Source: Candidatus Nealsonbacteria bacterium (GTDB taxonomy: Bacteria > Patescibacteriota > Minisyncoccia > Minisyncoccales > CAZKCU01). Taken from it: a stretch of DNA of 64,000 bases. Under the pieces are notes generated by a model that was given only the letters and a program-made list of their open reading frames with translations, had not been told where the DNA came from and searched no databases. A program made the position numbers and the translations under genes. The stretch spans positions 189,307 to 253,306 of the forward strand of contig CP179888.1 in assembly GCA_047456305.1 (NCBI GenBank). The letters run 5' to 3'. Below are positions 1 to 64,000 of the stretch, one piece after another. Numbering within the stretch: position 1 is the first letter of the stretch; the number at the start of each line of letters is the position of its first letter.

Positions 1-23
1 AAAGTTTTTCCTAATTTCTATTT

Positions 24-551
24 TTATTTAAACATCTGAGAGTCAAAAGAAAGTTCAATGGTAAATTTAATTTCCCCCTCTTTTCCGATTGAAACCTCTG
101 TTAAATTAACATCTTTAACAAATTCTCCCCTTCTAAAAATCGAAAGTTGCTGGCCTAGACTCTCAAAGCTTTCGGCCTGACCAGAAATGGAAGCGTGCAA
201 TTTTCCAACATCTAAATCCAACTTAGAAAAGAAAATTTTAGGACAAGAAAGATTTTCAAGAAAGGTAAAGAAATTCCTGCTCAGCTGATGAGAAATAAGT
301 AAAGAATCAACTATCTCAATCTTTTTCTGGTATCCAAAAATTCTTTTCTCTAAAGCTTTTATTTCAGGAGTTTCTTTTTGGGATATAGCATCTTCTATAT
401 TTTGAAGAGTCCTGGCTGAATTTTTTTGAAAATAACCTAAGATAAAGTAACCCAAAACAGAAATAATAAGTAAAATTAAGGATAAATAGAATAAAATACT
501 AACTACTGGTAATTTAGGTTCAACTTTTTTTGGAATAATTTCTATTGCCAT
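24..551 (-). CDS. PilN-like type IV pilus assembly protein (bitopic membrane protein)
   Basis: 175-aa ORF 5 nt downstream of pilM. It has one N-terminal TM helix (VVSILFYLSLILLIISVLGYFILGYF) followed by a soluble domain, the same architecture as the PilN ORF at 32239-32766. Assigned by synteny and architecture only. Confidence 0.5.
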   Translation of the reverse strand: MAIEIIPKKVEPKLPVVSILFYLSLILLIISVLGYFILGYFQKNSARTLQNIEDAISQKETPEIKALEKRIFGYQKKIEIVDSLLISHQLSRNFFTFLENLSCPKIFFSKLDLDVGKLHASISGQAESFESLGQQLSIFRRGEFVKDVNLTEVSIGKEGEIKFTIELSFDSQMFK

Positions 552-556
552 ATTTT

Positions 557-1627
557 TTACTCAAAACCCCTGAGAGCCATTCCAACCGCTATGGCATAAG
601 AAGGCCCCATTTCTCTTAAAGTTTGTTCTAAAGCTGGGGGATAAAAAATTTCAGTAAAAGGGTTAGCTATCTCCACAGTTTTTTTGAGGCGCTTTAAAGA
701 GTATTCTTTCAGCCCGGGAAGTAGAGCTGATCCCCCGGCTAAAATAACTTTTTCTATTTCTTTTCCCTCAGCCTTATAGAAGTTCTGGGAGATTTTTTCT
801 ATCTCAGAAAGCAGCAAATCAATCAAGGGAGATAGAATTCTTCCAATTTTCATCTCCGAAAATCCAATACCATGTCTTTTTTTTAAGTCTTCAGCTTCAT
901 TATAACTAATATTTAAAGATTTGGATAGGAGGCGGGTTAATTCATTTCCCGAAACATCAAAGCTATAAGTTATTTTCAAGACTCCTTTTTCAATAATACT
1001 TATGGTAGTACTCTGAGCCCCGATATCTACCAAAGTAATTATACCTTTTTTATCTTTAATTAAAGACCTCAACAGGCCAAACACTTCTGCTTCCAAAGCC
1101 AGAAGTCGAATTTGAGAAAGTCGAGCAATTTCCTGATATTGATTAATAACTTCGTGAGGAACAGCTACTAAAAGGACTTTGAGCCCGGCCTTTTCTCGAT
1201 TAGAAACCTTACCCTCCTCAATTATTGACCAATCTAAAACTACTTCTGATAAAGGAAGGGGAATATGCTGACGGGCCTTAAATTGGACAGCTGAAGATAT
1301 TTCCTCTTGAGTCATCGGAGGTAACTCAAGAAAGGTAAAAAAAGTTGAAAAATCAGGAATGGAAAAAACAGCTTCTCTATTTTCAATCTTAGTTTCCTTA
1401 AAAATAGCTCCGATGGCTTTGGCAATGTCTTGGTTTGAAAGCAAAAGAGTGCTTTTTTCAAAAGTCCTAAATGGCTTTCTGTAAAACATCTGGGCGCCAA
1501 TTTCTCCATAATTCTCAAGTTTTATTCTCTCTCTCAGACCTGATAATTCAACAACTTTAATAGAGGTTGTCCCAATATCTATCCCTAAAAATCTTTTAAA
1601 GGGCTTTTTAAAGGGTGTCCATAACAT
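557..1627 (-). CDS. pilM: type IV pilus assembly protein PilM (actin-like ATPase fold)
   Basis: 356 aa. Actin/FtsA-like motifs 'LGIDIGTTSIKVVEL', 'LVDIGAQSTTISI' and 'ILAGGSALLPGL'. Paralogous to the ORF at 32763-33860 and followed by a PilN-like ORF. Confidence 0.8.
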   Translation of the reverse strand: MLWTPFKKPFKRFLGIDIGTTSIKVVELSGLRERIKLENYGEIGAQMFYRKPFRTFEKSTLLLSNQDIAKAIGAIFKETKIENREAVFSIPDFSTFFTFLELPPMTQEEISSAVQFKARQHIPLPLSEVVLDWSIIEEGKVSNREKAGLKVLLVAVPHEVINQYQEIARLSQIRLLALEAEVFGLLRSLIKDKKGIITLVDIGAQSTTISIIEKGVLKITYSFDVSGNELTRLLSKSLNISYNEAEDLKKRHGIGFSEMKIGRILSPLIDLLLSEIEKISQNFYKAEGKEIEKVILAGGSALLPGLKEYSLKRLKKTVEIANPFTEIFYPPALEQTLREMGPSYAIAVGMALRGFE

Positions 1628-1670
1628 TAAATATATTATATCATTTTAAAAAAGAAGGTCTATATCTAGT

Positions 1671-2429
1671 ATGTGGAAAAAGCTCAACATAAAAAACTTT
1701 GCTTTATCTCTTCTCTTTCCCCGGTTTTGCTTTTGCTGCCAGAAAGAAGGAAGTTATCTTTGTGAAGATTGTCTTTCTACTATTGAAATTTCTGAGCATC
1801 AATACTGTCTTTGTCAAAAGCCTCAAAAAATCTGGCAGGGAGGAAAATGTCAAAGATGTGTCTCCCGAAAACTCAACGGCCTTTATTTTGCTGCCCCCTA
1901 CCAAAATAGTTTAGTTCAAAACTTAATTCACAGCTTTAAATATAAGCCTTTTATAAAAGAGCTCTCAAAACCATTAGCTTCTTTAATAATAAATCATTTT
2001 CAATTACTCGACAATCCTCCTGATTTTTTTTACCCCGTTAAATCCCGCGAAGCGGGTGCGAAGCAATTTAACGGGGCTGAATTTCTTCTCCTGTCTATTC
2101 CTTTGGAGAAAAGGAAGTTAAAGGAGCGGGGATTTAATCAGGCAGAAGAATTAGCTAAAGAGCTCTCAAAATCCTTGAAAATCCCTTTGTTAAATGATGT
2201 CTTAATAAAAATAAAAGAAACTTTACCCCAAGTTGAACTTTCCGGGAAAAAAAGAGAAGAAAATATCAAAGGAGTATTTTTGGTAAAAAATACTGAGAAA
2301 ATAAGAGGAAGAAAAGTTCTTTTAGTTGACGATGTTTACACAACCGGCTCAACTATGGATGAGGGTGCCCGAGTTTTAAAAACGGCTGGAGCAAAAGAGG
2401 TTTGGGGAGTGGTAGTAGCCAGAGGATAA
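1671..2429 (+). CDS. comF: ComF family protein (zinc-ribbon N-terminus plus phosphoribosyltransferase fold)
   Basis: 252 aa. N-terminal CxxC...CxxC pairs and the C-terminal PRTase motif 'VLLVDDVYTTGSTMDE'. Carries an in-frame palindromic insertion at 2033-2076. Confidence 0.8.
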   Translation: MWKKLNIKNFALSLLFPRFCFCCQKEGSYLCEDCLSTIEISEHQYCLCQKPQKIWQGGKCQRCVSRKLNGLYFAAPYQNSLVQNLIHSFKYKPFIKELSKPLASLIINHFQLLDNPPDFFYPVKSREAGAKQFNGAEFLLLSIPLEKRKLKERGFNQAEELAKELSKSLKIPLLNDVLIKIKETLPQVELSGKKREENIKGVFLVKNTEKIRGRKVLLVDDVYTTGSTMDEGARVLKTAGAKEVWGVVVARG

Positions 2430-2458
2430 AAGAGAATTAGAAATTAAGAATTATGAAT

Positions 2459-2483
2459 AAAAAAACCGGCTTTGCCGGTTTTA
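2459..2483. terminator. bidirectional rho-independent terminator hairpin
   Basis: AAAAAACCGGC-TTT-GCCGGTTTT lies between comF (+) and tRNA-Ser (-), with A/T runs on both sides. Confidence 0.55.
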
Positions 2484-2489
2484 ACTTTG

Positions 2490-2575
2490 CGGAGGGGGTG
2501 AGATTTGAACTCACGAGGGCCTTTCAGCCCTAGTAGTTTTCAAGACTACTTGGGACAACCACTCCCGACCCCTCC
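2490..2575 (-). tRNA. tRNA-Ser(UGA), type II with long variable arm
   Basis: Hand-folded 86-nt cloverleaf. Acceptor GGAGGGG/CCCCTCC, anticodon loop CTTGAAA, variable arm GGGCTGAAAGGCCC, T-loop GTTCAAATC. No encoded CCA. Confidence 0.85.
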
Positions 2576-3589
2576 CAGCATAAGTTTGTATCTTTTCTGA
2601 ATGTTTGGATTATGGGTGCCTATTAAATCAAAGTACTTCATAATCTCGCTCTGATTTTCTAATTGGACATTTCTTTTGTTACGAATCTTTGGAGAAAAAT
2701 CTAATTCTTTCAATATTCTAACAACCGAAGAACAAAGTGATGTTGAGTAACTCGTAAAACATAATCGCGGATAACAATAAGTTCTCCCATTAATTCGGTG
2801 ATATTCGCGAAATAGACATCCATCTGTATCAATCAAACCTTTGATACAAGAAATTTTAAAAGATTTGTTCCTTTTAATCCATTCGGGAATATCCAAGTTT
2901 TGTTTTAATTTGTTGCCGATTTTTAAACCTATTGATTTACAAAACATTACTAATTTTGTGCGTGAAACAACAACATCAACTGTCGACTTATGTTTATTAT
3001 AAATACTTGGTTCTACTTTAAAAAGTTTTTTTATAAGACTCCTGACAAAAATACTATAAAGTTTCTCGGTCCCGCGATTTAGTGAAACAATCACTTGTTT
3101 TTTCGCAATTCCACCATCACCAATCATAATTCCGACAAATTCAGCTAGTTCTTCTGAGAAACGTGGTTTTTTAATTGGTTTAGTAACTCCAACAATGAGG
3201 TTTTTTCTATATTTGCCTTCTCTTTCCCACCACTCATACCATTTCTTTTTCCAATATTCAAGATCTCCTCCAATCCTTCCATATTTTTTTAATACCGCCT
3301 TTGCTCCTGCAGATGAACCAAGTGCTGTGTACCAATACCTGTCTCTTAACTCAATATTTGGAGGTATTTGGATTTTAGCTTTTTGAGACAAATCCTGAAC
3401 TACTCTCAGGGGCATAGAGTATTTTTCTCTTTTCCAGTCATTGAAAGTTCTTTTATGTACACCTATTATATCTGTGAGTTCAGCCCAAGAAAGTTTTAAT
3501 TTACCCACTGTTTTTGATAAAAAATGATACTGTTCACCAACTGGAAAAATAACTCTCTTTTCCATTTTAGAATTTAACAGTTCGGCCAT
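2546..3589 (-). CDS. free-standing LAGLIDADG-family homing endonuclease-like protein with N-terminal HTH
   Basis: 347 aa. Two LAGLIDADG motifs ('FVGIMIGDGGIA' and 'IKGLIDTDGCLF') and an N-terminal HTH-like segment 'LSWAELTDIIGVHKRTFNDWK'. The last ~30 nt overlap the 5' part of tRNA-Ser(UGA). Confidence 0.75.
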   Translation of the reverse strand: MAELLNSKMEKRVIFPVGEQYHFLSKTVGKLKLSWAELTDIIGVHKRTFNDWKREKYSMPLRVVQDLSQKAKIQIPPNIELRDRYWYTALGSSAGAKAVLKKYGRIGGDLEYWKKKWYEWWEREGKYRKNLIVGVTKPIKKPRFSEELAEFVGIMIGDGGIAKKQVIVSLNRGTEKLYSIFVRSLIKKLFKVEPSIYNKHKSTVDVVVSRTKLVMFCKSIGLKIGNKLKQNLDIPEWIKRNKSFKISCIKGLIDTDGCLFREYHRINGRTYCYPRLCFTSYSTSLCSSVVRILKELDFSPKIRNKRNVQLENQSEIMKYFDLIGTHNPNIQKRYKLMLGGVGSGCPK

Positions 3590-3663
3590 TATTCCATTTT
3601 AACACTTTAAAGATATAAAAACAACCTAACTTCTTCTCAGATTCTATCTAAAAATAAAAAAGG

Positions 3664-3752
3664 CGGAGAGGGTGGGATTCGAACCCACGAAGGGATATTA
3701 CTCCCTTACCTCATTAGCAGTGAGGGGCACTAGACCACTATGCGACCTCTCC
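3664..3752 (-). tRNA. tRNA-Ser(GCU), type II
   Basis: 89-nt cloverleaf. Acceptor GGAGAGG/CCTCTCC, anticodon loop CTGCTAA, long variable arm, T-loop GGTTCGAATCC. Confidence 0.85.
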
Positions 3753-3790
3753 TTATTTTAATTTTAACCATTAAAGTTGTTTAAGTCAAA

Positions 3791-3819
3791 TTGAAATTTA
3801 ATTAATTTTATGATATATT
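3791..3819 (+). promoter_or_regulatory. sigma70-like promoter for tRNA-Arg(GCG)
   Basis: TTGAAA, 17-nt spacer, TATATT. The -10 ends 12 nt before the tRNA 5' end. Confidence 0.5.
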
Positions 3820-3831
3820 TTATTAGTATTT

Positions 3832-3906
3832 GCCCTCGTAGTTCAATGGATAGAATGCGAACTTGCGGAGTTTGTGATAGAGGTTCGACTCCTCTCGAGG
3901 GCACCA
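3832..3906 (+). tRNA. tRNA-Arg(GCG), CCA encoded
   Basis: Acceptor GCCCTCG/CGAGGGC, anticodon stem CGAAC/GTTTG, loop TTGCGGA, T-arm AGAGG-TTCGACT-CCTCT, 3' ACCA. Confidence 0.8.
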
Positions 3907-4068
3907 TCGAGGAGAAGTCAACGATTTTCTGGTCGTCTCGCTTCGCTCGGCGACCAGATTGAAAGGAATTTTAGGCGAAAAAATCAATTGGCGGTAAAAG
4001 AAAATTTTTTCATTTTTAATTTACTCAAGGTCGATTTTTTAATTTTTTATTAAATTTAAATATAGATA

Positions 4069-4518
4069 ATGAAAATGCCTACTTGGATAATTTATGGAAT
4101 AATAGCCTCTTTATGTTTAGGAAGTTATGTGATTGCTTCTAAAATTGCTATTTCTGGAAAATATTTTGAAAGAATTAGTCCGGCCTGGACTGCCCTATTT
4201 ATGCTTTTAGGGATTGCGGTTATATTTATAATCGCTGTGATCAAAGAGGGCTTCCCAATGCCTATTAGCAAGCCTGATATTGGATTTGCTGTTTTGTCTG
4301 GCATTCTTTGGGGATTAGGAATGTATTTTGTTTTGAAGGCGATAGCTATTGGAGCAGATGTAGCGAAACTGACTCCACTTTATAATACGAACACTTTAGT
4401 AGCAGTACTCTTGGGAATTATTTTGCTACATGAGTTGCCCAAAGCAGGTGACATTGCAAGAGTGGCAGTTGGAGCAGTGTTAATTGTGGCTGGAGCAATT
4501 TTGGTAAGCTTCAGGTAG
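4069..4518 (+). CDS. small EamA/DMT-superfamily-like membrane transporter
   Basis: 149 aa with about five TM helices and a Gly/Ala-rich C-terminal helix 'VAVGAVLIVAGAILV', typical of an EamA half-domain. Family assignment is from composition and topology only. Confidence 0.5.
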   Translation: MKMPTWIIYGIIASLCLGSYVIASKIAISGKYFERISPAWTALFMLLGIAVIFIIAVIKEGFPMPISKPDIGFAVLSGILWGLGMYFVLKAIAIGADVAKLTPLYNTNTLVAVLLGIILLHELPKAGDIARVAVGAVLIVAGAILVSFR

Positions 4519-4621
4519 GGGCGTAGTATTTGAGAAAGATTTTGTGTGAGGCAGCAATAAACATAATAAACATTTTTGATTAATATTTATGAGTAAAAGC
4601 GGGTTTGTTTTATCTGAAAGA

Positions 4622-4739
4622 ATTTGCCGCCAAAGAAAAACTTGAAATTGTTAAAGAACGCGGCGAAGCCGCTCCGAATTTTTTGGGGCTTCATCGCCGC
4701 CAAAGGCGACGAAAAAAGTTCGAACTATTTTCAATATAG
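4622..4739 (+). repeat. ~120-nt GC-rich dispersed element (copy A) ending in the 21-nt box TTCGAACTATTTTCAATATAG
   Basis: Collinear with the reverse complement of 55877-56003. Shared blocks are GCCAAAGAAAAACTTGAAATTGTyAAAGAACGCGGCGA, GGGGCTT, a TCGCCGCC-nnn-GGCGnCGA hairpin and the terminal box. The box alone recurs at 24163-24183 (-) and 60954-60974 (+). Confidence 0.8.
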
Positions 4740-4759
4740 TGCACAGCAAATTTTCTTTT

Positions 4760-6943
4760 ATGAATCTCTCTACTCCCATTGAACAAATTCCTCGGGTTGG
4801 TCTCCAATATCAAAGAAGATTAAAAAAATTGGGGATAAAAACTGTTCAAGATCTTTTTTTTCATTTTCCTCATCGCTATGAGGATTTTTCAAAGATAATT
4901 CCAATTTCAAAAGCCGAGCCCGGTGGCCCTTTTTGTTTTCAAGGAAAAATTTTAGATATAAAAAACATCTACACTTCCAGAAAAAGAATGGTTTTAACCC
5001 AGGCAACTATTGGCGATAAAACCGGAAAACTAAAAGTAATTTGGTTTAACCAACCCTATCTCATCAACACTTTTAAAAAGGGGGATTATGTTTGTTTGGC
5101 AGGAAAAATAGCAAAAAAAGGAAGCGCAAAATATTTATCCAGCCCGGCCTATGAGAAAATTCCCCTAACACCTAATACCTATAACCTAACACCTCATCTA
5201 ACCCATACCGGAAGATTAATTCCGGTTTATCCAGAAACAGAAGGATTATCCTCAAGGTGGTTAAGATTTATTGTCAAACCTCTTCTGATAAAATTAAAAA
5301 ACCAAATTTCAGATTCTCTGCCAGAAAAAATCAGAAAAAAATATGAATTTTTACCCCTCCAAAAAGCAATTTGGCAAATCCATTTTCCTGACTCTTTGAA
5401 GTTAGCCCAAGAAGCAAAAAAAAGATTTGCCTTTGAGGAGTTATTTAATCTTTCACTTTTTGTTTTAAGAGAAAGAGTGAAATTAGCCAGAGAAAAAGCA
5501 ATTCCCATTCCTTTAAATCTGGCTCTTATTAAAGAATTTACTAAAAGCTTACCTTTTAAACTAACCGATGCTCAAAAGAAATCTGCCTGGCAGATATTAA
5601 AAGATTTAGAAAAACCTAGACCAATGAACCGGCTTTTGGAGGGTGACGTTGGCTCTGGGAAAACAGTGGTTGCAGCTATGGCTGCCTTAAATGTAGCTAA
5701 AGCTGGTTTTCAAATCGCTTTTATGGCACCGACAGAAATTTTAGCCAAACAGCATTATAAAACCCTAAATGGATTTTTAAACCCCGTCCCCTATGCTCGG
5801 CGTGATTTAACCAAACAGAATGCTAAAGGCTTAGGGGGCGGGGTGAATATTGGATTAATCACCGGCAAAGAAAGTTATTATGACAATAAAAAAATTACCA
5901 GAAAAGAACTTTTGAGAAAATTGGAGGAAGGGAAAATTGATATTTTAATTGGTACTCACGCCTTAGTCCAGGAAGGGGTAAAATTTGGAAAACTGGCTTT
6001 GGTAATCTTAGATGAACAACATCGTTTCGGCGTAGAGCAACGGGCCCGTCTCTGCCAACAACCAAAGTTTATCCCTCATCTTTTGTCAATGACTGCCACT
6101 CCTATCCCCCGCACCCTGTCTTTAACAGTTTTTGGCGACCTTGATTTATCTATTATTGATGAATTGCCCAAAGGTAGAAAAAAAATAATTACAAAAATCG
6201 TCCAGTCGAAAGATAAAAAAGAAACCTATAATTTTATCAGAGCCGAAGTTAAAGAGAACCGCCAAGTTTTTGTAATCTGTCCTCGGATTGAACCCGTCAA
6301 AACCTCTCCAGAAAATTTAGACGGTGAACTTTCACAGCAGGTATTAAGTTGGATGGAGGTAAAAGCAGTAAAAGATGAATATCAGAAACTTTCAAAAGAA
6401 ATTTTCCCTGACTTAAAAATCGGCATGCTCCACGGCAAAATGAAAACTCAAGAAAAGGAAAAAGTAATGAAAGATTTTAAAGATAAGAAAATTGATATTT
6501 TAGTATCAACTTCCGTCGTTGAAGTGGGGGTTGATATTCCTAATGCGACAGTAATGATGATTGAGGGTTCAGAAAAATTCGGTTTAGCCCAACTTCATCA
6601 GTTCAGAGGTAGAATAGGACGTTCTGATTTTCAATCTCACTGCTTTCTATTTACAGATGCGCTAGGCGTCGTAACAAACCGACGACTAAGAGCACTTCTC
6701 TCTTGCGAGAATGGTTTTGAGTTAGCGGAAAAAGATTTGGCAATCCGGGGACCCGGAGATTTTTCTGGTTCAAGGCAATGGGGAATTCCCGACCTGGCTA
6801 TGACTTCTCTAAAAGATATATTTTTAGTTGAAAAAGTAAGACAAATTGCAAAAAAATTATTAGAAGAGGACCCAGAATTAAAAAAATATCCCCTATTGCA
6901 AAAGAGATTAAAAAATTTTGGAGAAAAAATTCACCTGGAGTAA
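4760..6943 (+). CDS. recG: ATP-dependent DNA helicase RecG
   Basis: Motifs: wedge/OB N-terminus, helicase motif I 'GDVGSGKTVVA', DEQH box 'ILDEQHRFG', 'SMTATPIPRT' and 'HQFRGRIGR'. The ORF track starts at GTG 4739, inside the repeat. ATG 4760 (MNLSTPIEQ) is the preferred start. Confidence 0.9.
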   Translation: MNLSTPIEQIPRVGLQYQRRLKKLGIKTVQDLFFHFPHRYEDFSKIIPISKAEPGGPFCFQGKILDIKNIYTSRKRMVLTQATIGDKTGKLKVIWFNQPYLINTFKKGDYVCLAGKIAKKGSAKYLSSPAYEKIPLTPNTYNLTPHLTHTGRLIPVYPETEGLSSRWLRFIVKPLLIKLKNQISDSLPEKIRKKYEFLPLQKAIWQIHFPDSLKLAQEAKKRFAFEELFNLSLFVLRERVKLAREKAIPIPLNLALIKEFTKSLPFKLTDAQKKSAWQILKDLEKPRPMNRLLEGDVGSGKTVVAAMAALNVAKAGFQIAFMAPTEILAKQHYKTLNGFLNPVPYARRDLTKQNAKGLGGGVNIGLITGKESYYDNKKITRKELLRKLEEGKIDILIGTHALVQEGVKFGKLALVILDEQHRFGVEQRARLCQQPKFIPHLLSMTATPIPRTLSLTVFGDLDLSIIDELPKGRKKIITKIVQSKDKKETYNFIRAEVKENRQVFVICPRIEPVKTSPENLDGELSQQVLSWMEVKAVKDEYQKLSKEIFPDLKIGMLHGKMKTQEKEKVMKDFKDKKIDILVSTSVVEVGVDIPNATVMMIEGSEKFGLAQLHQFRGRIGRSDFQSHCFLFTDALGVVTNRRLRALLSCENGFELAEKDLAIRGPGDFSGSRQWGIPDLAMTSLKDIFLVEKVRQIAKKLLEEDPELKKYPLLQKRLKNFGEKIHLE

Positions 6944-6944
6944 A

Positions 6945-8507
6945 TTATTTCCTTACTTTCTCAGTTGGCCAAAAACCCATGTATTTGCCAAACATCCACC
7001 TGGTTTGGGCATCCAAAGCTGGTAAAGAAGTAAAAAATATCATAATTAAGGGAAGTAAAAACCACTCGGTTGCTAAAACCAGATATTTAACGCGGCCGTA
7101 TTGAGGTGGCTTTGGAGGAAGTAAAAGGATACTAAAATAAGCTGAACTAATTAATCCGACCATGGCTAAGGTTAAAATACGACTTATTATCTTGGGTAAA
7201 TTATAGGAAATTAAAGTCTGGGAAAAATCAGGTCCTCCCAAAACTAAAGGCAACCAACCTAACAAAAAAATCATAATTGAAACAGTTGCCCAAGACCAAT
7301 GGCTTTCAATTATTTCAAATCCCTGAGAAAATTTTTTTGAAAGAGGGATTTTTTTGTTCTTCAGGAAACCAAAAAGGAAAAAAGCAATATCCCCTACTCC
7401 GTAAGCCCACCTTCGTTGCTGTTTGTAAATATTAATTATTGTCCGGCGAAAATTCTTTGCGACATTAGCATCCATCGAAACCGGATAAAAAATTGGACAA
7501 ACCTGGTAATCTCCGTCATATTTTAAAAAACATTGCCAAAAAATTCTCGAATCATCAGAAACAACCCCAGAATCTTTAAAGCCGACTTCAAAGAGAGCCT
7601 GAAAACTCATTGAATGAGAAGAAAAAGTAACTAACTTTTCCGGCCTTTCCTGGTTCATAGTATGCCAAAAAGTTGAAGAAAAAGAAAAAACTCGAGAAAG
7701 TACTGGAGCTACCCAGATATTATTAATGTAAAGAGGAATGGGCTGGAAACTAGTTCTAGTCGGTTTGGGACAAGTTAAGTAATGCCAGGTTACACAGCTG
7801 AAGTATTTTTTAAAAACACAAGTATCAGCATCCAAAGAAGAAACAATAATATTTTGGTAGGGAATTTTCAGGGGATCAATAATGAGAAGTTTTGCTTTTT
7901 TAGCCGCCCAGGTCTCATTGGAACCTTTGCCGGCAATTTCTCCTAGCAAATTTGCCGGATGCCAGGTTATTAAAAACCTAAAGAATTTATTCCCAAACTC
8001 TTTCTCAATGACTTGGCTAGTTTTTGCAACCTCTTTTTTTACTTTTTCCTCACAAGCTAAAACCACAATCATTTTATTTTTTGGATAATCAGTATTTTCC
8101 AAGGCCAAAAAAGTATCCCGAATAATCTCTAAAGGTTCTTTATACATTGGAAAGATAATTAAATGATAAATATCTTTCCAGTTTTTAAGATTTAATGTGC
8201 CAGATGGAAAATGTAAATTATTTAGTTTTCTAATCCAATCAATTTTTTCGTGCTCTTTCATTTTTTGGTAGCCGGCCCGGAGATGAAAGGAAAGATAAAT
8301 TGTTCTAAAAAACCAAAAAATTACAAAAAGGATAATAAAAATGGCAATTAAAAAGGGTTTTTTCCAAGAAAAAATAATAACCAAAATTAAAGTCGCCCAG
8401 GACAAGGCCCCGGGAAGAACTTCAAAAAACCTATAAACCATCTTATCTTTTGAATTTTTAAGGTCGGCGGCTCGAGAAATTTTTAAATAAAATTTATTCT
8501 TATCCAT
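6945..8507 (-). CDS. membrane-bound family 2 glycosyltransferase (processive, cellulose/chitin-synthase-like)
   Basis: Multiple TM helices flank a GT2 domain with 'SSLDADT' (DxD) and the 'QQRRWAYG' (QxxRW) motif. The ORF-track N-terminus (to 8594) runs antisense through tRNA-Glu, so the start was moved to Met30 (ATG at 8507). Confidence 0.75.
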   Translation of the reverse strand: MDKNKFYLKISRAADLKNSKDKMVYRFFEVLPGALSWATLILVIIFSWKKPFLIAIFIILFVIFWFFRTIYLSFHLRAGYQKMKEHEKIDWIRKLNNLHFPSGTLNLKNWKDIYHLIIFPMYKEPLEIIRDTFLALENTDYPKNKMIVVLACEEKVKKEVAKTSQVIEKEFGNKFFRFLITWHPANLLGEIAGKGSNETWAAKKAKLLIIDPLKIPYQNIIVSSLDADTCVFKKYFSCVTWHYLTCPKPTRTSFQPIPLYINNIWVAPVLSRVFSFSSTFWHTMNQERPEKLVTFSSHSMSFQALFEVGFKDSGVVSDDSRIFWQCFLKYDGDYQVCPIFYPVSMDANVAKNFRRTIINIYKQQRRWAYGVGDIAFFLFGFLKNKKIPLSKKFSQGFEIIESHWSWATVSIMIFLLGWLPLVLGGPDFSQTLISYNLPKIISRILTLAMVGLISSAYFSILLLPPKPPQYGRVKYLVLATEWFLLPLIMIFFTSLPALDAQTRWMFGKYMGFWPTEKVRK

Positions 8508-8536
8508 TAGTTGTTTTTTGATATTTAAAATAGAGG

Positions 8537-8608
8537 CGGCCCCATGGGTAGTCGAAACCCAGTTTTTTGGATGAAAACCAAATGTCCTAACCACTAGACG
8601 ATGGGGCC
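8537..8608 (-). tRNA. tRNA-Glu(UUC)
   Basis: 72 nt. Acceptor GGCCCCA/TGGGGCC, anticodon stem TTTGG/CCAAA, loop TTTTCAT, T-arm TGGGT-TTCGACT-ACCCA. Confidence 0.85.
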
Positions 8609-8633
8609 AAACTATATTAGTTTATCTTAAAAA

Positions 8634-8662
8634 TTGAAAAAAAGCAAGAAAAAAGTTAAGAT
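8634..8662 (+). promoter_or_regulatory. sigma70-like promoter of tsaD-valS (near-leaderless geometry)
   Basis: TTGAAA, 17 nt, TAAGAT. The -10 ends 7 nt before the tsaD ATG at 8670, so the predicted +1 falls within 1 nt of the start codon. Confidence 0.45.
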
Positions 8663-8669
8663 AAATTAC

Positions 8670-9719
8670 ATGATAATTTTAGCTATTGAAACTTCTTGTG
8701 ATGATACCTGTATAGCAATAGTAGAAGCTAAGGGACAGAAAAAACCTTGTTTTAGTATCTTGTCCAATATTGTTTCCTCCCAGGTAAAAATTCACCAGAA
8801 ATGGGGAGGAGTATATCCAACATTAGCAAAAAGAGAACATCAGAAAAATTTGCCTTTGGTATTGAAAAGAGCTTTAAACAAAGCCAAGGACCCAAAAGCT
8901 GATTTAGTTGCCATAACTGTTGGGCCAGGATTAGATCCTTGTTTGTGGACAGGAGTGAATTTTGCTAAAGATTTAGCCAAAAAATTAGACCTGTCAATAA
9001 TTCCTGTAAATCATATTGAGGCTCATATCTATGCCAACTGGCTTTCGCCGGTTGGCATATCTCAAATCTTTCCTGCGATTTGTTTAGTGGTTAGTGGAGG
9101 GCATACTCAATTGATTTTAATGAAAAATCACGGAAATTACCAAATCCTCGGTGAAACAAGAGATGACGCGGCTGGCGAATGCTTTGATAAAATAGCCAGA
9201 ATTTTAGGGTTAGGATATCCCGGCGGTCCATTAATTGCTGCCGAGGCAGCAAAACTAAAAACTAAAAACTATCAACTAAAAATTAAATTGCCGAGGCCGA
9301 TGATCTACCAAAGAAATTATGATTTCAGTTTTTCAGGGCTAAAAACAGCAGTTTTATATAATTTCAAAAGCCAATCAGAAAAAATCAGGAAATCAAAAAA
9401 ATATATCCAAGCAATATCTGCTGAAGCTCAACAAGCAATAGTTGATGTTTTGATTAAAAAAACCATTCGAGCTGCCAAAGATTATAAAGCAAAAACTATA
9501 ATTCTTGGCGGCGGGGTTGTAGCCAATAATGAATTGCGTAAGCAATTTATGTCAAATGTCAAATGTCAAATGTCAAATGTCAAATTCTTGGTTCCGCCAA
9601 AAAAATTCTGTACTGATAATGCGACAATAGTGGCGGTAGCTGGCTATTTTCATTACTTAAGAGTTGAAATCAAAAATTGGCAAGAAATTAAAGCTGAAGC
9701 TAACCTCAGGATATGTTAA
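8670..9719 (+). CDS. tsaD: tRNA N6-adenosine threonylcarbamoyltransferase TsaD
   Basis: Motifs 'ILAIETSCDDT', 'VGPGLDPCL', 'PVNHIEAHI', 'VSGGHTQL' and 'CTDNA'. The ORF-track start (TTG 8634) is the -35 box, so ATG 8670 is preferred. Contains a heptamer tandem repeat at 9549-9585. Confidence 0.9.
   Translation: MIILAIETSCDDTCIAIVEAKGQKKPCFSILSNIVSSQVKIHQKWGGVYPTLAKREHQKNLPLVLKRALNKAKDPKADLVAITVGPGLDPCLWTGVNFAKDLAKKLDLSIIPVNHIEAHIYANWLSPVGISQIFPAICLVVSGGHTQLILMKNHGNYQILGETRDDAAGECFDKIARILGLGYPGGPLIAAEAAKLKTKNYQLKIKLPRPMIYQRNYDFSFSGLKTAVLYNFKSQSEKIRKSKKYIQAISAEAQQAIVDVLIKKTIRAAKDYKAKTIILGGGVVANNELRKQFMSNVKCQMSNVKFLVPPKKFCTDNATIVAVAGYFHYLRVEIKNWQEIKAEANLRIC
9549..9585 (+). repeat. tandem heptamer (ATGTCAA) x5.3 inside tsaD
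   Basis: atgtcaaatgtcaaatgtcaaatgtcaaatgtcaaat, translated as MSNVKCQMSNVKF in a region that looks like an insertion into the TsaD C-terminal part. Confidence 0.95.
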
Positions 9720-9728
9720 AATAAATCT

Positions 9729-11804
9729 ATGGAACTTCCAAAAGTCTACAATCCTAAAAAAGTTGAAAGGAAAATTTACAATCTCTGGGAAAAGAGTGGC
9801 TTTTTTAATCCTGATAAATTGCCTAAGTCACATAAAAAACCTTATTGCATTGTCATTCCGCCGCCAAATATTACCGGTTCCTTGCACATGGGTCACGCCC
9901 TGAATGTGACTTTGCAGGATATTTTAATCCGCTGGAAACGGCTTCAGGGATATAAAACTCTCTGGCTTCCAGGAACCGACCATGCCGGTATTGCCACTCA
10001 ATACGTGGTGGAAAAAGAACTAAAAAAAGCAGGTATTACTCGTTTTGATTTGGGCCGAGAAAAATTTATTAAAAGAGTTTGGCAATGGAGAAAAAAGTAT
10101 GGAAATATCATTTTGGAACAATTTAAGCAATTGGGCTGTTCTTTAGATTGGACGAGAACCCGTTTTACCATGGACAAAGATTATGTTCGGGCAGTGGAAA
10201 CTGCCTTTCAACACTATTATAAAAATGGTTGGATTTACAAAGGAAAGAGGGTGGTCAATTGGTGCCCGAGGTGCCAAACTTCATTGTCTGATTTGGAAAT
10301 TGAATACAAAGAAGAAAAAGGGAAATTATGGCGTATTAAATATCCGCTAGCAAAAAAAGTCGAAAGTCGAAAGTCGAAAGTCATTGTGGTGGCGACAACC
10401 AGGCCGGAAACAATGCTGGGAGATACGGCAGTAGCAGTAAATCCTAAAGATAAAAGATACAAAGATTTAATCGGCAAAAAAGCAATTTTGCCTTTAGTTA
10501 ATCGTAAAATTCCCATTATTGCTGATAGACTGGTGGACCCTGAATTTGGAACAGGAGCGGTAAAAATTACTCCGGCTCACGATTTAAATGATTACGAAAT
10601 TTCTTTGAGGCACAATTTACCAATGGTTCAAGTGATTGATGAAAAAGCTAAGATAACCAAAGAGGCTCCTCTTCCCTATCAGGGGATGAAGATTTTTGAA
10701 GCTCGCCAAAAAGTGATAAAAGACTTAAAAGAACTGGGGCTTTTAGAAAAAGTTGAAGATTATACTCACCAAATTCCCAAATGTTATCGCTGTTCTGCCA
10801 TTTTAGAATTAATTCCTTCTGAGCAATGGTTTTTGAAAATGAAAGAACTTGGCAAAATGGCAATTGGGGCAGTGAAATCAGAGAAAGTGAAATTTATTTC
10901 CAAGAGTTTTGAGAAAATTTATTTTGATTGGTTAAAAAACATAAAAGATTGGTGCGTCTCTCGTCAGATTTGGTGGGGCCATAAAATTCCTCTCACAGAT
11001 ACCAAGGATGTCTTAGATACCTGGTTTTCTTCAGCCCTTTGGCCTTTTGCTACTTTAGGTTGGCCAAAAAAAACAAAAGACCTCAAAAAATTTTATCCAA
11101 CTGATACTCTTATTACTGACCGGGGTATTATTAATCTTTGGGTGGCTAGAATGATTTTTTCTGGAATGGAATTTATGAAAAAAGTTCCGTTTAAAAATGT
11201 CTATATCCATGCCACAGTCTTAACCAGGGAAGGAAAAAGAATGTCAAAATCTCTTGGCACAGGAGTGGACCCAATAAATCTTATTGAAAAATACGGGGCC
11301 GATGCCACTCGTTTTGGGATTGCCTGGCAAATTATGGGAGGGCAAGATATAAGATTTGTGGAAGATAATATTGTAATGGGGAGAAAATTTTGTAATAAGA
11401 TTTGGAATGCAACACGCTTTATTTTGCTACAAATCAAAACCAACGGAGAACGGTTCTCCGCTAATCTAAGAAAGGGTAAAAATTTAACGGCTGCCGATAA
11501 AAGAATATTGAAGCTATTAGATAAAACAATAAAACAGGCTAATAAATATTTAGAGAGTTTTCAATTTGGTAAGGCGGCTCATATACTTTATGATTTTTTC
11601 TGGCATGACTTCTGCGACATATATATTGAAAGAGCTAAAATCCAGAAAGATAAAAAAAATACCCAAAAAATATTATTATATGTATTACTAAATTCTCTAA
11701 AACTTCTGCATCCTTTTATGCCCTTTATCACCGAAGAAATCTATCAAAAATTGCCGATTAAAAATAAAAAAAGGTCTCTAATGATTGAGGAATGGCCCAA
11801 ATAG
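9729..11804 (+). CDS. valS: valine--tRNA ligase (compact form, no C-terminal coiled coil)
   Basis: Motifs 'PPPNITGSLHMGHAL' (HIGH), 'TTRPETMLGD', 'DVLDTWFSS' and 'RMSKSLG' (KMSKS). 691 aa. Contains a heptamer repeat at 10356-10382. Confidence 0.9.
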   Translation: MELPKVYNPKKVERKIYNLWEKSGFFNPDKLPKSHKKPYCIVIPPPNITGSLHMGHALNVTLQDILIRWKRLQGYKTLWLPGTDHAGIATQYVVEKELKKAGITRFDLGREKFIKRVWQWRKKYGNIILEQFKQLGCSLDWTRTRFTMDKDYVRAVETAFQHYYKNGWIYKGKRVVNWCPRCQTSLSDLEIEYKEEKGKLWRIKYPLAKKVESRKSKVIVVATTRPETMLGDTAVAVNPKDKRYKDLIGKKAILPLVNRKIPIIADRLVDPEFGTGAVKITPAHDLNDYEISLRHNLPMVQVIDEKAKITKEAPLPYQGMKIFEARQKVIKDLKELGLLEKVEDYTHQIPKCYRCSAILELIPSEQWFLKMKELGKMAIGAVKSEKVKFISKSFEKIYFDWLKNIKDWCVSRQIWWGHKIPLTDTKDVLDTWFSSALWPFATLGWPKKTKDLKKFYPTDTLITDRGIINLWVARMIFSGMEFMKKVPFKNVYIHATVLTREGKRMSKSLGTGVDPINLIEKYGADATRFGIAWQIMGGQDIRFVEDNIVMGRKFCNKIWNATRFILLQIKTNGERFSANLRKGKNLTAADKRILKLLDKTIKQANKYLESFQFGKAAHILYDFFWHDFCDIYIERAKIQKDKKNTQKILLYVLLNSLKLLHPFMPFITEEIYQKLPIKNKKRSLMIEEWPK
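10356..10382 (+). repeat. tandem heptamer (AAAGTCG) x~4 inside valS
   Basis: aaagtcgaaagtcgaaagtcgaaagtc, encoding KVESRKSKV just upstream of the conserved 'VATTRPET'. Confidence 0.95.
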
Positions 11805-11912
11805 TCGATGAAGGATTCGCCTTCATCTCCACCTTCGCCACCTTCGGTGGCTCGGTGTTTAATGGTTGAAATCTGGCCCAAGCCATTTTCTTAATTGCGA
11901 AGCAAATTAAAA

Positions 11913-12653
11913 ATGAACTATTTTTTCTTAATCATCTTAGCTTTTTTGCCTAGTATTATCTGGCTTCTTTTTTATCTCCGTAAGGACGCTCATCCTGAAT
12001 CAAATCAGATGATTTTAAAAATTTTCTTTTATGGAATGTTGGCAGCTATTCCAGCAGCTTTAATCGAGCTGGGAATTTTTGAGGTCTTTAATAAATTAAG
12101 CCCACTCATTTCTAAATGGGTAGGGATAAATCTTTCTTCAATCCTTATCACCATCTTAAGTATTTTTATTGGAGTAGCTTTAATTGAGGAAATTATAAAA
12201 TATTTAGTAGTTAAAGAAAAAGTCTTAAATAATCCAGAATTTGATGAACCAGTGGACGCCATGCTTTATATGATAATTGCCGCCCTGGGTTTTGCTGCTT
12301 TGGAAAATATTCTCATTTTATTTCCACTGGGTCCCGCTTTTCTAATAGGAGAAGCTTTGGCACTTATATCTCTCCGTTTTGTCGGAGCAACATTTTTACA
12401 TGCTCTTTGCTCAGGATTAGTGGGTTATTTTCTGGGATTATCTTTTTTTGAAACAAAAAAACGAGGGAAATTAATTTTGATAGGGTTGGGGATAGTTATT
12501 GTCTTGCATGGTCTCTATAATTTTTCTATAATAGTGATGAAAGAAGAGGTAAGGCTTATAATACCTATAATTATTTTAATTGGTCTTGCCATTGTTATTT
12601 CTTTTGGTTTCAAAAAGTTAAAAAAAATGGCGAGCGTCTGTAAAATTAGATAA
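11913..12653 (+). CDS. PrsW-family intramembrane metalloprotease-like protein
   Basis: Polytopic membrane protein with 'EEIIKYLVV' (ExxK) and 'FLHALCSG' (H-containing) motifs, as in PrsW. ATG 11913 is preferred over the TTG at 11895, which lies in a hairpin repeat. Confidence 0.6.
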   Translation: MNYFFLIILAFLPSIIWLLFYLRKDAHPESNQMILKIFFYGMLAAIPAALIELGIFEVFNKLSPLISKWVGINLSSILITILSIFIGVALIEEIIKYLVVKEKVLNNPEFDEPVDAMLYMIIAALGFAALENILILFPLGPAFLIGEALALISLRFVGATFLHALCSGLVGYFLGLSFFETKKRGKLILIGLGIVIVLHGLYNFSIIVMKEEVRLIIPIIILIGLAIVISFGFKKLKKMASVCKIR

Positions 12654-12663
12654 AAAAACGCGG

Positions 12664-12706
12664 AACCGTTCGCTCAGCTCTACTGTAATTTGCTTCGCAA
12701 ATTAAA
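12664..12706 (+). repeat. 43-nt inverted repeat, left arm (upstream of hsp20)
   Basis: aaccgttcgctcagctctactgtaatttgcttcgcaaattaaa matches the reverse complement of 13521-13563 at 40 of 43 positions. It contains the hairpin AATTTGC-TTC-GCAAATT. A partial inverted copy lies at 11891-11912. Confidence 0.9.
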
Positions 12707-12707
12707 T

Positions 12708-13361
12708 ATGTCTTTTCTCGAAAAATTAAAAACCAAGCTTCCGAAGGAAGCGAAGGTGGAAAAGAAGACGAAGTCTTCTTTGACTAAAGGAATAGGGATT
12801 GAAAAAGAATTTGAGGAAAAACTGAAATCCGGTCCAAATTTTGCCGTCCAAAATTCAGAAAAGCCTGCCCCTCCGAATTTTGTTGCCAAAAGCCTGGAGG
12901 AATCTGATCAAACAAAAGAAAAGTCAAAAGAGAAAAAGAGATTAAAAGTTAAAGAGAAATTCACTAAATCTAAGCCAGAGATCCAGGAAGCAATAAAAGA
13001 AGGAAAAATTAAAAAAGAAAAGTGGTTTGAGGCAGAAGGAGAGTTGGCGGTTGATGTTTATCAAACAGAGAAAGAACTTGTTATCCTTTCTGCTATTGCT
13101 GGCCTGAAGCCAGAAGACATAAATATTTCTGGCCAAGGAGACGTAGTGATAATAAGAGGGAGGCGGGAAAGACCAGTTAAAGATGAAGAAAGAAATTATT
13201 TTTATCAGGAATGTTACTGGGGACCATTTTCAAAAGAAATTATTTTACCAGTAGAAGCTGACATCTCCAAAGCTGAAGCTTCAATGACAGAAGGGATTTT
13301 GATTATAAGAATACCGAAAATTGAAAGAGAAAAGGAAAAGAAAATAATAGTTAAAGAATAA
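12708..13361 (+). CDS. Hsp20/alpha-crystallin family small heat-shock protein with Lys/Glu-rich N-terminal extension
   Basis: C-terminal alpha-crystallin domain 'LAVDVYQTEKELVILSAIAGLKPEDINISGQGDVVIIRGRR ... GILIIRIPK'. ATG 12708 is preferred over the upstream TTG. Confidence 0.8.
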   Translation: MSFLEKLKTKLPKEAKVEKKTKSSLTKGIGIEKEFEEKLKSGPNFAVQNSEKPAPPNFVAKSLEESDQTKEKSKEKKRLKVKEKFTKSKPEIQEAIKEGKIKKEKWFEAEGELAVDVYQTEKELVILSAIAGLKPEDINISGQGDVVIIRGRRERPVKDEERNYFYQECYWGPFSKEIILPVEADISKAEASMTEGILIIRIPKIEREKEKKIIVKE

Positions 13362-13396
13362 ATAATTTTCTTCCCCTTTCATTCTCTTTCAGCAGC

Positions 13397-13428
13397 AAAA
13401 AGTCACTGTGCTCAGCGCAGTGGCTTTT
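13397..13428. terminator. bidirectional rho-independent terminator between hsp20 and tRNA-Leu
   Basis: AAAAAGTCACTG-(loop)-CAGTGGCTTTTT, an 8-bp stem flanked by A and T runs. Confidence 0.65.
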
Positions 13429-13515
13429 TGGTGCTGGGGAGGAGATTCGAACTCCTATGATCTTACGATCGATAGCTCCTAAAGCTATTACGTCTACCAA
13501 TTCCGTCACCCCAGC
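13429..13515 (-). tRNA. tRNA-Leu(UAG), type II, CCA encoded
   Basis: 87 nt. Acceptor GCTGGGG/CCCCAGC, anticodon stem ATAGC/GCTAT, loop TTTAGGA, long variable arm, T-loop GTTCGAATC, 3' ACCA. Confidence 0.85.
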
Positions 13516-13520
13516 ACTTT

Positions 13521-13563
13521 TTTAATTTACGAAGTAAATTACAGTAGAGCTGAACGAACGGTT
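13521..13563 (-). repeat. 43-nt inverted repeat, right arm (upstream of tRNA-Leu on the minus strand)
   Basis: The reverse complement reads aaccgttcgttcagctctactgtaatttacttcgtaaattaaa. Pairs with 12664-12706. Confidence 0.9.
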
Positions 13564-13639
13564 ATTAATTATCTTACCTCTAAACTATATAAAAATCCGC
13601 CTTTTCGTTCTTCCCGAAAAAAGATAATTTCGCTCCTTT

Positions 13640-14047
13640 CTATGTAATGCCGACTATAAGTTTGACAATGCCTGGAACAGCTTTGGCTACAAAGCCAATG
13701 GCTAGTCCAATCATTGCATAAATGATATAATTTCTTCCGGTGACTATTCTGTCAGGCATACCGGCAGCGGTCAGAAGAAAAATGGCTCCCATAATTACAA
13801 AGACGGTGGCAAGGGCTAACAAAAAAACAAATATCCAATCAGTAACATTATAGATAGCTTGTAACATACAACAGGCCCCCCAGTCCTCTATCGATACAAA
13901 ATCACCGATTGGACAAGTACGACCATCTGGAAGTATTATCGTTTTAGTTATTTTACATGTCTTAGGAACCTGAGCTAAAATTAAAGTCGGGAAAAATAAG
14001 AAAGCTAAAATACTTAACAAAACCAAAACTGAAAAGATTTTTTTCAT
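13640..14047 (-). CDS. VirB2/TrbC-like (T4SS-pilin-like) small secreted membrane protein
   Basis: 135 aa. Signal peptide (MKKIFSVLVLLSILAFLFFPTLILAQ), a Cys-containing segment, then two TM helices joined by the loop 'LLTAAGMPDRIVTGRN'. Same architecture as 14108-14455 and 58731-59273. Confidence 0.55.
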   Translation of the reverse strand: MKKIFSVLVLLSILAFLFFPTLILAQVPKTCKITKTIILPDGRTCPIGDFVSIEDWGACCMLQAIYNVTDWIFVFLLALATVFVIMGAIFLLTAAGMPDRIVTGRNYIIYAMIGLAIGFVAKAVPGIVKLIVGIT

Positions 14048-14107
14048 TTTTACTCTTTATATTTTTAAGTTTTTTTACTCGACCTTTGCTTTTTAAAAAT
14101 CTTATTT

Positions 14108-14455
14108 TTAAGGTGATGGGGGTGAAACTCCTATTATTTCTCTTAACACAGAAATTAGGCCCTTGGCAAGTAAAATAATGGCTAATCCGATTAATGTCCA
14201 TAAAATTATTTTCTTAGCTGTCTCAATTCTTTTAGGATCTCCACCGGCTGTTAAAAAGAAAAATGCAGCAATCATTATCATTATGGGAGCAATGGCTATA
14301 GCAACCCAAAAAATAAAATTGACAATTGCATTTAGAAGGTCTTCGAAACTCTCAGCTTCTAATGGATTTTCAATTTCAATAATCTGAGCCATTAAAACAG
14401 AAGTGGGTAGTAAGGTTAAAGTTCCAATAAAAATTAATAAAAATATTTTTTTCAT
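14108..14455 (-). CDS. VirB2/TrbC-like (T4SS-pilin-like) small secreted membrane protein
   Basis: 115 aa. Signal peptide ending 'LMAQ', then two TM helices joined by 'FLTAGGDPKRIETAKK'. Paralogous motif (F)L(T/F)AGG(D/S)P...AK..I....IGLAI. Confidence 0.55.
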   Translation of the reverse strand: MKKIFLLIFIGTLTLLPTSVLMAQIIEIENPLEAESFEDLLNAIVNFIFWVAIAIAPIMIMIAAFFFLTAGGDPKRIETAKKIILWTLIGLAIILLAKGLISVLREIIGVSPPSP

Positions 14456-14475
14456 TGTTTTATTTTACTCCATTT

Positions 14476-14994
14476 CTAATTTTTAGTAAATACCAAACCA
14501 TAATGGTAAGCTCCGGCTGTAAATTCCTTCTTAAGTTTAAGTTTAGCATCTTTTGCCATTTTTTTGACTGAATCTGCTGAAACCCTTCCTTTTTTAGGGC
14601 CGAAGGGAATTTTGGGTAGCCAATCAACAACTAAAATTTCTCCTCCTTTTTTTAAAATCCTTTTTGCTTCAGAAAAGACCCTTTTTTTATTTTCTATCTG
14701 AAACAAAAGATTGGTCATTAGAACTAAATTACAACTTTTTTCAATAATATCCACCTTTTTTTCTACATTGGCACGAATTGTTTCAATATTTAAAACTTTC
14801 TCCAGTTTTGCCCTGCTTTGAAGAGCGGAAAGCGGCTCCTCTAAGATATCAATAGCATAGACTTTCCCTTCCTCCAATCTTTTAGCCAAAGGAATAACCC
14901 AACCGCCAGAACCACAACCAAAATCACAAGCTGTCATATCTTCTCGCAAATTAATATTATTTAATACTTTATTTGGATTTAGAAAACCCTCCAT
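14476..14994 (-). CDS. class I SAM-dependent methyltransferase
   Basis: 172 aa. Motif I 'ACDFGCGSGGWVIPLA', an acidic loop 'VYAIDI' and post-I/II motifs. Confidence 0.75.
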   Translation of the reverse strand: MEGFLNPNKVLNNINLREDMTACDFGCGSGGWVIPLAKRLEEGKVYAIDILEEPLSALQSRAKLEKVLNIETIRANVEKKVDIIEKSCNLVLMTNLLFQIENKKRVFSEAKRILKKGGEILVVDWLPKIPFGPKKGRVSADSVKKMAKDAKLKLKKEFTAGAYHYGLVFTKN

Positions 14995-14995
14995 T

Positions 14996-17491
14996 TTAAA
15001 TATATACAGATGAAGCCACCCGGTCTCCTTCTTCTAATCTCATTATTTTCACTCCCTGAGTAGCCCTTGATAACTTTGCAATGGTGGCTATTTTAGTTCT
15101 TATCACCTGCCCTTTCTGAGAAATAACGATTAAATCCTCTTCCAATCCTGACAAAATCTTGGAAGCTATCAAATCCCCGGTTTTTGAAATTATTTTCGCT
15201 GTTTTAATCCCTGAACCTCCCCTCTTCTGCAATCTGTACTCTCTTAAATCAGTTCTTTTCCCATATCCATTTTCAGTCACCACTAATAAATAATTTTTTT
15301 CCTTTTTTAAACTTTTAACTTTCAACTTTGAACTTTGAACTTTTATTATGTCCATCCCCACTACCTTATCTCCCTTTCTTAGTCTAATTCCTTTCACGCC
15401 CGCGGCCTGCCTTCCCATTTCCCTAATATCTTGTTCTTTAAATCGGATGGTCTGCCCTTTTTTTGTCGTTAAAATTACCTCATCCTGGCCAGTACTTTTA
15501 CAAACTTTCTTCAACAAATCATTTTTTTTAAGAGTTATGGCGGTTAATCCTGATTTTCGAACATTTTTAAATTCCTCAAGTTTAGTTTTCTTAATTATAC
15601 CATTTTGGGTAACCATTACTAAATATTTTATACTCTGATCAGCATCTACTTTCCCTAAGGGAAAAATAGATAAAACTTTTTCTTGCTGAGTTATTTCCAG
15701 AAAATTGAGAAGACCTCGCCCCCTGGCCACTCGAGTTCCTTCAGGGATTTCATAAACAAAAGTTCTAAAGACTTTTCCCGAATCAGTAAAGAAAAATAAA
15801 GAATCATGGGTATTAGCTAAAAGAAAATGCTCAACAATGTCATCTTGTAAGGTTTTCATCCCTAAAATTCCCTTACCTCCTCTTCTTTGAATTTTATAAA
15901 CAGTAGGATTTATTCTTTTAATGTAGCCCCCCTGGGTTAAGGTAATAATTGTCTCTTCTTCGGGGACTAAATCTTCTAAAGACAGCTCACCAATTTTTTG
16001 AGTACTTACTTTTGTTCTTCTTTCATCCCCAAAATTCTCCTTCAAAACCTTCAATTCTTTTTTAATAACCTCTTTTATTTTTTGAGCGCTTTTTAGAATT
16101 GCTGTTAATTCTCGAATCTCTTTTCTTTTTTGAATTAACTCCTCTTCAATTTTTTTTCGCTCAAGTTTGGCCAAGGTTGAAAGCTTTGTCTCCAGAATAG
16201 CATTGGCTTGAATCTCAGTTAATTTAAATCGTTTTATAAGATTTTTCTGGGCCTCTCCGCGGTCAGCCGAAGCTTTAATTGTTTTAATAACAGCATCGAT
16301 TTTAGTTAGACATTTATCTAATCCTTCTAAAATATGGGTTCTCTCTTTAGCTTTTTCTAAATCAAACTTTGTTCTCAGATATATTACTTCTTTTCGGTGT
16401 GAAATGAAGTAATTTAAGACTTCATTCAAGGGTAAAACTCTGGGCTGGATTCTTTCTACCAGGGCTAACATGTTCAGATAAAAAGTTTTTTGAAGATCGG
16501 TGAATTTATAAAGACGGTTTAAAATCTTTTGGGGATAAGCATTTGACTTTAGGTCGATGACGATTCTCATTCCTTCTTTGTCTGATTCGTCCCTAATATC
16601 TTTAATTCCCTCAATCTTCTTTTGCTGAACTAAATCAGCAAATTGTTTTACTAAGGATGACTTTTGAACCTGAAAAGGAATTTCATTGATTATAATTCGG
16701 AGGCGGCCACTCTTTTTACTTTCAACAACTTCTGCCTTGCCTCTCATAACTATTGGTCCTTTTCCTTGAGAATAGGCAGTAATTATCTCTTTCTGGTCGT
16801 AAATTATTCCTCCAGTTGGAAAATCCGGTCCCTTAATAAATTTAAAGAGGTCAACAGTCGTAGCTTTGGGATGGTCGATTAAATAAATAGCAGCATCTGA
16901 GACTTCCGAAAGATTGTGGGGAGGAATGTTAGTAGCCATACCAACGGCAATCCCCAAAGAACCATTCAATAAAAGTTGAGGTAAGGGAGAAGGCAAAACA
17001 GTAGGTTCCTTTCTGGTAGCATCATAATTATCAACAAAATCAACTGTATTTTTTTCAATGTCTTTAAGCATCTCTTCGCCAATTTTTGAGAGCCGAGCTT
17101 CGGTGTAGCGTTGGCTGGCCGGAGGATCTGAATCTAAACTTCCAAAATTTCCTTGACCATCAATAAGTGGATAACGCAATGAGAAATCCTGAGCCATTCT
17201 CGCTAATGCCTCATAAATTGGGGCATCTCCGTGAGGATGGAAAGTCCCCATGCAAAAACCCGTAACTGCTGCCGATTTTCGGTATTTAGCTGCGTGACCT
17301 AATCCCATCTCATGCATGGCATACAAAATTCTCCGATGAACTGGCTTTAATCCATCTCTAACATCGGGTAAGGCCCGAGAAACAATTACTGACATGGCAT
17401 AATCGATATAGCTTTCTTTCATCTCCTCAGTTATTTCCCGGGGCTTGATATAGCCTATTTCAGTTGTTGTTTTTTGAGAGTTATTCTTCAT
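14996..17491 (-). CDS. gyrA: DNA gyrase subunit A
   Basis: 831 aa. '[14 protein letters not shown]' and 'YHPHGD'-type '[13 protein letters not shown]', the catalytic region 'ARYTEARL' ([10 protein letters not shown]), and C-terminal beta-pinwheel repeats. Carries a heptamer repeat at 15310-15344. Confidence 0.95.
15310..15344 (-). repeat. tandem heptamer (AACTTTN on + strand) x5 inside gyrA
   Basis: aactttt aactttc aactttg aactttg aactttt, translated on the minus strand as '[13 protein letters not shown]' within the C-terminal domain. Confidence 0.9.
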
Positions 17492-17708
17492 TGATTTCTG
17501 GTATCTCTAATTTTGGTAATTCTTTTAATTTTTCATTAAAAGAAGGTATTTTAAATTCTTTTTGAAAAGCTTCTCCTTTAAAGCTTTTTATTCTTTGTTG
17601 AAAACTCTTAACCCACCAAATCAGAAGCGAAAATCCAATAATAACAACTACTGACCAAAGGATTATTTTTCTTATATATTCTGGTTGATTCCGAAGTTTT
17701 TGTAACAT
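17481..17708 (-). CDS. small membrane protein, unknown function
   Basis: 75 aa with one TM helix ([19 protein letters not shown]). Overlaps the gyrA start by 11 nt and abuts the upstream MBL gene, so it is probably operonic. Confidence 0.4.
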
Positions 17709-18362
17709 TTAGGGTTTTAATACCACCACTTTCAAACCTTCTTCTGATAAATCTTTTTTCTTAATTAATAATTTATTTAAGGTCTCTGGTCTTTTCATTC
17801 CCATCACTTTTAAAAATTTATCAACTCCTTCCAGTTTTAACTTTAATTTAGGGATTTGATAATGCATAGGTATTATAATTTTAGGTTCAATTTGAGAAAT
17901 TATCTTTGCAGCTGTCTTTGAATCAATAGTATAAACTCCTCCGATTGGAATTATTAAAATATCAATGTTATTGATTTTTTCGAGTTGGTCTGGGGTCAAC
18001 TCTTTTTGGCCAATATCTCCGAGATGACAAAGTTTCATTCCTTCTGTGGCAATGGTATAAATAGTATTGTTTCCCCTCTGTCTTCCCTGAGAATCATCGT
18101 GGAAAGAGAAAATTCCCTGAATGTAGATTTCTTTTATCTCATACTCTCCCGGGCCATCAATTAAAAAGGGATTACCTTTTATTGCCTTAGAATTATCATG
18201 ATCTCGATGATGATGAGTGATTAATAAAATATCAGCCTCTATTGAAGGAAGTTTTAAGCCAAGAGTTTCATCAAAAGGGTCAATAACAATATTTACCGGG
18301 TTGTTTTTCTTTTGGTTAGTTATTATTTTAAAGCAAGATTGACCGTGCCAAGTAATTTGCAT
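17709..18362 (-). CDS. MBL-fold metallo-hydrolase (UPF0173-like)
   Basis: 217 aa. 'MQITWHGQSCFKI' N-terminus, the metal-binding 'LITHHHRDHDN' (HxHxDH), and downstream H/D ligands. Confidence 0.8.
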   Translation of the reverse strand: MQITWHGQSCFKIITNQKKNNPVNIVIDPFDETLGLKLPSIEADILLITHHHRDHDNSKAIKGNPFLIDGPGEYEIKEIYIQGIFSFHDDSQGRQRGNNTIYTIATEGMKLCHLGDIGQKELTPDQLEKINNIDILIIPIGGVYTIDSKTAAKIISQIEPKIIIPMHYQIPKLKLKLEGVDKFLKVMGMKRPETLNKLLIKKKDLSEEGLKVVVLKP

Positions 18363-18383
18363 TATTTAATTTTATCATAACTC

Positions 18384-18412
18384 TTGAAAAAATCAATAAA
18401 GTTCGTTATAAT
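18384..18412 (+). promoter_or_regulatory. consensus-like sigma70 promoter of the S1 gene
   Basis: TTGAAA, 17 nt, TATAAT. The -10 ends 7 nt before ATG 18420. The ORF-track 'start' at 18384 is the -35 hexamer itself. Confidence 0.55.
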
Positions 18413-18419
18413 GGATAGC

Positions 18420-19529
18420 ATGAAAGATATTTTTGAAAAAAATAATTTATTGAAGCCGCCGAAAGTTGGTGAAATTATTGAGGGCCAAATTATTGGTAAA
18501 GGACGCTCATCTGTTTTTTTTAATTTAGGGCCTTTGGGAACAGGAATAATTTATGGAAAAGAGCTTCAAGAAGCTAAGGATAGTTTAAAAGATTTAAAAA
18601 TTGGTGATAGTATTTTTGTAAAAATAGTAGATCTCGAAAATGAAGAAGGCTATATTGAATTATCTTTAAAACAGGCTGGCCAAGAACTCACCTGGGAAAC
18701 CCTCAAAGAGAAAAAAGAAAAAAATGAGACCCTGAAAGTTAAAATTTTAGGAGCAAATAAGGGAGGCTTACTGACAGAGATTTTAGGGACTCCTGCTTTT
18801 TTGCCAGTATCACAATTATCTCCAGAACACTATCCTCGGGTTGAAGGAGGAGATTCATTAAAAATTTTAAGAGGGCTTCAAAAATTTATAGGAAAAGAAT
18901 TGGAAGTAAAAATCCTTAATCTTTCCCAAAAAGAAGGAAAATTTATTTCGAGCGGAGCAAGAAACAAGATTCTGCCGAGCGAAGCGAAACGGGTTCTTAT
19001 TTTATCTGAAAAAGCAAAAGAAATTGAGAAAATAAAAGAAGCTTTAAAAGGCTATAAAGTAGGAGATGTAGTTGAGGGAGAAATTAGCGGGCTGGTTGAC
19101 TTTGGAGCTTTCATGTTTTTTGGCAAAGGTCTCGAGGGTTTAATCCATATCTCTGAATTTGATTGGGCAATAGTTCAAGACCCTTCTAAAATTGTCAAGG
19201 TTGGGCAAAAAATTCGAGCAAAGATTATTGAAATTTCAGATAATAAAGTCTTTTTATCTTTAAAAGCTCTAAAAAGAGATCCCTGGAAAAATATTGAGAA
19301 AAAATATAAAAAAGGCGATAAGGTTTCGGGCAAGGTAACTAAATTTAATCCTTTTGGTGCATTTGTTCAGATTACGCCAAAAATCCAGGGACTAGTCCAT
19401 ATTTCCGAATTTGGAACAAAATCTAAAATGGAAGAAATTTTAGAGATTGATAAAAAATATGATTTTCAGATTTTATCAATTGACCCAAAAGAGCACCGAA
19501 TGAGTTTAAAATTAGTGGAAAGTCGATGA
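18420..19529 (+). CDS. rpsA: 30S ribosomal protein S1-like protein (four S1 RNA-binding domains)
   Basis: Repeated S1/OB motifs ('GEIIEGQIIGKG', 'VGDVVEGEISGLVDFGAFM', 'GDKVSGKVTKFNPFGAFVQI ... GLVHISE'). The start could also be ATG 18411. Carries a GC-rich in-frame segment at 18948-18992. Confidence 0.8.
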   Translation: MKDIFEKNNLLKPPKVGEIIEGQIIGKGRSSVFFNLGPLGTGIIYGKELQEAKDSLKDLKIGDSIFVKIVDLENEEGYIELSLKQAGQELTWETLKEKKEKNETLKVKILGANKGGLLTEILGTPAFLPVSQLSPEHYPRVEGGDSLKILRGLQKFIGKELEVKILNLSQKEGKFISSGARNKILPSEAKRVLILSEKAKEIEKIKEALKGYKVGDVVEGEISGLVDFGAFMFFGKGLEGLIHISEFDWAIVQDPSKIVKVGQKIRAKIIEISDNKVFLSLKALKRDPWKNIEKKYKKGDKVSGKVTKFNPFGAFVQITPKIQGLVHISEFGTKSKMEEILEIDKKYDFQILSIDPKEHRMSLKLVESR

Positions 19530-19578
19530 AGCTAAAGCTTCATCTCCAGCGTCGGTTTAATAAATTAAACCTTACTAA

Positions 19579-22500
19579 ATGAAGAAATTAATTAAAAATT
19601 TTATTTTCGTAATTTTAATTTTCCTGATTATCTCGGGTATCTTTACCTTGTTTATCTCACCGCTTGAAAAAGAAAAAGAAATTTCTTTAACTCAATTAGT
19701 TGAAGAAATTAACCAGGAAAAAATTAAACAAATTACTATTTCTGGTTCAGAGCTTCAGATAATATACCAAGATGATACTAAAGCTAAATCTAGAAAAGAA
19801 ACAGAAACAGCTTTATCTGAATCTTTAATAAATTACGGAATAGATAAAGAAAAATTAAAAAAAGTGGAAATTGAAACAAAAAAAGAAAAAGAAAGTTTGT
19901 TTTGGTTATGGTCAACTCTAATAATTCTGCTTCCTTTAGTTTTATTTGGTTTATTTTTCTGGATGATGTTCCGTCAGGCCAAAACCGGAGTAATGCAGGC
20001 TTTTAATTTTTCAAAAGCCAAAGCTCGGCTTTTTGGCGCTGAAGGTCATCCAAAAGAAAAAATCAGTTTCAAAGATGTTGCCGGCTTAGAAGAGGCAAAA
20101 GAAGAACTAAAAGAAATCGTTGATTTCTTAAAAAATCCCAAAAAATATTTAAAGATGGGGGCGAGGATACCAAGAGGAGTTTTATTGATGGGGCCAGCTG
20201 GAACAGGAAAATGTGTAGTTGGAAGTACATTTATCTTAACTTCCAAGGGCTGGATAAAAATTCAAGATGTCCCTAAATATTTCAGAGTAAATGAAGAAAA
20301 TCAAGTAGCCGGCGCTGAAGTTTTCAGTATTAATCTAAAAACTTTAGAAAAGAAAAAAAACTTAGCCTCTCATTGGTATAATTTAGGGAAGCAAAAAACA
20401 ATTAAGATAACTTCTCGCAATGGAATCTCTCTTGAAGGAACACTAGAACATCCGGTAGTGATTACGGATAGAGATGGTAAAATGAAATTCAGAAAGTTAG
20501 AGGAAATTAAAAAAGGTGACCTTTTAGTTGTTAATTACAACCATCAAGTTTTTGGGAATTATAAAATTTTACCTGATAAGGAAACTGCTTATTTATTGGG
20601 TCTACTTTTGGGCGATGGCGGTTTATCAATTAAAAATAGAATATATTTTAGTAATGCAAATAAACAATTAGTTAAATTTGTTAAAAATTATTTCCAAAAA
20701 TATTTTGGTGTTATTCTTCATAAGGCTAAATCTAGAAAATACGATTGGCTCATTTCTGATTGGAAAGCTAAAGAAAAATTAAGAGAATATGGTATTTCAG
20801 AAAGTCATGCTAGAGGCAAAGAAATTCCAGAAAGTATAATATCCGGTCCTAAAGAATATCAAACTGAATTTATTAAGGGCTTATTTGACACGGATGGATC
20901 AGCAGGCCTCAAAAATTCGATTTTACAATTAGCCAGTGCCTCAAAGACACTAATTGCCCAGCTTCAAGTTCTGCTTCTCAATTTAGGAATAGTAAGCAAG
21001 ACAAGGAAAAAGCGTTCAAACCAAACTGGCGCTTATTATCATTATTTAGAAGTTTCAGGAGATTTTACTAAAAATTTCGCTCAAGAAATCGGATTTGAAA
21101 TAGAAGAAAAACAAAAAAAATTAGAAAAGATTCTAGCAAAAAGAAGAAATACAAATGTAAATACAGTTCCTTTTGCTGCAAAGAAAATTGAAACTCTCTG
21201 GCAATATTTAAAAAAAGATGGACGAAAATTTAATAGAGCTTTTTATAGAACTCTTACCTATAAGAGTATCAATGAATATATTAATAAAGTCCACAAAAAT
21301 CCTTCAAAACAAAAGGTAGATAAAATTTTAGAATTTTTTGAGAAAGAAAAAAAATCTATAAGAAATCTTTTAGAATTTAAACAATTATCAAAACTAGCCG
21401 ATAACACTTTCTTTTTCTCTCCTGTCATTGAAATAGAAAGAGGAAAAGATATAGTATATGATTTTACTGTTCCCAAAACTCATTCATTCGTAGCAAATGG
21501 ATTAATAAATCATAATACTTTATTAGCAAGAGCAGTTGCCGGTGAGGCTAATGTCCCTTTCTTTTCAATTGCTGGCTCAGAATTTATTGAGATGTTCGTA
21601 GGGGTTGGAAGCTCTCGAGTAAGAGATCTTTTCACTACTGCTAAAAAAGCAGCCCCTTCTTTGGTTTTTATTGATGAACTTGACGCTATTGGCAGACACC
21701 GGGGAGCTGGACTTGGCGGAGGACATGATGAAAGAGAGCAAACATTAAATCAAATTTTAGTAGAAATGGACGGCTTTGAAAGAGAAACAAATGTGATCAT
21801 TCTTTCAGCGACGAACAGGCCAGATATCCTGGACCCAGCTCTTTTGCGGCCCGGTAGATTTGATAGAAAAGTAGTTTTGGACTTGCCTGATATTAAGGGC
21901 CGGGAAGAAATTCTAAAAATTCATTGTCGAGGAAAACCCTTAGCCCTAAATATTAATTTGAGAGAAATTGCTGAAAGAACCCCAGGGTTTTCTGGTGCTG
22001 ATATAGCTAATGTTGTCAATGAAGCAGCGATTTTAGCTGCCAGAAGAAACAAAAACCAGGTTTATCAAGAAGAGTTTTTAGAATCAATTGAAAAAGTTTT
22101 ATTGGGTCCGGAAAGAAAAAGTCATATCTTGTCCAAAAAAGAAAAGGAAATCGCTGCTTTCCATGAAGCAGGTCACGCTTTGGTTTCTGCTTCTCTGCCT
22201 GAAGCTGAGCCGGTAAGGAAAATTTCAATTATTGCCAGAGGTATGGCTGCTGGCTATACCTTAAAAATGCCAGCTGAGGAGAGAAAAATTAAAACCAAAA
22301 AAGAATTTTTAGCTGAATTGGCAACTTTACTTGGTGGATACTGCGCTGAAAAATTGAAATTTAAAGAAATTACCACTGGGGCAGCTAATGATTTGAAAAG
22401 AGCTTCCGACTTAGCTAGAAAGTTGGTTAAAGAATACGGTATGTCTCCTTTAGGACCAATTTCTTTTGGTGAAAAAGAAGAATTGGTTTTCTTAGGAAAA

Positions 22501-22773
22501 GAGATTTCCGAGCAGAGAAATTATTCTGAAAAAGTAGCCGCTAAAATTGATAAAGAAGTTGAAAAATTTGTCAAAAATGCAGAAAAAGAAGCAACGAAAC
22601 TTTTATTCAAAAACAAAAATTTACTTGAAAAAATTGCCAAAACCTTAATTGAAAAAGAAACCATTGAAAAAGAGGAATTTGAGAGTTTAATTAAAGGAGA
22701 AAGGAAAACAGCCTACAAGAAATCCTTGTCAAAAACTGAAAAGCCAGTAAAAGTAAAAATTAGACAAGTGTAA
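19579..22773 (+). CDS. ftsH: ATP-dependent zinc metalloprotease FtsH, interrupted by an intein
   Basis: Two N-terminal TM helices. Walker A is split as 'GPAGTGK|C...HN|[11 protein letters not shown]'. Also Walker B 'VFIDELDA', SRH '[19 protein letters not shown]' and zinc site 'HEAGHAL'. Confidence 0.95.
20212..21516 (+). mobile_element. intein (435 aa) with LAGLIDADG homing-endonuclease domain in the FtsH P-loop
   Basis: Starts with Cys1 ('[13 protein letters not shown]', block A). Block B is 'GTLEHPVV'. LAGLIDADG motifs are '[10 protein letters not shown]' and '[10 protein letters not shown]'. Blocks F/G are '[21 protein letters not shown]' followed by the +1 Thr of GKT. Its removal restores '[18 protein letters not shown]'. 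Confidence 0.9.
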
Positions 22774-22776
22774 CAA

Positions 22777-22848
22777 GGGCACGTAGTTCATTGGTAGAAC
22801 GCTTCTCTTATAAAGAAGAGGTAGAAGGTTCGATCCCTTCCGTGCCCA
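22777..22848 (+). tRNA. tRNA-Ile(UAU)
   Basis: 72 nt starting 3 nt after the ftsH stop. Acceptor GGGCACG/CGTGCCC, anticodon stem CTTCT/AGAAG, loop CTTATAA (anticodon TAT), T-arm GAAGG-TTCGATC-CCTTC. Confidence 0.8.
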
Positions 22849-22855
22849 CACAAAT

Positions 22856-22929
22856 GGGCGCTTGGCGCAGTGGTTTAGCGCGTCTCGGTGACATCGAGAA
22901 GGTCGTGGGTTCAAATCCCTCAGCGCCCA
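22856..22929 (+). tRNA. tRNA-Val(GAC)
   Basis: Acceptor GGGCGCT/AGCGCCC, anticodon stem TCTCG/CGAGA, loop GTGACAT, T-loop GGTTCAAATCC. Confidence 0.8.
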
Positions 22930-22930
22930 C

Positions 22931-23611
22931 ATGCAACCGAAAATTATAGTCAAAGAGGATAAATCCTCTTTTCCATCCTTCGCTGCGGCTCGGCTATATG
23001 AAGATGAAAATGTTTTAGTAATTGATAAACCAGCAGGGGTAAATTCTGACGACTTTAAAAAGAGGGTTCACAGATTAGATAAAGACACTTCGGGAATATT
23101 TCTGGTAGCAAAAAACGATAGGGCCTTAGATTTTTTGCAAGAACAATTTAAAAACAGAAAAGTAAAAAAGAAATATTTAGCCCTGGTAATCGGCAATCTG
23201 AAAAATAACGAAGGTGAGATTGAAACCCTTATTGGCCGCTCACCGGGAAACAGAAGGAAACAAAAAGTATACTTGCCTCACGAACCAGGCTCCCAAGGAA
23301 AAAGAATTGCTGTTACCAAATATAAAGTGTTGCAAAGATTTAAAGATTATGATTTGATTGAGGTTGAGCCTCTTTCAGGCAGGAAGCATCAGATTAGAAC
23401 CCATTTTGCTTATTTGGGCCACCCCATAGCCGGTGACAAACTATATGGGTTTAAAAACCAGCTCTGCCCTAAAGAATTAAAAAGACAATTTTTACATGCC
23501 GGTTATCTTAAAATAAAGTTAACCGGTGGAGAAGTAAAGCCCACTGTTCACACAGAGGAATTTAAATCGGAATTGCCTGAAGATCTAAAAAAAGTTATTA
23601 AAAACTTATGA
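22931..23611 (+). CDS. RluA-family pseudouridine synthase (no S4 domain)
   Basis: 226 aa. '[16 protein letters not shown]', catalytic '[15 protein letters not shown]', '[24 protein letters not shown]'. The ATG is 1 nt after tRNA-Val. The N-terminal 20 aa are encoded by a dispersed hairpin repeat. Confidence 0.85.
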
Positions 23612-24024
23612 CAACAAAAATTGAAACATTTTTAAAGCCTTTTCTCAAAAAAGAAATCCCTGACATAGGTCCTGGTGACACTGTCAGGATTTATCAAAAA
23701 ATCAAAGAAGCCTTAAAGAAAAGTAAACCCTCTATGGAACAAGAATATAAAGAAAGAATTCAAATTTTTGAAGGTTTGGTTTTGGCGAAAAAACACGGTA
23801 AAGGAATTTCAGGAACTATTACTGTCAGAAAAGTAATTTCAGGAATTGGAGTAGAAAAAACATTTCCACTCCACTCCCCTACTATAGAAAAGATAGAAAT
23901 TATAAAAAGAGGAAAAGTAAGGAGAGCAAAACTTTATTATTTAAGGAAGGCTAAAGGAAGAAAGGCGAGATTGAAAAAGAAAGAAGCCCCGGTGGAGAAA
24001 CAGAAAGATGCGCGGGTGCTGTAA
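23608..24024 (+). CDS. rplS: 50S ribosomal protein L19
   Basis: '[12 protein letters not shown]...[51 protein letters not shown]'. ATGA overlap with the preceding gene. The last 15 nt overlap tRNA-Leu(GAG). Confidence 0.9.
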
Positions 24025-24093
24025 TAGGTAGCCAGGCTAGCTTGAGGTGCTAGTGTCCTTATGGACGTGGAGGTTCGAGTCCTCTCCCGCGCA
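24010..24093 (+). tRNA. tRNA-Leu(GAG), type II
   Basis: 84 nt. Acceptor GCGCGGG/CCCGCGC, anticodon stem CTAGC/GCTAG, loop TTGAGGT, long variable arm, T-arm GGAGG-TTCGAGT-CCTCT. Confidence 0.8.
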
Positions 24094-24248
24094 CTAAATA
24101 AAGTGAGGTTCGCCCGATCATCCCCGGTCATTCGACCGGGCCGAGTCCCTCCCTAGGCACCAGTATATTGAAAATAGTTCGAACACATTTCGTTGTCTTC
24201 GGCGAGGAAAGTTGTAAAAATTGCTAAAAGATTAATATCTCAAATTGA

Positions 24249-24324
24249 GGGCGAGTAGCTCAGTGGTTAGAGCGCTTCTCCTACACAGAAGAGGTCGCAG
24301 GCTCAAATCCTGCCTCGCCCACCA
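24249..24324 (+). tRNA. tRNA-Val(UAC), CCA encoded
   Basis: Acceptor GGGCGAG/CTCGCCC, anticodon stem CTTCT/AGAAG, loop CCTACAC, T-loop GCTCAAATCC, 3' ACCA. Confidence 0.85.
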
Positions 24325-24349
24325 AAAAAACCTCGAATTCGAGGTTTTT
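24325..24349 (+). terminator. rho-independent terminator after tRNA-Val(UAC)
   Basis: AAAAAACCTCG-AATT-CGAGGTTTTT. Confidence 0.7.
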
Positions 24350-24401
24350 ATTGATTTTTAAATTAAAAAATGGTATCTTAAAGATGATTTAAAATAGATA
24401 T

Positions 24402-24487
24402 GGAGAGGTGCGTCGAACGGCAAGACACTGGTCCCGAAAACCAGAGCCTATTTTATAGGTTTGTGGGTTCGAATCCCACCCTCTCCG
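24402..24487 (+). tRNA. tRNA-Ser(CGA), type II, with C at position 33
   Basis: 86 nt. Acceptor GGAGAGG/CCTCTCC, anticodon stem CTGGT/ACCAG, loop CCCGAAA, long variable arm, T-loop GGTTCGAATCC. Confidence 0.8.
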
Positions 24488-24497
24488 CAGCCAAATT

Positions 24498-24866
24498 ATG
24501 TTTAACTTTTTTAAAAAAAGAAAAAGGGAGCCGGAGAATTTTAGGGAGATTTTGGCTTATTTTAAGAATTTGGAGAAAAGTTTTGAAAAACTTTCAAAAG
24601 AATTAAAGAGTCTAAAAGAAGAAAGTAAGTTTTCAATTCAGAAAGTCGGCATAGTAAGATTTAATCCTTTCTCAGAAGTGGGGGGTGACCAAAGTTTTTC
24701 TATTGCTTTGCTTGATGGAAATAATGACGGAATAGTAATTACCAGTCTTTATAGCCGGGAAGGGAATAGAATTTACGGAAAATCAGTAAAAGCAGGCCTC
24801 TCAAAATATTCTTTATCTAACGAAGAGAAAAAAGCAATAAATGAGGCTATAAGTCTTAAATCCTAA
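24498..24866 (+). CDS. DUF4446-like protein
   Basis: 122 aa. N-terminal coiled segment, then 'VGIVRFNPFSEVGGDQSFSIALLDGNNDGIVITSLYSREGNRIYGK', which matches my recollection of the DUF4446 signature. Confidence 0.55.
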   Translation: MFNFFKKRKREPENFREILAYFKNLEKSFEKLSKELKSLKEESKFSIQKVGIVRFNPFSEVGGDQSFSIALLDGNNDGIVITSLYSREGNRIYGKSVKAGLSKYSLSNEEKKAINEAISLKS

Positions 24867-25002
24867 ATTTGAAATTCTAAATCCTAAATAATATCAAATA
24901 ACCTAAATCCAAATGACCAAAACGGTTTTGAATTTCAAACGTTTGAATTTTGGATTTGTTTCGGATTTAGATATTAGGATTTCGGATTTTTATTCTCTGA
25001 TT

Positions 25003-26535
25003 ATGGTTAAAAAGAAAGACCAAAACTTAATAACTCGTCCTCCAGTAGTGGTTGTTTTAGGTCACGTTGATCATGGAAAATCGACTTTGCTTTGTGCAAT
25101 TAAAGATTTCAAAATCACCGAGAAAGAGGCCGGAGGAATTACCCAACATATTGGAGCTTATGAGATTGAGCATCAGGGAAAATCAATTACTTTTATTGAT
25201 ACACCCGGCCATGAGGCCTTTTCAGCCATGCGTTCCAGGGGAGCCAAAGTTGCTGATATTGCCATTTTAGTGGTGGCGGCTGATGAAGGAGTGAAAACTC
25301 AGACAAAAGAAGCTTTATCTCATATTAAAAAATCAGGTCTGCCTTTAATTGTGGCAATAAATAAAATTGATAAACCTACAGCTGACCCAGAAAAGGTTAG
25401 AAGAGAATTATCCCGGGAGAATATTTTGGTTGAATCAATGGGAGGAAAAGTTCCCTCAGTTGAGGTTTCAGCAAAGACCGGTCAAGGGATTGAAGACCTT
25501 TTGGAATTAATATTACTGGTGGCTGAGATGGAGCAGTTAAAAGGAGATATAGTAATGCCAGCTGAAGGGGTAGTAATTGAGGCCTATTTGGATTCCCAGA
25601 GAGGACCAACCGCTACCTTACTTTTAGATAATGGAATTTTAAGACCAAGGGATATCATCGGAACTGATTCTTGTTTTGGAAAAGTAAAAAACTTAGAAAA
25701 TTTTCAAGAGATTGCCATTAAAGAAGCTTCTCCTTCAATGCCGGTAGTTGTTTTTGGCTTTGAAAACGTTCCTAAGGTTGGAGAGGAATTTAGAGTTTTT
25801 TCTGATATTGAATTGGCTAAAAATCATCTCCAAAAACCAGAGAAAAAAGTTTCACCAGTATTTTCTCTTGAGCCCGATCAAAGAGTCTTAAATCTAATTC
25901 TAAAAGCTGATGTCTTGGGATCGCTTGAAGCTATTGAAGAGGTTTTAAAGGAACTTCCCCAAGAAAAAGTTGTCTTAAGAATTCTAAAATCTGAGGTCGG
26001 CGAGATAAATGAATCTGATATTAAGTTGGCTAAAGGGTCTAAGGCTCAAGTTTTAGCTTTTCGAGTAAAAACAAATCCAATTGCTCAGTTGTTAGCTGAA
26101 AGAGAAAAAATTAAAATAATAGGATTTGAAGTAATTTATGAATTAGTTGAGGGAGTTCGGAAAATAATGGAAAAAATTATTAAGCCAGAAGTAGTCAGAA
26201 TTGATTTCGGGAAGGTTAAGATTTCAGCAATTTTTAGAACTGAGAAAAATCGCCAAATTTTAGGAGGAAAAGTTATTGAGGGAGAAATTAAAAAAGGGGC
26301 ATTAGTTGAAATTTTTAGACTACAACCCGCCCACCGCGTCCTCCCACCTTCGGCGGGCCCCGGCGAAGAAAAGGTCGGTCAGGGAAGGATTATTAATCTC
26401 CAGCGAGACAAAAAAGACGCAGAAAGAGTTAAAAAGGGAGAGAAATGCGGAGTATTATATGAGGGAGATGTCAAAATTGAAGAGGATGATGTTTTGATGA
26501 TTTATACTGAAGAGAGGAAAAAAGGAGAACTTTAA
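25003..26535 (+). CDS. infB: translation initiation factor IF-2 (short N-terminus)
   Basis: G-domain '[16 protein letters not shown]', 'DTPGHEAF', 'NKIDK', then domains II to C2. ATG 25003 (MVKKKD) is preferred over the ORF-track start at 24913, which lies in a repeat array. Contains a 56-nt GC-rich in-frame element at 26317-26372. Confidence 0.9.
26317..26372 (+). repeat. 56-nt GC-rich hairpin element, copy inside infB
   Basis: agactacaacccgcccaccgcgtcctcccaccttcggcgggccccggcgaagaaaa. About 86% identical to the reverse complement of 36611-36666 (pilin leader), but read in a different frame. Confidence 0.9.
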
Positions 26536-26543
26536 ATCGCAGT

Positions 26544-26888
26544 ATGTCTAAGCGCATTCAGCGCGTTAACCAACTTATAAAAAAGGAGCTTTCTCAGATT
26601 CTTTTGCGAGAAGTTGATTTTCCAAAAGATATCTTAGTAACCATCACCAGAGTTGATACATCGCCTAATTTGAGAGAAAGTAAGGTTTTTATTAGTGCGG
26701 TGCCGGAAGATAAAACTCAAAGGGTCCTGAAGACTTTAAATCAGAAAATTTATGAGTTACAACAAAAAATTAATAGAAGATTAAAAATGAGGCCAGTTCC
26801 TCGGATTAGATTCTTGGAAGAAAGAGAAACAGCTGAAGCCGGAAGAATTGAAGAGCTTTTAGAGAAATTGAAAAATAGAAAAAAATAA
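26544..26888 (+). CDS. rbfA: ribosome-binding factor A
   Basis: 114 aa. 'RIQRVNQLIKKELSQILL', 'ITRVDTSPNLRESKVFIS'. Conserved infB-rbfA synteny. Confidence 0.85.
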   Translation: MSKRIQRVNQLIKKELSQILLREVDFPKDILVTITRVDTSPNLRESKVFISAVPEDKTQRVLKTLNQKIYELQQKINRRLKMRPVPRIRFLEERETAEAGRIEELLEKLKNRKK

Positions 26889-26902
26889 GATAGGATAATA
26901 TT

Positions 26903-26974
26903 GGTCGCGTACCCAAGTAGCTAGGGAATGGTCTGCAAAACCATTATACGTGGGTGCAAATCCCACCGCGACCT
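26903..26974 (+). tRNA. tRNA-Cys(GCA)
   Basis: 72 nt. Acceptor GGTCGCG/CGCGACC, anticodon stem ATGGT/ACCAT, loop CTGCAAA, T-arm GTGGG-TGCAAAT-CCCAC, discriminator T. Confidence 0.8.
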
Positions 26975-26977
26975 CAT

Positions 26978-27064
26978 GCCGGGGTGGTGGAATCGCTAGA
27001 CACGAAGGACTTAAAATCCTTTGGAGGAAATCCCTCCGTGCGGGTTGGAGTCCCGCCCCCGGCA
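26978..27064 (+). tRNA. tRNA-Leu(UAA), type II
   Basis: 87 nt. Acceptor GCCGGGG/CCCCGGC, anticodon stem AAGGA/TCCTT, loop CTTAAAA, long variable arm, T-arm with GTTGGAGTC. Confidence 0.85.
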
Positions 27065-27077
27065 CATTTTTTAAAAT

Positions 27078-27824
27078 ATGGGAAATGTATATACAAGGCA
27101 CATTAATCACAACTTCTTTAAAAAATGGAACTCCAAGATGAGTTATGTTTTAGGCTATATTGTAGCCGATGGTTGTATTGCAATAAGCAAAGATAGAAAA
27201 AGCCATCCTTTTACATTAAATATAACTTCTGCTGATTTGAAGCACTTATATTTGCTTAAAGAAACACTAGAATCTGAACATAAGATTAGTAAAAAATCTC
27301 GAAAAGCGGATAATAACGGATATCAATTACAAATTCGTAACCATATAATAACTAAAGATTTGATGAATTTAGGGATATTCCCTAGGAAAACATATAATTT
27401 AAATCCTATAAAAGTTCCAGAAAAATATTTCCCTGATTTTATTCGGGGATTTTTTGATGGTGACGGTTCAGTTTATATTTATAAAGTTAACGGAGTTCCG
27501 CAAATTAAGGCTTCGTTTAGCAATCCGAGCTTACCTTTTATTGCCAAACTCAACCAAGATCTTTGTAGAAAAATGGGAATTTCTATGAAAACCATCCATG
27601 AAGATAAGAATAAAAGAAGAAAGATTCCTTTATACTATATTGATTTTTATATCGATGATTGTGAAAAATTTGCTGAATTTATGTACCGAAACAACTCCTC
27701 TTTATTTCTTCTTCGCAAATGCAAAATTTTTGAAAAATGGAAATTGATAAAAAGGCGACATTATATAAAACAAAATTATCCTTCAAAAGTAGGCTGGCAT
27801 TTAAACCAAAAAGTCTTCACTTAA
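27078..27824 (+). CDS. free-standing LAGLIDADG-family homing endonuclease-like protein
   Basis: 248 aa. Two motifs, 'LGYIVADGCIA' and 'IRGFFDGDGSV'. Starts 13 nt after tRNA-Leu(UAA). The true start may be the internal Met at 27139. Confidence 0.75.
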   Translation: MGNVYTRHINHNFFKKWNSKMSYVLGYIVADGCIAISKDRKSHPFTLNITSADLKHLYLLKETLESEHKISKKSRKADNNGYQLQIRNHIITKDLMNLGIFPRKTYNLNPIKVPEKYFPDFIRGFFDGDGSVYIYKVNGVPQIKASFSNPSLPFIAKLNQDLCRKMGISMKTIHEDKNKRRKIPLYYIDFYIDDCEKFAEFMYRNNSSLFLLRKCKIFEKWKLIKRRHYIKQNYPSKVGWHLNQKVFT

Positions 27825-27983
27825 AAACTGCCAAAGAACCTGATAAAAATATCGGCTCGAACCACATTTAGTAAAAGAAAATTTTTAATCATTTTATTAT
27901 TTAAAATTTTCATCTGCGTATAATCAAAGGTCGAAGATAAAAGTGGAATGAAACAAAGAAGATAAATAAACAACTTTTATTTT

Positions 27984-28496
27984 ATGGAAAAATTAAATCC
28001 TAAAGCAGTTTGGATATTCTTTTTCCAATTCCTTAGTCTTGGATTAATTTTAGCTTTAATGCTAGGATATTTCTTTTGGGCACTTATGGTTAAATTTGAG
28101 TTTAATTGGTGGATAGTAATTCTCTTTTTGGCCGTTATTTGGATTTTTGGTAGTTATGGTTGGGCTAAATTATATTACAATTTCTATAAGTTTGAACTTA
28201 CTGAGGAAGCCTTTAAAAAAGAGCATGGTGTAATTTGGAAGCGATATATTTCTATCCCTTATGAAAGGATTCAAAATATAGATATTCACCGTGGAATACT
28301 TGCCCGGATTTTAGGTTTAAGCGATCTTATGATTCAAACTGCCGGCTATACTGGAGTCTACCGAGGGGGTGGTCTTCTGGGTACATTGGGAGGAAGAGAT
28401 CCTGAAGGAAAGCTTCCTGGTCTTTCTAAAGAAAGAGCTGAAGAAATAAGAGAAGAGTTAATAAGAAGAACAAGGGGAACAAAATCAGGATTATAA
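27984..28496 (+). CDS. bacterial PH-domain (bPH_2, YdbS/YdbT-like) membrane protein
   Basis: 170 aa. Two N-terminal TM helices, then 'ISIPYERIQNIDIHRGILARILGLSDLMIQTAG'. Confidence 0.65.
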   Translation: MEKLNPKAVWIFFFQFLSLGLILALMLGYFFWALMVKFEFNWWIVILFLAVIWIFGSYGWAKLYYNFYKFELTEEAFKKEHGVIWKRYISIPYERIQNIDIHRGILARILGLSDLMIQTAGYTGVYRGGGLLGTLGGRDPEGKLPGLSKERAEEIREELIRRTRGTKSGL

Positions 28497-28586
28497 AAAG
28501 GAATTTGCTAAAATTCTTAAATACATTGGGATTGGTTGTAGCTAGAATCTTGTTTTCCAACCCTCAAAGAATTTACCGCCGAATTA

Positions 28587-28648
28587 AAATAGCCCCGCTG
28601 AAAGCGGGGCTATTTTAGTTTACAGAGAACCGTTCTCTGTAAATTTTT
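28587..28648. terminator. two adjacent terminator hairpins between convergent genes
   Basis: AAAATAGCCCCGC-TGAAA-GCGGGGCTATTTT followed by TTTACAGAGAAC-C-GTTCTCTGTAAATTTTT. The second abuts the stop of the minus-strand 3D-domain gene. Confidence 0.6.
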
Positions 28649-29255
28649 ATCCTTCCAAAATTTCAATATAGGTTCTCTTTGCTCCAAAATTTAAGGCTTC
28701 CCAATAAGAGGGAAACCAAATATCAATATGATATTCCCCTTTTTTCCAACTCATTCTATCTTCAACCACAAAAATTTTCTCACCATAGATTTCTGGAATC
28801 CTGATTTCTGTTCCAAAAGGATACTTATTGTTAGCAACGATTCCTTCTCTGACCCAGGTACCAGCAGCAGTTATATAAGGACTGTCATCGGTCTCCCAGG
28901 GAGAGCTTGAGTAGGCAGTAACAACTACTTCTATTATCTTCTGGGTATACTGAGATTCTGGATTAGAAGGACTAGAAATTGCTAAAAGACTATTTCCTTG
29001 TAAAAGAGGTAACCCTTTCTCTAAGACCTGGGATATTTCTTTAATCTCAACCTCAACTAAATTAGCCTCAGCATTTTTTGCTGCGGGCTCAAAAATTGGT
29101 AAAATCCCGACTAAAATTCCAACAATTATTATAATAATCAGAATAGTAAGCCCCGATAGAGGGATGAAAACACGAGCCTTTCCCTCATCAGGGGAAATAT
29201 CCTGATAATTTAAGTTCGTACTCATTTTAAAACCCCTTTTCAGGGATTTTACCAT
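28647..29255 (-). CDS. 3D-domain (RlpA/MltA-like double-psi beta-barrel) cell-wall protein
   Basis: 202 aa. An N-terminal TM anchor, then 'VTAYSSSPWETDDSPYITAAGTWVREGIVANN..PFGTEIRIPE...VVEDRM', typical of 3D domains. Confidence 0.65.
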   Translation of the reverse strand: MVKSLKRGFKMSTNLNYQDISPDEGKARVFIPLSGLTILIIIIIVGILVGILPIFEPAAKNAEANLVEVEIKEISQVLEKGLPLLQGNSLLAISSPSNPESQYTQKIIEVVVTAYSSSPWETDDSPYITAAGTWVREGIVANNKYPFGTEIRIPEIYGEKIFVVEDRMSWKKGEYHIDIWFPSYWEALNFGAKRTYIEILEG

Positions 29256-29441
29256 ATTAGCTTATCCAGATAACTTGTCAAGGGTTAGCTTATGGAGCGG
29301 GTGAGGCGAAGAGAACGAAGTTCTCTTCTTCATCTTCGCTTCTTTCGGAAGCTCGGTAAGAGATGAATCTCTTCTTTGCTCACCGAAGCTTTAGCTGAGG
29401 TAAAAAAGAGGGTTTTCCCTCTTTGTCTGCGCTATCGCTTG

Positions 29442-29513
29442 AGCGGGTGAAGGGAATCGAACCCTCTTCTTGATCTTGGCAAGATCACATAATAACCGTT
29501 ATACGACACCCGC
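29442..29513 (-). tRNA. tRNA-Gly(GCC)
   Basis: 72 nt. Acceptor GCGGGTG/CACCCGC, anticodon stem TGATC/GATCA, loop TTGCCAA, T-arm GAGGG-TTCGATT-CCCTT. Confidence 0.8.
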
Positions 29514-29518
29514 ATTTG

Positions 29519-29591
29519 TGCCGCGGGCCAGACTTGCACTGGCTACCTCAACTTTTTCAGAGTTGCGCTCTACTCCATGAGCTACCGCGGC
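29519..29591 (-). tRNA. tRNA-Phe(GAA)
   Basis: 73 nt. Acceptor GCCGCGG/CCGCGGC, anticodon stem CAACT/AGTTG, loop CTGAAAA, T-arm GCCAG-TGCAAGT-CTGGC. Confidence 0.85.
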
Positions 29592-29606
29592 CTTTCTTTT
29601 TCTATG

Positions 29607-29677
29607 TGGACCCAGCGAGAGTCGAACTCGCGACTCGTCCATGCCGAGGACGTGTCTTACCGCTAGACTATGGGCCC
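29607..29677 (-). tRNA. tRNA-Ala(GGC) with G3:U70 and C at position 33
   Basis: 71 nt. Acceptor GGGCCCA/TGGGTCC (G3:T70 wobble), anticodon stem CGTCC/GGACG, loop TCGGCAT, T-arm GCGAG-TTCGACT-CTCGC. Confidence 0.75.
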
Positions 29678-29699
29678 CCTTCATTTTTAATTTCCGAGT

Positions 29700-29771
29700 T
29701 GTCCCTGATAGGAATCGGACCTATATCCCAGGTTTAGGAAACCTGTGCTCTATCCATTGAGCTACAGGGAC
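29700..29771 (-). tRNA. tRNA-Arg(CCU)
   Basis: 72 nt. Acceptor GTCCCTG/CAGGGAC, anticodon stem CAGGT/ACCTG, loop TTCCTAA, T-arm ATAGG-TCCGATT-CCTAT. Confidence 0.8.
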
Positions 29772-29785
29772 AAATTGATATTTCA

Positions 29786-29814
29786 AGTATAACAAGATTT
29801 CTGCTTGTTGACAA
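29786..29814 (-). promoter_or_regulatory. sigma70-like promoter of the four-tRNA operon (Arg-Ala-Phe-Gly)
   Basis: The minus strand reads TTGTCA, 17 nt, TATACT. The predicted +1 is about 8 nt upstream of the tRNA-Arg(CCU) 5' end. Confidence 0.5.
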
Positions 29815-29897
29815 CAGAGTTTGATGATAAAATAAAGTATGCGAATATTCGCATTTTTGTAGATTAGCATAAAATTCATAGATTCGCATTATATTTT

Positions 29898-30923
29898 ATG
29901 GAAAAGTCTCCAATTGTTGAAGTAGCAAAAAAGGTTTGCCCAGCAGTAATTACTGTTATTATTTCCAAAGATTTACCAAAGGTAGAGGGTCTTTATTTTT
30001 TTCCTTTTGGCGAAAAGAGCTTTATTGTTCCCAGAATGAAAAAAGGGAGAAAGGAAAAAACAAAAATTGGGGGAGGTTCTGCTTTTATTATCTCAAACGA
30101 TGGTTATATTTTAACCTCACAACATGTTGTAGCTGATCCTGAAGCCGATTATACTGTCATTTTAGAACCAACCAAAAAATATCCAGCCAAAGTTATTTCC
30201 CGGGATCCAATTAACGATGTTGCTATTCTGAAAATCAAAGAAAAAAATTGCCCTTATTTAGAATTAGGTGATTCAGACAAAATTGAACTTGGAGAAGAAG
30301 TCATTGCTGTTGGAAATCCTTTAGGAGAATTTCATGATACAATTTCAGCCGGAATTGTTTCGGGATTATCCCGATTTATTGCTGCCTATAGTAGTCTCTC
30401 CCGAGAAGCTGCCAGATTAAAAGGTTTAATTCAAACTGATGCTGCCATTAACCCTGGAAATTCCGGAGGACCTTTGGTTAATATGACAGGTGAGGTAATT
30501 GGAATTAATACGGCTATGGTTATGGGAGCCCAAAATCTTGGTTTTGCTATTCCGATTAACTATGCCAAAAAAGACCTGGAAGAAGTTAAAAAATATGGAA
30601 AAATTAAAAGACCATTTTTGGGAATAAGATATATTATTTTAAACAAAGAGATAGCTGAACAAAATAAACTACCGGTTGATTATGGGGCTTTAGTTATGAG
30701 GGAAAGGTTAGGAGAGACAGCGGTGATTAAAGGTTCAACAGCTGAAAAAGCAGGAATTAAAGAGTTTGATATAATTTTAGAAATTGGGGGAGAAAAAATT
30801 ACTGAAAAAAATCCCTTAGCAAATGTTTTGCAAAAATTCAAAATCGGTGAGAAGATTGATTTCAAAATCTTAAGAGAAAAGAAAGAGATAGGTTTAAAAG
30901 TAACATTAGAAGAGAAAAAGTAG
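29898..30923 (+). CDS. HtrA/DegP-family trypsin-like serine protease with one PDZ domain
   Basis: 341 aa. Catalytic triad context 'ILTSQHVV' (His), 'NDVAILKI' (Asp) and 'GNSGGPLVN' (Ser). C-terminal PDZ-like 'GSTAEKAGIKEFDIILEIGGEKI'. Confidence 0.85.
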   Translation: MEKSPIVEVAKKVCPAVITVIISKDLPKVEGLYFFPFGEKSFIVPRMKKGRKEKTKIGGGSAFIISNDGYILTSQHVVADPEADYTVILEPTKKYPAKVISRDPINDVAILKIKEKNCPYLELGDSDKIELGEEVIAVGNPLGEFHDTISAGIVSGLSRFIAAYSSLSREAARLKGLIQTDAAINPGNSGGPLVNMTGEVIGINTAMVMGAQNLGFAIPINYAKKDLEEVKKYGKIKRPFLGIRYIILNKEIAEQNKLPVDYGALVMRERLGETAVIKGSTAEKAGIKEFDIILEIGGEKITEKNPLANVLQKFKIGEKIDFKILREKKEIGLKVTLEEKK

Positions 30924-30961
30924 CATTTAAAAAGCGCACTAGGAATGCGTCCACACGAATT

Positions 30962-30988
30962 AAAAACAGCTTTAAAGCTGTTTTTTTA
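30962..30988 (+). terminator. rho-independent terminator after the htrA-like gene
   Basis: AAAAACAGCTTTAAAGCTGTTTTTTT. Confidence 0.7.
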
Positions 30989-30997
30989 TTCGAACTT

Positions 30998-31069
30998 GGT
31001 GATCGAGGAGAATCGAACTCCCATCACCTGAGCCACAGTCAGGAGCTTTACCATTAAGCTACGACCACC
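30998..31069 (-). tRNA. tRNA-His(GUG) with genome-encoded G-1
   Basis: G-1 pairs with C73. Acceptor GTGGTCG/CGATCAC, anticodon stem CCTGA/TCAGG, loop CTGTGGC, T-arm GGGAG-TTCGATT-CTCCT. Confidence 0.8.
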
Positions 31070-31075
31070 ACGATG

Positions 31076-31149
31076 TGTCCCCGGCGCGACTCGAACGCAC
31101 AACCTAGAGATTAGAAATCTCTCGCTCTATCCAGTTGAGCTACGGGGAC
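31076..31149 (-). tRNA. tRNA-Arg(UCU)
   Basis: 74 nt. Acceptor GTCCCCG/CGGGGAC, anticodon stem AGAGA/TCTCT, loop TTTCTAA, T-arm GTGCG-TTCGAGT-CGCGC. Confidence 0.85.
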
Positions 31150-31163
31150 ATATTAACCTAATT

Positions 31164-31192
31164 ATTTTACCTAAAATCCTTAATTTAGTCAA
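31164..31192 (-). promoter_or_regulatory. sigma70-like promoter of tRNA-Arg(UCU)/tRNA-His
   Basis: The minus strand reads TTGACT, 17 nt, TAAAAT. The predicted +1 is about 8 nt before the tRNA 5' end. Confidence 0.55.
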
Positions 31193-31333
31193 CGAGCTTC
31201 CGTAGGAAGCAACTCGAAGAGATAAATCTCTTCTCCACCCTTCGCTGCGGCTCGGGTAGTTAAAGAAGAGTGCGAAGAAAAGTTTTTCTTCTTTCGTCTT
31301 GTCTTCGACTCGACGGACGAAGTTCTCTTCGCC

Positions 31334-31657
31334 TTATCTAAAGAGATCGGGGTATTCTTTCAATTCAGTTTCTTCAAATCTTCTTCCCCTGGCCTCCCAT
31401 TCATCTAATATTTTTTGGTAGATTTTTTCTTCAAATTGAAGAGGTTTTTTAATAATTTGGGGTTCTGCTTTCTCTGCCAAAATGCTGTATTTATAGAAAA
31501 TAATACCACTCAAAATTAGGGACAAAAACAAAAGAAATAGGAAAGTCAAAAAAGTATTCTCCCCTAAAATTCTTGGAAGTTTTTTAAAGAAGATTTTAAT
31601 TTTACCTGCAAGCTGTATCTTGCGAAGCAAGGCAGAGGGCTTAAATTTTATTAGCAT
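31334..31657 (-). CDS. small bitopic membrane protein at the distal end of the pilus operon (unknown function)
   Basis: 107 aa. One TM helix (FLTFLFLLFLSLILSGIIFY) and a charged C-terminus. There is a 1-nt gap to the PilO-like ORF. Confidence 0.4.
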   Translation of the reverse strand: MLIKFKPSALLRKIQLAGKIKIFFKKLPRILGENTFLTFLFLLFLSLILSGIIFYKYSILAEKAEPQIIKKPLQFEEKIYQKILDEWEARGRRFEETELKEYPDLFR

Positions 31658-31658
31658 A

Positions 31659-32231
31659 TTACTTGGTGAAGACTTTTATTAATAAAGAGATGCTGCTATC
31701 TGCCAGAGAGAACTCTTCAAATTCTTCTGGCTTTACTTCTTTTTCAGTTAATCTCCTAATATTTAAATTAAGAATTTCTATTAAATAAGGGCTGGTTTCT
31801 AATTTTTCAAGAAATTTCTCAAAATTAGAGAGCCTCCCCTTTAAAGCCACCTGAAAGGTTATGGAAGGCCAAGGATCAGCGGTTATTTGTTTTTTTGGAG
31901 TCGAGGAGGAAATATTAATCGAAATCTGAGAATCCTTAGCAATTTTTCTCAGAAAACCAACGAATTCAATAATATCGGTAGGAATTTCTGGGTCGATAAA
32001 TAATTTATCAATTTTTTCTAAATTTTGGTAATGGGTTTGGTAAATCTTTTCAAATTTTTCCAGGTTTTCGATTTCAACCTCTAGCAAAGCTAATTCTCTT
32101 TTTTGAGAAATAAAAGCCTCAGAATTTTTTTTAATATTATTAAACAAGGGGTAAATTATTAGAAAGATAAAAATTAGTCCTATTATTCCAGGGATTCCCA
32201 AAGTAAAAATTATTTTTTTATTTAGATTCAT
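31659..32231 (-). CDS. pilO: PilO-like type IV pilus assembly protein
   Basis: N-terminal TM helix (IIFTLGIPGIIGLIFIFLIIYPLF), a coiled coil, then a C-terminal alpha/beta domain. Position after pilM-pilN. ATG 32231 is preferred, though the ORF track extends to 32273 and would overlap pilN. Confidence 0.55.
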   Translation of the reverse strand: MNLNKKIIFTLGIPGIIGLIFIFLIIYPLFNNIKKNSEAFISQKRELALLEVEIENLEKFEKIYQTHYQNLEKIDKLFIDPEIPTDIIEFVGFLRKIAKDSQISINISSSTPKKQITADPWPSITFQVALKGRLSNFEKFLEKLETSPYLIEILNLNIRRLTEKEVKPEEFEEFSLADSSISLLIKVFTK

Positions 32232-32238
32232 GATTAAA

Positions 32239-32766
32239 TTACTTCGTAATTTTAAAAGTAACCTCAAAATCAATGTCGACTAACTTAATCCAGACAGCTG
32301 GTGGGAAACGAATTTCTTTAAAATCTTTTTGTTTTTCAAGATTCTCTTTAAAATCAACCAAAACTTCCACAGTCGGAGAAAAACCAGAAAGGGTTATTTG
32401 AGAAGTATCCTTTTGATAAGAAAAAGAGTTTAAATATATTCCTTCAGGAATAATCTTTGAAATTCGTTCCAGAAACTCAGTTAAATTAAACTGGCCTTGA
32501 TAGAAAGAATCTATTTTAGAAAGGTTTTGATTAATTGAATTGAGTTTCTCTTTAAGAGCCTCACTCTGAGAAAACTCTTTTTCTCCCAAATTTGCAAGAA
32601 TTTTTTGATATTCGGCCTGTCCTGAAATGTAAATCTTTATTGAAAATAAAAGTAAAGAAAGAAAGATAAGAAAAACCAGCAAAAGAATTTCTAAAATTAA
32701 AATTAGTTTAATTCTCTCTTCTTCTAAAAGTTCTTGTTTTTGTTGTGGCGGCAATAAATTTATCAT
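32239..32766 (-). CDS. pilN: PilN-like type IV pilus assembly protein
   Basis: 175 aa. 'MINLLPPQQKQ' N-terminus typical of PilN, one TM helix and a coiled coil. There is a 4-nt overlap with pilM. Confidence 0.65.
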   Translation of the reverse strand: MINLLPPQQKQELLEEERIKLILILEILLLVFLIFLSLLLFSIKIYISGQAEYQKILANLGEKEFSQSEALKEKLNSINQNLSKIDSFYQGQFNLTEFLERISKIIPEGIYLNSFSYQKDTSQITLSGFSPTVEVLVDFKENLEKQKDFKEIRFPPAVWIKLVDIDFEVTFKITK

Positions 32767-33860
32767 TTTTCTTTTATTCCTCTTAAAGCTAACCCTAAGG
32801 CTGTAGTATAGCTTAGTGATTTCTCATAGGGCAGCTCTGGTACCTCTTTTAAAGGTGTTGGTAAAATATTTATCCAGGGATTGCCGAGCTCTACGGGAAT
32901 TTTTAATTCCGAAGAAAGAATATCATCTAATCCTTTGAGGTTAGCTCCTCCTCCACAAAGGAAAATCTTTTCTACTTGCTTTCCATCGGGAAGTAAATGT
33001 TCATGAGAGATATGGCTTTGATAGAATCTTAAGTAGGTTCTAATTTGCTTTATTAAATTGGTCAAGACAGGAATTAATGCTTCAAAAATTTCTTTTCCGA
33101 TATTCTTTCTATCAGTTTGAATACCATACTTTATTTTCAGTTTTTCTGCCTCGACTAAATCAACTTTTAAACTCCTGGAAATGGCTTCAGTAAATTTTTG
33201 AGAGGAAACTGGAATGGATGAGGTAAATCTTAAAGAATAGCCAGAAAAAATGATAAAACTGGTTCTACTAATTCCTAAGTCAATTAAAAGAATAGGGAAA
33301 GGACTTAGTCCATTTTTTACCAAAGCCCGGGAAATCGCCTGAGATTCAATTTCTAAAACTTTAGGAATAAAACCAGCTTTTTTAATTGAAGCTATATAAG
33401 GATCTATTGTTTTCTTGGGTAAAGCAGCAATTAAAACATCAAGGTGGTCGAGATGATTGTAGAAAGGCTGAACTATTTGAAAATCTAAATAAGTTTCTTC
33501 AATAGGTAGAGGAACGTAATTTTCTGCTTCAAACCTGACTGCCTTTTTTAACTCTTCCCCTGTCATTGGAGGCATTTGAATTACCTGTAAAAAAGCTTTT
33601 TCTTCAGGTAAAGAAGTAATGACATATTTTGTTTTTAGTTTTTCCCCTTTTACTTTTGAAATTGCTTCTCTAATAATCTTTGCCAGAGCTTCTTCATTTT
33701 TAATTTCTCCCTCTTCAATTATTCCTGATTTAATCTTTACCTCTCCAAAAGAAGCCAAACCTAAAACTCCTCGCTTTTTTTTGAGCTTGATGATTTTCAG
33801 AGATAAGTCAGAAATATCTAAACCGAAAGCTTCTGGTTTTAAGGTTAAAAAATTAAACAT
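32763..33860 (-). CDS. pilM: type IV pilus assembly protein PilM
   Basis: 'FGLDISDLSLKIIKL', 'LIDLGISRTSFII', 'FLCGGGANLKGL'. ATG 33860 (MFNFLTLK) is preferred. The ORF-track TTG at 33887 would overlap the upstream gene by 26 nt. Confidence 0.8.
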   Translation of the reverse strand: MFNFLTLKPEAFGLDISDLSLKIIKLKKKRGVLGLASFGEVKIKSGIIEEGEIKNEEALAKIIREAISKVKGEKLKTKYVITSLPEEKAFLQVIQMPPMTGEELKKAVRFEAENYVPLPIEETYLDFQIVQPFYNHLDHLDVLIAALPKKTIDPYIASIKKAGFIPKVLEIESQAISRALVKNGLSPFPILLIDLGISRTSFIIFSGYSLRFTSSIPVSSQKFTEAISRSLKVDLVEAEKLKIKYGIQTDRKNIGKEIFEALIPVLTNLIKQIRTYLRFYQSHISHEHLLPDGKQVEKIFLCGGGANLKGLDDILSSELKIPVELGNPWINILPTPLKEVPELPYEKSLSYTTALGLALRGIKEK

Positions 33861-33861
33861 T

Positions 33862-35664
33862 TTAGTAGGTTTCTTCCCAATGTTCAATATTTATTATTGG
33901 TGAAAATTGGGGCGGTTCTGGTTCCCACCCTAATCCATACCATACTATATCTTTATCATAAGTAATATCAAACCAGGTATAAATTTTGCTCTCTATCTTA
34001 ACTTTGCCTCCTATGATGGCCCCCTTAATATCAAAGTATTGTAATATGCTAGTTACTTTTATTTCCTCGATAGCATACAATACCCCTGTAATATCAATAT
34101 CGTGCCAAAAGAAAGAATATTTACCAAATTCTATCTTCTTTTTAGCTAAAAGACCGCAAGGATGGTTTTGGCACCACGTAGTACAGTCTGTAATATAATC
34201 AGGGTCACATACTGTTACACTGGAATCTCCATATTGGCTAGGTTCATCGTGTTCTTTCCACTCCAATTTGTTCCCAATTTTAATCTCTTTAGCTACCAAG
34301 GCTCCATTAACTACCAGATGGCGACCTCCCTTTAATTCAACATTTTTGTCAACATAAGTAATCTCGCTGTTGAGAACCAATTTACCTCCTTCTCCTACAT
34401 TCCATAAAAGAGTTTTAAAATCATCCTCGGAAAAAACACATCGGCTATCAGACAGAACCTTAGTATCAGTATCATCATAACCTAAAACTTTACATTGGGC
34501 TGAATTTTCTGCCTCTTGAGCCCTACATTTGAAAGAATGACTATTGGGGTTATCACACTCAGGGTAATCGGAATCAAAATCGACCATTGGAACAGAAACT
34601 GTAGGCTCTAAAGCTTCTGGGGGAGGAGGACATCTACCGGTAGGACAGTTTGGATCACATCTGTCACTAGCACAAACAGCTTCGGCAGTCAAATTACTAT
34701 CAGCTGCGCCATGTTTAAATTCAAGTCTGTCTACCGCAAAAGCTATACCTTCTAAATTCTCTATTATCTCGGTCTCAGGATCATCTTTAGTATCTGGATC
34801 ATCATTAACTACGAGATGAGTCAACCAGCCTTCAATTTTTATCTTTTCATTGCTAAAAATATTAGCCCCATCAACCCCCTGCTCACCAATCTTCACACTA
34901 CTATCCTTGACTTTAAGCTCTTTCTCCCCAGCAAAGAGAGCATTGCCTTTACCATTATGGACTTCCACATTGCTAAAATCTTCAATTTTTAGCGCTTCGT
35001 TAGAAAAAATATTTCCATCATAAACCTTTAGATCGCTCCTTTTAATTTTAAGCTCTTTTTCTTTTCCAGTACAACCAGCAAAGAGAGCATTGCCTCCAGG
35101 GCTATGGACTTCCACATTGCTAAAATTTTCAATTACTAATTTTCCATTAGAAAAAATATTTCCATCATAAACCCTCACCTGACTTCGCTTAATTTTAAGC
35201 TCTTTCCCCCCAGCAAAGATAGCAGCTTTTTCGAGCGGATCGGCTAAAGCTTTGAATACTGTGGTCTTGATTACTCTTTGAGCGGTTTTTCCATTAAGAT
35301 TGATGGTTGCCTTAGAAACAATTCTTCCTCGTCCACAAGCAGAATTTTGAATCTCAACTCTATAGAAACTATTGGGAAATAATGGGTCGGTCTTTTCAAA
35401 ATTTGCTGACCAGTTTTCACAACCTGGCTTAGTTATAAAATCACTTTTCCAAGCAGGGTCGCCAGCTGTTGCTATCTCATCATTTTTCAATTTCCAGATT
35501 GCCTGGTTAATTCCTGCCTCGGCTAAATAATAGGCCCTATTTCCTGCCTCTTGGCTTTTAGAAATCTTAGATTCAGTTAAAGCAAAGGATAGAAAATAGA
35601 CACTTAAAAGTAGTAATATCCCTAAGCTGAAAAAAGCAATGATGGTAATAATTCCTTTGTTCAT
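33862..35664 (-). CDS. large PilX-N-like pilus-associated protein (putative tip/minor pilin-like)
   Basis: 600 aa. Hydrophobic N-terminus plus 'AGNRAYYLAEAGINQAIWKL' (PilX_N-like). Three ~45-aa internal repeats ('KELKIKRS.L/VKVYDGNIFSN..L.IE.FSNVEVH...GNALFAG') and a Cys-rich middle region. Confidence 0.55.
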   Translation of the reverse strand: MNKGIITIIAFFSLGILLLLSVYFLSFALTESKISKSQEAGNRAYYLAEAGINQAIWKLKNDEIATAGDPAWKSDFITKPGCENWSANFEKTDPLFPNSFYRVEIQNSACGRGRIVSKATINLNGKTAQRVIKTTVFKALADPLEKAAIFAGGKELKIKRSQVRVYDGNIFSNGKLVIENFSNVEVHSPGGNALFAGCTGKEKELKIKRSDLKVYDGNIFSNEALKIEDFSNVEVHNGKGNALFAGEKELKVKDSSVKIGEQGVDGANIFSNEKIKIEGWLTHLVVNDDPDTKDDPETEIIENLEGIAFAVDRLEFKHGAADSNLTAEAVCASDRCDPNCPTGRCPPPPEALEPTVSVPMVDFDSDYPECDNPNSHSFKCRAQEAENSAQCKVLGYDDTDTKVLSDSRCVFSEDDFKTLLWNVGEGGKLVLNSEITYVDKNVELKGGRHLVVNGALVAKEIKIGNKLEWKEHDEPSQYGDSSVTVCDPDYITDCTTWCQNHPCGLLAKKKIEFGKYSFFWHDIDITGVLYAIEEIKVTSILQYFDIKGAIIGGKVKIESKIYTWFDITYDKDIVWYGLGWEPEPPQFSPIINIEHWEETY

Positions 35665-35735
35665 AGATATTAGATGATAGATATTAGATGATAGATGATA
35701 GAAAATCTTAGGCGAAACTATCCAAAATCTAATTA

Positions 35736-36704
35736 TTAGAAATTTCTGCCAAAAATTTTAGTTTCCATTTTCAGGGTTTTTCCTCCTTTCGTTAAAGTCA
35801 GGGCAATATTAATAACCTCAGAACCCCAGAATTCTAAATTATCTACATATTCACCAATTACTCGAAGCTCTTCCAAAATAACCTCTAACAAGCATTCTCC
35901 AGCACCAGTGTCAGGAGTAGCATCCCGAGAAGCATAGGTCCCTGGAGTTTTACAGCTCGCTTCTGCTTGACAACCACCGTCTGTTGAATCTTCTGAAATA
36001 CAATAAGTAATGACTTTTCTCTGGATATTCTGGATATTATTGCTAGTATCCAGGTAATAATGAATATAGTAATAAGAAGTATCTATTTTATACTCTGAAG
36101 TATCATTAGGATTTGTATCCCAATCACTATCTACCTCAGCTTTTTGATTTGTTTCATTATAACTAACAATCTTTCTTATTTGCCCCTTCCCAGTCCCGCC
36201 GATTATTTCTATAAACATATCTTTATAGAAATCTTTTTCATCTGAAGCAGTTGAAGCTAAAGTAATATAGGAAACACCTTCACCATCAACACCTCCTCCT
36301 TGAGCAATATCTTCTTCAGAAATCGAGGATAGATGACCGTCTTGAAATAGAATTTCATCTTTGGGGCTAGCAAGGTCGGTGGCTATTAGTTGGGCTTGAC
36401 GAATTTCTCTAGTTAATCTCTCTAAGATTACTCTTCCATTTTGAGTGAGTTCAGCTGCAATTTCTTCTTCCCGGTAAGTGCGGTGACTCAATATATAGGT
36501 TCCATAAATTGCTCCAATAACTAAAATAAGAATAGTAATGGTCACTAAAAGTTCAGTTAGGGTAAAGCTCTTCTGAAGTCTGAAGTCTGAAGTCTGAAGA
36601 TCTGAAGATTTTTTCTTCGTAGGGGCCCACCGAAGGTGGGAGGATGTGGCGGGAGGGTTGTAGTCTTCGTACTTCGTACTTCTTTTTATTTCTTCATACT
36701 TCAT
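35736..36704 (-). CDS. type IV pilin-like protein with atypically long repeat-encoded leader
   Basis: 322 aa. The class III signal core 'SFTLTELLVTITILILVIGAIYG' is preceded by a 46-aa leader with no alternative start codon. Position -1 is Ser, not Gly. Large globular C-domain. Confidence 0.65.
   Translation of the reverse strand: MKYEEIKRSTKYEDYNPPATSSHLRWAPTKKKSSDLQTSDFRLQKSFTLTELLVTITILILVIGAIYGTYILSHRTYREEEIAAELTQNGRVILERLTREIRQAQLIATDLASPKDEILFQDGHLSSISEEDIAQGGGVDGEGVSYITLASTASDEKDFYKDMFIEIIGGTGKGQIRKIVSYNETNQKAEVDSDWDTNPNDTSEYKIDTSYYYIHYYLDTSNNIQNIQRKVITYCISEDSTDGGCQAEASCKTPGTYASRDATPDTGAGECLLEVILEELRVIGEYVDNLEFWGSEVINIALTLTKGGKTLKMETKIFGRNF
36611..36666 (-). repeat. 56-nt GC-rich hairpin element, copy inside the pilin leader
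   Basis: The reverse complement reads agactacaaccctcccgccacatcctcccaccttcggtgggcccctacgaagaaaa. Homologous to 26317-26372 in infB. Flanked by the heptamer arrays TCTGAAG (36572-36607) and CTTCrTA (36665-36716). Confidence 0.9.
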
Positions 36705-36719
36705 ACTTCGTACTTCTTT

Positions 36720-37139
36720 TTATCTTTTAGCAATTAGAGTAATAATTTCTACTTTTTTAGGAAATGTTCTAAGAGCTGATTTCCAATATACAGTTACTTT
36801 TACTTGTTTTAAGCCCGGGTCAGGATAACAACTGACTTCGCTAAAATCTTCGCCGTCAAGGCAAGTTATTTCTGTCTCTCTTTTGAAGTTACTAAAATTA
36901 GCTATCGTTTCATAATCTTCAATGTCAGGACAAACATCGTCAGAACAAAGCACCTTGCTGTATGATTTAGAAAGATTTTCTTCTATTTTCGCCTGGCCAA
37001 GCTGGCTGGCTATTGTAGCCATTCGGGCAGACCTTTCTATTTGGACTGCTAAAGGAAAAGCATTTAAAACCCCAAGAATTCCTATTGTTAAAATAAAAAT
37101 TGCTATTATTGTCTCAATTAGGGTGAAACCCTTTTTCAT
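36720..37139 (-). CDS. type IV pilin / pseudopilin (prepilin-type N-terminal cleavage/methylation domain)
   Basis: 139 aa. 'MKKGFTLIETIIAIFILTIGILGV'. Confidence 0.8.
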   Translation of the reverse strand: MKKGFTLIETIIAIFILTIGILGVLNAFPLAVQIERSARMATIASQLGQAKIEENLSKSYSKVLCSDDVCPDIEDYETIANFSNFKRETEITCLDGEDFSEVSCYPDPGLKQVKVTVYWKSALRTFPKKVEIITLIAKR

Positions 37140-37140
37140 A

Positions 37141-37584
37141 TTATTTTATTTTAACAAAACCAGATGGTTTAACATCAATAATTTTTTCGTCTCCCTTAGT
37201 ATTCTTTAAGGTAATAGTTCCACTCTTTTTTACTGCTCCATAGGGATTAAACTCCACTTGATTATCAAGAAAATCAGTAAAACTAAGATTTGTAATTTTA
37301 TCGGGAAGAGATACCTCTTTAAGAGGTTGACCTCCACTACACTGAATTATTTTATATTTTCTATCGGTTGGGAAATTTGTGGGGAATTGGAGGCAATATT
37401 CAATCTGTTCGGTTAGGGCCAGTTGCTGAGCATAACGGAGGTCACTAATCAAATTTCTAACTGCTCCATTTAATTGTAAAGTTGGCTGATAATTCTTAAA
37501 TATTGGGACACTAATTCCAGCAAGAATTACAATGATACCAATAACAATCAGAATTTCAATTAAAGTAAAACCATTTTTTGTCAT
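37141..37584 (-). CDS. type IV pilin / pseudopilin (prepilin-type N-terminal cleavage/methylation domain)
   Basis: 'MTKNGFTLIEILIVIGIIVILAGI'. ATG 37584 is preferred. The ORF-track start at 37608 lies in the upstream repeat array. Confidence 0.8.
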   Translation of the reverse strand: MTKNGFTLIEILIVIGIIVILAGISVPIFKNYQPTLQLNGAVRNLISDLRYAQQLALTEQIEYCLQFPTNFPTDRKYKIIQCSGGQPLKEVSLPDKITNLSFTDFLDNQVEFNPYGAVKKSGTITLKNTKGDEKIIDVKPSGFVKIK

Positions 37585-37654
37585 TTTAACATTTAAGCAT
37601 CTAAGCATTTTAACAGTGGGTTTATATGTTTAGATGTTAATATGTTTAGATGTT

Positions 37655-38875
37655 TTAGATTGCTCCCAGCATTGAATACATTGGCTGGATCATTGAGATG
37701 GCAAAAAAGCCAACCATTGCTCCAATAATAAGCATCAAAACAGGTTCTATCACTGCTGATAAGTTTTTAGTAGCATTTCCTACTTCAGTCTCAAAAAAAT
37801 CAGCCAGTTTTCCTAAAACCTCTGAAGTCTCCCCGGTCTCCTCCCCTACTTCAATCATCTGAATAATTATCGAAGGGTAAATATCCTGATAGGGTTTTAG
37901 GGCTTCTGAAAGCTTACTTCCTTTCCTGACTTTCTCAGCAGATTCTGCTATTGCCTCTCGAAAATAAATATTCCCCAAGGCTGCTGAGACAATTTCTAAA
38001 GTCCTGACAATAGGAACCCCAGAGGCAAAAAGAGAGCTTAAGGTTCTGACTGTGTAGGCAGAATTAGTTTTTCTAATAATTGGGGAAATAATAGGAATTT
38101 TTAAAGAGAGAAAATCTACCATTCTCTTTCCTCTTTTTGTTTTTAAAATTATCCGAAAGACAAAGAAAAGTCCAATAACTATCAAAATACCGAAAAACCA
38201 TTTTTCAGCTAAAAAAGTGCCAAAGGAAATTACCAATTTAGTAGTAGGAGGAAGTTCAACGTTCAAATCCCTAAAAGTTTCTGCTAATTTGGGGACAACC
38301 ATAACTAACATCAAAAATCCAATGCCTATCATGGCGCAAATGATGACGGCTGGATAAATCATTGCCCCTTTTATTTTTGATTTTAATTCATATTCTCTTT
38401 CCATCTGCTGAGTTAAAGTTTTTAAAACTTCTTCCAGAGTTCCAGCTTCTTCTCCAACTTTTACCATACTAATAAAAAGTTCAGAGAAAATGTCGGGGTG
38501 CTTTTGTAAAGAGTCAGAAAAACTTTTTCCTCTGGTTATCTCCTCAGCTACATTAAATAGAGCCTTCTCGAATTTTTTACTTTTTGTCTGTAAGGCTAAA
38601 ATTCCTAGAGCCCTGGGCAAAGAAATACCAGCTGCAATCATCACCTGTAAATTTTTGGTAAACATCATTTTCTCAGTTAAGGAAACTCTTCCTAAAAATG
38701 GTAAAGAGATTTTGAATTTCTTTCTTTTAATCTCTTCCCCTTCCAAACTTGCCGAAATTAAAACATAGCCTTCTTGACGAAGGACTCTGGCCAGTTCTGA
38801 CTTATCTTTAGCTTCTAGAGTTCCTGATCTATCCTCTCCTTTTAGAGATTTGGCAGTATAGAAATATTTAGGCAA
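37655..38875 (-). CDS. pilC: type IV pilus platform protein PilC (GspF family)
   Basis: Two GspF repeats ('MMFTKNLQVMIAAGISLPRAL', 'AYTVRTLSSLFASGVPIVRTL') and three TM helices. The ORF is open to 39031, but those 52 codons are a GC-rich dispersed repeat. TTG 38875 gives the canonical 'MPKYFYTAKSLKGE' N-terminus. Confidence 0.8.
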   Translation of the reverse strand: MPKYFYTAKSLKGEDRSGTLEAKDKSELARVLRQEGYVLISASLEGEEIKRKKFKISLPFLGRVSLTEKMMFTKNLQVMIAAGISLPRALGILALQTKSKKFEKALFNVAEEITRGKSFSDSLQKHPDIFSELFISMVKVGEEAGTLEEVLKTLTQQMEREYELKSKIKGAMIYPAVIICAMIGIGFLMLVMVVPKLAETFRDLNVELPPTTKLVISFGTFLAEKWFFGILIVIGLFFVFRIILKTKRGKRMVDFLSLKIPIISPIIRKTNSAYTVRTLSSLFASGVPIVRTLEIVSAALGNIYFREAIAESAEKVRKGSKLSEALKPYQDIYPSIIIQMIEVGEETGETSEVLGKLADFFETEVGNATKNLSAVIEPVLMLIIGAMVGFFAISMIQPMYSMLGAI

Positions 38876-38891
38876 TGGAGTGAGGCAACAA

Positions 38892-39018
38892 GTTTCAAAG
38901 TAGCTTTCGTAGGCGGCTGAGCATGGTCTCGCCGAAGGCGAGTCAGCCGCCGAGAACGCAGGCTGCCAAACCTCGCTGGGGTTTGGACAGCCGGTACTTT
39001 GAAAACTTCGTTGCCGAG
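38892..39018 (+). repeat. ~110-nt GC-rich nested-hairpin element (copy X)
   Basis: GGCGGCTGA-GCATGGT-CTCGCC-GAA-GGCGAG-TCAGCCGCC ... CTCGCTGGG ... CCGAGC. Homologous to 56998-57108, with compensatory stem changes. Confidence 0.8.
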
Positions 39019-39023
39019 CATAA

Positions 39024-40772
39024 TTATTCAATAATGACCCTTAATACTTCTTCAATTGATGTTATTCCCTGGGCTGCTTTAATAAATCCGTCCTCAATCA
39101 TTGTTCTCATTCCTTCTTTTTGGGCCTGGGCCTGAATTTGATCAGAGGTTGCTTCTTTAACAATTAGTTCTTTTATGGTTTCGGTAACATCTAAAACTTC
39201 GAAAATCCCAATCCTGCCACTATAACCCTCCGGGCATTCCTTGGTTGATTTTGGTCGATAAAATTCGATTTCCTTAAAAGTGGCTTTCGGTTTTACCAAT
39301 TTTTCCTCCCTTAAGATTTTTAGAATCCGGTCTAAATCACAATATTTTTTCAAATTTTTTAGTTCTGGTTCTTTTAGAGTGTACTTAGTTTTTTCTTTAC
39401 AAAGTTTTCTAACCAGTCTTTGGGCTAAAATAATTTCAAGGGTTGAGGAAAGCAAAAATGGCTCTGTCTTCATATCGATCAATCTGGGGATAGCTCCAGC
39501 AGCATCGGTAGTATGCAAAGTAGATAAGACTAAATGGCCAGTTAAGGCGGCATTAATAGCTAAAGAAGCTGTTTCGTTATCTCTAATTTCTCCCACCATA
39601 ATAATATCGGGGTCCTGACGAACCAAAGACCTGAGACCTGAAGCAAAGGTTAAACCAATTTTTGAATTAACCTGAGTTTGGTTAATTCTTGGCATTCGAT
39701 ATTCAATTGGGTCTTCAATGGTTGAGATATTTACCCCGGGAATATTCAGAATTTCCATCATGGCATACAAAGAGGTGGTTTTTCCACAGCCGGTTGGTCC
39801 GGTAACAAGAATCATCCCTACTGGTTTTCTCAAATTATCCTGAACTCTTTCTAAGGCTTCGTCTCTTAATCCTAATCCCTCTAAGGTAAGAACTTTGGCG
39901 GTTTCAGGCAATAGTCTCATAACAATTTTTTCTCCGTTAAAAACCGGCAAAACCGAGACTCTAATTGAGTATCTGTAATCCTCGGTTTCTATCTTAAAAC
40001 GGCCATCCTGGGGAAGTCTATGCTCGTCTAACTTTAAATTGGAGAGAACTTTTATTCTGGCTACAATTCCTGAGCTAACTTGTTTAGGAAGAGTCATAGC
40101 ATCATGTAAAATACCATCGATTCGATAGCGGACTATAACTTCTTTTTCCAGGGGTTCTATATGGATATCAGAAGCTCGCTGTAAAATTGCGTGCTTCATT
40201 AGGGTATCAACAATCCTAACCACTGGTAGTTCTTCGGCTGCTTTTAAAAGTTCTTCTTTCTCCTCAACTACTTCCTCTTCCTTTATCGGTTTAATAATCC
40301 CAGCTTCCTTTTTGATAATTTCCCCGAATTCAGCCTCGAGGGTTTTTTGGTATTGATTTAAAACGTTTTTGATGGAATTTGGAGTAGTCAGTCTTGGCAG
40401 AATTTTTAAATTTGCTGTCTTTTTAATAAATTCAATGGTTCTTAAATCTTCCGGGTCAAGCATAGCCACTTCTAAATTATTTCCCTTTTTTCTAAAGGCA
40501 ATAATATTATGACTCCTGGCAATTGGTTCGGGAATAAATTTTAGAACTTCTGGCGAGATTTTTTCTTTTTCTAAGTTTATAAAAGGAATCCCTAAAATAT
40601 AGGCTTCGAGTTTAATTAGCTCTTCTTGGGTAATTAAACCATCTGAAATTAAAACATCTCCGACTTTCTGGCGGGTAATTTCTGCTTTTTTTAGGGCTTT
40701 CTCAAACTGGTCTTTGGTAACTAAACCAGCATCCAAAAGAAAGGCTTTTAATTGTCCTGATTCAACTCGCAT
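39024..40772 (-). CDS. pilB: type IV pilus assembly ATPase PilB (GspE family)
   Basis: 582 aa. N-terminal GspE_N/MshEN-like domain, Walker A 'GPTGCGKTT', Asp box, Walker B 'IIMVGEIRD', His box 'GHLVLSTLHT', and a tetracysteine-like region. Confidence 0.9.
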   Translation of the reverse strand: MRVESGQLKAFLLDAGLVTKDQFEKALKKAEITRQKVGDVLISDGLITQEELIKLEAYILGIPFINLEKEKISPEVLKFIPEPIARSHNIIAFRKKGNNLEVAMLDPEDLRTIEFIKKTANLKILPRLTTPNSIKNVLNQYQKTLEAEFGEIIKKEAGIIKPIKEEEVVEEKEELLKAAEELPVVRIVDTLMKHAILQRASDIHIEPLEKEVIVRYRIDGILHDAMTLPKQVSSGIVARIKVLSNLKLDEHRLPQDGRFKIETEDYRYSIRVSVLPVFNGEKIVMRLLPETAKVLTLEGLGLRDEALERVQDNLRKPVGMILVTGPTGCGKTTSLYAMMEILNIPGVNISTIEDPIEYRMPRINQTQVNSKIGLTFASGLRSLVRQDPDIIMVGEIRDNETASLAINAALTGHLVLSTLHTTDAAGAIPRLIDMKTEPFLLSSTLEIILAQRLVRKLCKEKTKYTLKEPELKNLKKYCDLDRILKILREEKLVKPKATFKEIEFYRPKSTKECPEGYSGRIGIFEVLDVTETIKELIVKEATSDQIQAQAQKEGMRTMIEDGFIKAAQGITSIEEVLRVIIE

Positions 40773-40834
40773 AATAATCGCAGAACAGACACGGAAAAGT
40801 TCTGCATTGATTCTGCCTTTAGTTCTGCCTCAGT

Positions 40835-41206
40835 TCAGCGGCCTTCAAGGGCTTTTTTAATTTTTTCTAAAACTTCTTCCAAGGTGTATTGGGCTTTCAC
40901 TAAATAGGTGGTCGCTCCCAGCCCAATTGCTTTGTCAACATCTCCTATTCCTTCAAGATTGGTCAAGATAATAACCGGAATTTCTTTTGTTTCAGGGTCT
41001 TCTTTCAGTTGTTTTAAAACCTCGAAACCGTGGACTTTGGGCAAAATTAAATCTAACAAAATCAGGTCGGGTTTTTTAGTCTTAGCCATTTTCAGCCCTG
41101 TTTCTCCGTCTAAGGCTGGAATCATTTCATAACCCTCTTGGCTTAAAATTTCTCCAAAGGTTTTTTGGAGTGCAGATTCGTCTTCGATAAATAATATCTT
41201 TTTCAT
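40835..41206 (-). CDS. single-domain response regulator (CheY-like receiver)
   Basis: 123 aa. 'KILFIEDE', phospho-acceptor 'DLILLDLILPK', 'PVIILTN', 'YLVKA'. Confidence 0.85.
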   Translation of the reverse strand: MKKILFIEDESALQKTFGEILSQEGYEMIPALDGETGLKMAKTKKPDLILLDLILPKVHGFEVLKQLKEDPETKEIPVIILTNLEGIGDVDKAIGLGATTYLVKAQYTLEEVLEKIKKALEGR

Positions 41207-41228
41207 AAAAGTTTTATATTATTTAATT

Positions 41229-41301
41229 GGTTCACCCTGTTAAATAATTTCGCCTTTGGCGAAATTGCCGCAGAGTGGCATTTAACAGGGTAAAGTGAAC
41301 C
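41229..41301. repeat. ORF-less palindromic element with CCCTGTTAAAT / ATTTAACAGGG termini
   Basis: ggttcaCCCTGTTAAATaatttcgcctttggcgaaattgccgcagagtggcATTTAACAGGGtaaagtgaacc, with the inner hairpin AATTTCGCC-TTT-GGCGAAATT. The right arm overlaps the kinase stop codon. The same termini flank the GIY-YIG ORF at 48215-48499 and the comF insert at 2033-2076. Confidence 0.8.
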
Positions 41302-42256
41302 AAAAGGTCGACCCAACTCCCTCTTGGCTTGAAAATCCAATTTTTCCTCCTGATTTTTCAACAATGGCTTTGGTAATATAAAGACCTAAGCCTGATCCCT
41401 GGGTTTGATATCTCAAGACATTTTCTGAACGGAAAAATTTTTGGAAAATATATTTTTTATCTTCCTTAGGAATACCTACGCCATTATCTGCAATTTCAAA
41501 ATAAAGTTTTTTTCCTTTCTTCTCAAGTTTTATTTTAACTTTACCTTTATTTTTAATATAACGAATGGCATTATCTAAGAGATTCCCAATTACTAATCTA
41601 ATTTGAGAGGGATCAGCAAGAATCTCTGGTAAATCCTCCTCACTCTTGAATTTTACCTCAATATTTGAGGCCTGAATAAAAGGCTTAAATTCTAAGATTA
41701 AATCTTTTATTAAATTCTCTAAAGAAAACTTTCGCTTTTTTAAGGAAAGATCTCTTTGTTCAATTCTTGAAACGGTTAATAAATCTGAAATTAACTCCTC
41801 CATCCGACTATTATTTTCTTTTAAAATTTTAAAGTATTCTGTTTGTTTTTCCTCAATCTTGCCAATTCTGCCCGACATTAAAAGCTCAATCGCCCATCTT
41901 AAATTAGAAAGGGGACTTCTTAATTGATGAGAAACCACACTGATAAATTCTGATTTCATTCTATTTGCCTCAGCCAATCTCTCAAAGCCCTGAATTATAA
42001 TAAAATCAATAATAAACAAAGTGGCGGTTAATAAAAGTATAATCAGAGCTATTAGCACAGGGTCCTCAACATAGCGGGTACCTATGGCATAGGTAATGAC
42101 GGCTGTTCCAATAATAATTATTCCCATTATTAAAAAAAGAAATTGGGGACACTGCCAAAGAGAAAGGCCATAGCGCCTACACTGAGCAATGATATTAAAT
42201 TGACTAAAAACTTTCTTGAAGTTCACTAATTCCATTGTAGCATATTTGAAAAACAA
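41282..42256 (-). CDS. sensor histidine kinase (2 TM, HisKA plus HATPase_c)
   Basis: 324 aa. H-box 'SVVSHQLRSPLSNL', N-box 'LLDNAIRY', G1 'DNGVGIP', G2 'GSGLGLYI'. Confidence 0.85.
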   Translation of the reverse strand: MFFKYATMELVNFKKVFSQFNIIAQCRRYGLSLWQCPQFLFLIMGIIIIGTAVITYAIGTRYVEDPVLIALIILLLTATLFIIDFIIIQGFERLAEANRMKSEFISVVSHQLRSPLSNLRWAIELLMSGRIGKIEEKQTEYFKILKENNSRMEELISDLLTVSRIEQRDLSLKKRKFSLENLIKDLILEFKPFIQASNIEVKFKSEEDLPEILADPSQIRLVIGNLLDNAIRYIKNKGKVKIKLEKKGKKLYFEIADNGVGIPKEDKKYIFQKFFRSENVLRYQTQGSGLGLYITKAIVEKSGGKIGFSSQEGVGSTFWFTLPC

Positions 42257-42274
42257 GTAAAAATATGATAGATT
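42246..42274 (+). promoter_or_regulatory. candidate promoter for tRNA-Pro(UGG)/tRNA-Gly(UCC)
   Basis: TTGAAA, 17 nt, TAGATT. The predicted +1 is about 8 nt before the tRNA-Pro 5' end. Confidence 0.4.
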
Positions 42275-42288
42275 TAGATTATAGAATA

Positions 42289-42359
42289 CGGGGTGTGGTG
42301 TAATGGTAGCACGAGTCTTTTGGGAAGATTTAGTCCGAGTTCGAATCTCGGCACCCCGA
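42289..42359 (+). tRNA. tRNA-Pro(UGG)
   Basis: 71 nt. Acceptor CGGGGTG/CACCCCG, anticodon stem AGTCT/AGATT, loop TTTGGGA, T-arm CCGAG-TTCGAAT-CTCGG. Confidence 0.8.
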
Positions 42360-42371
42360 CCTTCATCGATT

Positions 42372-42442
42372 GCGGGTGTAGCTCAATGGCAGAGTCTCTG
42401 GTTTCCAACCAGATTATGTGGGTTCAATTCCCATCACCCGCT
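42372..42442 (+). tRNA. tRNA-Gly(UCC)
   Basis: 71 nt. Acceptor GCGGGTG/CACCCGC, anticodon stem TCTGG/CCAGA, loop TTTCCAA, T-arm with GGTTCAATTCC. Confidence 0.85.
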
Positions 42443-42496
42443 CAAGCGATAGCGCAGAGCCAAGAAGAGATTTATCTCTTCGACTGCTCCAAACAG

Positions 42497-42520
42497 AAAA
42501 CGGCTCAAGTGAGCCGTTTT
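42497..42520. terminator. bidirectional rho-independent terminator
   Basis: AAAACGGCTC-AAGT-GAGCCGTTTT, between the tRNA pair (+) and rny (-). Confidence 0.65.
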
Positions 42521-42586
42521 CCAATTCTCAATTTTCAATTACCCGAGCGTTAGCGAAGGGTGAAAAAGAGGATTTATCCTCTTCGA

Positions 42587-44116
42587 CTATTTTGCGTATT
42601 CTATCACTCTGCTTTCCCTAATAACATTGACTTTAATTTCTCCAGGATATCTTAGTTCTTCTTGAATTCTATTGGCGATATCTTTAGCTATTTTTTTTGC
42701 CTGGAGATCATCTATCTCCTCTGGCTTAACGAAAACTCGAATCTCTCTGCCGGCCTGAATAGCATAACTTTTTTCTACCCCGGCAAAAGAATTGGCAATT
42801 TGCTCTAATTCACCCAATCTTTTAAGATAACTCTCTAAGGTATCTTTTCTTGCTCCTGGTCTGGCTCCAGAAACCTGATCAGCAACCTGAACAATTATTG
42901 CTTCCAAGCTTTCATAGGGATATTCTTCGTGATGGGATTTTATAGCTGAAATTACTTCTTTCTCTACTCCAAATTTTTCTAAAATTTTAATGCCAATATC
43001 AGTATGAGAACCTTCAACCTGATGGTCAATGGCTTTGCCAATATCATGTAAAAGCCCCGCTTTTTTAGAAACCTGAATCTTTCCCCCAATTTCAGCAGCC
43101 AAAGCCGAAGCCAAAAGGGAAACTTCAATAGAATGAAGCAAAACATTCTGGCCGTAGCTGGTTCGAAAACGTAATCTCCCTAACAATTGAATAATCTTTG
43201 GATCAAGACCAACAAAGCCTGCATCATAAAGAGCTTTTTCTCCGGCCTCTTTTATCTGAGAGGATATTTCCGATTCTGCCCTCTCAACAATCTCTTCAAT
43301 CCTGGCTGGATGAATTCTGCCATCCCGGATCAGCTTTTCCAGGGCTACTTTAGCAATCTGCCTTCTAATCGGGTCAAAGCCCGAAATAACCACTGCTTCC
43401 GGAGTTTCATCAACTATTATTTCCACACCGGTTAATTTTTCAAAAGCTCTAATGTTTCTTCCTTCTTTACCAATAATTCTTCCCTTAATTTCTTCAGAAG
43501 GTAAAGCTAAAGTTGTAGTAGTAATTTCCTGAGCCTGGGAAATGGCGCATTTCTGAATAGATAAAGCTAACAATTCTTTGGCTTTTTTTTCAAATCGCTC
43601 CTGGCCTTCTGCTTCTAATTTTTTCATCCTTTCAAAAATTTCTTTCTGGTATTCTTTTTCCAGATTCTCAAATAACTCTTCTCGCGCCTCTTTCTTGGAG
43701 AATCCAGAAATCTTTTCTAAATTTTCATCAGCTTTCTCCTTTAGACTTTCTAAAGTTTCTTTTATCCCCCTGAGTTTTTCTACCTTTTGGCGAAATTCAG
43801 CTTCCTTTTTTTCATAATCTGAAAGTTTCTCATCTAAAATATTTTCTCTCCTTAGTAAAAGTCTTTCTGTTTTAAAAAGTTCCTCACTCCTTGCATCTGC
43901 TTCCGCTTTAGCTTTCTCTAAAATCTGGGAGGCCTTTTCCTTGGCCTGGGCCAGAAGAGCTCCAGTCTCAGTTCTGGCCTGAGAAATTCTTTTTTGAACT
44001 TTTGCTTCTAAGGTGTCGTAATCTCTTCTGGCAATTGACTGACGAGCATAGTAACCCAAAACAACTCCTATTACCACAGAAACTATGCCCACTAAAAGTG
44101 GAATAAATTGATTCAT
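42587..44116 (-). CDS. rny: ribonuclease Y
   Basis: 509 aa. N-terminal TM helix, a long coiled coil, a KH domain ('GRIIGKEGRNIRAFEKLTGVEIIVD') and an HD domain ('LLHDIGKAIDHQVEGSH'). Confidence 0.9.
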   Translation of the reverse strand: MNQFIPLLVGIVSVVIGVVLGYYARQSIARRDYDTLEAKVQKRISQARTETGALLAQAKEKASQILEKAKAEADARSEELFKTERLLLRRENILDEKLSDYEKKEAEFRQKVEKLRGIKETLESLKEKADENLEKISGFSKKEAREELFENLEKEYQKEIFERMKKLEAEGQERFEKKAKELLALSIQKCAISQAQEITTTTLALPSEEIKGRIIGKEGRNIRAFEKLTGVEIIVDETPEAVVISGFDPIRRQIAKVALEKLIRDGRIHPARIEEIVERAESEISSQIKEAGEKALYDAGFVGLDPKIIQLLGRLRFRTSYGQNVLLHSIEVSLLASALAAEIGGKIQVSKKAGLLHDIGKAIDHQVEGSHTDIGIKILEKFGVEKEVISAIKSHHEEYPYESLEAIIVQVADQVSGARPGARKDTLESYLKRLGELEQIANSFAGVEKSYAIQAGREIRVFVKPEEIDDLQAKKIAKDIANRIQEELRYPGEIKVNVIRESRVIEYAK

Positions 44117-44233
44117 ATTTTAAAAATGGAATTTGAATATTTAACATTTTTAGAGGAAAACTTAGAATGTGAATACCAAAATCCAAAGTTAATTTTATCC
44201 TATTTTAATATTAAAGGATTTTTTAAAGTTTGT

Positions 44234-44262
44234 CAAAAAAACCCGCACTCAAAAGCGGGGTT
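44234..44262 (-). terminator. rho-independent terminator downstream of the giant surface-protein gene
   Basis: The minus strand reads CCCCGC-TTTTGAGT-GCGGGTTTTTTT. Confidence 0.6.
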
Positions 44263-44334
44263 CTCTTTTAACGGAATGAAAAGATTAGGGTATCTTTAAG
44301 GTTTAACCTTGCATAGTATGTTTTTCCATTCCAG

Positions 44335-47300
44335 TTAAAATGGCGCAATCTCTTTCCATATAGGAAGAGGAAGCTGACTATTTAAAGTTTTAGTGCGAGA
44401 ACAGGAGAAACCATCAGAATCAGTAACTCTGAGAGTAATGTCTTTTTCGCCAGTGGAAGGGAATTTAGCTGTTGGATTTTGCTCGGTGGAACTGGCCGGG
44501 CTGCCATCCTGGAAAGTCCAGAACCAGCTTTCTTTAGTAGTTCCTCCATAGACAGTTGATTGGTCAACGAATAAAACATCTTCATTAACGCTTGGTTTAA
44601 ATGGAGACCAGCTAAAGTCAATTTCTGGACAGGCATGTGTTGGGGTGCTAAAGCTGGGACCTGAAATCCAGTTAGAATCAAGGCCTTTATTATCCCAGAC
44701 TTTTAATCTCCAGTAATATGTATTGTTGTATTTCAACTTACCCAAGATAGTGGCATAGGAATTAGAGCTTGATGTTACTTTTCCAGAATCATCTTCAGGT
44801 TTAGAGAAATTACTATTGTTATCTACCTGAACTCGGTAGGCAGATTGAGTGTCTCCTGGGTCAGGGTCAGTGAAAGTCCAGGAGAAATACGCAGCTGGCC
44901 CAGAAAGACAATAATCTGGCTGGACTACCTTAAGATTGGTGGCTGAGGGAGGCTGATTGGGAATAACAGTTATAATAGTTACTGTTGTTGAACGGGAAAT
45001 ACTGCCTCCAGGACCAGTACATTTCATTGAGTAACTAGTGGTAATAGAAGGGCTAACCGGTCTACTGCCAGAAGTTGGCACTGAGCCTGACAAACCGGCT
45101 GTCCAGCTACAAGAACTAGTATTGCTTGAAGACCAACTTAAAGTAGAAGATTGACCTTTGTCAATTGAAGAAGGATTAGCGAATAAATTAAGGATAGGGA
45201 CAAGGCATGCGCTGTCAGCCACGCATCGAGATTGAGAATCACAGCCAGAAGGAGTACAGGTACGAGTTTGCTGTCTTTGGGTAGCAGAACAACTACCTCC
45301 TCCGCATGAACCATTAGCCCAACTTGTGCAAGAACAACCAATTTTTCTATAGCCGGTACAGTTTGGACAGTCAGAGCTATTCCAGGTACCAATTATTTCA
45401 TAACCTGAAGCTGGACTCCGTCTAGTACAGGAACAATCGGGCCAGACATGGCTGGTAGTACCGTGGTTTACACAAGTATGCCCACAGTCTGGTAGGGTTT
45501 TTTTATAGCCGGTGCAGTTTGGACAGTCAGAGCTATTCCAGGTTCCAATTATTTTATAACCTGAAGCTGGACTCCGTCTAGTACAGGAACAATCGGGCCA
45601 GCCAACACTCGCGGTACCATGATTTAAGCAGGTATGACCACAATCTGGTAAAATCGGTTTTTCTCTGCATTTCCCTTCTGAACAACCATAAGGACAAGCA
45701 ACACAATTGATTATGGCGTTTTCTTTTTGGCAACCAACTCCTTCAATACAGCCTCCAGAATAAACTGTTTTTTGGCACTCCCACCAACGACCGTACTTAT
45801 AATCACAATAAGAAGGACCAGTTTTGGAAGTTATTGGACCGCAGTCTCTTAGATAAACTTCAGAGGGTAGCCCAAAGTCCTGACAGTGACCTGTATCTCT
45901 GAAACAACCTCCAGAACACCATGTCTTATAATAAAGCTTAGTTCCATCGCAGTGGTATTCACCATCGGTGCAAGTCTTTGGGCCACAATCTTCCCAATCT
46001 GGTTCCCAGACCCTACAGTATGAGAGGAAAAGGCGTCTAGAGCACTCAATAAATCCTCCCAGACAAGCTTGGTTACCTATACATCCCGAATAACCCCCTT
46101 CTTGCTGACTACAATTACCACTAGGGATGCTTTTTCCACAAAGAGAAGTTTTTGTAGTTCCGGGTATAGACTTACATCTGCCCCAAGAACAATAATAACA
46201 TTCAGGGCACATATCATCGATCCAACAGACAGGGTATATAAGGCATCTTCCATCTGCACAGTCAAACTCACAATCTTCAACTCTTTCTTCATCGGGCTCA
46301 GTACGTTCATAGCACTCACTTTCTGAACATCCTCTCTTAACACAAATTGTCTTATGATAAACATCGCCGTCTTTACAATAGTTATCACCCCAATCGCCGC
46401 ACTCATCCGAGCCGCAGTCTTTTGACAAATAATCGTACTTCTTAAACACCCAGCAAGCACCGCCTGAGCAACCTCCAGAGCAGCTAAATGTATACCGGCG
46501 TTCGCTTCCGCTACAATAATAAGTAGCAGAGGTACAGGTCCTTTTGCCGCAATAAGTTACAGGCTCACTATTGGTGCCAGTAAAGTAATAGCAAGAACTT
46601 CCTGAACATCCCCGGTAGTAAACTGTTCTTTTTCTACGTAAATAATCACCTGAACAGTAATAGCTCCAGGAACCATAGCTGGTGGAGCCACAACTTCTTA
46701 CAGGCTCACTATTGGTGCCAGTAAAGTAATAGCAAGAACTTCCTGAACAACCCCGGTAGTAAACAGTTCTTTTTCTACGTAAATAATTCCCTGAACAATA
46801 ATAGCTCCAGGAACCATAGCTGGTGGAGCCGCAATAAGTTACATAACTCGTTTGGGTGCCAGTAAAGTAATAGCAAGAACTTCCTGAACAACCCCGGTAG
46901 TAAACTGTTCTTTTTTTGTATAGACTACTCCCCGAACAGTAATAACTCCAGGAACCATAGCTGGTGGAGCCGCAATAAGTTACATAACTCGTTTGGGTGC
47001 GGGTATAGTAATAACAAGAACTTCCTGAACAACCTCGGTAGTAAACAGTTCTCCTTTTGTATACTCTACTCCCGGAACAGTAGTAGCTCCAGGAGCCGTA
47101 GCTGGTGGAGCCGCAATTTGTTACATAACTCGTTTGGGTGCTAGTACGGTAATAACAAGAACCACCTGAACATCCCCGAGAGTAAACAGTTCTCCTTTTG
47201 TATACTCTACTCCCAGAACAGTAATAACTCCAAGAGCCGTAGCTGGTAGAGCCGCAGTTTTTTACATAGCTTGTTCGAGTTCTAGTATAGGAATAACACT

Positions 47301-47655
47301 TATTTCCTGAACAACCTCGGTAGTAAACAGTTCTCCTTTTGTATACTCTACTCCCGGAACAATAGTAGCTCCAGGAGCCATAGCTGGTAGAACCGCAGTT
47401 TTTATATTTTCTACAAGAACCACAGCCATAACGGGTGCAATATTTCCTTTGACGATAGTTACCAGAACAAGAACAGTTATAGCTATACCAAGAATATACT
47501 GCACTACAGTAATTTAGATGCTCAGTAATTGAAGACAGCCTAATACCAGACTGACCGTCCTCCAAAGATTTGTCAAAAGACCAATCAACCCTTAAAGGAA
47601 TAAGAGCTATCAAAAAAGCAAAAAATATAGAAATAAGAATTATTTTCTTATTCAT
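44335..47655 (-). CDS. giant secreted cysteine-rich repeat protein with C-terminal Ig-like, FN3-like and PKD-like domains (putative adhesin)
   Basis: 1106 aa. N-terminal signal/anchor (IILISIFFAFLIALIPL). Six 47-aa units 'CGSTSYGSWSYYCSG...KRRTVYYRGCSGSSCYY.T.T.....'. Further Cys-rich modules, including two 52-aa 'LPDCGHTC.NHGT...WPDCSCTRRSPASGY.IIGTWNSSDCPNCTGY' units. Then 'STLSWSS...SC' Ig-like, 'SAYRVQVDNNSNF...YYWRLKVWD' FN3-like and 'ITLRVTDSDG' PKD-like segments. Confidence 0.7.
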   Translation of the reverse strand: MNKKIILISIFFAFLIALIPLRVDWSFDKSLEDGQSGIRLSSITEHLNYCSAVYSWYSYNCSCSGNYRQRKYCTRYGCGSCRKYKNCGSTSYGSWSYYCSGSRVYKRRTVYYRGCSGNKCYSYTRTRTSYVKNCGSTSYGSWSYYCSGSRVYKRRTVYSRGCSGGSCYYRTSTQTSYVTNCGSTSYGSWSYYCSGSRVYKRRTVYYRGCSGSSCYYYTRTQTSYVTYCGSTSYGSWSYYCSGSSLYKKRTVYYRGCSGSSCYYFTGTQTSYVTYCGSTSYGSWSYYCSGNYLRRKRTVYYRGCSGSSCYYFTGTNSEPVRSCGSTSYGSWSYYCSGDYLRRKRTVYYRGCSGSSCYYFTGTNSEPVTYCGKRTCTSATYYCSGSERRYTFSCSGGCSGGACWVFKKYDYLSKDCGSDECGDWGDNYCKDGDVYHKTICVKRGCSESECYERTEPDEERVEDCEFDCADGRCLIYPVCWIDDMCPECYYCSWGRCKSIPGTTKTSLCGKSIPSGNCSQQEGGYSGCIGNQACLGGFIECSRRLFLSYCRVWEPDWEDCGPKTCTDGEYHCDGTKLYYKTWCSGGCFRDTGHCQDFGLPSEVYLRDCGPITSKTGPSYCDYKYGRWWECQKTVYSGGCIEGVGCQKENAIINCVACPYGCSEGKCREKPILPDCGHTCLNHGTASVGWPDCSCTRRSPASGYKIIGTWNSSDCPNCTGYKKTLPDCGHTCVNHGTTSHVWPDCSCTRRSPASGYEIIGTWNSSDCPNCTGYRKIGCSCTSWANGSCGGGSCSATQRQQTRTCTPSGCDSQSRCVADSACLVPILNLFANPSSIDKGQSSTLSWSSSNTSSCSWTAGLSGSVPTSGSRPVSPSITTSYSMKCTGPGGSISRSTTVTIITVIPNQPPSATNLKVVQPDYCLSGPAAYFSWTFTDPDPGDTQSAYRVQVDNNSNFSKPEDDSGKVTSSSNSYATILGKLKYNNTYYWRLKVWDNKGLDSNWISGPSFSTPTHACPEIDFSWSPFKPSVNEDVLFVDQSTVYGGTTKESWFWTFQDGSPASSTEQNPTAKFPSTGEKDITLRVTDSDGFSCSRTKTLNSQLPLPIWKEIAPF
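46552..47397 (-). repeat. 6 x 141-bp tandem repeats inside the giant gene
   Basis: aa 87-368 consist of six consecutive 47-aa units with high DNA-level identity (for example, the recurring ggaaccatagctggtggagcc... blocks), followed by a degenerate seventh unit. Confidence 0.9.
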
Positions 47656-47687
47656 TTATTTTTCCAATAAATTTTCAGACAATTATT

Positions 47688-48212
47688 TTACTCTGCTGGT
47701 ATCAAATCTACTGGCGATACCCGAACTTCGGTCCCCTCTATGGTATAGTCTGGCTTTAAATCCAAAGTGATAAAAACATTATCCTCTACCTTAATCTCTT
47801 CAAAACTAATTTCTTTTTCGCCCAGATTGTATTCTTTTCCTTCGGCAATACTGATTGTGCCTGTTATCTCCTCTCTTGCAGCTCCGGCTGGCAAAATATA
47901 ATCAGAAATGATTTTTGCCTCCTGGCTAATCGGAACTACTAAAGAAGGTGTCTCCTCTCCTGTCTCAGTAAATCCTGCAACGGTTAAATTACGACCAGAT
48001 ATTTCTTTTACGATACCACTAACAGAAAGCACCCACCGAATTGCTTCTGAAGCCAACAAAGAATCCATTTTTTGTAATTTTTCTGCTTCTAATCCTTTCT
48101 GTATTCCTGGAGTTATTCCTTGCCTTCCCACATTTAAACCAATATAATAACTTATCCCTATCAAAAAAATAGCAATGACAATAATGACGAAAATAGCTAT
48201 TTTTTTATTCAT
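47688..48212 (-). CDS. membrane-anchored protein of unknown function (paralog of 48826-49293)
   Basis: 174 aa. N-terminal TM anchor. Shares 'GLE.EK.Q...SL..SE......ISG.V.EI......V......EE..LV.P.SQEA.I......KEI.FE.IKV.D.VF' with the 155-aa ORF. Start codon abuts the GIY-YIG stop (TAAATG). Confidence 0.45.
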   Translation of the reverse strand: MNKKIAIFVIIVIAIFLIGISYYIGLNVGRQGITPGIQKGLEAEKLQKMDSLLASEAIRWVLSVSGIVKEISGRNLTVAGFTETGEETPSLVVPISQEAKIISDYILPAGAAREEITGTISIAEGKEYNLGEKEISFEEIKVEDNVFITLDLKPDYTIEGTEVRVSPVDLIPAE

Positions 48213-48470
48213 TTACCCTGTTAAATAAGATTTGAGCCTGTTCTTTAAGAACATCTTACCGAGATAAGTTTTTAAATACTTTTCTCGGTGAGTAGCATCT
48301 TTTTGACTTAGACAGGCTTCGTAATAAATTAACTTCAACGGTCTTCTGTCTTTAGTGGACTTAACTAATCCCTTCCGATGCTGCTCAAATCTTAATTTTA
48401 AATTGTTAGTATACCCTGTATATAATTTTTTATCTTTGTCTGACTTCAAAACCTAAACATAATGAAACAT
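48213..48470 (-). pseudogene. GIY-YIG nuclease-family gene (UPF0213/YhbQ-like) with in-frame TAG at codon 6
   Basis: Reading from ATG 48470 gives MFHYV-TAG-VLKSDKDKKLYTGYTNNLKLRFEQHRKG...REKYLK. The TAG (48453-48455) sits where the conserved Tyr of the 'YVY(I/V)L' GIY strand is expected. The ORF track only reports the TTG-initiated remainder (48213-48449). Confidence 0.6.
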
Positions 48471-48687
48471 AACAAAGATTTAAAATTATTTAACAGGGTT
48501 AATTTTCGACCTTTAAAAAACTTTACTTTATTTATTATACAATTATACCATAATTATTACATTATATGTCAATGTTATTATATCACAATTAAAAAATAGA
48601 AAGCCTGTGGATAACTAAAGAACTATTTTAAATGGCATTTAGTTAAATAACCTTTTTAAAAATTTTTGTAAAAAGGAGGTAATACTT

Positions 48688-48813
48688 CTATATTACCTCC
48701 TTCTTGAATACTGTTGGTTTTAAATCGTAAACAAAAATATTTATTACAATTAAGACTATAGCTAAAGCAATAATTCCAATAATTCCTGAAGTTAATTTGA
48801 TTCTTTCTTTCAT
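48688..48813 (-). CDS. 41-aa single-TM peptide (not in ORF track)
   Basis: ATG 48813, MKERIKLTSGIIGIIALAIVLIVINIFVYDLKPTVFKKEVI, with stop TAG at 48688-48690. It lies 12 nt downstream of the 155-aa ORF, and its stop lies in the loop of the terminator hairpin GGAGGTAATA/TATTACCTCC followed by a T-run. Confidence 0.4.
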   Translation of the reverse strand: MKERIKLTSGIIGIIALAIVLIVINIFVYDLKPTVFKKEVI

Positions 48814-48825
48814 TATCATCAATCA

Positions 48826-49293
48826 TCACCTTCTTGCTTCCGATATCGATACATAAACTCCTTGCAAAGGAGAGTCTGACAGAATTACTTCTATCGAGTT
48901 TAGTAAAACAAAAACTTTATCTCCCACTTTTATATCCTCGAAAGCAATTTCCTTTTTCCCTAAAGTGATTTCTGCCTCCTGGCTGACCGGAATCACTAGA
49001 AATCTTTCTTCCCCTTCTTCATTGATAACAAGAGTGTATTCAAAGATTTCTTCTACCTTACCGGCAATACTGAAGCCACCCAAAAATTCTTCTGAGCCTA
49101 TCAGAGAACGAAGTCTTTGAATCTTTTCCATTTCTAACCCTTTACTATAACCTTCCTCATATCCTGATAACTTACCTTCTTTTAGGCCAATATTATATTG
49201 TTCAGTATATTTCAGATATCCTATGAAACCGGCGAATCCTAAAGCAGAAATTAGCATTACTACTAAAAGAGCTGTCAAAATCTTCTTTTTCAT
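48826..49293 (-). CDS. membrane-anchored protein of unknown function (paralog of 47688-48212)
   Basis: 155 aa. N-terminal TM anchor (ILTALLVVMLISALGFAGFIGYL). See the paralog motif above. Preceded by the RBS GGAGGAAG and a conserved promoter. Confidence 0.5.
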   Translation of the reverse strand: MKKKILTALLVVMLISALGFAGFIGYLKYTEQYNIGLKEGKLSGYEEGYSKGLEMEKIQRLRSLIGSEEFLGGFSIAGKVEEIFEYTLVINEEGEERFLVIPVSQEAEITLGKKEIAFEDIKVGDKVFVLLNSIEVILSDSPLQGVYVSISEARR

Positions 49294-49348
49294 TTCTTCC
49301 TCCTTAGTTTTCTTTCCCTATTAATAAATATTTAAATATTCTAATAAG

Positions 49349-49377
49349 ATATTACACCATTTCAGAGAATCTGTCAA
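49349..49377 (-). promoter_or_regulatory. conserved strong promoter P1 (TTGACA-17-TAATAT)
   Basis: The minus strand reads TTGACAgattctctgaaatggtgTAATAT. The spacer is nearly identical to those of P2 and P3. Confidence 0.65.
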
Positions 49378-49530
49378 ATGAAAAAATCTCTAATCGAGAA
49401 AAGTAAAAGAGGCAAATGTAAAATTTGCCTCCCTTCTTATTATAGGACTTGTTCGGCTCGAGCAAAGAGTAGAGCGAAAAACCTCAATGACTTGGATACT
49501 CGAATAAACCTGAATAAATAGGTTAGAAAA

Positions 49531-49570
49531 AAATAATAATCCCTGAATCTCGTTTAAGATTCAGGGATTT
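49531..49570 (-). terminator. rho-independent terminator after the 85-aa ORF
   Basis: AATCCCTGAATC-(8 nt)-GATTCAGGGATT, followed on the minus strand by ATTATTTTTTT. Confidence 0.65.
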
Positions 49571-49597
49571 TTCTCTGATTTTTTTTCTAACCTTACG

Positions 49598-49855
49598 TTA
49601 TCCTTTTTTATTTAATTTTCTGAATGAGTTCTGAAGTCTCTTTATTCCGTCGTCAGCGATTCCAACGAAGTAACAACCGCCGACAATAATTAAAACAAGA
49701 CCAACAACAACTAAAGTTAACCCTAAAAACTCAATTTGTTCTGGAGAAGTACAGAATCCTATTACCAAGCCAATCACTAACCAGGCCAAACCACCAAAAA
49801 ATCCTAAAAGTGGCAAAAAAGACTCCCTATTATATAAATCATTCATTCCTTTCAC
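49598..49855 (-). CDS. 85-aa two-TM small membrane protein
   Basis: Two Gly-rich TM helices (LPLLGFFGGLAWLVIGLVIGF and LGLTLVVVGLVLIIVGGCYFVGI). RBS AGAGGTGAAAGG. Has its own promoter (P2) and terminator. Confidence 0.55.
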   Translation of the reverse strand: MKGMNDLYNRESFLPLLGFFGGLAWLVIGLVIGFCTSPEQIEFLGLTLVVVGLVLIIVGGCYFVGIADDGIKRLQNSFRKLNKKG

Positions 49856-49890
49856 CTCTTTCTATATAAAATTTGTAATATTCTATCATT

Positions 49891-49919
49891 AGATTACACC
49901 ATTTCAGAGAATTTGTCAA
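49891..49919 (-). promoter_or_regulatory. conserved strong promoter P2 (TTGACA-17-TAATCT)
   Basis: The minus strand reads gcgccacTTGACAaattctctgaaatggtgTAATCT. Confidence 0.65.
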
Positions 49920-50050
49920 GTGGCGCTGGTAATGTATACATACTTTTTGCACTTTTCTGGTAATCTAAGGGCATATGAAAACTATGCTCAAAGATGTTAT
50001 CGTTTTACAAACTTAACAGGTATATCATATGTATCTGAACCTAGACACCC

Positions 50051-50127
50051 CTTAAAAGAGTGGAGCTTCAAAAGAAAAAGCCGAGTGGTTTTTTAGAAAG
50101 TTTCAGATACCACTCGGTTTTTTAATA
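50051..50127. repeat. 77-nt repeat R1 with terminator-like hairpin
   Basis: cttaaaagagtggagcttcaaaagaaaaagCCGAGTGGTtttttagaaagtttcagatACCACTCGGtttttt. About 85% identical to R2 (50465-50541). Confidence 0.85.
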
Positions 50128-50140
50128 ATGGACCTATCCA

Positions 50141-50317
50141 TTACGTTCCTTTCTTCATTGTTTCCTTTTCTCCTTCCTTTATTATTCTCGAAACGAATCT
50201 TGAATGAAGGAATGCAAAGATAACAATGATTACAGTCCCAGCAAAAATATAGGCTGTCACTTTTACAAGCTCTTGTACAATCTGTACAAGTTGTGCTAAT
50301 TGTGCAATCTCTCCCAT
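50141..50317 (-). CDS. 58-aa single-TM small protein (not in ORF track)
   Basis: RBS GAGGAGGAAACG followed by ATG 50317. MGEIAQLAQLVQIVQELVKVTAYIFAGTVIIVIFAFLHSRFVSRIIKEGEKETMKKGT, with stop TAA at 50141-50143. Flanked by promoter P3 and repeat R1. Confidence 0.5.
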   Translation of the reverse strand: MGEIAQLAQLVQIVQELVKVTAYIFAGTVIIVIFAFLHSRFVSRIIKEGEKETMKKGT

Positions 50318-50429
50318 CGTTTCCTCCTCTCTATATATTTTTATATATTTTTCGAATCCTAATTTTATTCTAACAACTTATCCCCGGCTATCCATTTTAA
50401 ATTTACAATGAACATCCCAACTATTTATA

Positions 50430-50458
50430 AGCTTACACCATTTTAGAGAATTTGTCAA
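50430..50458 (-). promoter_or_regulatory. conserved strong promoter P3 (TTGACA-17-TAAGCT)
   Basis: The minus strand reads gcgccacTTGACAaattctctaaaatggtgTAAGCT. Confidence 0.6.
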
Positions 50459-50464
50459 GTGGCG

Positions 50465-50541
50465 CTTAAAAGAGCGAGACTTTAAAAGAAAAACCCGAGT
50501 GGTTTTTTAGAAAGTTCTAAGGACCACTCGGTTTTTTAATA
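50465..50541. repeat. 77-nt repeat R2 with terminator-like hairpin (downstream of clpP)
   Basis: cttaaaagagcgagactttaaaagaaaaacCCGAGTGGTtttttagaaagttctaaggACCACTCGGtttttt. Confidence 0.85.
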
Positions 50542-50593
50542 GTTAAGTTGTATGAGGTATTTACTTTATCACTTATTTTGATATCTCCAAATT

Positions 50594-51193
50594 CTATTCT
50601 TTTGTCTTTATCACTTCATCAATTATTCCGTATTCTTTTGCCTCTTCAGCTGACAAATAAAAATCTCGGTCAGTATCTTTTTCTACTTTTTCCAGAGGTT
50701 GACCGGTATGTTTGGCTAAGATTTTATTTAACTTGTCTTTTATTTTAATAATTTGTTTTGCCGTAATTTCAATCTCTACGGCCTCACCGGTAACTCCGCC
50801 AGCTACCTGATGAAGTAAAACTTCAGCATTGGGCAGGGCAAAACGTTTTCCCTTTTCTCCAGCAGATAGTAAAGTCGCCCCCATTGAACCTGCTAATCCA
50901 AAACAGACAGTAGAAATAGGGCATTTAACATATTGCATAGTATCGTAGACTGCTAAACCTGCAGTAACTGATCCTCCCGGGGTATTTATATAAAGCTGGA
51001 TGTCTTTATTAGGATTTTGGCTGGCCAAAAAAAGCATTTGGGCAATAGCCGAATTAGCCACAACATCAGTAATGGGACCTGCCAAAAAAATAATTCTTTC
51101 TTTTAAAAGTCGGGAATAAATATCATAGGCTCTCTCTCCATATTGAGATTTTTCGATGACGGTTGGAATTAAAACCATAAATTTATTTAACAA
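50594..51193 (-). CDS. clpP: ATP-dependent Clp protease proteolytic subunit ClpP
   Basis: 199 aa. '[15 protein letters not shown]', catalytic '[11 protein letters not shown]' (Ser), 'LLHQ' (His). Confidence 0.95.
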
Positions 51194-52049
51194 AATTTTC
51201 TAAAAATTGAAAAGTCTTTTTGTTTCTGATTACACTTTCACTATATTCTTTTAATTGATTTTGGTCAAGATCAGGATAAATTTTTGAAATTTTATCTATC
51301 TCTTCTTTTATTTCTTTCTCTGAAACCTCAATATTTTCTCTCCTTTCAATCTCTTTCAAGACCAAAGAGTTTTTGATTTTTCTTTGAGCTTCTGGCAAAA
51401 AAGAGTCCAATAATTCTTTTTCGGTCTTTTGTATTTTAGCCAAGTAATCCTCGAATTTAATCTGAAGTATTTGGGGAACTTGCTGTTTTAAACTCTCAAG
51501 CATTCGCTTTTTTTCTGATTCTACCAAAACTTCAGAAATCTCAATCTGAGAATTTTCAGCTATTTTATCTAAGATTTCCTGACGGACCCTTTCTTTTTCA
51601 ATCCTCTCTTTCTCTGTTCTTAATCTTTCGATTTCTTCTTTGGTAACTACAACTTCCCTTCTTTTAACTTGAGAAGCAATCTGTTTGTAATCTGGCAATT
51701 TGACTTCGGGCAAAACCGAAATTTTGGCCTTAAATTCAAAGGGGTTTCCAGGAGTTAATTTTAAAACTTCAATTTCAGGTTTAGAAATAGCTTCAATTTT
51801 ATTTTCCGAAATTGCCTTGAAGTAATTTTCTTTTATTGCTTGATTAGCAGCCTCTTCTAAAATTCTTCCCGGGCCAATTTCCTTTTCAACTATTTCCTTT
51901 GACACCTTACCTTTGCGAAATCCTTTAATTTCAAGCTCTTTACCCAAATCCAAAGTTGCCTTTTCAACAAAATTATTAAATTCTTCAACTGGAACCCTGA
52001 CTAAAATTTCAATTTGGGACTTTGGCAGTTTTTTAATTGAAGTTTCCAT
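51183..52049 (-). CDS. tig: trigger factor, short form apparently lacking the FKBP/PPIase domain
   Basis: 288 aa. N-terminal ribosome-binding domain with '[14 protein letters not shown]' (GFRxGxxP-like). It then runs directly into a helical C-domain-like region with no 'GD.v.iDf.G..dG' PPIase segment. tig-clpP synteny. Confidence 0.75.
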
Positions 52050-52093
52050 TAATAGTGCCTAAGACCTTGCTAAGGCTTCTCTCTCTTTATTCT

Positions 52094-54076
52094 TTACAAG
52101 AAAAAAGGAAGAAAAATTAAAGAGATTATACCAATTAATTTTATTAAAATATTTAGAGAAGGACCGGCAGTGTCTTTAAGAGGGTCTCCAACTGTGTCGC
52201 CAATCACTGCCGCTTTATGAGCGTCGGAGCCCTTTCCTCCTAAATTACCAGCTTCAATGAATTTTTTAGCGTTATCCCAGGCTCCCCCGGCATTAGCCAT
52301 TAGCAAAGCCAATAAAAATCCAGTGATTAGACTGCCGGCCAAAACTCCCCCTAAGGCCTCGGTTCCTAAAATAACTCCTACTAAAATCGGAGTCAAAATA
52401 ACCAAAATCCCGGGTAAAATCATTTCTTTTAAGGAGTTTTTGGTGATTAAATCAACGCACCTGCCATAATCTGGCTCAATCCTCTCTTCCATTATTCCGG
52501 GAATTTCTCTAAATTGCCTTCTTACTTCTTTCACTACTGCCTGAGCCCCCCGACTTACTGCCTTTAGAGTTAAGGAACAAAATAAAAAAGAAAGCCCAGC
52601 TCCGATAAAAAGACCGGCAATTACTTTAGAATCTAAAAGACTAATTATTTGAAGATTGGCTACTTCAAAATAGGTACTCAGCCAGGCCAAGGCCACCAAG
52701 GCCGCTGACCCTATGGCAAACCCTTTTCCGGTAGCGGCAGTAGTGTTTCCCACCGCATCTAAAGCCTCTGTTCTCTGGCGAACTTCTTTTTCCAGTCCGG
52801 CCATCTCTGAAATCCCGGCAGCGTTATCAACAATGGGACCGTAGCAATCTGTAGATAAGTTTATTCCCAAAACTGCCAAAATTCCTACAGAAGCAATAGC
52901 GATTCCATATAGTCCAGCGAAATGATAAGCAATTATAGTGGCAATGGCTACTCCCAGCACTGGTAAAGCAACGCTTTTCATTCCCACTGCCAGCCCTTCA
53001 ATAATTACGGTCGGGGCTCCAATTTGAGAAGCCTTGGCAATGTCTTTTACAGGTTTCTTTTCCGCTGAAGTATAGTATTCAGTGCTTTTGCCAATCAAAA
53101 AGCCAACTCCCAGACCAGCCAAAAGCGCCCAGAATAGTCCAATCTCCTCAAAGAAATTTGAGATTATGAGGTAGGCAACCACAGCCATTAAAACGTTAGC
53201 CACAATCACCCCTCTTTCCATCGCTTTTCGGATTTGCTCAGTTTGTTCTGGAAATGGCTTTTTCTGGAGGTCTTTGGAAATTTTTACAAAAAAGCTACCA
53301 ATAATCGAACTCAAAATTCCAGCTGATGCTAAAATCAGCGGTAAAAAAAGACCTTTTTCTCCAAATGCCACCATTCCAATAACTATTGCCGCAATAATGG
53401 CTGAAACATAGGACTCAAAAAGGTCAGAACCCATTCCGGCAATATCTCCCACGTTGTCTCCAACATTGTCAGCAATTACTGCCGGGTTTCTGGGGTCATC
53501 TTCGGGAATTCCTTTCTCAATTTTTCCTACTAAATCTGCTCCCACATCAGCTGATTTAGTAAAAATCCCCCCTCCCACTCTCATAAAAAGGGCAACCAGA
53601 GAGGCACCGAAAGCATAGCGGAGTAAAAGATGAGTATCTTTAAACAAAAGCCAAATTACTGATATTCCCAATAACCCCAGACCAACTACCAAAAAACCCA
53701 TAACCTTTCCTCCAGAAAAAGCAATCTGAAAACTTTTTGGAAAATTCGTTCTGGCGGCATTAGCTACCCGGGAATTTGCCCGGGTGGAAATCATCATTCC
53801 AATAAAACCGGCCAAACTTGATACCCCTGCTCCAATTAAGAAAACAAAAGCTGCTGAAAAACTCCTTGTCATTAAACCAAGTAAAAGAGCAATCAAAACA
53901 AAAACCAGAGCCATTATTTTAAATTCCCTTTTTAAAAAAGCTCTCGCTCCTTCCCTAATGGACTGAGAAATTTTGACCATTTTCTCAGAACCAGCAGAGG
54001 CCTGATTTATCTTCCGAATCAAAAAGAGGACAAAAACTATAGTAAAAAGAGAAACAATGATGGAAAGATACAACAT
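52094..54076 (-). CDS. hppA: membrane-bound ion-translocating pyrophosphatase (H+/Na+-PPase)
   Basis: 660 aa with about 15 TM helices. Signature '[18 protein letters not shown]', '[21 protein letters not shown]', '[22 protein letters not shown]'. Confidence 0.95.
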
Positions 54077-54084
54077 AATATTGC

Positions 54085-55317
54085 TTATTTTTTAGCTGGT
54101 TTTTTCTTCTTGGTTTCTTTTTTTTCTTTAACCTTTGGCTCTTTCTCTTCTTTCTCGCCTTCCGGACTTCTGACATCAATCTTCCAGCCAGTTAGTTTGG
54201 CAGCCAATCTAACATTTTGGCCATCTCTGCCAATGGCTAAAGATAATTGCTCTTCAGGGACAATGGCTACCGCTTTATTTTTGGGCTCAATTTTAACTTC
54301 CAAAACTTTAGCCGGAGAGAGAGAGTTGGCAATGAATTTTTCTGGCTCTTCAGAATATTCAATAATATCTATTTTTTCTCCCCCGAGTTCTGAAATTACC
54401 GCTCCAACTCTGGTCCCTTTTTGGCCGACTGCTGACCCTATTGGATCAATTCCTTCAGTTTCAGAAAAAACCGCAATTTTTGACCGAGACCCAGCCTCCC
54501 TGGCAATCGACTTAATTAAAACTTGCCCGGTTGAAATTTCCGGAACTTCCAATTCAAAAAGTTTAGAAATTAGTTTAGGATAGGCCCTTGATAAAAGTAC
54601 TACCGGCCCTCTCGGGCTTTCTTCAACTTTTAGAATATAGACTTTAATTCTTTGGCCAGGCCGATAAAATTCTCCAGGAACCTGTTCTTCTCTTGGCAAT
54701 ATTCCCAAAGTTTTGCCAATATCTAAAAAGATGTTCCTTCCCTCGATTCTCTGAACAATTCCAGAGATTATTTCTCCTTGCTTTGACTTATATTCTCCAA
54801 AAATTGCCTCCCTTTCCGCCTCCCTAATTTTTTGTAAAATCACCTGTTTTGCTGTCTGGGCAGCAATCCGACCATAATCTTTATGAATCTCTAAAACCAT
54901 CTCTAATTCTTTCCCTGGTTTAATCTTTGGCTTTATTTTCTTTGCCTCTTTTACCATAATATGTTTTTCTGGATTAAAACGGAACTTTTCTTTAGCCGAT
55001 GGTTCTTTCTCAATCTTCTTTTTTCTAAGTTTGGGCGGCGGGTGGGTGGCGTCCAACTCTTCCTCAGAAAGAATCATTGAATCATCTACCACTAATTTTA
55101 CTTGCCAAAATTTAACTTCGCCTGATTCTAGGGAAATCTTAGCTCGAATGATCTGGCCTCTCTTTCCATAATCTTTTTTATAGGCAGCGGCATAAGCCTG
55201 CTCAATAGTTTCGATGACTTTTTCTTTAGAGATTCCTTTTTCCTCAGCAATCTGGGAAATTGCCAAAGTAAAACTTTTGAGATCTATGTCTTTATTTTGA
55301 GATGGGTTAGAAATCAT
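54085..55317 (-). CDS. nusA: transcription termination/antitermination factor NusA
   Basis: NusA N-domain, S1 domain ('GEIISGIVQRIEGRNIFLDIG'), two KH domains ('PIGSAVGQKGTRV', 'LAIGRDGQNVRLAAKLTGWKIDV') and a Lys-rich tail. ATG 55317 is preferred over the TTG at 55338. Confidence 0.9.
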   Translation of the reverse strand: MISNPSQNKDIDLKSFTLAISQIAEEKGISKEKVIETIEQAYAAAYKKDYGKRGQIIRAKISLESGEVKFWQVKLVVDDSMILSEEELDATHPPPKLRKKKIEKEPSAKEKFRFNPEKHIMVKEAKKIKPKIKPGKELEMVLEIHKDYGRIAAQTAKQVILQKIREAEREAIFGEYKSKQGEIISGIVQRIEGRNIFLDIGKTLGILPREEQVPGEFYRPGQRIKVYILKVEESPRGPVVLLSRAYPKLISKLFELEVPEISTGQVLIKSIAREAGSRSKIAVFSETEGIDPIGSAVGQKGTRVGAVISELGGEKIDIIEYSEEPEKFIANSLSPAKVLEVKIEPKNKAVAIVPEEQLSLAIGRDGQNVRLAAKLTGWKIDVRSPEGEKEEKEPKVKEKKETKKKKPAKK

Positions 55318-55371
55318 AAAAATAATGTCCGTTTCCAACGGACAGAAATTCTAAATTTATCAACTATTTTT

Positions 55372-55400
55372 AGTTTAAAAAAAGAAAATCTTATTGTCAA
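55372..55400 (-). promoter_or_regulatory. sigma70-like promoter upstream of nusA
   Basis: The minus strand reads TTGACA, 17 nt, TAAACT. Confidence 0.5.
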
Positions 55401-55466
55401 GCCCGCCCAAGTTTTTGGACTATGTATTATTTGAACCAAGGGCTCCTATCCAAAAATTTGGGAGGG

Positions 55467-55865
55467 TCAAGCCCCGATCGCATTCTGAATATGGCGAATT
55501 TTAGCTTTCTTTGACTTTAAATCAATTTTAATTGCCACTACATCAATTTGCCATTTAGATTCCAGAGGAATTTTCTTTTCTGAAAGCCAATCTTGGGTTA
55601 TTTTTATTAATTGTTTTTGCTTCTGAAAGTTAACCTTTTCTTCGGGTGAAATTACAGAGGGCTGTTCTCTGTCACTTTCAGTCAAAGTTTTCACCTCGAT
55701 AAAATAGATGACATCATCTTTCTTAGCTACAATATCAATCTCTCCCTTTTGAGGTCCCTGAATCCATTTTCTGGAATAATTCTTATCTAAAATTTTATAT
55801 CCTTTATTTTTTAAATAATAACAGGCGATATTCTCACCAAAATTTCCTAATTGCTTTGGATTCAT
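55467..55865 (-). CDS. YraN-family (UPF0102) endonuclease-like protein
   Basis: 'GNFGENIACYYLKNKGYKILDKNY ... GEIDIVAKKDDVIYFIEVK'. ATG 55865 is preferred. The ORF-track extension to 55928 is encoded by the GC-rich dispersed element. Confidence 0.75.
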   Translation of the reverse strand: MNPKQLGNFGENIACYYLKNKGYKILDKNYSRKWIQGPQKGEIDIVAKKDDVIYFIEVKTLTESDREQPSVISPEEKVNFQKQKQLIKITQDWLSEKKIPLESKWQIDVVAIKIDLKSKKAKIRHIQNAIGA

Positions 55866-55876
55866 AATGGGGTGGA

Positions 55877-56003
55877 CTATTCTTAAATTAGCTCGAACAT
55901 TTTTCGCCGCCTGCGGCGGCGAAAGCAAGCCCCCGTGATTTGCGGCTCGCCCGCAAGCGGGCTCGCCGCGTTCTTTGACAATTTCAAGTTTTTCTTTGGC
56001 AGT
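55877..56003 (-). repeat. ~125-nt GC-rich dispersed element (copy B, degenerate terminal box)
   Basis: The reverse complement is collinear with 4622-4739 (see that feature). It ends about 10 nt upstream of the yraN-like ATG. Confidence 0.8.
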
Positions 56004-56006
56004 AAT

Positions 56007-56630
56007 TTACTCTGAAAATCTAAAAGTAGAAATTATTTGATCAATTATTAAAAGATTCTCATTAAATTCCTCTCTTTCTTCTTCTACCTCAAAACCGAAC
56101 ATATAAAATAGATTATCTGTTGGTAAAAGCCAAGCACCATCCTTTTTATAAATTATAACACCATTTCCCTCAAAACTTTTTTCTTGAAAAATAACCTTCG
56201 AGGCCTCTAATCCTCCTATTTGCCCTGTTTCTGTTTTTATTTCATTCCCCATTATTCCCATCATCTCTTTCATTTCTGACATCGCTTTTTCCCCTGGGTC
56301 AAGGGCATTTATTATAATCTCAGCAGAATGAAAAGCATCGATATGCTTTATAAGCCTTACATCCCTCAAACTCACTTCTCCTGACTCAACCTGCCAACCA
56401 AATTCAGGATCCCAAGATGTTAATTCCCAATCTTTTGGATATTTTATTTCATATCCATACTCTTCATTCTTATAAATCTTCCAATCAGCGGTTTCATCTC
56501 CAATTATTTCTTCTGAAACTTCGGCTTTCTTTTCGGGGAACCAAAAATACTGCCAAGTCAAAATTCCTCCAGCAATAAAGGCAGTAAGAATAACTATAAT
56601 CCAGATTTTAGAAAAAGCTCGATTGTCCAT
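56007..56630 (-). CDS. membrane-anchored secreted protein of unknown function (paralog of 60224-60868)
   Basis: 207 aa. N-terminal TM helix. Shared motifs 'ET.DWK.Y.NE.YG.EIKYP.DW' and C-terminal 'I(I/L)STFRF(S/I)E'. Confidence 0.5.
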   Translation of the reverse strand: MDNRAFSKIWIIVILTAFIAGGILTWQYFWFPEKKAEVSEEIIGDETADWKIYKNEEYGYEIKYPKDWELTSWDPEFGWQVESGEVSLRDVRLIKHIDAFHSAEIIINALDPGEKAMSEMKEMMGIMGNEIKTETGQIGGLEASKVIFQEKSFEGNGVIIYKKDGAWLLPTDNLFYMFGFEVEEEREEFNENLLIIDQIISTFRFSE

Positions 56631-56777
56631 ATTTTTGTTCAGTAATTTTTAACTTTTATGAAAAATTTTCTTTTATTAGAACAAAACCAAAAATTGATTT
56701 TTTCTTTCAAAACTCCGTTCAATTTTGCCGCCGAGCCGCCACGCGGCGAGGCGGAAAGGTTGACATATCCGAAAGTG

Positions 56778-56848
56778 TGGACCCGGGCAGATTTGAACTG
56801 CCGTTTCTACAATGCGAATGTAGCGTTCTTCCACTGAACTACAGGCCC
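56778..56848 (-). tRNA. tRNA-Ala(CGC)
   Basis: 71 nt. Acceptor GGGCCTG/CGGGTCC with G3:U70, anticodon stem CTACA/TGTAG, loop TTCGCAT, T-arm GGCAG-TTCAAAT-CTGCC. Confidence 0.8.
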
Positions 56849-56879
56849 CGTAGAAGAATTTCGAAATTCTTCTACGGGG
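56846..56879. repeat. 34-nt perfect palindrome between two tRNA genes
   Basis: CCCCGTAGAAGAATTTCGAAATTCTTCTACGGGG. Its last three bases on the minus strand are the first three G of tRNA-Ala(CGC). Confidence 0.95.
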
Positions 56880-56888
56880 CAGACCCGG

Positions 56889-56959
56889 TCGGGACGCTGG
56901 GAATCGAACCCAGTCTACATCCTCCCGAAGGATGTGTACTACCGGTATACTACGTCCCG
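56889..56959 (-). tRNA. tRNA-Pro(CGG)
   Basis: 71 nt. Acceptor CGGGACG/CGTCCCG, anticodon stem CATCC/GGATG, loop TTCGGGA, T-arm CTGGG-TTCGATT-CCCAG. Confidence 0.85.
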
Positions 56960-56997
56960 ATTAATATTTACGAGCGAGGGAAGCAATTTTTATGGAC

Positions 56998-57108
56998 CAT
57001 CCGCAGCGAGTTGGCATGGTCTCGCCGCGAAGCGGCGAGCAACTCGCGAGGAACTGAGCTTGCTTCTCGCTGGGAAGCAGAGCGTGTCCTAAAAATTGTC
57101 TTCCCGAG
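56998..57108 (+). repeat. ~110-nt GC-rich nested-hairpin element (copy Y)
   Basis: GCGAGTTG-GCATGGT-CTCGCCGC-GAA-GCGGCGAG-CAACTCGC ... CTCGCTGGG ... CCGAGC. Homologous to 38892-39018. Confidence 0.8.
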
Positions 57109-58590
57109 CTAAGTTACCCAATACTTTTGCTTTGTCATCTTATCTTTTTTCATTTCAATTTTTTCTCTTTCTTCTCTTGATTTTTGAGCTTTCTCTTTTA
57201 ATTTCTCATCTGATAATTTAGCTAATTTCTTAACTTCTTTCTCTAAAAAATCTTTTTTATTTTTCTTTGGGTCCTCTAAGACACAGGACAGCAAGACATC
57301 TAAAATTTGTCCTACCTTAGGCCCTGGCTGAATATCTAAAGTCCTCACCACACCATTTCCCCCAACTTTAAGCATCTTTACTGAAATTGGATCCTGGGAA
57401 ACTTTCTCAATAACATATCTTAAGTGTCTTAATTTATAGGGTTCGGCTTTTGGACAACCAGAACCAATTCGATCAGCCATCCTCACCTGCAATAATTCTT
57501 CCATATTTTCTGGTCCAACCTGACGAACCAATCTTCTGACCGAACTCTTTCCCACCTCATCCGGATGATAATAGAAAAGATGATATCTGACAAGTTTGGC
57601 AATTTTTTCAATATCTTTTTTGGAAAATTTTAAGCGATTTAATATCTGCAAAGTCATTTTTGCTCCTAAAATTTCATGGCCATAAAAAGTGGCATTTAGT
57701 CCCTTGCCTCTTTTAGCCCGGGGTTTGGCAATATCATGGAATAAACTGGCCAATCTGACATGTTTATTAAAATCCCGTTTAGCTGCATATTTTAAAGACA
57801 AAAGGCTATGCTCATAGCAATCATAAATATGATGCTTATTTTGAGTTACCTTATAGCCCTCTTCCAATTCAGGGATAATATATTTTAAAAGGGAAAGTTC
57901 TCTCAAGAGCTCTAGACCATTGGCTGCTTTTTCAGTCATAATAATCTTTAAAAATTCATCTCTAATTCTCTCTTTAGAAATTGCCTGAAGCCAGGGAGCA
58001 TTTTTTTTAATAGCTTGAGCGGTTTTTGGTTCAATCTTCCATCCTTCAACCAGGGTTACCGAAAACCTTACCGCTCGCATCATCCGTAGGGCATCTTCTG
58101 AAAATCTTTCTTCAGGATTGCCCACCGCTTGAATAATCTTATTTTCTAAATCTTTTCTTCCTTTAAAAGGGTCGATAATTTCGTAATTTTTGATTTTTCC
58201 TTTTTCCTTTTTGATTTCCGTCAATGCAATAGCATTGACCGTAAAATCTCTTCTAGCTAAATCTTCTTCTATGGTTTTAGCCCAACGAATTTTATCAGGA
58301 TGTCTTTTATCTGTATATTTCTCATCAATTCTATAAGGAGTAATCTCAATTTCTTTTAATTTTTGGTTTTCACTGCCTGTTAAAACAGTAACAGTACCAA
58401 ATTTGTTATCACTAAAACTCCTCAAAAAAATCTTTCCAATTTCTCCGGGTTTAGCATTAGTGGCTACATCCCAATCTTCTGGTGTAACTCCCAAAAGTAA
58501 ATCCCGAACACAGCCTCCAACAATATAGGCCTCAAAACCAGCTTTTTTTAATTGGTCAATTACAAATTTTACTTCTTTTGGTATTTGCAT
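57109..58590 (-). CDS. cca: CCA-adding tRNA nucleotidyltransferase (class II, with HD domain)
   Basis: 493 aa. 'YIVGGCVRDLLLG', 'DWDVAT', 'RDFTVNAIA', 'EDALRMMRAVRF', and HD 'LFHDIAKP'. Consistent with most tRNA genes in the window lacking an encoded CCA. Confidence 0.85.
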   Translation of the reverse strand: MQIPKEVKFVIDQLKKAGFEAYIVGGCVRDLLLGVTPEDWDVATNAKPGEIGKIFLRSFSDNKFGTVTVLTGSENQKLKEIEITPYRIDEKYTDKRHPDKIRWAKTIEEDLARRDFTVNAIALTEIKKEKGKIKNYEIIDPFKGRKDLENKIIQAVGNPEERFSEDALRMMRAVRFSVTLVEGWKIEPKTAQAIKKNAPWLQAISKERIRDEFLKIIMTEKAANGLELLRELSLLKYIIPELEEGYKVTQNKHHIYDCYEHSLLSLKYAAKRDFNKHVRLASLFHDIAKPRAKRGKGLNATFYGHEILGAKMTLQILNRLKFSKKDIEKIAKLVRYHLFYYHPDEVGKSSVRRLVRQVGPENMEELLQVRMADRIGSGCPKAEPYKLRHLRYVIEKVSQDPISVKMLKVGGNGVVRTLDIQPGPKVGQILDVLLSCVLEDPKKNKKDFLEKEVKKLAKLSDEKLKEKAQKSREEREKIEMKKDKMTKQKYWVT

Positions 58591-58612
58591 AGCTTTATTT
58601 TAACCCAGAGTC

Positions 58613-58640
58613 TTGAATTTTTCAATTGTTTTGCTAAAAT
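58613..58640 (+). promoter_or_regulatory. sigma70-like promoter for tRNA-Arg(UCG) and downstream pilin-like gene
   Basis: TTGAAT, 16 nt, TAAAAT. The predicted +1 is about 2 nt before the tRNA 5' end. Confidence 0.55.
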
Positions 58641-58648
58641 GTTAATAA

Positions 58649-58724
58649 GCCCCCGTAGCTCAATTGGATAGAGCTCTAGTCTTCGGAACTAGGTATTGTG
58701 AGGGTCCGAGTCCTTCCGGGGGCA
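58649..58724 (+). tRNA. tRNA-Arg(UCG)
   Basis: Acceptor GCCCCCG/CGGGGGC, anticodon stem CTAGT/ACTAG, loop CTTCGGA, T-arm GAGGG-TCCGAGT-CCTTC. The variable region looks 7 nt long in my fold, so the ends are +/- 2 nt. Confidence 0.75.
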
Positions 58725-58730
58725 CCCAAT

Positions 58731-59273
58731 ATGAAAAATGAAAAATTAAAAATATTATTTTCAATAACTTTTTTAGGAAGCTTGCTTTTTGCTCCTTTGA
58801 TTTCTTTAGCTGCTGGAATCTATCAAGTTAGTCCTTATCCTGGTACTTACTATGGGAGTATGGATATTTGCTATGAAGGATTAGTTCCTTGTGGACAGGG
58901 AAAGCCTTATTGGAAGAATGGAACGATTGTAGGCGGAAAGTGTCAAGGTAACAAAGTAGATGAAGGAATGCCCTGCCAGTTCTGTCATTTCTTTGTGATG
59001 TTTAGAGGTATTTTAGATTTTATTCTGAAACTGGTTATCGTAATCGGGGTTTTAATGCTTACCATTGGCGGGTTTATGTTCCTTTTTGCCGGAGGAAGTC
59101 CAAAAACACTAGATTTAGCAAAAAGAATATTAACTTCGACGGTTATAGGTCTGGCCATAATCTTTGGCGCCTGGTTGATTATCAATACGATTTTTATGGC
59201 TATTGGAGTAGCTGGTTGGACTGGCTTAAGAGAGGGCTGGTTTTCAATTGAATGTGCGATAAAACTACCATAA
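58731..59273 (+). CDS. VirB2/TrbC-like (T4SS-pilin-like) secreted membrane protein with Cys-rich insert
   Basis: Signal peptide ending 'SLAAG', a Cys-rich domain (CYEGLVPCGQG...CQG...CQFCHF), then two TM helices joined by 'FLFAGGSPKTLDLAKR'. ATG 58731 is preferred because the ORF-track start overlaps the tRNA. Confidence 0.55.
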   Translation: MKNEKLKILFSITFLGSLLFAPLISLAAGIYQVSPYPGTYYGSMDICYEGLVPCGQGKPYWKNGTIVGGKCQGNKVDEGMPCQFCHFFVMFRGILDFILKLVIVIGVLMLTIGGFMFLFAGGSPKTLDLAKRILTSTVIGLAIIFGAWLIINTIFMAIGVAGWTGLREGWFSIECAIKLP

Positions 59274-59276
59274 ATT

Positions 59277-59304
59277 GCCCCGCTAGCTCAATTGGTAGAG
59301 CAGG
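59277..59304 (+). pseudogene. tRNA 5'-half relic (acceptor 5' strand plus complete D-arm only)
   Basis: GCCCCGC-TA-GCTC-AATTGGTA-GAGC-AGG, after which the sequence becomes the A-rich leader of the next ORF. No matching 3' half (GCGGGGC) follows. Confidence 0.6.
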
Positions 59305-59316
59305 AAATAAAAAATA

Positions 59317-60075
59317 ATGACCCAAAAAGACAAAGTAAAATATTCAAAATTAAAAGCAGAAGCGATTCAACTCCGGAAAAAAGGATTAAGCTATAACGAA
59401 ATTAAAAAAGAAATAAATGTATCCAAAAGCACTTTAAGCCTTTGGCTGAAAACTATTCCCTTAACCCCTGAATTAAAGAAACGATTTTATACTGCACGAA
59501 TTTTAAATTTGGCTAGAGGTCCTCAAAGTCAAAAAGAAAGAAGACTTCGAGAAATCACTAAAATTATTAACGAAGCAGAGAAAGAGATTGAACTTCCTCT
59601 CTCCCTTAAAACTTACCGTCTTTTAGGGACAGCATTGTATTGGGCCGAAGGAAATAAAACTAAAGGCTTTGAAGTTACAAATTCTGACCCTCATTTTATA
59701 CTTTTTATGGTCCGTTGGTTTGAAAAAGTGTTCAGGATTTCTCCTGAGAAATTAAAAGCGAGCTTAAATATTTATCCTCAGCAGAACGAACAAAAAATAA
59801 AAAAATTCTGGTCCCAATTAACAAACGTTCCTCTTGAGAATTTTAATAAAAGTTTTGTAAAACCACCAAATAGAGGTTATAAGAAAAACAATCTTTATTA
59901 CGGAACAATAAAAATTAGAGTTCCAAAAGGAACTGATACGCGCCATCGAGTTTTTGGATGGATAAAAAAAGTTTTGAAAGATATCACTCCGAAAGTAGAA
60001 TTAGTTGAAAAAGAATGGAAATCACTTAAAGAAACTCCTCGTCCAGCTAATATTCCAGAAAATATTGAAATTTAA
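59317..60075 (+). CDS. HTH plus degenerate LAGLIDADG-like putative homing endonuclease
   Basis: 252 aa. N-terminal resolvase-type HTH 'LSYNEIKKEINVSKSTLSLWLK' and a single LAGLIDADG-like motif 'LLGTALYWAEGNKTK'. Lies between the tRNA relic and tRNA-Lys. The family call is tentative. Confidence 0.45.
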   Translation: MTQKDKVKYSKLKAEAIQLRKKGLSYNEIKKEINVSKSTLSLWLKTIPLTPELKKRFYTARILNLARGPQSQKERRLREITKIINEAEKEIELPLSLKTYRLLGTALYWAEGNKTKGFEVTNSDPHFILFMVRWFEKVFRISPEKLKASLNIYPQQNEQKIKKFWSQLTNVPLENFNKSFVKPPNRGYKKNNLYYGTIKIRVPKGTDTRHRVFGWIKKVLKDITPKVELVEKEWKSLKETPRPANIPENIEI

Positions 60076-60077
60076 AG

Positions 60078-60149
60078 GCCCCCATAACTCAATTGGCAGA
60101 GTAGCGGACTCTTAATCCGTAAATCCAGGTTCGAGTCCTGGTGGGGGCA
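60078..60149 (+). tRNA. tRNA-Lys(CUU)
   Basis: 72 nt starting 2 nt after the preceding stop codon. Acceptor GCCCCCA/TGGGGGC, anticodon stem GCGGA/TCCGT, loop CTCTTAA, T-arm CCAGG-TTCGAGT-CCTGG. Confidence 0.85.
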
Positions 60150-60223
60150 CATTTCAGTATTTTTAAAAAGATTTAATCAATTTGAAGGTGGGAAATTAAA
60201 ATGAGACCAACCAAAACAGAAAT

Positions 60224-60868
60224 ATGAATTTTTCTAAAGACCCACAAGTTAATTGGAAATATGTTCTGATTATTGTTGTTCTGGCCGCCATTGTTGGTGG
60301 AGGAATTTGGATTTATTTTGGAGATGTTGTGAAAAATATAATTTCTCTTTCTCAATTTCCTGAAATAAAGAAACCAGAAGAAATAACCCAAGACGAAACC
60401 ACCGATTGGAAGACTTACCGCAGTGAGCAGTATAAGGTTGAATTTAAGTATCCGCCCGATTTTATATTTGATGAGAATTGTCCCGGAGGTCTCGATAATC
60501 CCGCTGTAATTAAAAGTGAATTTGTAGGATGTGATATAGGATGTAAACCACATGGAATCAGTTTCATTTTTAAAATGGGGCCTTATGCCAATATCTATGA
60601 AGCTATTAATTCGATCCCTGTGTCGGTTAGTGGTGATATAGGTCCAGTTGAATCTCTTATTTTTAATTCCAATAAATTTACCAGAGTTCAGATGATAGAA
60701 TATTACGGACCGGGCGATATTTTCTATCTGATTCAGTACCCGAAAAGCAATTTATTTCTTAGTATTGTGGTTATTCCTACGCCAAGGACAAATCCTGAAA
60801 CAATGACAATTATTGATTATGAGCAAATAACCCGCCAAATTCTCTCCACCTTCAGATTTATTGAATGA
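60224..60868 (+). CDS. membrane-anchored secreted protein of unknown function (paralog of 56007-56630)
   Basis: 214 aa. TM helix (YVLIIVVLAAIVGGGIWIYF), 'ETTDWKTYRSEQYKVEFKYPPDF' and C-terminal 'ILSTFRFIE'. Preferred over the overlapping antisense ORF at 60173-60553. Confidence 0.55.
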   Translation: MNFSKDPQVNWKYVLIIVVLAAIVGGGIWIYFGDVVKNIISLSQFPEIKKPEEITQDETTDWKTYRSEQYKVEFKYPPDFIFDENCPGGLDNPAVIKSEFVGCDIGCKPHGISFIFKMGPYANIYEAINSIPVSVSGDIGPVESLIFNSNKFTRVQMIEYYGPGDIFYLIQYPKSNLFLSIVVIPTPRTNPETMTIIDYEQITRQILSTFRFIE

Positions 60869-61092
60869 CAGCTAATCTATCTCATTTTTTTATGGTGAGA
60901 CAGGACGGAGTTGGATAATTTTTGCTTTTGGGTTAATACTAATATGAGATTGATTCGAACTATTTTCAATATAGGGCACCAAATTTAGTTTTTAGTTGTT
61001 AGTTGTTAAAAGGCGATGTCAGAAGGTGATTTTGCCTTTTTGTTTTTTTGTTTATTTTTTGATTTGAGGTATAATTAGAAATAGAAAAAATT

Positions 61093-61359
61093 ATGTTAAC
61101 TTCTAAAGAAAAAGAAGAATTAATCAAAAAATATAAACTTCATGAAACAGACAGCGGTTCTCCCGAAGTTCAGATTGCCTTACTTTCAGAAGAAATTAAA
61201 AGATTACTTTTACATTTAAAAAAGCATCCTAAAGATTTTCATTCAAAAAGAGGTTTGTTAAAAATGGTCAGCCAAAGAAGAAAGTTTTTAAATTATTTAA
61301 AAGAAAAAGATAAAAAGAGGTATAACAGTATTGTCAAAAAAATAGGACTTAAAAAATAA
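61093..61359 (+). CDS. rpsO: 30S ribosomal protein S15
   Basis: 88 aa. '[53 protein letters not shown]'. Confidence 0.95.
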
Positions 61360-61360
61360 T

Positions 61361-61864
61361 ATGGTAATTAAACATATTGGTCAAAGAGTAGGAGTTCTAA
61401 TTGATGTTCAGAACCTCTATCATTCTGCCAAAAATCTCTATAAAGCCAGAGTTAATTTTCGGGAAATTTTAAAATCAGCTGTTAGCCAGAGGAGTTTAAT
61501 TCGGGCCTTTGCTTATGTTGTCAGAACAAAAACCGGAGAGGAAAAACCTTTTTTCGAAGCTTTAACCAAATTAGGAATTGAGACCAGGGTCAGAGATTTA
61601 CAAGAGTTTTACGGCGGTTTAAAAAAAGCTGATTGGGATGTTGGAATTACTGTTGACGCTATAAGAATCGCTCCCAGTGTTGATACCATTGTTTTGGCCT
61701 CAGGGGATGGCGATTTCATTCAGTTAGTTGAGTATTTGAAAAATCGGGGGAAAAGAGTAGAAATTATTGCTTTTGGCAGATCGGCTTCAGCTCGCCTAAA
61801 AGAAATAGCTGATGAATTTATTGATTTAGAAAAAAATCCAGAAAAATATTTACTTAAAAAATGA
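61361..61864 (+). CDS. NYN-domain (LabA/DUF88-like) protein
   Basis: 167 aa. 'RVGVLIDVQNLYHSA', 'DWDVGITVDA', 'IVLASGDGDFIQLVEYLKNRGKRVEIIAF'. Confidence 0.75.
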   Translation: MVIKHIGQRVGVLIDVQNLYHSAKNLYKARVNFREILKSAVSQRSLIRAFAYVVRTKTGEEKPFFEALTKLGIETRVRDLQEFYGGLKKADWDVGITVDAIRIAPSVDTIVLASGDGDFIQLVEYLKNRGKRVEIIAFGRSASARLKEIADEFIDLEKNPEKYLLKK

Positions 61865-63993
61865 TGGAGAATAAATTTAAATTAAAACTTGATAACCGGG
61901 AATTAACTGTCGAAATCAAAAATCTGGCTGAACAAGCTAATGGCAATATTTTGGTCAGCTATGGTGATACTTTAGTCTTAACCACCGCTGTAATGTCAGA
62001 ATCTAAAAAGGAAGGGGTCAATTTTTTCCCCTTGACTGTTGATTACGAAGAAAGATATTATGCTGCTGGCAAAATTCGCGGTGCCAGGTACATTAAAAGA
62101 GAAGGTCGGCCTTCAGACGAAGCCATTTGTGCAGCCAGGCTAATTGACCGAACCATCCGACCAAGATTCCCAGAAAATCTGGCTCGAGAAGTTCAGGTAG
62201 TTAACACTGTCCTTTCCTGGGATGCTGAGAACGACCCTGATGTTATTGGACTAATCGCTACCTCCCTATCTCTTTCAATTTCTGATATCCCCTGGTCAGG
62301 ACCTCTAGCAGCAGTTAGAGTTGGTAGAAAAGAGGGTCAATTTATTCTCAATCCAACCTATGAAGATAGAGAAAAAAGTGAGATAGACCTTATTTTTGCT
62401 GCCGGTTTTGATAGTAATGGTAAATTTTTAGTTAATATGATTGAAGGGAATTTTGAGGAAGTAGAGGAAAATTTAATTTCAGAAGCTTTAGAATTTTCTG
62501 AAAAGTATTTAAAAAAGATTTATGATTTTCAAAAAGAGATTATAAAAAAAGTTGGGGAAGAGAAAGTCCTTATTGAAGCTCCCTCGCAGGACCTGGAATT
62601 AGAGAAAGAAATTAGGAAATTTTTGGGCAAAAATTTAGAAAAAGCGCTATATCAAAGTGAAAAAACTGAACGGATGGGGAAAGTAAATAAATTAAAAGAA
62701 GAGCTTTGCAATTTTATAGAAGAAAAATATCCAGGAATGGGAAAAGTAAAATATGCCCAGGATTTTTTTGAAAAAGAAATTTCCAGATTAATCCATGAAA
62801 ATATTATTTTATATGAGAAAAGGCCAGATGGCAGAAAATTAGATGAAATAAGAGAAATTCATCTTGAAGCTGGGCTTTTACCAAGAACTCATGGTTCCGG
62901 CCTTTTCTGCCGAGGCCAAACAAAGTCCCTGTCTATCTTAACTTTGGGAGCGCCAGGGGATCAACAATTATTGGAAGGAATGGAAATTGTTGGCAAAAAG
63001 CGTTTTATGCATCATTATAATTTTCCTCCTTATTCGGTTGGAGAAATTAGGCCAATGCGAGGCCCGGGAAGAAGAGATATTGGTCACGGAATGTTAGTAG
63101 AACGAGCCCTTTTACCCCTAATTCCCGGTTTTGAGGAATTTCCCTATACAATGAGGGTAGTTTCGGAAATTCTTTCTTCTAATGGTTCAACTTCTATGGC
63201 TTCGGTCTCTAGCTCTTCTCTGGCTCTAATGGATGCTGGAGTACCAATAAAAGCTGCAGCAGCTGGAATCGCCTTAGGCCTAATGATGGAAGAGGGTCCC
63301 GCCTCCGCTAAAGCTTCGGCAGGTAAAAATTACAAAATCTTAACTGACATTCAGGGACCAGAAGATGGCCATGGAGACATGGATTTTAAAGTAGCAGGGA
63401 CAAAAAAAGGAGTAACTGCTATCCAGATGGATGTAAAAATTGCCGGCATTACCCCAGAGATTTTAAAAGAAGTTTTGTCTCAAGGAAGAAAAATCAGACT
63501 TCAAATTTTGAATAAAATCCAGGAAGTGCTGCCAAAACCCAAGGCCCAACTTTCTCCTTTCGCTCCCAGAATTCTTACCTTGCAAATTAATCCAGAAAAA
63601 ATCAGAGAGGTAATAGGCCCTGGTGGAAAAATAATTAATGAAATTACGAAAGAAACTGGAGTTGCCATAGATATTCAGCCCTCAGGTCTTATTTTTATTA
63701 CCTCAGAAAAAGAAGAGGCAGCAAAAAAGGCCCTTTCCTGGATAAAAAATATTACCAGAGAAATTAAGGTCGGAGAAATTTTTCAGGGTAAGGTAAAAAG
63801 GATTCTGGATTTTGGAGCTTTTGTCGAAATTCTGCCGGGTCAGGAAGGTCTAATTCACATTTCTCAACTAGCACCTCATCGAGTAAAAAGAGTTGAAGAT
63901 GTAGTTAAAATTGGCGATGTTTTGTCGGTAAAGGTAATCTCAATTGATGAACAAGGAAGAATAAATTTATCATTAAAAGAAGCTAAGAAATAA
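61861..63993 (+). CDS. pnp: polyribonucleotide nucleotidyltransferase (PNPase)
   Basis: 710 aa. Two RNase PH domains ('RPDGRKLDEIREI', 'GHGDMDFKVAGT'), KH ('IREVIGPGGKIINEITKETG') and S1 ('VGEIFQGKVKRILDFGAFVEILPGQEGLIHISQL'). rpsO...pnp synteny. GC-rich in-frame insert at 63295-63324. Confidence 0.95.
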   Translation: MMENKFKLKLDNRELTVEIKNLAEQANGNILVSYGDTLVLTTAVMSESKKEGVNFFPLTVDYEERYYAAGKIRGARYIKREGRPSDEAICAARLIDRTIRPRFPENLAREVQVVNTVLSWDAENDPDVIGLIATSLSLSISDIPWSGPLAAVRVGRKEGQFILNPTYEDREKSEIDLIFAAGFDSNGKFLVNMIEGNFEEVEENLISEALEFSEKYLKKIYDFQKEIIKKVGEEKVLIEAPSQDLELEKEIRKFLGKNLEKALYQSEKTERMGKVNKLKEELCNFIEEKYPGMGKVKYAQDFFEKEISRLIHENIILYEKRPDGRKLDEIREIHLEAGLLPRTHGSGLFCRGQTKSLSILTLGAPGDQQLLEGMEIVGKKRFMHHYNFPPYSVGEIRPMRGPGRRDIGHGMLVERALLPLIPGFEEFPYTMRVVSEILSSNGSTSMASVSSSSLALMDAGVPIKAAAAGIALGLMMEEGPASAKASAGKNYKILTDIQGPEDGHGDMDFKVAGTKKGVTAIQMDVKIAGITPEILKEVLSQGRKIRLQILNKIQEVLPKPKAQLSPFAPRILTLQINPEKIREVIGPGGKIINEITKETGVAIDIQPSGLIFITSEKEEAAKKALSWIKNITREIKVGEIFQGKVKRILDFGAFVEILPGQEGLIHISQLAPHRVKRVEDVVKIGDVLSVKVISIDEQGRINLSLKEAKK

Positions 63994-64000
63994 CTATGAA

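What the first reader, a model, noticed from the sequence alone, without database searches (positions are those of the whole stretch)
20212..21516. Intein with homing endonuclease splitting the Walker A loop of FtsH
A 435-aa insertion begins with Cys right after GPAGTGK and ends ...NGLINHN before the Thr of GKT. It has canonical blocks A, B, F and G and two LAGLIDADG motifs, and excision restores a perfect P-loop. FtsH is essential, so splicing must be efficient. P-loops are known intein hot spots, but I cannot say from memory whether an FtsH allele at this site has been catalogued.
Basis: partly seen in the sequence, partly recalled or inferred. Interest (0 to 1): 0.6.

Follow-up and report, generated by a model that had tools for sequence, protein, structure and literature searches.

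The report
Mobile intein splitting FtsH's ATP-binding loop
The essential membrane protease FtsH of this small-genome (Patescibacteria/CPR) bacterium is interrupted, in the middle of its ATP-binding loop, by an ordinary self-splicing intein that carries a homing endonuclease; it is a real mobile element of a well-known kind, and the same insertion is already present, undescribed, in many public genomes.

Summary
Bases 20212-21516 encode a 435-aa in-frame insertion between Lys and Thr of the FtsH Walker A motif (GPAGTGK|C...HN|T).

It is a canonical class-1 intein:
- Pfam and NCBIfam intein and LAGLIDADG models pass their cut-offs.
- All splicing residues are present.
- A high-confidence model (pLDDT 93.9) matches solved endonuclease-bearing inteins.

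A syntenic contig about 95% identical in DNA (L001) has an empty site. Its FtsH is 629 aa, exactly the predicted spliced length, and the alignment break falls at the intein's position.

The element belongs to a clade of inteins that target Walker A loops. At least 31 of the 80 best genome hits are FtsH genes with an intein at this same site, mostly Patescibacteria plus some Acidobacteriota. Intein and host similarity are uncorrelated, and host DNA at the junction is unusually divergent; both fit spread by homing.

Relatives also carry FtsH inteins at three other sites, sometimes two per gene. I found no paper describing FtsH inteins.

Verdict: a new member of a known kind, of modest interest. 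Splicing and endonuclease activity are inferred, not shown.

The parts
19579..22773 (+). ftsH precursor gene (1064 codons plus stop), made of N-extein, intein and C-extein
   Evidence: Single ORF. TIGR01241 FtsH_fam 762.6 bits. Pfam FtsH_ext, AAA, AAA_lid_3 and Peptidase_M41.
19579..20211 (+). N-extein (aa 1-211): membrane anchor, extracytoplasmic domain and the start of the AAA+ module, ending in GPAGTGK
   Evidence: Collinear with empty-site FtsH P0047 from L001.
20212..21516 (+). Intein, 435 aa: a HINT splicing domain split by a LAGLIDADG endonuclease and a helical accessory domain
   Evidence: Pfam and NCBIfam hits. AF2 model with pLDDT 93.9. Foldseek matches to the TliVMA intein 7qss (TM 0.67) and PI-PfuI 1dq3 (TM 0.63). 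This stretch is absent from the syntenic contig L001.
20212..20241 (+). Block A ([10 protein letters not shown]); Cys1 is the first nucleophile
   Evidence: C1 is present in 33 of 33 aligned relatives.
20437..20460 (+). Block B (GTLEHPVV) with T77 and H80
   Evidence: T77 is in 32/33 and H80 in 33/33 relatives.
20587..20622 (+). First LAGLIDADG motif ([12 protein letters not shown]); D135 is the putative metal-binding residue
   Evidence: G134-D135-G136 is invariant among the five full-length FtsH site-a inteins.
20866..20901 (+). Second LAGLIDADG motif ([12 protein letters not shown]); D228 is the putative metal-binding residue
   Evidence: D228 is in 33/34 relatives. K203 (34/34) is also conserved.
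21142..21405 (+). Helical accessory domain (about aa 311-398) between the endonuclease core and block F
   Evidence: Helices at 323-335, 342-345, 348-358, 366-379, 381-385 and 387-395, with pLDDT 80-94. By analogy with the accessory domains of VMA inteins (PMC8966425). The domain limits are approximate.
21454..21516 (+). Blocks F ([14 protein letters not shown]; D417, H424) and G (NGLINHN; H434, N435)
   Evidence: TIGR01443 matches above its cut-off. H434 and N435 are in 34/34 relatives.
21517..21519 (+). +1 Thr codon, the C-extein nucleophile and the Thr of Walker A GKT
   Evidence: Among relatives the +1 residue is Thr in 22 and Ser in 11.
21517..22773 (+). C-extein: the rest of the AAA+ module, the lid and the M41 zinc protease (HEAGH)
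20152..20211 (+). Upstream part of the divergent extein tract next to the insertion (spliced nt 574-633)
   Evidence: Window-specific substitutions cluster here. dS is 0.90 in the tract against 0.14 and 0.39 elsewhere.
21517..21666 (+). Downstream part of the divergent extein tract (spliced nt 634-783); a candidate co-conversion tract
   Evidence: 32 of 107 window-specific changes fall in 210 nt, against 11.9 expected. No 210-nt window reached this count in 5000 permutations.

Best explanation
This is a canonical class-1 intein with a nested double-motif LAGLIDADG homing endonuclease. It is inserted between Lys and Thr of the FtsH Walker A motif.

**Shown**
- The element's sequence and predicted fold.
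- Its exact boundaries.
- Its absence from a syntenic strain about 95% identical in DNA.
- Its membership in a clade of FtsH P-loop inteins.

**Inferred splicing mechanism (the established class-1 pathway)**
1. The gene is translated as a 1064-aa precursor whose ATP-binding loop is split, so the precursor should be inactive.
2. Cys1 undergoes an N-S acyl shift, assisted by block B T77/H80.
3. The thioester is transferred to the side chain of Thr+1.
4. Asn435 cyclises, assisted by H434, H424 and D417, and releases the intein.
5. An O-N shift yields a 629-aa FtsH with an intact GPAGTGKT loop.

**Inferred mobility**
- The free intein, or the precursor, cuts intein-less ftsH alleles at the P-loop coding sequence.
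- Repair from the occupied allele copies the intein in, together with some flanking extein DNA.
- This accounts for the patchy distribution and for an intein history that does not track the host's.
For: **Intein identity**
- Family models and motifs.
- Near-invariance of C1, T77, H80, D417, H434 and N435, and of the endonuclease residues K203, D226 and D228, across 35 relatives. G134-D135-G136 is invariant among the five FtsH site-a inteins.
- Predicted structure with pLDDT 93.9 and pTM 0.92.
- Best structural matches are endonuclease-bearing inteins: TliVMA 7qss (E 1.8e-25, TM 0.67), PI-PfuI, PhoVMA, PI-TkoII and PI-SceI. The endonuclease core also matches I-DmoI.

**Clean insertion into a working gene**
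- Empty-site orthologues have the same length as the spliced product and are syntenic.
- Extein dN/dS is 0.079, so the host gene is functional.

**Evidence for mobility**
- 31 of the 80 best genome loci are FtsH genes with an intein at GK|C...HN|T, spread over many Patescibacteria lineages plus Acidobacteriota.
- Pairwise intein and extein identities are uncorrelated (Spearman rho 0.03, 253 pairs).
- The closest intein, P0167, is 67% identical but sits in an FtsH only 57% identical.
- Window-specific substitutions cluster around the junction (0 of 5000 permutations).
Against: - There is no experimental evidence here for splicing or for DNA cleavage.
- The divergent tract also covers a second known FtsH intein site (site b, spliced nt 729).
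- A second divergent patch at spliced nt 1020-1140 is not adjacent to any insertion. The mosaic pattern could therefore reflect ordinary recombination rather than homing.
- No donor was identified. The closest intein is 67% identical.
- The intein's GC (0.295) differs little from the N-extein's (0.308), so composition gives no sign of recent import.
- No related intein was found on viral contigs, so no vector is known.
- The neighbour-joining tree has no bootstrap support values.
Confidence: 0.85

Rival explanations
1. The intein still splices, but its endonuclease is dead. It would then be a vertically inherited passenger that persists only because imprecise loss would destroy an essential P-loop.
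For: - Many large inteins carry inactive endonucleases. PhoVMA is given as an example in PMC8966425.
- The window intein has no relative above 67% identity in about 15 billion proteins clustered at 50% identity. No very recent transfer is therefore documented.
Against: - Both LAGLIDADG acidic residues (D135, D228) and K203 are retained and conserved across the clade.
- The endonuclease and accessory domains are modelled with high confidence.
- Presence or absence differs between genomes about 95% identical in DNA.
- Intein and host similarity are uncorrelated.
Confidence: 0.2
2. The intein has been co-opted as a post-translational switch. Splicing would be conditional on stress, redox state, metal or temperature, and would gate activation of the cell's main AAA+ membrane protease.
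For: - Conditional splicing is documented for other P-loop inteins, such as Pho RadA and mycobacterial DnaB (abstracts of PMC4513877, PMC6195587 and PMC7360933, listed).
- Novikova et al. argue that retention in P-loops may be selected (PMC4760082).
- FtsH inteins recur at four conserved sites.
Against: - The intein has only one Cys (C1), and the +1 residue is Thr, so a disulfide trap is not possible.
- The closest relatives lack the intein altogether, so it is dispensable.
- Nothing in the sequence points to a sensor.
Confidence: 0.1
3. The insertion is a non-splicing lineage-specific domain, or the gene is a disrupted pseudogene, or the arrangement is an assembly chimera.
For: Nothing specific. 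This is listed because splicing was not observed directly.
Against: - The reading frame is intact across 1064 codons.
- Every catalytic splicing residue is present.
- The exteins are under strong purifying selection (dN/dS 0.079).
- The identical architecture occurs in more than 30 independent assemblies, including a complete genome, CP011214.
- An unspliced insertion in GK|T would abolish nucleotide binding in an otherwise conserved FtsH.
Confidence: 0.03

Closest known systems
Archaeal V-ATPase A-subunit inteins at the VMA-b site (TliVMA 7qss, PhoVMA 7qst)
   Same: - Best structural match (TM 0.67, E 1.8e-25).
- Same three-module build: HINT, LAGLIDADG endonuclease and accessory domain.
- Also inserted in the P-loop of an ATPase (PMC8966425).
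   Different: - Only about 20-22% sequence identity.
- Different host protein and domain of life.
- The accessory domain here is all-helical and is not shown to be homologous.
PI-PfuI (Pyrococcus furiosus RNR intein, 1dq3)
   Same: - Best sequence match among solved structures (E 5e-11).
- Second-best fold match (TM 0.63).
- Double-motif LAGLIDADG endonuclease nested in a HINT domain.
   Different: - Its host is ribonucleotide reductase, not a P-loop.
- It comes from a hyperthermophilic archaeon.
- 20% identity.
Inteins at the Walker A GK|T/S position of other NTPases: PhoH, DnaB site b, MutS, RuvB, RecA-like, CobA and clamp-loader inteins; also Pho RadA
   Same: - Same position within the motif (GK|C...HN|T/S) in nearly all sequence relatives.
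- 26-34% identity over the full length.
- P-loops are a recognised intein hot spot (PMC4760082).
   Different: - Each host protein has its own intein clade in the NJ tree, and the FtsH inteins form a separate clade.
- PhoH and DnaB inteins are catalogued in the literature. I found no mention of FtsH inteins.
Archaeal LonB protease inteins
   Same: An AAA+ ATP-dependent protease that hosts inteins. It is listed among the top archaeal intein hosts, with 10 inteins (PMC4760082).
   Different: - Different protease family and a different domain of life.
- Relatedness of the inteins and of the insertion sites was not tested here.
FtsH site-a inteins already in public genomes (e.g. P0167; Woesebacteria CP011214, L012; Ryanbacteria MHNO01000013, L005; Parcubacteria GW2011 protein P0003)
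   Same: - Same host gene, same insertion point and same domain build.
- 35-67% identity.
   Different: - The window's intein is a distinct, fairly deep lineage whose nearest relative is 67% identical.
- Its own closest FtsH relatives are intein-free.

Membership tests
Class-1 intein (HINT splicing domain) | Cys or Ser nucleophile as the first residue of the insertion | tested here: met
   Cys1, TGT at 20212. Conserved in 33/33 relatives.
Class-1 intein (HINT splicing domain) | Block B TxxH motif | tested here: met
   T77-L-E-H80. TIGR01445 scores 35.6 bits against a cut-off of 24.5.
Class-1 intein (HINT splicing domain) | Block F Asp and His, and block G penultimate His with terminal Asn | tested here: met
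   D417, H424, H434 and N435. TIGR01443 scores 29.9 bits against a cut-off of 15.6.
Class-1 intein (HINT splicing domain) | Cys, Ser or Thr as the first residue of the C-extein | tested here: met
   Thr, ACT at 21517. Relatives have Thr (22) or Ser (11).
Class-1 intein (HINT splicing domain) | HINT fold | tested here: met
   AF2 model with pLDDT 93.9. It matches full inteins and also mini-inteins (Ssp DnaB 6frg, Mxe GyrA 4oz6). This rests on a predicted structure, not a solved one.
Class-1 intein (HINT splicing domain) | In-frame insertion in a conserved host motif, whose removal restores the host protein | tested here: met
   The spliced product is 629 aa, collinear with and 95% identical to the intein-less orthologue P0047.
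Class-1 intein (HINT splicing domain) | Autocatalytic protein splicing | not testable with these tools
   This needs expression of a mini-precursor, or proteomics.
LAGLIDADG homing endonuclease (monomeric, two motifs) | Two LAGLIDADG motifs, each ending in a conserved acidic residue | tested here: met
   LLGLLLGD135GG and IKGLFDTD228GS. Pfam LAGLIDADG_3 matches in 2 stretches, E 7.9e-25.
LAGLIDADG homing endonuclease (monomeric, two motifs) | Pseudo-dimeric alpha-beta-beta-alpha-beta-beta-alpha fold | tested here: met
   The predicted secondary structure at 123-292 has this order. Foldseek matches I-DmoI (TM on target 0.72) and I-Tsp061I.
LAGLIDADG homing endonuclease (monomeric, two motifs) | Site-specific cleavage of the intein-less allele | not testable with these tools
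   The candidate target from L001 is ATGGGGGCAGCTGGAACAGGAAAA|ACGATGCTCGCTAGAGCTGTGGCA.
LAGLIDADG homing endonuclease (monomeric, two motifs) | Footprints of mobility: presence/absence polymorphism, and a history that does not track the host's | tested here: met
   - Empty site in a genome about 95% identical in DNA.
- Spearman rho 0.03 between intein and extein identity.
- Closest intein 67% identical while its extein is 57% identical.
- The junction-centred divergent tract is suggestive only.
Walker A (GK|T/S) intein clade | Insertion exactly between the Lys and the Thr/Ser of GxxxxGK[TS] | tested here: met
   GPAGTGK|C...HN|T. The same position is seen in the PhoH, DnaB, MutS, RuvB, RecA-like, CobA and clamp-loader relatives.
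Bacterial intein-like (BIL) / non-splicing Hint domains (considered) | Located in variable, non-conserved regions of hypervariable proteins; usually lacks the +1 nucleophile and the endonuclease | tested here: not met
   This element sits in the most conserved motif of an essential enzyme, has Thr at +1 and carries an endonuclease. It is therefore not a BIL domain.

The most novel reading that the evidence does not exclude
**Descriptive part.** FtsH is a previously undescribed major intein host, especially in Patescibacteria. It has at least four insertion sites in the AAA+ module:
- site a: Walker A GK|T
- site b: GVGA|S
- site c: sensor-1 A|TNRPD
- site d: AP|C, just before Walker B

Some genes carry two inteins. 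This part is largely shown here, and I estimate about 0.6 probability that it is truly unpublished.

**Functional part.** In these minimal cells the inteins would act as conditional post-translational gates on the only membrane AAA+ protease. This part is speculative.
Probability: 0.1. Interest if true: 0.6.

Novelty: new member of a known kind. Interest (0 to 1): 0.3.

Why it matters
**For annotation.** The gene should be called an intein-containing FtsH, not a 1064-aa 'AAA family ATPase' or 'hypothetical protein'. NCBIfam has exception models for intein-containing GyrA and RtcB, but none for FtsH appeared in the scan.

**For intein biology.**
- It adds a membrane-anchored AAA+ protease to the list of P-loop hosts.
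- The occupied and empty alleles differ by about 5% in surrounding DNA. This gives a natural pair for testing homing and co-conversion in uncultured Patescibacteria.
- The clade is a source of Thr+1 inteins, each with a single Cys, from mesophilic, AT-rich genomes.

None of this changes what is understood about how inteins work.

Tried and rejected
**Literature.**
- I searched for FtsH with 'intein' or 'protein splicing', and for inteins in CPR/Patescibacteria.
- Every co-occurrence was unrelated. Examples: a phage PolB intein beside an FtsH-like gene, a chloroplast RPB2 intein, Methylococcus inteins in other genes, and prasinovirus PolB inteins.
- The supplementary tables of Novikova et al. 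are not held, so I cannot exclude that FtsH is listed there.

**Viral contigs.** A scan for FtsH-type inteins gave no confirmed hit.

**Substitution analyses.**
- A four-taxon 'unique substitution' analysis had little power because L004 is too divergent. I replaced it with a three-taxon test.
- I looked for the donor of the divergent junction tract. The first 18 nt downstream match the L004 empty allele, but the tract as a whole is not closer to L004 or to P0167. No donor was found.

**Composition.** Testing composition as a sign of import showed only a weak difference (GC3 0.19 against 0.25-0.27). I do not use it as evidence.

**Rejected readings.** A BIL domain, a pseudogene and an assembly chimera were considered and rejected (see the rival explanations).
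Full report
**1. The observation**

- The window has one uninterrupted ORF at 19579..22773 (+), encoding 1064 aa.
- Reading the DNA: TGT (Cys) occupies 20212-20214, AAT (Asn) occupies 21514-21516, and ACT (Thr) follows. The finding's coordinates are therefore exact, covering 1305 nt or 435 codons.
- The protein reads ...[13 protein letters not shown]|[10 protein letters not shown]...[11 protein letters not shown]|[10 protein letters not shown].... Removing the insert gives GPAGTGKT, a perfect Walker A motif.
- The host is FtsH. NCBIfam TIGR01241 scores 762.6 bits (cut-off 600), and Pfam finds FtsH_ext, AAA, AAA_lid_3 and Peptidase_M41.

**2. What the insert is**

- Family models:
  - Pfam Intein_splicing, E 2.7e-17.
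  - Pfam LAGLIDADG_3, E 7.9e-25, two stretches.
  - NCBIfam intein N-terminal (TIGR01445) and C-terminal (TIGR01443) models, both above their curated cut-offs.
- Motifs are listed in the observation check.
- In an alignment of 35 relatives, these residues are at least 90% conserved: C1, T77, H80, K203, D226, D228, D417, H434 and N435. The +1 residue is Thr or Ser.
- The intein has a single cysteine, C1.
- An AlphaFold2 model built on that alignment is confident (mean pLDDT 93.9, pTM 0.92).
- Foldseek against the PDB puts endonuclease-bearing inteins first:
  - TliVMA 7qss, E 1.8e-25, TM 0.67.
  - PI-PfuI 1dq3, TM 0.63.
  - PhoVMA, PI-TkoII and PI-SceI.
  - The middle module also matches free LAGLIDADG enzymes such as I-DmoI.
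- Between the endonuclease core and block F lies a helical segment of about 90 residues. It corresponds in position to the 'accessory domains' described for VMA inteins (PMC8966425).

**3. It is an insertion relative to close relatives**

- Searching the predicted spliced FtsH (629 aa) found intein-less proteins of 629, 629 and 640 aa at 95%, 94% and 89% identity.
- The contig encoding the best one (L001, a JGI metagenome) has the same gene order as the window: GyrA, metallo-beta-lactamase fold protein, S1-domain protein, FtsH, pseudouridine synthase, L19, IF-2.
- L001 aligns to the window at about 95% nucleotide identity. The alignment stops at window 20211 and resumes at 21526.
- The spliced gene and the L001 gene are both 1890 nt and align without gaps.
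- L002, L003 and L004 are further syntenic empty alleles.
- Extein dN/dS between the window and L001 is 0.079, so the interrupted gene is under the constraint expected of a working FtsH.
- No second ftsH lies in the window. The rest of the genome is unknown.

**4. Relatives of the intein**

- In the 5.8-billion-protein collection, the nearest hits are Patescibacteria/Parcubacteria FtsH proteins with an intein at the same junction, at 34-60% identity. Sources name them only 'hypothetical protein' or 'AAA family ATPase'.
- The next hits are inteins in PhoH, DnaB, a RecA-like protein, CobA and clamp-loader subunits. Nearly all of these are also inserted at GK|C...HN|T/S of Walker A.
- A scan of one genome per GTDB species:
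  - 491 of them passed the tblastn check.
  - Of the best 80, 31 are FtsH genes with the intein at this site.
  - These lie in Ryan-, Kerfeld-, Nomura-, Woese- (complete genome CP011214), Ames-, Levyi-, Kuenen-, Shapiro-, Vogel- and Blackburn-bacteria, Paceibacterota, and Acidobacteriota (Pyrinomonadaceae).
  - The remainder include MutS (20), PhoH (7), MetK (6), RuvB (4) and DnaB (3).
- In a neighbour-joining tree without support values, the FtsH inteins form one clade and each other host has its own.
- An exhaustive HMMER search of 1.84 billion cluster representatives found 416 proteins at E <= 1e-30. The closest, P0167, is an FtsH with a site-a intein 67% identical to the window's.

**5. 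Evidence for mobility**

- Presence or absence differs between genomes about 95% identical in DNA.
- Across 23 FtsH genes (253 pairs), intein identity and extein identity are uncorrelated (Spearman rho 0.03). For example, L010 and L038 have exteins 89% identical and inteins 35% identical.
- The window's closest intein (67%) sits in an FtsH only 57% identical. On average exteins are much more conserved than inteins (60.5% against 41.4%).
- Substitutions specific to the window (sites where L001 = L002 but the window differs) cluster in spliced nt 573-783, straddling the junction at 633.
  - 32 of 107 fall there, against 11.9 expected.
  - No 210-nt window reached that count in 5000 permutations.
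  - dS in the tract is 0.90, against 0.14 upstream and 0.39 downstream.
  - This is what co-conversion of flanking exteins during homing would leave.
- The caveats on this tract (site b within it, the second patch, no donor) are set out under evidence against.

**6. How it most likely works**

- The splicing steps, the split P-loop of the precursor and the homing mechanism are set out in the best explanation. They follow the established class-1 pathway and are inferred, not shown.
- The intein lies in the cytoplasmic AAA+ module, downstream of the membrane anchor. Splicing would therefore occur in the cytoplasm on a membrane-tethered precursor.

**7. Comparison with what is known, and novelty**

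- P-loops of ATPases are a recognised intein hot spot. DnaB, MCM, RFC, PhoH, RadA, V-ATPase and the archaeal protease LonB are listed hosts (PMC4760082; PMC8966425).
- FtsH is absent from the main text and top-15 tables of that survey. No paper in the searchable library describes an FtsH intein.
- The allele is, however, abundant in public genome data. This is therefore a new, fairly deep-branching member of a known kind, not a new kind.
- Of some additional interest, related FtsH genes carry inteins at three other sites:
  - site b, GVGA|S...HN|SRVRDLF (P0115, P0153, L019, L071)
  - site c, AA|S...N|TNRPD in sensor-1 (P0066, P0071, P0136, L021, P0168)
  - site d, NAP|C...HN|CIIFIDE before Walker B (L013, L017)
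- Several of these genes hold two inteins.

**8. Verdict**

- Observation: confirmed.
- Interpretation: supported.
- Mechanism: canonical.
- Novelty: modest.
- Interest: 0.3.

Noticed in passing
window 27078-27824 (+); L004 13107-13808: - This is a free-standing double-motif LAGLIDADG endonuclease ORF of 248 aa (Pfam LAGLIDADG_3 and LAGLIDADG_1), directly after tRNA genes at 26903-27064.
- An 81% identical orthologue sits at the same locus in L004.
- The whole segment, window 26976-28647, is missing from the ~95%-identical contig L001. That segment also includes a bPH_2-domain ORF at 27984-28496.
- It looks like a second polymorphic mobile endonuclease gene, and it is not inside an rRNA or an intein.
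   Followed up: partly
window 2546-3589 (-): - A 347-aa ORF has a C-terminal LAGLIDADG_3 domain (motifs LAEFVGIMIGDGG and CIKGLIDTDGC) and an N-terminal extension of about 140 aa with no hit.
- It lies next to a tRNA gene at 3664-3752 (-).
- It matched my intein HMM only over the endonuclease part, so it is not an intein.
   Followed up: partly
relatives: P0066, P0071, P0136, P0115, P0153, P0168; loci L013, L017, L019, L021, L071: - FtsH genes of related Patescibacteria and of Acidobacteriota carry inteins at three other sites: GVGA|SRV, sensor-1 A|TNRPD, and AP|CIIFIDE before Walker B.
- The inteins at the first two sites mostly start with Ser.
- Several genes have two inteins, giving proteins of up to about 1500 aa.
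   Followed up: partly
window 21904-22023 (spliced ftsH nt 1021-1140): There is a second patch of window-specific substitutions in the C-extein: 22 of 107 within 120 nt. It is not adjacent to any known intein site and is unexplained. It may be an independent recombination tract.
   Followed up: no
L001 9942-10853 against window 22848-22997: The empty-site contig L001 has about 900 bp between the tRNA genes after ftsH and the pseudouridine synthase gene. This stretch has no counterpart in the window. I did not examine its content.
   Followed up: no
whole window: - Rfam finds 22 tRNA genes and no rRNA in the 64 kb.
- GC is 0.36.
- The neighbours include T4SS-pilin-like genes in the syntenic contigs.
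- The nearest named FtsH relatives are Patescibacteria (Pacebacteria and Nealsonbacteria labels).
   Followed up: partly

Follow-up and report, generated by a model that had tools for sequence, protein, structure and literature searches.

The GC-rich segment found twice in the 64-kb window (the whole stretch of DNA that was analysed, 64 kb of a 639-kb genome), once in infB and once in a pilin-like gene, probably belongs to a family of short, non-autonomous mobile DNA elements of CPR (Patescibacteria), which is RPE/REP-like and would be translated through by its host genes. Genomes of CPR/Patescibacteria are small and streamlined and are usually called repeat-poor. Here a tiny mobile element appears to be rewriting the most conserved genes of these bacteria (IF-2, PheT, RpoD, UvrC and ribosomal proteins), with an insertion rate visible between genomes that are 94% identical.

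Two copies in the window and the empty site in infB

A sequence-only reading of the window had reported a 56-nt match between 26317-26372 on the plus strand and 36611-36666 on the minus strand. The match is present as located, with 49 of 56 positions identical by direct count and not 48, and an inverted-repeat search of the window returned it as a 56-nt pair with 88% complementarity. Two occurrences of its 22-nt core, CCTCCCACCTTCGGYGGGCCCC, were counted in the window, in comparison to 0.00 expected from 100 shuffles. A covariance model (R1) made from other copies scored copy 1 at 71.1 bits and copy 2 at 68.7 bits (E ~1e-15), and found no third copy in the 64-kb window. At the edges of the window, the first ORF matched a short contig of another assembly and the last ORF had no database record. 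The two host genes are those that had been claimed: infB, which encodes an IF-2 of 540 aa (24913..26535, plus strand; Pfam GTP_EFTU, IF-2 and EF-G_D2) with 100% identity to an NCBI Ca. Nealsonbacteria IF-2, and a pilin-like ORF of 322 aa (35736..36704, minus strand) with the N_methyl prepilin motif at aa 42-67.

The boundaries of copy 1 were set by empty sites in a genome with 94% nucleotide identity (L020) and in a syntenic genome (L021), both of which read ...TTTTTAGA|GGCGAAG... where the window has a 42-nt block. Copy 1 (CTACAACCCGCCCACCGCGTCCTCCCACCTTCGGCGGGCCCC; 26320..26361, plus strand) lies in frame in infB, where it accounts for 14 aa, and its GC content is 0.74 in comparison to about 0.36 for the window. 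The insert of 56 nt and 18 aa proposed earlier was too long, the true unit being 42 nt and 14 aa with flanks that are native to IF-2: the AGA that adjoins copy 1 at its 5' side (26317..26319, plus strand) is an Arg codon found as AGA or AGG in insert-free orthologues, and GGCGAAGAAAA after copy 1 consists of IF-2 codons also found in orthologues without the insert. Neither target-site duplication nor loss of host bases was seen at infB, which reads AGA|GGC when empty and AGA[42]GGC when filled. The inserted segment is missing from the nearest orthologues of this IF-2 (97% and 88% aa identity), the site is uninterrupted in 11 of 13 other IF-2 sequences in the alignment, and the insert is also present in an independent assembly (L056, 97% identity). 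The peptide is thus not shared by the orthologues, and the difference at the DNA level is a clean presence or absence of 42 nt; by this comparison of filled and empty sites, copy 1 is a recent, exact insertion into infB.

Copy 1 interrupts IF-2 after R469, at a beta-turn in domain C2. By sequence alignment to the solved T. thermophilus IF2 (5lmv/3j4j), the insert falls on a gap at the turn 'VRVLRD-G-QVIW', and the AF2 model of IF-2 shows it as a coil between strands 464-470 and 485-496, at low confidence (mean pLDDT of 56 for the C-terminal half). In P0023, 24 nt (TCAACCTCTGCGGGAAAAGGTGTA) are inserted in the same IF-2 loop; these were considered as a remnant of the element, the resemblance is faint at best, and no such claim is made.

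Copy 2 (CTACAACCCTCCCGCCACATCCTCCCACCTTCGGTGGGCCCC; 36622..36663, minus strand) lies in the leader of the pilin-like ORF and is preceded by AGA at 36664-36666. As had been noted from the sequence, the reading frame differs between the two copies, copy 1 giving the 14-aa peptide of IF-2 and copy 2, one frame over, DYNPPATSSHLRWAP in the pilin. The leader is abnormally long, with 46 aa before S|FTLTE, in comparison to the homologue in the related genome L021, which begins MKS|FTLIE; this comparison also showed that an ATG at the canonical pilin position is absent, and the sole in-frame start lies upstream of copy 2. Two heptamer arrays surround the copy on the minus strand, (GAAGTAY)n at its 5' side within the leader ORF (36664..36716), seen in the sequence, and (CTTCAGA)n at its 3' side (36572..36607), seen in the sequence and the fold, and the two arrays pair in the fold of 36570-36715 (z = -4.6). 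The 3' flanks of the two copies (CGAAGAAAA) are weakly alike (semi-global similarity, empirical p ~0.02). A 3' flank mobilised together with the element, behind the 56-nt match, was considered and rejected, the pilin flank continuing the GAAGTAC array and the flank being found in no other copy; the resemblance is ascribed to this local heptamer array and was treated as coincidence.

Distribution and architecture of the element family

Database scans identified 37 metagenome contigs and 3 CPR MAGs carrying the element, corresponding to about 30 non-redundant sites. An AGA lies immediately 5' of the element in 30 of the 30 non-redundant copies, a T follows at +1 in 24 of the 30, and every copy (n=30) ends in GGYGGGCCCC. 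The search pattern imposed neither the 5' AGA, the +1 T, the GGYGGGCCCC end, the orientation nor the frame, while part of the conservation seen in the left arm reflects ascertainment by that pattern. Judged from these sequences, an exact block is shown to have been added between a host AGA and (usually) T, without duplication or loss of host bases. The host genes include those for IF-2, PheT, DegT, FemAB, UvrC, RpoD and RNase HII and for the ribosomal proteins S2, L18, L22, L23, L24 and L31. Exact 14-aa gaps were found in the orthologues of PheT (two sites), S2 and UvrC, and in L025 a perfect terminator hairpin is regained on deleting the 42 nt. No viral carriers were found in IMG/VR for either search pattern.

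Each of the 27 coding copies has the sense orientation; they are distributed over the three frames as 7/11/9 and over about 20 gene families, and all of the ORFs are open. The proposal of a mobile nucleotide element that spares ORFs, and is not a protein domain, is borne out by the spread of the element over some 30 unrelated sites of CPR genomes, with each of the three frames in use; it is not confined to the two loci of the window. It is barely conceivable that the shared segment is a protein-level module, such as a Pro-rich linker or motif, or else a product of chance or of assembly. The encoded peptides are Pro/Ser/Thr-rich and suited to a flexible linker, but the three frames are about equally used and give three unrelated peptides, with conservation at the nucleotide level, and the protein module is effectively refuted by this frame distribution. 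An assembly artefact is contradicted by the presence of the same insertions in independent assemblies, i.e., L056 for infB and L006, L028, L049 and L058 for PheT, and chance by the lack of any expected match to the core in the 100 shuffles.

The canonical unit of 42 nt is strongly strand-asymmetric, with a G-poor, C-rich 5' arm (CTACAACCCRCCCACCRCRTCCT), a 6-bp hairpin and a CCCC end (pattern AGACTACRACCCNCCCNCC...GGYGGGCCCC). Its length is a multiple of three and no sense frame contains a stop codon. Variants of 51, 60 and 90 nt have the same two termini and a variable interior, the 90-nt form being more palindromic than the 42-nt unit, and there is a sub-family of 40-43 nt, a few members of which (40, 41 or 43 nt) nevertheless sit in open ORFs. 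The ends CTACAACCC and GGGCCCC do not form inverted repeats, and there is no second hairpin at the 5' end. The family hairpin, CCCACC-loop-GGYGGG, spans 15 of the 42 nt and lies 4 nt from the 3' end; in copy 1 it reads CCCACC-TTC-GGCGGG (26343..26357, plus strand) and has an A.C mismatch (G.T on the other strand). The hairpin described earlier as CCCAC-loop-GTGGG is present, although with a stem of 6 bp, a mismatch in the infB copy and a folding energy there no better than that of shuffled sequence. Over the family the loop varies (TTC, AAA, AAAA, GAA, TTT, TCC), the stem is lengthened by compensatory pairs in the 51-nt variants, and the hairpin is kept over variants with 89.7% of cells paired, a value reached in 0 of 500 shuffles; the evidence that the hairpin matters is no more than modest. 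A long-range helix of columns 10-15 with 54-59 fits A/G-T/C co-variation and was rejected as not significant (31/500 and 65/500 shuffles). A tRNA-derived origin was considered on the grounds that the left-arm complement (GCGGGTTGTAGTC) is similar to the T-arm of tRNA-Leu(taa) in the window, and was rejected, the best local alignment scoring 21 in comparison to 18.4 +/- 2.1 (maximum 27) in shuffled elements. Against Rfam 15, neither the window nor 19 loci gave a match at gathering threshold, and in E-value mode there was only a chance-level match to a plant miRNA (E = 0.86).

Translation, orientation and selection

From the open frames and the lengths in multiples of three, we infer that the element is read through, and it would then be translated as 14 extra residues whose sequence is set by the frame. 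A sense insertion in a tolerant part of a gene is shown to leave the gene open, the tolerant parts being a beta-turn in IF-2 and a cleaved leader in the prepilin. A search of the three encoded peptides against a set of 5.8 billion proteins gave one candidate only, with a word index that is unsuited to 15-mers. It is very improbable that the element goes untranslated, either as a mini-intron removed from the mRNA or through ribosomal bypass, with the host proteins unchanged. Such a reading would draw on the appearance of byps, which are GC-rich hairpin inserts of 27-55 nt in the coding genes of an AT-rich genome, and on the members of 40, 41 or 43 nt in open ORFs. Byps, reportedly described by Lang et al. 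in 2014, are found in the mitochondrial genes of Magnusiomyces; they are bypassed by the ribosome and have no need to keep frame, another case of bypass being T4 gene 60. In the CPR element, on the other hand, bypass is not needed because the canonical lengths of 42, 51, 60 and 90 nt are all multiples of three and no sense frame has a stop codon. Moreover, the infB junctions (AGA ... CCC|GGC) are without matching take-off and landing codons, no stop codon stands at the 5' edge, and no ribozyme or intron model matches. Like the byps and the GC clusters of yeast mitochondrial DNA, the CPR element is short, GC-rich and hairpin-bearing, spreads in a compact genome of high AT content and occurs inside protein-coding genes. 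The byps and the GC clusters are organellar, and the CPR element, unlike byps, preserves the frame and has no bypass signals.

The orientation of the element follows the strand of the gene. In the window the two copies lie on opposite strands, 10 kb apart, and each follows its gene, as do the two copies of L030, which are both sense on opposite strands 2.3 kb apart; the GC skew of the window likewise tracks the direction of the genes. The simplest explanation of the sense-only coding copies would be that selection removes the G-rich antisense form, which is proposed because orientation follows gene strand. The same orientation has to be weighed for an alternative that we consider improbable, namely that the element is a host-beneficial, cis-acting signal kept by selection and not by mobility, such as a C-rich, G-poor Rho- or RNase-binding tract with a hairpin, or a DNA structural motif. 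Such a signal would fit not only the sense orientation of the 27 coding copies, which is shared by two copies in rRNA-operon spacers, but also the near-identity of the element in hosts whose core proteins share 49-66% identity, the survival of the hairpin through loop changes and compensatory stem extensions, and an over-representation in highly expressed translation genes. In DegT, copies occupy one and the same site although the hosts share only 58% identity, which could mean long-term conservation, hence function, rather than repeated insertion. A signal of this kind is, however, difficult to reconcile with presence and absence in an essential gene between 94%-identical genomes, or with positions that follow no logic (both the N- and C-termini, internal loops, tRNA spacers and, in antisense, a terminator loop). 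Truncated and diverged copies form a decay series, just two copies are present in the 64-kb window, none was found in 34 kb of two other CPR IF-2 loci, and there is no Rfam family match, all of which speak against a signal. In general, the insertions of the mobile element are probably selfish passengers, neutral to slightly deleterious, and not functional modules. For annotation and phylogenomics, lineage-specific 'insertions' of 14 residues in marker proteins would then be repeat copies and not adaptive features, and for protein evolution the family would offer a natural, replicated experiment in which three different 14-mers are put into essential proteins.

Mobilisation and relation to known repeats

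Site-specific AGA^T insertion without duplication suggests an HUH-type single-strand transposase. Mobilisation could proceed by HUH-endonuclease single-strand transposition (of the IS200/IS605, REP/RAYT or IS91/Helitron type) with the enzyme supplied in trans, a mechanism proposed because of the invariant 5' flank, the lack of duplication and of terminal inverted repeats, and the subterminal hairpin. IS200/IS605 elements are 'peel and paste' transposons with subterminal hairpins at both ends, which the transposase recognises, and an orientation set by the replication strand (lagging-strand template), while IS91 and Helitrons are rolling-circle HUH transposons that are kilobases long, have such a hairpin at the 3' end and encode their own enzyme. 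In common with HUH systems (IS608/ISDra2 are summarised in PMC6006769), the CPR element enters directly 3' of a short host sequence that is conserved, leaves no target-site duplication and has no terminal inverted repeats. Its single hairpin lies near the 3' end, and its AGA^T target resembles that of Helitrons, which enter between host A and T. The CPR element differs from IS200/IS605 in having one hairpin and an orientation set by the gene strand, from HUH systems in that no cognate enzyme was identified for it, and from classical MITEs (DDE) in having neither terminal inverted repeats nor target-site duplication. Searches of the window, including a scan of 42 of its ORFs for transposase domains, turned up no transposase of any type, and a tblastn search of 508 kb of element-bearing DNA, which is a weak test with an approximate query, gave no IS200-like TnpA. 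Orientation tracks transcription, unlike the prediction of lagging-strand targeting alone; selection in coding DNA could mask a replication bias. Insertion into hairpin loops or single-stranded targets was rejected, as the reconstructed empty sites show no excess of structure over random AGAT sites (13 of 31 in hairpin loops in comparison to 33%; Mann-Whitney p = 0.85). At 42 nt the element would rank among the smallest that have a fixed target (AGA^T) and insert without duplication, which would point to a trans-acting enzyme in CPR.

Among described repeats, the Rickettsia palindromic elements (RPEs; Ogata et al. 2000, 2002, summarised in PMC10969869 and PMC3733652) lie in frame in many housekeeping genes and are regarded as selfish. 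The same summaries describe them as about 100-150 bp, mostly palindromic and CGTC-tagged, with each family reported to encode one conserved peptide (PMC10969869, PMC3733652). Going by these summaries, the two kinds of element are alike in being dispersed short repeats in the reduced, AT-rich genome of a host-dependent bacterium, in leaving unrelated ORFs open and in placing peptides at tolerant surface positions. The CPR element differs from RPEs as so summarised by its 42 nt, with a mostly unpaired C-rich arm, a 6-bp stem and the ends CTAC...CCCC, by the use of all three frames, always after AGA, and by its phylum. Going by the RPE descriptions in the summaries, there is no apparent sequence similarity, including for the 90-nt form.

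REPs and REPINs, tagged by GTAG/CGTC, are mobilised by RAYT (TnpA-REP) HUH transposases (PMC3733652, PMC3116915, PMC3479197). Like the CPR element, they are short, GC-rich repeats with a stem-loop, with a conserved tetranucleotide at one end and with neither terminal inverted repeats nor target duplications; some lie within ORFs, repair genes and tRNA synthetases among them, and others in small palindromes or terminators, as does the copy of L025. REPs (20-40 nt) are imperfect palindromes present in many copies, in comparison to a hairpin over 15 of 42 nt and two copies in 64 kb for the CPR element. On its G-rich strand the CPR element has GTAG as its very last bases (CTAC at the 5' end of the C-rich strand). 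This tag is thus 3'-terminal and separated by 22 nt from the stem, in comparison to a 5' tag abutting the stem in REPs. REPs are mainly extragenic and often inverted doublets, while most of the CPR copies found are single and intragenic. A RAYT (Y1 HUH) gene, which in genomes with REPs is usually flanked by them, was not found among the 42 ORFs scanned in the 64-kb window.

The 3' module CCTCCCACCTTCGGYGGGCCCC(T) is common to repeat families in Bacteroidales, Lachnospiraceae and Alphaproteobacteria, and the TTCGCTTCGCTC module of the long form is also found in Bacteroidales copies. It is an unlikely extension of these matches that the 42-nt unit represents, within CPR, one branch of a modular superfamily of GC-rich micro-elements that spans several phyla, with site-specific, duplication-free AGA^T movement. 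Equally doubtful is the accompanying proposal that the CPR branch has evolved a frame-neutral design, in which a length in multiples of three, the lack of sense stops and a C-rich sense strand enable it to colonise essential genes, including those for IF-2, sigma-70 and ribosomal proteins. If true, the streamlined CPR proteomes would have in this branch a significant source of inserted peptides that has gone unrecognised. The 22-nt core held in common with repeats of four other phyla could link families that are now treated as unrelated.

A literature search on the motif, and on in-frame repeats in CPR, returned nothing. The element is thus apparently not described before, as the sequence-only reading had it, while its kind, i.e., in-frame repeats of REP/RPE type, is known from other phyla. 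That reading had also placed the element in one class with cases in rluA, pilC, recG and other genes of the same DNA; these belong to different repeat families, and of them only the rluA case was confirmed as an in-frame, lineage-specific insertion.

Exact insertion in infB and the second copy in a pilin-like leader

A repeat search of the AT-rich window (GC content 0.31 to 0.42) identified, as inverted repeat pair I3, two 56-nt stretches that are 88% complementary, one in the infB (IF-2) ORF (24913-26535, +; domains GTP_EFTU, EF-G_D2 and IF-2), whose product matches a Candidatus Nealsonbacteria MAG protein at 100% identity, and the other in a pilin-like ORF (35736-36704, -; prepilin N-methylation motif at residues 42-67). 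The 22-nt core CCTCCCACCTTCGGYGGGCCCC occurred exactly twice in the window in comparison to 0 expected from 100 dinucleotide-preserving shuffles. The long match described in the sequence-only reading is thus real, although direct counting gave 49 of 56 identical positions and not 48, and the difference in reading frame was also borne out by the translations, a 14-residue peptide in IF-2 and DYNPPATSSHLRWAP in the pilin-like ORF.

The orthologue alignment called for by the same reading showed that 11 of the 13 other aligned IF-2 sequences, including the two closest (97% and 88% amino acid identity), have no residue at the position of the insert. At the DNA level, relatives such as L020 (about 94% nucleotide identity to the window over 2.4 kb) and the 21-kb syntenic loci L021-L023 (85 to 95% identical) were used, and in an unambiguous alignment the empty site reads GAAATTTTTAGA followed directly by GGCGAAGAAAAGG, while the window has CTACAACCCGCCCACCGCGTCCTCCCACCTTCGGCGGGCCCC (26320-26361, +) at that junction, with no base lost and none duplicated. 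The insert is flanked by the host codons AGA (Arg) on the 5' side and GGCGAAGAAAA (Gly-Glu-Glu-Lys) on the 3' side; since these flanks are native to the host, the 56 nt resolve into 3 native, 42 inserted and 11 native nucleotides, and the insertion is one of 14 amino acids, which replaces the 18-amino-acid, 56-nt unit first claimed. The same insertion is present in L056, an independent assembly at 97% identity, and is therefore not an assembly artefact; it is both recent and exact. Over the approximately 21 kb of synteny with L021, it was the sole clean GC-rich (0.74) block added within a coding region, the other window additions being the ftsH intein and a 48-nt repeat of a different family at the N-terminus of rluA.

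In T. thermophilus IF2 (5lmv, 3j4j) the position of the insert corresponds to the turn 'VRVLRD-G-QVIW', which joins two domain C2 strands, and an AF2 model of IF-2, of low confidence, has a coil there between strands 464-470 and 485-496. The loop appears permissive, because two more distant IF-2 sequences have unrelated insertions of 8 to 10 amino acids at the same place. Another CPR IF-2 (P0070; L062 3237-4925) has a 20-amino-acid insertion in its G domain, VGNPPSSPPTINLRTDKKAT (GGT AAC CCT CCT TCG TCT CCT CCT ACG...), perhaps a C-rich element of another kind or one in decay.

The second copy (36622-36663, -) lies in the pilin leader, where a (GAAGTAY)n array followed by AGA precedes the 42-nt element and a (CTTCAGA)n array comes after it; the two arrays can pair with each other (fold z = -4.6). 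The homologous pilin-like gene of a related genome begins MKS followed by FTLIE, for which the matching window codons are CAG AAG AGC; as no in-frame start codon exists from the element to FTLTE, the ORF can only start 46 codons upstream. Prepilin peptidase cuts off the leader of a prepilin, so that an insertion in the leader would leave the mature pilin unaltered. The two copies resemble each other only weakly in their 3' flanks (CGAAGAAAA; p ~0.02), and the pilin flank, found in no other family member, is a continuation of the heptamer array. A 1.1-kb metagenome contig (L059, BARV01007848.1) is a rearranged mosaic of window positions 36505-37078 and 38234-38725 in which the pilin leader and element are present twice, either by mis-assembly or by a real inversion at the repeat.

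A family of elements in CPR genomes and their genes

A genome scan with the 22-mer as query, with one genome per species, returned 19 loci, among which those of three CPR MAGs, with the labels Saccharibacteria, Nealsonbacteria and Jorgensenbacteria, contain the element in full, left arm AGACTACRACCCRCCCACC included, and a metagenome scan with the pattern CTACRACCCNCCCNCCNCNTCCTCCCACC returned 37 contigs, a sample in which contigs with conserved genes may be over-represented. After duplicates and one chance match were dropped, about 30 independent sites were obtained, which confirmed that the element is not confined to two loci. Because the metagenome pattern prescribed the left 29 nt, the apparent invariance of this part is by construction. 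A covariance model from other element copies (R1) recovered further diverged and truncated copies, and only the two known copies in the 64-kb window.

The search pattern left several features free, among them AGA directly 5' of the element (30 of 30 copies), T at +1 (24 of 30 copies) with A-rich positions +2 to +4, the 3' end GGYGGGCCCC, and the variation in loop, stem and length that follows. The hairpin loops vary (TTC, AAA, AAAA, GAA, TTT, TCC), and in five copies the stem is longer by 9 nt with differing compensatory sequences (CGCC/GGCG, CCGAC/GTCGG, CCGCC/GGCGG); overall, 89.7% of cells are paired and 8 cells are changed on both sides, values reached by 0 of 500 shuffles. Related copies of greater length, 60 nt in L035 and 90 nt in L021 and L053, have the same 5' end and the same 3' end, TGGGCCCC followed by T, with a different interior, and the 90-nt copy of L021 is missing from the matching tRNA spacer of the window, a presence/absence difference in the opposite direction. 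Fixed termini with a variable interior are the pattern expected for sequences recognised by a mobilising enzyme. The canonical lengths of 42, 51, 60 and 90 nt are all multiples of three, in non-coding copies too; a diverged sub-family measures 40 to 43 nt, and in the Lys-rich tail of L22 one 43-nt copy changes frame internally. Truncated 5' fragments that sit in ORFs (DYNPPTTQQG, DYNPATHIEE) look like old insertions in decay.

The host genes are unrelated and mostly essential: IF-2, PheT (two sites), a DegT-type aminotransferase (same site in two hosts), FemAB, UvrC (two sites), sigma-70 (two full copies in different frames and a remnant), RNase HII, ribosomal proteins S2 (N- and C-terminus), L18, L22, L23, L24 and L31, a transglycosylase, a tRNA-synthetase anticodon domain, a hydrolase and glucose-6-phosphate isomerase. 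In PheT (twice), S2 and UvrC, pairwise alignment of orthologues differing in occupancy gave gaps of exactly 14 residues, and DegT genes of hosts just 58% identical are occupied at the same site by different variants (42 and 51 nt). Counts for the three frames are 7 (read as LQPAH...), 11 (TTTRPPHPPTFGGPL) and 9 (a 15-residue peptide), and together with the exact gaps this upholds the proposal of a mobile nucleotide-level element that keeps ORFs open, as opposed to a protein domain. In the sigma-70 gene of L060 (583-1869, -), the two full copies and the truncated third lie within about 370 nt of the N-terminal region. At L007 (150-270, -), about 30 nt of a gene 5' end (..AAACAAATTAAAGA) stand on both sides of a 40-nt copy, as if insertion with local duplication had remade the gene start.

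In all 27 copies in long ORFs the C-rich strand is that of the mRNA (sense orientation). Stop codons are absent from every sense frame, and from two antisense frames out of three, so that stop codons alone predict a sense to antisense ratio of about 60:40 in comparison to the observed 27:0 (p ~1e-6). Orientation tracks the gene strand over 2 to 10 kb (window; L030), and replication strand is therefore an unlikely cause. The bias suggests that the G-rich antisense form is selected against or that insertion is linked to transcription; of these, the single antisense intergenic copy favours selection. This copy lies in the loop of a terminator hairpin, antisense to the neighbouring genes, and removing exactly 42 nt restores CCCGAGA-TAAAC-TCTCGGG, after which a T-run follows on the gene strand; the copies in rRNA-operon spacers are in sense orientation. 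Given open frames and lengths of 3n, the element would be translated by read-through, and with hosts varied and positions at termini or turns, insertion is probably neutral.

Candidate mobilisation and relation to known repeats

IS91/Helitron elements insert between A and T. The present family inserts as an exact block without duplication, 3' of an invariant host AGA and with conserved ends; it occupies genes independently of frame, has been gained recently and decays in old copies. It resembles IS200/IS605, REP/RAYT derivatives and IS91/Helitron in its fixed 5' sequence and its lack of duplication or TIRs, and in part in the one hairpin close to its 3' end. Single-strand transposition by HUH endonucleases is marked by a fixed short sequence 5' of the insertion point, no duplication or TIRs, and a hairpin near the 3' end (PMC6006769, PMC3733652). 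A HUH enzyme acting in trans, which would mobilise the element, is therefore favoured on circumstantial evidence, and the transposition chemistry is suggested by analogy. No transposase was found among the 42 window ORFs scanned, and no IS200-type transposase in 508 kb of element-bearing DNA, a weak test with an approximate query sequence. The element has one hairpin only, its target sites are not enriched in hairpin loops, and its GTAG tag polarity is opposite to that of REPs.

Palindromic repeats that sit in frame inside genes have precedents in the RPEs of Rickettsia and in GTAG-/CGTC-tagged REPs, which in Opitutus, Thauera, Xanthomonas and others lie within genes, among them those for repair proteins and tRNA synthetases (PMC10969869, PMC3733652). 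The CPR element acts alike, in-frame within genes, yet falls outside both groups, being 42 nt long, not palindromic overall and different in tag polarity and spacing, and it uses all three frames, is mostly intragenic in our sample and has a strict AGA^T junction. Full-text literature searches returned nothing on the motif, its peptides or in-frame repeats in CPR/Patescibacteria, no Rfam family matched and no viral copies were found; the element is apparently undescribed, the in-frame insertion mode itself being already known.

Repeats of Bacteroidales, Lachnospiraceae, Alphaproteobacteria and a Desulfovibrio relative (Salidesulfovibrio) also contain the 22-nt 3' module, as a rule with TCC after it. 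At these non-CPR loci (L002-L005, L008-L019; 16 observed, about 0.1 to 1 expected by chance), CCTCCCACCTTCGGYGGGCCCC(+TCC) lies within lineage-specific repeat units, one of them inside an L10 leader (L004), and matches model positions 22-45 without the CPR left arm, while TTCGCTTCGCTC is common to the CPR 90-nt form and the Bacteroidales units. The shared module may be explained by common descent with horizontal spread, or by convergence within the small sequence space of GC-rich hairpins.

Other repeats and mobile elements in the window

A second dispersed family (..AAGAGGATAAATCCTCTT..CCTTCGCTGCGGCTCGG..) occurs at 22946-23005, 31214-31264 and 42451-42590. In comparison to L021, this family contributes a 48-nt in-frame addition, specific to the window, at 22937-22996, the N-terminus of the rluA-like pseudouridine synthase gene, which independently supports the suggestion that several repeat families are frame-tolerant; the family differs from the 42-nt one. 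Further GC-rich islands (0.72 to 0.78 GC) with hairpins of their own (e.g. GGTCTCGCCGAAGGCGAGTC) lie at 38911-38981, 55904-55981, 56713-56767, 56997-57052 and 24110-24163. The first is in the N-terminal region of the PilC/T2SSF ORF (37655-39031, -), upstream of the conserved domain, and like the others falls outside the 42-nt family.

The FtsH ORF (19579-22773, +) contains an intein with a LAGLIDADG homing endonuclease (block ~20211-21526; Intein_splicing 243-646, LAGLIDADG_3 426-505), and its product has 1064 amino acids in comparison to 640 in the syntenic L021, which is without the block. Two free-standing LAGLIDADG endonuclease ORFs were also found. That at 27078-27824 (+) and a bPH_2 ORF (27984-28496) are missing in L020, L021 and L056; that at 2546-3589 (-) lies among tRNA genes, its 3' end overlapping tRNA-Ser (2489-2575). 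Window-specific intergenic insertions adjoin tRNA genes at 29305-29450 (146 nt, related to 12732-12785) and 31187-31339 (a cluster of 10-35-nt blocks), from GAAG/CTTC-rich palindromic repeats. Six tandem 141-nt (47-codon) repeats (family D1) lie at 46432-47418 in a 1106-amino-acid ORF (44335-47655, -), and repeats of 147 to 156 nt at 34830-35224 and 45342-45650. Direct repeats spaced about 540 nt apart occupy 49324-50541 (49324-49385, 49866-49927, 50427-50466), and two 77-nt copies of a terminator-like unit lie at 50051-50127 and 50465-50541, a region with few long ORFs (families D8, D9, D13).

Follow-up and report, generated by a model that had tools for sequence, protein, structure and literature searches.

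A stretch of 64,000 nucleotides from Candidatus Nealsonbacteria (the window) was analysed, and it carries on the minus strand a 291-bp unit in which a small GIY-YIG nuclease gene is bracketed by inverted repeats. These repeats are the outer stem of a conserved three-way junction which encloses the nuclease gene and overlaps its coding sequence. The gene-carrying form and short gene-less forms found elsewhere are one element family having the same three-way-junction topology. This covarying junction around a nuclease gene, common to widespread short elements, is the most interesting result of the work and goes beyond the first interpretation of the region; the in-frame TAG of the gene is itself of little weight, being the marker of one decayed copy. 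On balance we find it rather probable that the unit is a gene-carrying copy of small palindromic junction elements, that its nuclease acts on folded single-stranded DNA and that the copy in the window is a nonsense allele.

Significance

If this reading is right, the partnership of Ssn nucleases with their repeats, which was described in 2025, would extend to the Patescibacteria, a very large and poorly understood group. The layout would also be a new one, with the gene nested in its presumed substrate and with protein-coding codons selected as helix strands as well. For palindromic elements which enter genes in frame, the nuclease would further be a definite candidate for the enzyme at work, and we know of no enzyme behind the comparable palindromic elements of Rickettsia. 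As Patescibacteria rely on taking up DNA, any link with natural transformation would be directly testable. The family would moreover provide a ready set of covarying nuclease and structure pairs for tools which cut single-stranded DNA, tools of a kind that the Ssn authors propose (PMC11893778).

Sampling and alignment

Homologous genes were sampled at 80 loci from GTDB species genomes, covering many Patescibacteria classes together with Bacteroidales, Flavobacteriia and others. The three helices, named P1, P2 and P3, were scored on a 70-sequence alignment of Patescibacteria and Bacteroidota copies (alignment A5). Empty orthologous sites were located via the 174-aa membrane protein encoded downstream of the nuclease gene.

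The gene-carrying unit and its outer stem

The unit has the following parts.

48212-48502, minus strand: whole gene-carrying unit of 291 bp (outer stem, leader, GIY-YIG open reading frame, 3′ arm), absent from the orthologous loci L114, L118, L121 and L115; its ends match the limits of its similarity with L081 and those of the similarity of L068 to L069.
48488-48502, minus strand: 5′ arm of P1, TTAACCCTGTTAAAT, with the conserved mismatch at its third base, 48500 (alignment A5, columns 6-20).
48212-48226, minus strand: 3′ arm of P1, ATTTAACAGGGTAAA, which encodes part of Tyr82, Leu-Thr-Gly and the TAA stop and takes in the A of the next ATG (alignment A5).
48213-48470, minus strand: GIY-YIG open reading frame with 85 codons and a stop, in which codon 6 is an interrupting TAG (reading of the frame, Pfam domain match and alignment of homologues).
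47688-48212, minus strand: downstream membrane-protein gene of 174 aa, whose ATG overlaps the GIY-YIG stop as TAAATG (open reading frame scan).

A GIY-YIG gene with an in-frame TAG between 14-bp inverted repeats had been described here in the original prediction, and it is present as described. The gene starts at the ATG 48470-48468, reads MFHYV-TAG(48455-48453)-VLKSDKDKKLYTGYT and ends at the TAA 48215-48213, which overlaps the next ATG at 48215-48210. With the TAG read as Tyr, residues 3-72 match the Pfam family PF01541 (E 4.2e-16, 59.4 bits against a cut-off of 22.6), which is the sole domain of the 85-aa protein apart from a weak overlapping match to T5orf172; a search of the same protein against NCBIfam matched no family. 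Thousands of relatives of 84-87 aa and 80-94% identity were returned by the homology search, and this is the only GIY-YIG gene in the window.

The repeat ACCCTGTTAAATAA at 48215-48228 has its exact reverse complement at 48486-48499, and with one mismatch the pairing extends to 18 nt (48211-48228 against 48486-48503). The 3′ arm is coding sequence, giving the final residues ...YLTG and the stop. Within the window the repeat motif exceeds expectation only modestly (4 matches having at most 2 mismatches, 1.2 expected), and the decisive evidence that the repeats are not due to chance is that both arms stand at the same positions in about 78 of 82 homologous gene copies, with compensatory changes between them. 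In these copies TTYACCCTGTTAAATAATTTTAAAT recurs 3-25 nt upstream of the start and CTCAAATCTTATTTAACAGGGTRA closes the gene. The arms are Watson-Crick paired position by position, one position swapping among T-A, C-G and G-C, and distant paralogues of 38-54% identity have arms of other sequence at the same two places. The codon of Gly85 is GGG in 95% of the copies, whereas the commonest codon at other Gly positions reaches 39-58%.

No terminator-like site was found by a search at the unit, and an Rfam search of 47500-49300 with E up to 10 gave chance-level matches only. The absence of a terminator-like site, the gene-less copies lying in coding sequence and the covariation of the arms together show that the repeats go with the gene rather than being terminators.

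A three-way junction overlapping the coding sequence

Two further helices were found inside the outer stem. Their strands, and the pairing of all three helices, are as follows.

48478-48487, minus strand: 5′ strand of P2, AATTTTAAAT, in the untranslated leader; partner 48394-48403 (7 of 10 pairs with compensatory changes).
48394-48403, minus strand: 3′ strand of P2, ATTTAAAATT, inside codons 23-26 (covariation; major-codon fraction of 0.85-1.0 at codons 23-29).
48384-48393, minus strand: 5′ strand of P3, AAGATTTGAG, inside codons 26-29; partner 48227-48236 (4 of 10 pairs compensated; found independently by RNAalifold).
48227-48236, minus strand: 3′ strand of P3, CTCAAATCTT, inside codons 79-82 (covariation, RNAalifold and codon constraint).
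P1, minus strand: 5′ strand 48502-48488, 3′ strand 48226-48212.
P2, minus strand: 5′ strand 48487-48478, 3′ strand 48403-48394.
P3, minus strand: 5′ strand 48393-48384, 3′ strand 48236-48227.

The consensus of P1 is a 15-bp stem, TT-N-ACCCTGTTAAAT on one side and ATTTAACAGGGT-N-AA on the other, in which N.N is a conserved mismatch. P2 is a 10-bp helix of the leader with codons 23-26 and P3 a 10-bp helix of codons 26-29 with codons 79-82, and the three helices abut with zero unpaired junction bases, which makes a perfect three-way junction. Since the loops of the inner helices hold the 85-codon nuclease gene, parts of the coding sequence double as helix strands.

Over the 34 pairs and the 70 aligned copies, 98.1% of the cells are paired, and compensatory changes on both sides occur at 14 of the 34 pairs. 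Double-change cells number 65 against 6.6 in shuffles, and none of 500 shuffles reached the observed value; sliding one strand by 1-3 columns as a control lowered the pairing to 25-55%. The position of the junction is fixed by the alignment, because column 21 of A5 covaries with column 126 and not with 293, and column 292 with 128 and not with 22. RNAalifold recovered P1 and P3 unaided. Synonymous sites are unusually constrained in codons 79-85 and 23-29, which are the helix strands.

All three helices are intact in the copy of the window despite its TAG, and the DNA fold of this unit has -46.1 kcal/mol (z -7.1). A paralogue of 38% identity, having unrelated arms, also folds with an outer stem and with a long-range inner helix adjoining its 3′ arm. 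The flanking repeats as first described are thus real, but the two inner helices which overlap the coding sequence and the conserved mismatch of the outer stem had been missed, and so had the kinship with the Ssn family.

The conserved mismatch of the outer stem

At the third position from the base of P1 the two strands are paired in only 4 of 77 copies; C.A is the commonest state (36 copies), ahead of T.G (24) and of A.A (8), the state of the unit in the window. Reading the opposite strand turns C.A into T.G and vice versa. These two states do not cluster on the gene tree, the nearest neighbour being of the same class in 25 of 45 cases (53% expected by chance). Among 79 gene-less copies the same position is C.A in 27, T.G in 17 and paired in 15, and the mismatch class does not depend on which way the inner hairpins are oriented.

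Inversion in place was considered as the source of the two classes and rejected on the lack of tree clustering and on the flanks: a TAAATG junction, if inverted, would leave CATTT on the left, and all the T.G copies inspected are without a CATTT left flank, which makes simple inversion unlikely. The outer three bases may come from an asymmetric target, or the inner module may be repeatedly re-installed in either direction via the palindromic arms.

Gene-less short copies

Two gene-less elements lie in the window.

41227-41303, no strand assigned: outer stem and two hairpins that abut, lengthened by a further outer stem of 9 bp bearing a 5-nt bulge (DNA fold of 41224-41306, z -9.1).
2029-2081, no strand assigned: CCCCGTTAAAT and ATTTAACGGGG around CCCGCGAAGCGGG and TGCGAAGCA (DNA fold of 2026-2084, z -4.9).

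Both stretches (41224-41306 and 2026-2084) fold as perfect junctions. The earlier statement that the same arms occur without the gene at these two places, the second of them as an in-frame insert in comF, is correct. A histidine kinase open reading frame (41282-42256) takes its last codons and its stop from the first element. The second contributes 18 in-frame codons to a ComF-like open reading frame (1671-2429); a homologue in locus L015, found by tblastn, has an 11-residue gap at the position of the element, and a comparison of the ComF-like protein with solved structures gave no match.

In the window and 1.15 Mb of fetched loci 35 orphan sites were found, 18 of them having both arms, and a metagenome scan for exact arms spaced 18-48 nt apart gave at least 120 gene-less stretches. 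Among the 79 metagenome copies analysed, the inner hairpins number exactly two in 64, and every junction base is paired in 56. The short copies are of about 55-85 bp and are closed by the 15-bp stem common to all members of the family, their inner arms are small hairpins rich in G+C, and their loops are often GCGAAGC or related; GCGAAGC is a very stable DNA mini-hairpin. No gene of the main family was present in 558 kb around 80 short copies, a result which is uninformative given the low copy number.

Insertion and mobility

The unit in the window is an insertion, as the orthologous loci of four related genomes (L114, L118, L121 and L115) are without it, their orthologue of the downstream protein being 80-91% identical. 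All four keep the promoter region, TAAAGGTCGAAAATTAAC and the ATGAATAAAAAAATAGC start, and a leader of 26-36 nt, rich in A/T, stands in place of the unit. The insertion was not clean, because a 28-nt leader is missing from the window. The promoter in question is the following.

48561-48588, minus strand: promoter-like site TTGTGA-16-TATAAT upstream of the unit, in a region conserved in relatives which lack the unit (promoter scan and alignment of the relatives).

The similarity between the window and its nearest relative, L081, is confined to the unit, from AAATTAACCC to GGGTAAATG, and the upstream DNA is unrelated. Two contigs of one metagenome-assembled genome (L068 and L069) carry near-identical units in unrelated flanks; one coding base differs between them, and so, slightly, do the leader and the mismatch position. 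At L021 a gene-bearing and a gene-less element, with the same flanks, are each preceded by a copy of about 65 nt of the rpoC 3′ end. The family is found throughout the Patescibacteria and in some Bacteroidota, protein identity of the copies across phyla being 75-92%. The copy number is apparently low, roughly 1-3 per genome as judged from the sampled loci.

Frequent jumping within populations was not seen: an exact-sequence look-up of two proteins gave, for each, a single context in 17-21 contigs, so that each set of identical proteins sits at its own fixed locus. Direct repeats of at least 8 nt surround 6 of 79 short copies against 0.45 expected, with variable offsets and some of them within a recurrent motif. 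Around the gene-bearing units no excess of flanking direct repeats was found. Phage origin was rejected, as a single weak relative was found in 2.9 million IMG/VR viral contigs.

These observations bear on how far the element may move itself. The gene copy had been proposed as the autonomous member of a palindromic family; membership stands, through the shared junction topology, but the autonomous role as driver of the short copies is conjectural, and identical proteins sit at single fixed loci. That the unit is an autonomous selfish element of a kind not described before, whose structure-specific single-strand nuclease of the GIY-YIG/Ssn lineage is encoded in its own junction substrate, mobilises itself and many short non-autonomous elements, has produced gene insertions, some of them in frame, across the Candidate Phyla Radiation and has crossed into Bacteroidota, we regard as possible though doubtful. 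The evidence suggests a small element, selfish or domesticated, which is related to the Ssn systems of nuclease and hairpin repeat.

Structure in DNA or in RNA, and a proposed mechanism

The promoter-like site upstream of the unit is conserved in relatives, which makes co-transcription of the unit and the downstream gene probable, and the same helices could form in the mRNA. The three helices could then be an mRNA structure which controls translation of the nuclease and of the coupled downstream gene, or which tags the insert for RNase processing, with the short copies as by-products. The start codon lying in the loop of P2, the stop and the next ATG lying in P1, the TRAATG overlap with the next ATG in 16 of 82 copies and the recovery of P1 and P3 by RNAalifold all agree with such a role. 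Against it, the mismatches over all three helices are 16 G.T, 22 A.C and 24 of other kinds, and with no excess of G.T over the other classes there is no wobble tolerance of the kind expected of structured RNA. Short copies also lie inside coding sequence, the inner module is oriented without regard to the asymmetry of the outer stem, the gene is opposite in strand to both neighbours at some loci, and the loops are of the stable DNA mini-hairpin kind. The related SsnA, moreover, leaves RNA alone (PMC11893778). We therefore hold an mRNA role to be unlikely; the mismatch classes, the copies translated in frame, the kinds of loop and the known biochemistry of SsnA favour a structure which acts as DNA.

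The mechanism that we propose for such a DNA structure is modelled on SsnA, a related and experimentally characterised system. The nuclease would bind and cut folded single-stranded junction elements, including the junction around its own gene, and the cutting may take place at the replication fork or on incoming transforming DNA. As an outcome the elements could be spread or maintained by repair and copying, or DNA uptake could be modulated as in the case of SsnA. In this Candidatus Nealsonbacteria genome the unit was inserted into the 5′ leader of the membrane-protein gene, and it has probably gained the TAG at Tyr6 since.

The in-frame TAG

Two features concern the interrupted frame.

48453-48455, minus strand: in-frame TAG replacing Tyr6, the Tyr of the ‘GIY’ motif, which aligns with Tyr6 of SsnA (homologue and profile alignments).
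48447-48449, minus strand: TTG, possible start of a 78-aa product truncated at the N-terminus and without the first catalytic Tyr (open reading frame scan).

The TAG takes the place of a conserved Tyr of the first strand, as had been proposed: Tyr6 is near-invariant among 30 aligned homologues, as is the C-terminal KSYLTG, and 77 of 78 full-length gene copies have TAT or TAC at codon 6. An intact allele is carried by the nearest relative (L081, 94% amino-acid identity), which has TAT at this codon. In-frame stops are also present in 2 of 82 other copies (L028, TAG at codon 32; L061, TGA at codon 80), so decay of copies does occur. Judged from the sequence, the simplest reading is a recent nonsense mutation within an otherwise intact unit. 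With its TAG at the catalytic Tyr6 the copy in the window would be a pseudogene, or at best a cleavage-dead truncation; in SsnA, mutants of the conserved tyrosines lose cutting and keep binding (PMC11893778).

The TAG might instead be a sequencing or assembly error, or be read through, so that full-length nuclease is still made. One base separates TAG from TAT or TAC, the genome is a metagenome assembly, and the rest of the frame and all three helices are intact. However, TAG is the terminator of 10 of the 51 long open reading frames in the window, so the standard code applies, no tRNA with a CUA anticodon is among the 24 tRNA genes of the window, and the stops in other copies speak for real decay. 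An artefact or read-through is thus quite improbable in our view, and of the two fates first offered for this copy, inactivation or dependence on read-through, the first is upheld and the second is not. The G+C content of the window is 36%.

Relation to known systems

The nearest known proteins in sequence are those of UPF0213 (B. subtilis YazA, E. coli YhbQ; PDB 1ZG2, 1YWL), which give the best sequence and profile match, are of the same size and fold class and are the PDB matches of the present family. The hhalign comparison gave a probability of 98.0% and 41% identity against UPF0213, and 97.6% (E 4.6e-12, 34% identity, Tyr6 aligned on Tyr6) against an alignment of seven Ssn-type proteins, two of them checked as NTS-flanked and gonococcal SsnA included; Ssn against UPF0213 gave 97.5% and 25% identity. 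The three are roughly equidistant, and on these profiles the present protein is placed as a sister family of SsnA and of UPF0213. That it is an ordinary housekeeping gene of the YazA/YhbQ type beside unrelated terminators or chance palindromes is hardly credible, even with the slightly better profile score and the PDB matches on the UPF0213 side: the arms are conserved and covary in 70 copies and no terminator-like site was found, by which the part concerning the repeats is already refuted, the unit is present or absent at the same locus among related genomes, and the fixed trmNF-yazA-rsmI context, which UPF0213 genes keep without repeats in four Bacillota records, is absent here, where contexts vary and the gene has its own structured repeat.

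The REP/BIME repeats with their RAYT (TnpA-REP) partners and the IS200/IS605 elements are alike in having a small nuclease gene between inverted copies of a dispersed hairpin repeat, imperfect hairpins with a conserved mismatch and a suspected single-strand mechanism. They differ in that their enzyme is an HUH Y1 transposase, whereas GIY-YIG is the only domain found here, and in that their hairpins are separate and subterminal, whereas here one junction encloses the gene. The Rickettsia palindromic elements are short palindromes which sit in frame within protein-coding genes, and to our knowledge they have no established nuclease partner. The comF insert and the 3′ end of the kinase gene resemble these and MITE-like repeats in being elements within coding genes, but a defined three-way junction, and a form that carries a gene, set the present elements apart. 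A homing endonuclease of the I-TevI type was rejected, as the protein is without a second domain, its match to TIGR01453 falls far short of the cut-off and one relative only was found in viral contigs.

The closest system in its workings is that of SsnA from Neisseria meningitidis, a single-domain GIY-YIG protein of 94 aa (cd10448; Chenal et al. 2025, PMC11893778). SsnA binds the hairpin repeat NTS and cuts the adjoining single-stranded DNA, is inactive on double-stranded DNA and on RNA, and modulates DNA uptake; its gene is flanked by NTS copies, a layout which the authors liken to an insertion sequence (PMC11893778). NTS-flanked members recovered for comparison were the 94-aa gonococcal orthologue (L083) and an Azospirillum gene bordered on either side by NTS pairs. 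The present family shares with Ssn a small single-domain GIY-YIG protein (about 85-97 aa) without an extra DNA-binding domain and a gene bracketed by a structured repeat which is also dispersed in the genome, here as a split stem enclosing the gene. The inner hairpins of the short copies (CCCGCGAAGCGGGAAT) also resemble the NTS core CCCGCGMAVGCGGGAAT.

In Neisseria and Azospirillum, however, complete small hairpins stand on each side of the gene, whereas the present family has one split structure around it and two further helices which use coding sequence. The present protein is without the C-terminal KKWxRxWKxxLIExxNPxW signature of Ssn, and the repeat sequence differs. The published SRM pattern (HGTCWY..YYVSBRH..WNVSBRG..RNCYNB), which as a control matches two NTS sequences, does not occur in the present repeats; it has 7 sites in 1.15 Mb, 1 of them near the GIY-YIG genes examined. 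Chenal et al. 2025 (PMC11893778) mention neither Patescibacteria nor Bacteroidota in their main text, and the literature search found no other paper describing a gene-in-junction architecture.

By analogy the system appears to work like the Ssn nuclease and repeat pair, although on present evidence it cannot be filed as a member of Ssn. In our reading it is a new architectural variant of an Ssn-like system of nuclease and repeat.

Palindromic elements around the GIY-YIG locus

A second palindromic family, CCCCGTTAGAGATT...AATCTCTAACGGGG, was found in L114 (about 1905-1965), L121 and L115, which are related genomes having the orthologous locus without the GIY-YIG unit. Its insertions there lie some 15 nt upstream of the point at which the GIY-YIG unit was inserted, at the same locus as window 48505-48530. 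Neither the window nor the orthologous locus of a fourth relative, L118, has this family. Arms closely resembling those of this family (TCCCGTTAGAGAT / ATCTCTAACGGGA) enclose a GIY-YIG paralogue of 52% identity at 979-728 of the fetched locus L021.

In the same locus L021 (9300-10720), a stretch of about 65 nt from the 3′ end of rpoC recurs 1.2 kb downstream. Behind both copies stands an element with identical flanks; one of these elements carries the GIY-YIG gene, the other a pair of hairpins. It looks as though identical outer stems had exchanged their inner module. Several gene-less elements have ATCTG(C/T)G as a direct repeat on either side (L134, L136, L162 and L179) and come from unrelated contigs; this recurrent motif may mark a target that is preferred and duplicated, or else belong to a larger composite repeat.

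Other features of the window

The following features were also recorded in the window:
56845-56880, perfect 36-nt palindrome GCCCCGTAGAAGAATTTC/GAAATTCTTCTACGGGGC, adjoining tRNA-Ala
49520-49593, nested palindromes, outer AGGTTAGAAAAAAA / TTTTTTTCTAACCT and inner AATAATCCCTGAATCT / AGATTCAGGGATT
44335-47655, 1106-aa ORF rich in Cys and Tyr, just downstream of the 174-aa membrane-protein gene
22777-22849, tRNA-Ile with anticodon TAT, one of 24 tRNA genes in 64 kb

L115 has arms related to the 36-nt palindrome in an element at its orthologous 5′ leader, and L081, which carries the closest relative of the window's unit, has such arms upstream of the unit; together these may represent a third element family. 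The nested palindromes are kept in L114. Numerous tandem modules (CGSTSYGSWSYYCSGS...YYRGCSG) make up part of the 1106-aa ORF, and its counterparts in the relatives have PKD- and Ig-like Pfam matches. The presence of the tRNA-Ile(TAT) suggests that AUA is decoded without lysidine.

Comparison with the Neisseria system

Three GIY-YIG paralogues are distant (39-44% identity):
L012, 14413-14655
L046, 6181-5987
L050, 13909-14151

What appears to be the start of a putative tRNA gene lies directly 3′ of each. In two or more cases, hairpins rich in G+C, e.g. GGTCCCGCAGAAAGCGGGA, lie upstream of the paralogue; they resemble the core of NTS, the hairpin repeat bound by the Neisseria ssDNA nuclease SsnA. 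For this comparison, the PLSDB records NZ_CP119140.1 and NZ_CP119142.1 of Neisseria gonorrhoeae (2.17 Mb each) are of use as sources of ssnA together with its NTS repeats; both are evidently chromosomes, despite the label ‘plasmid’.
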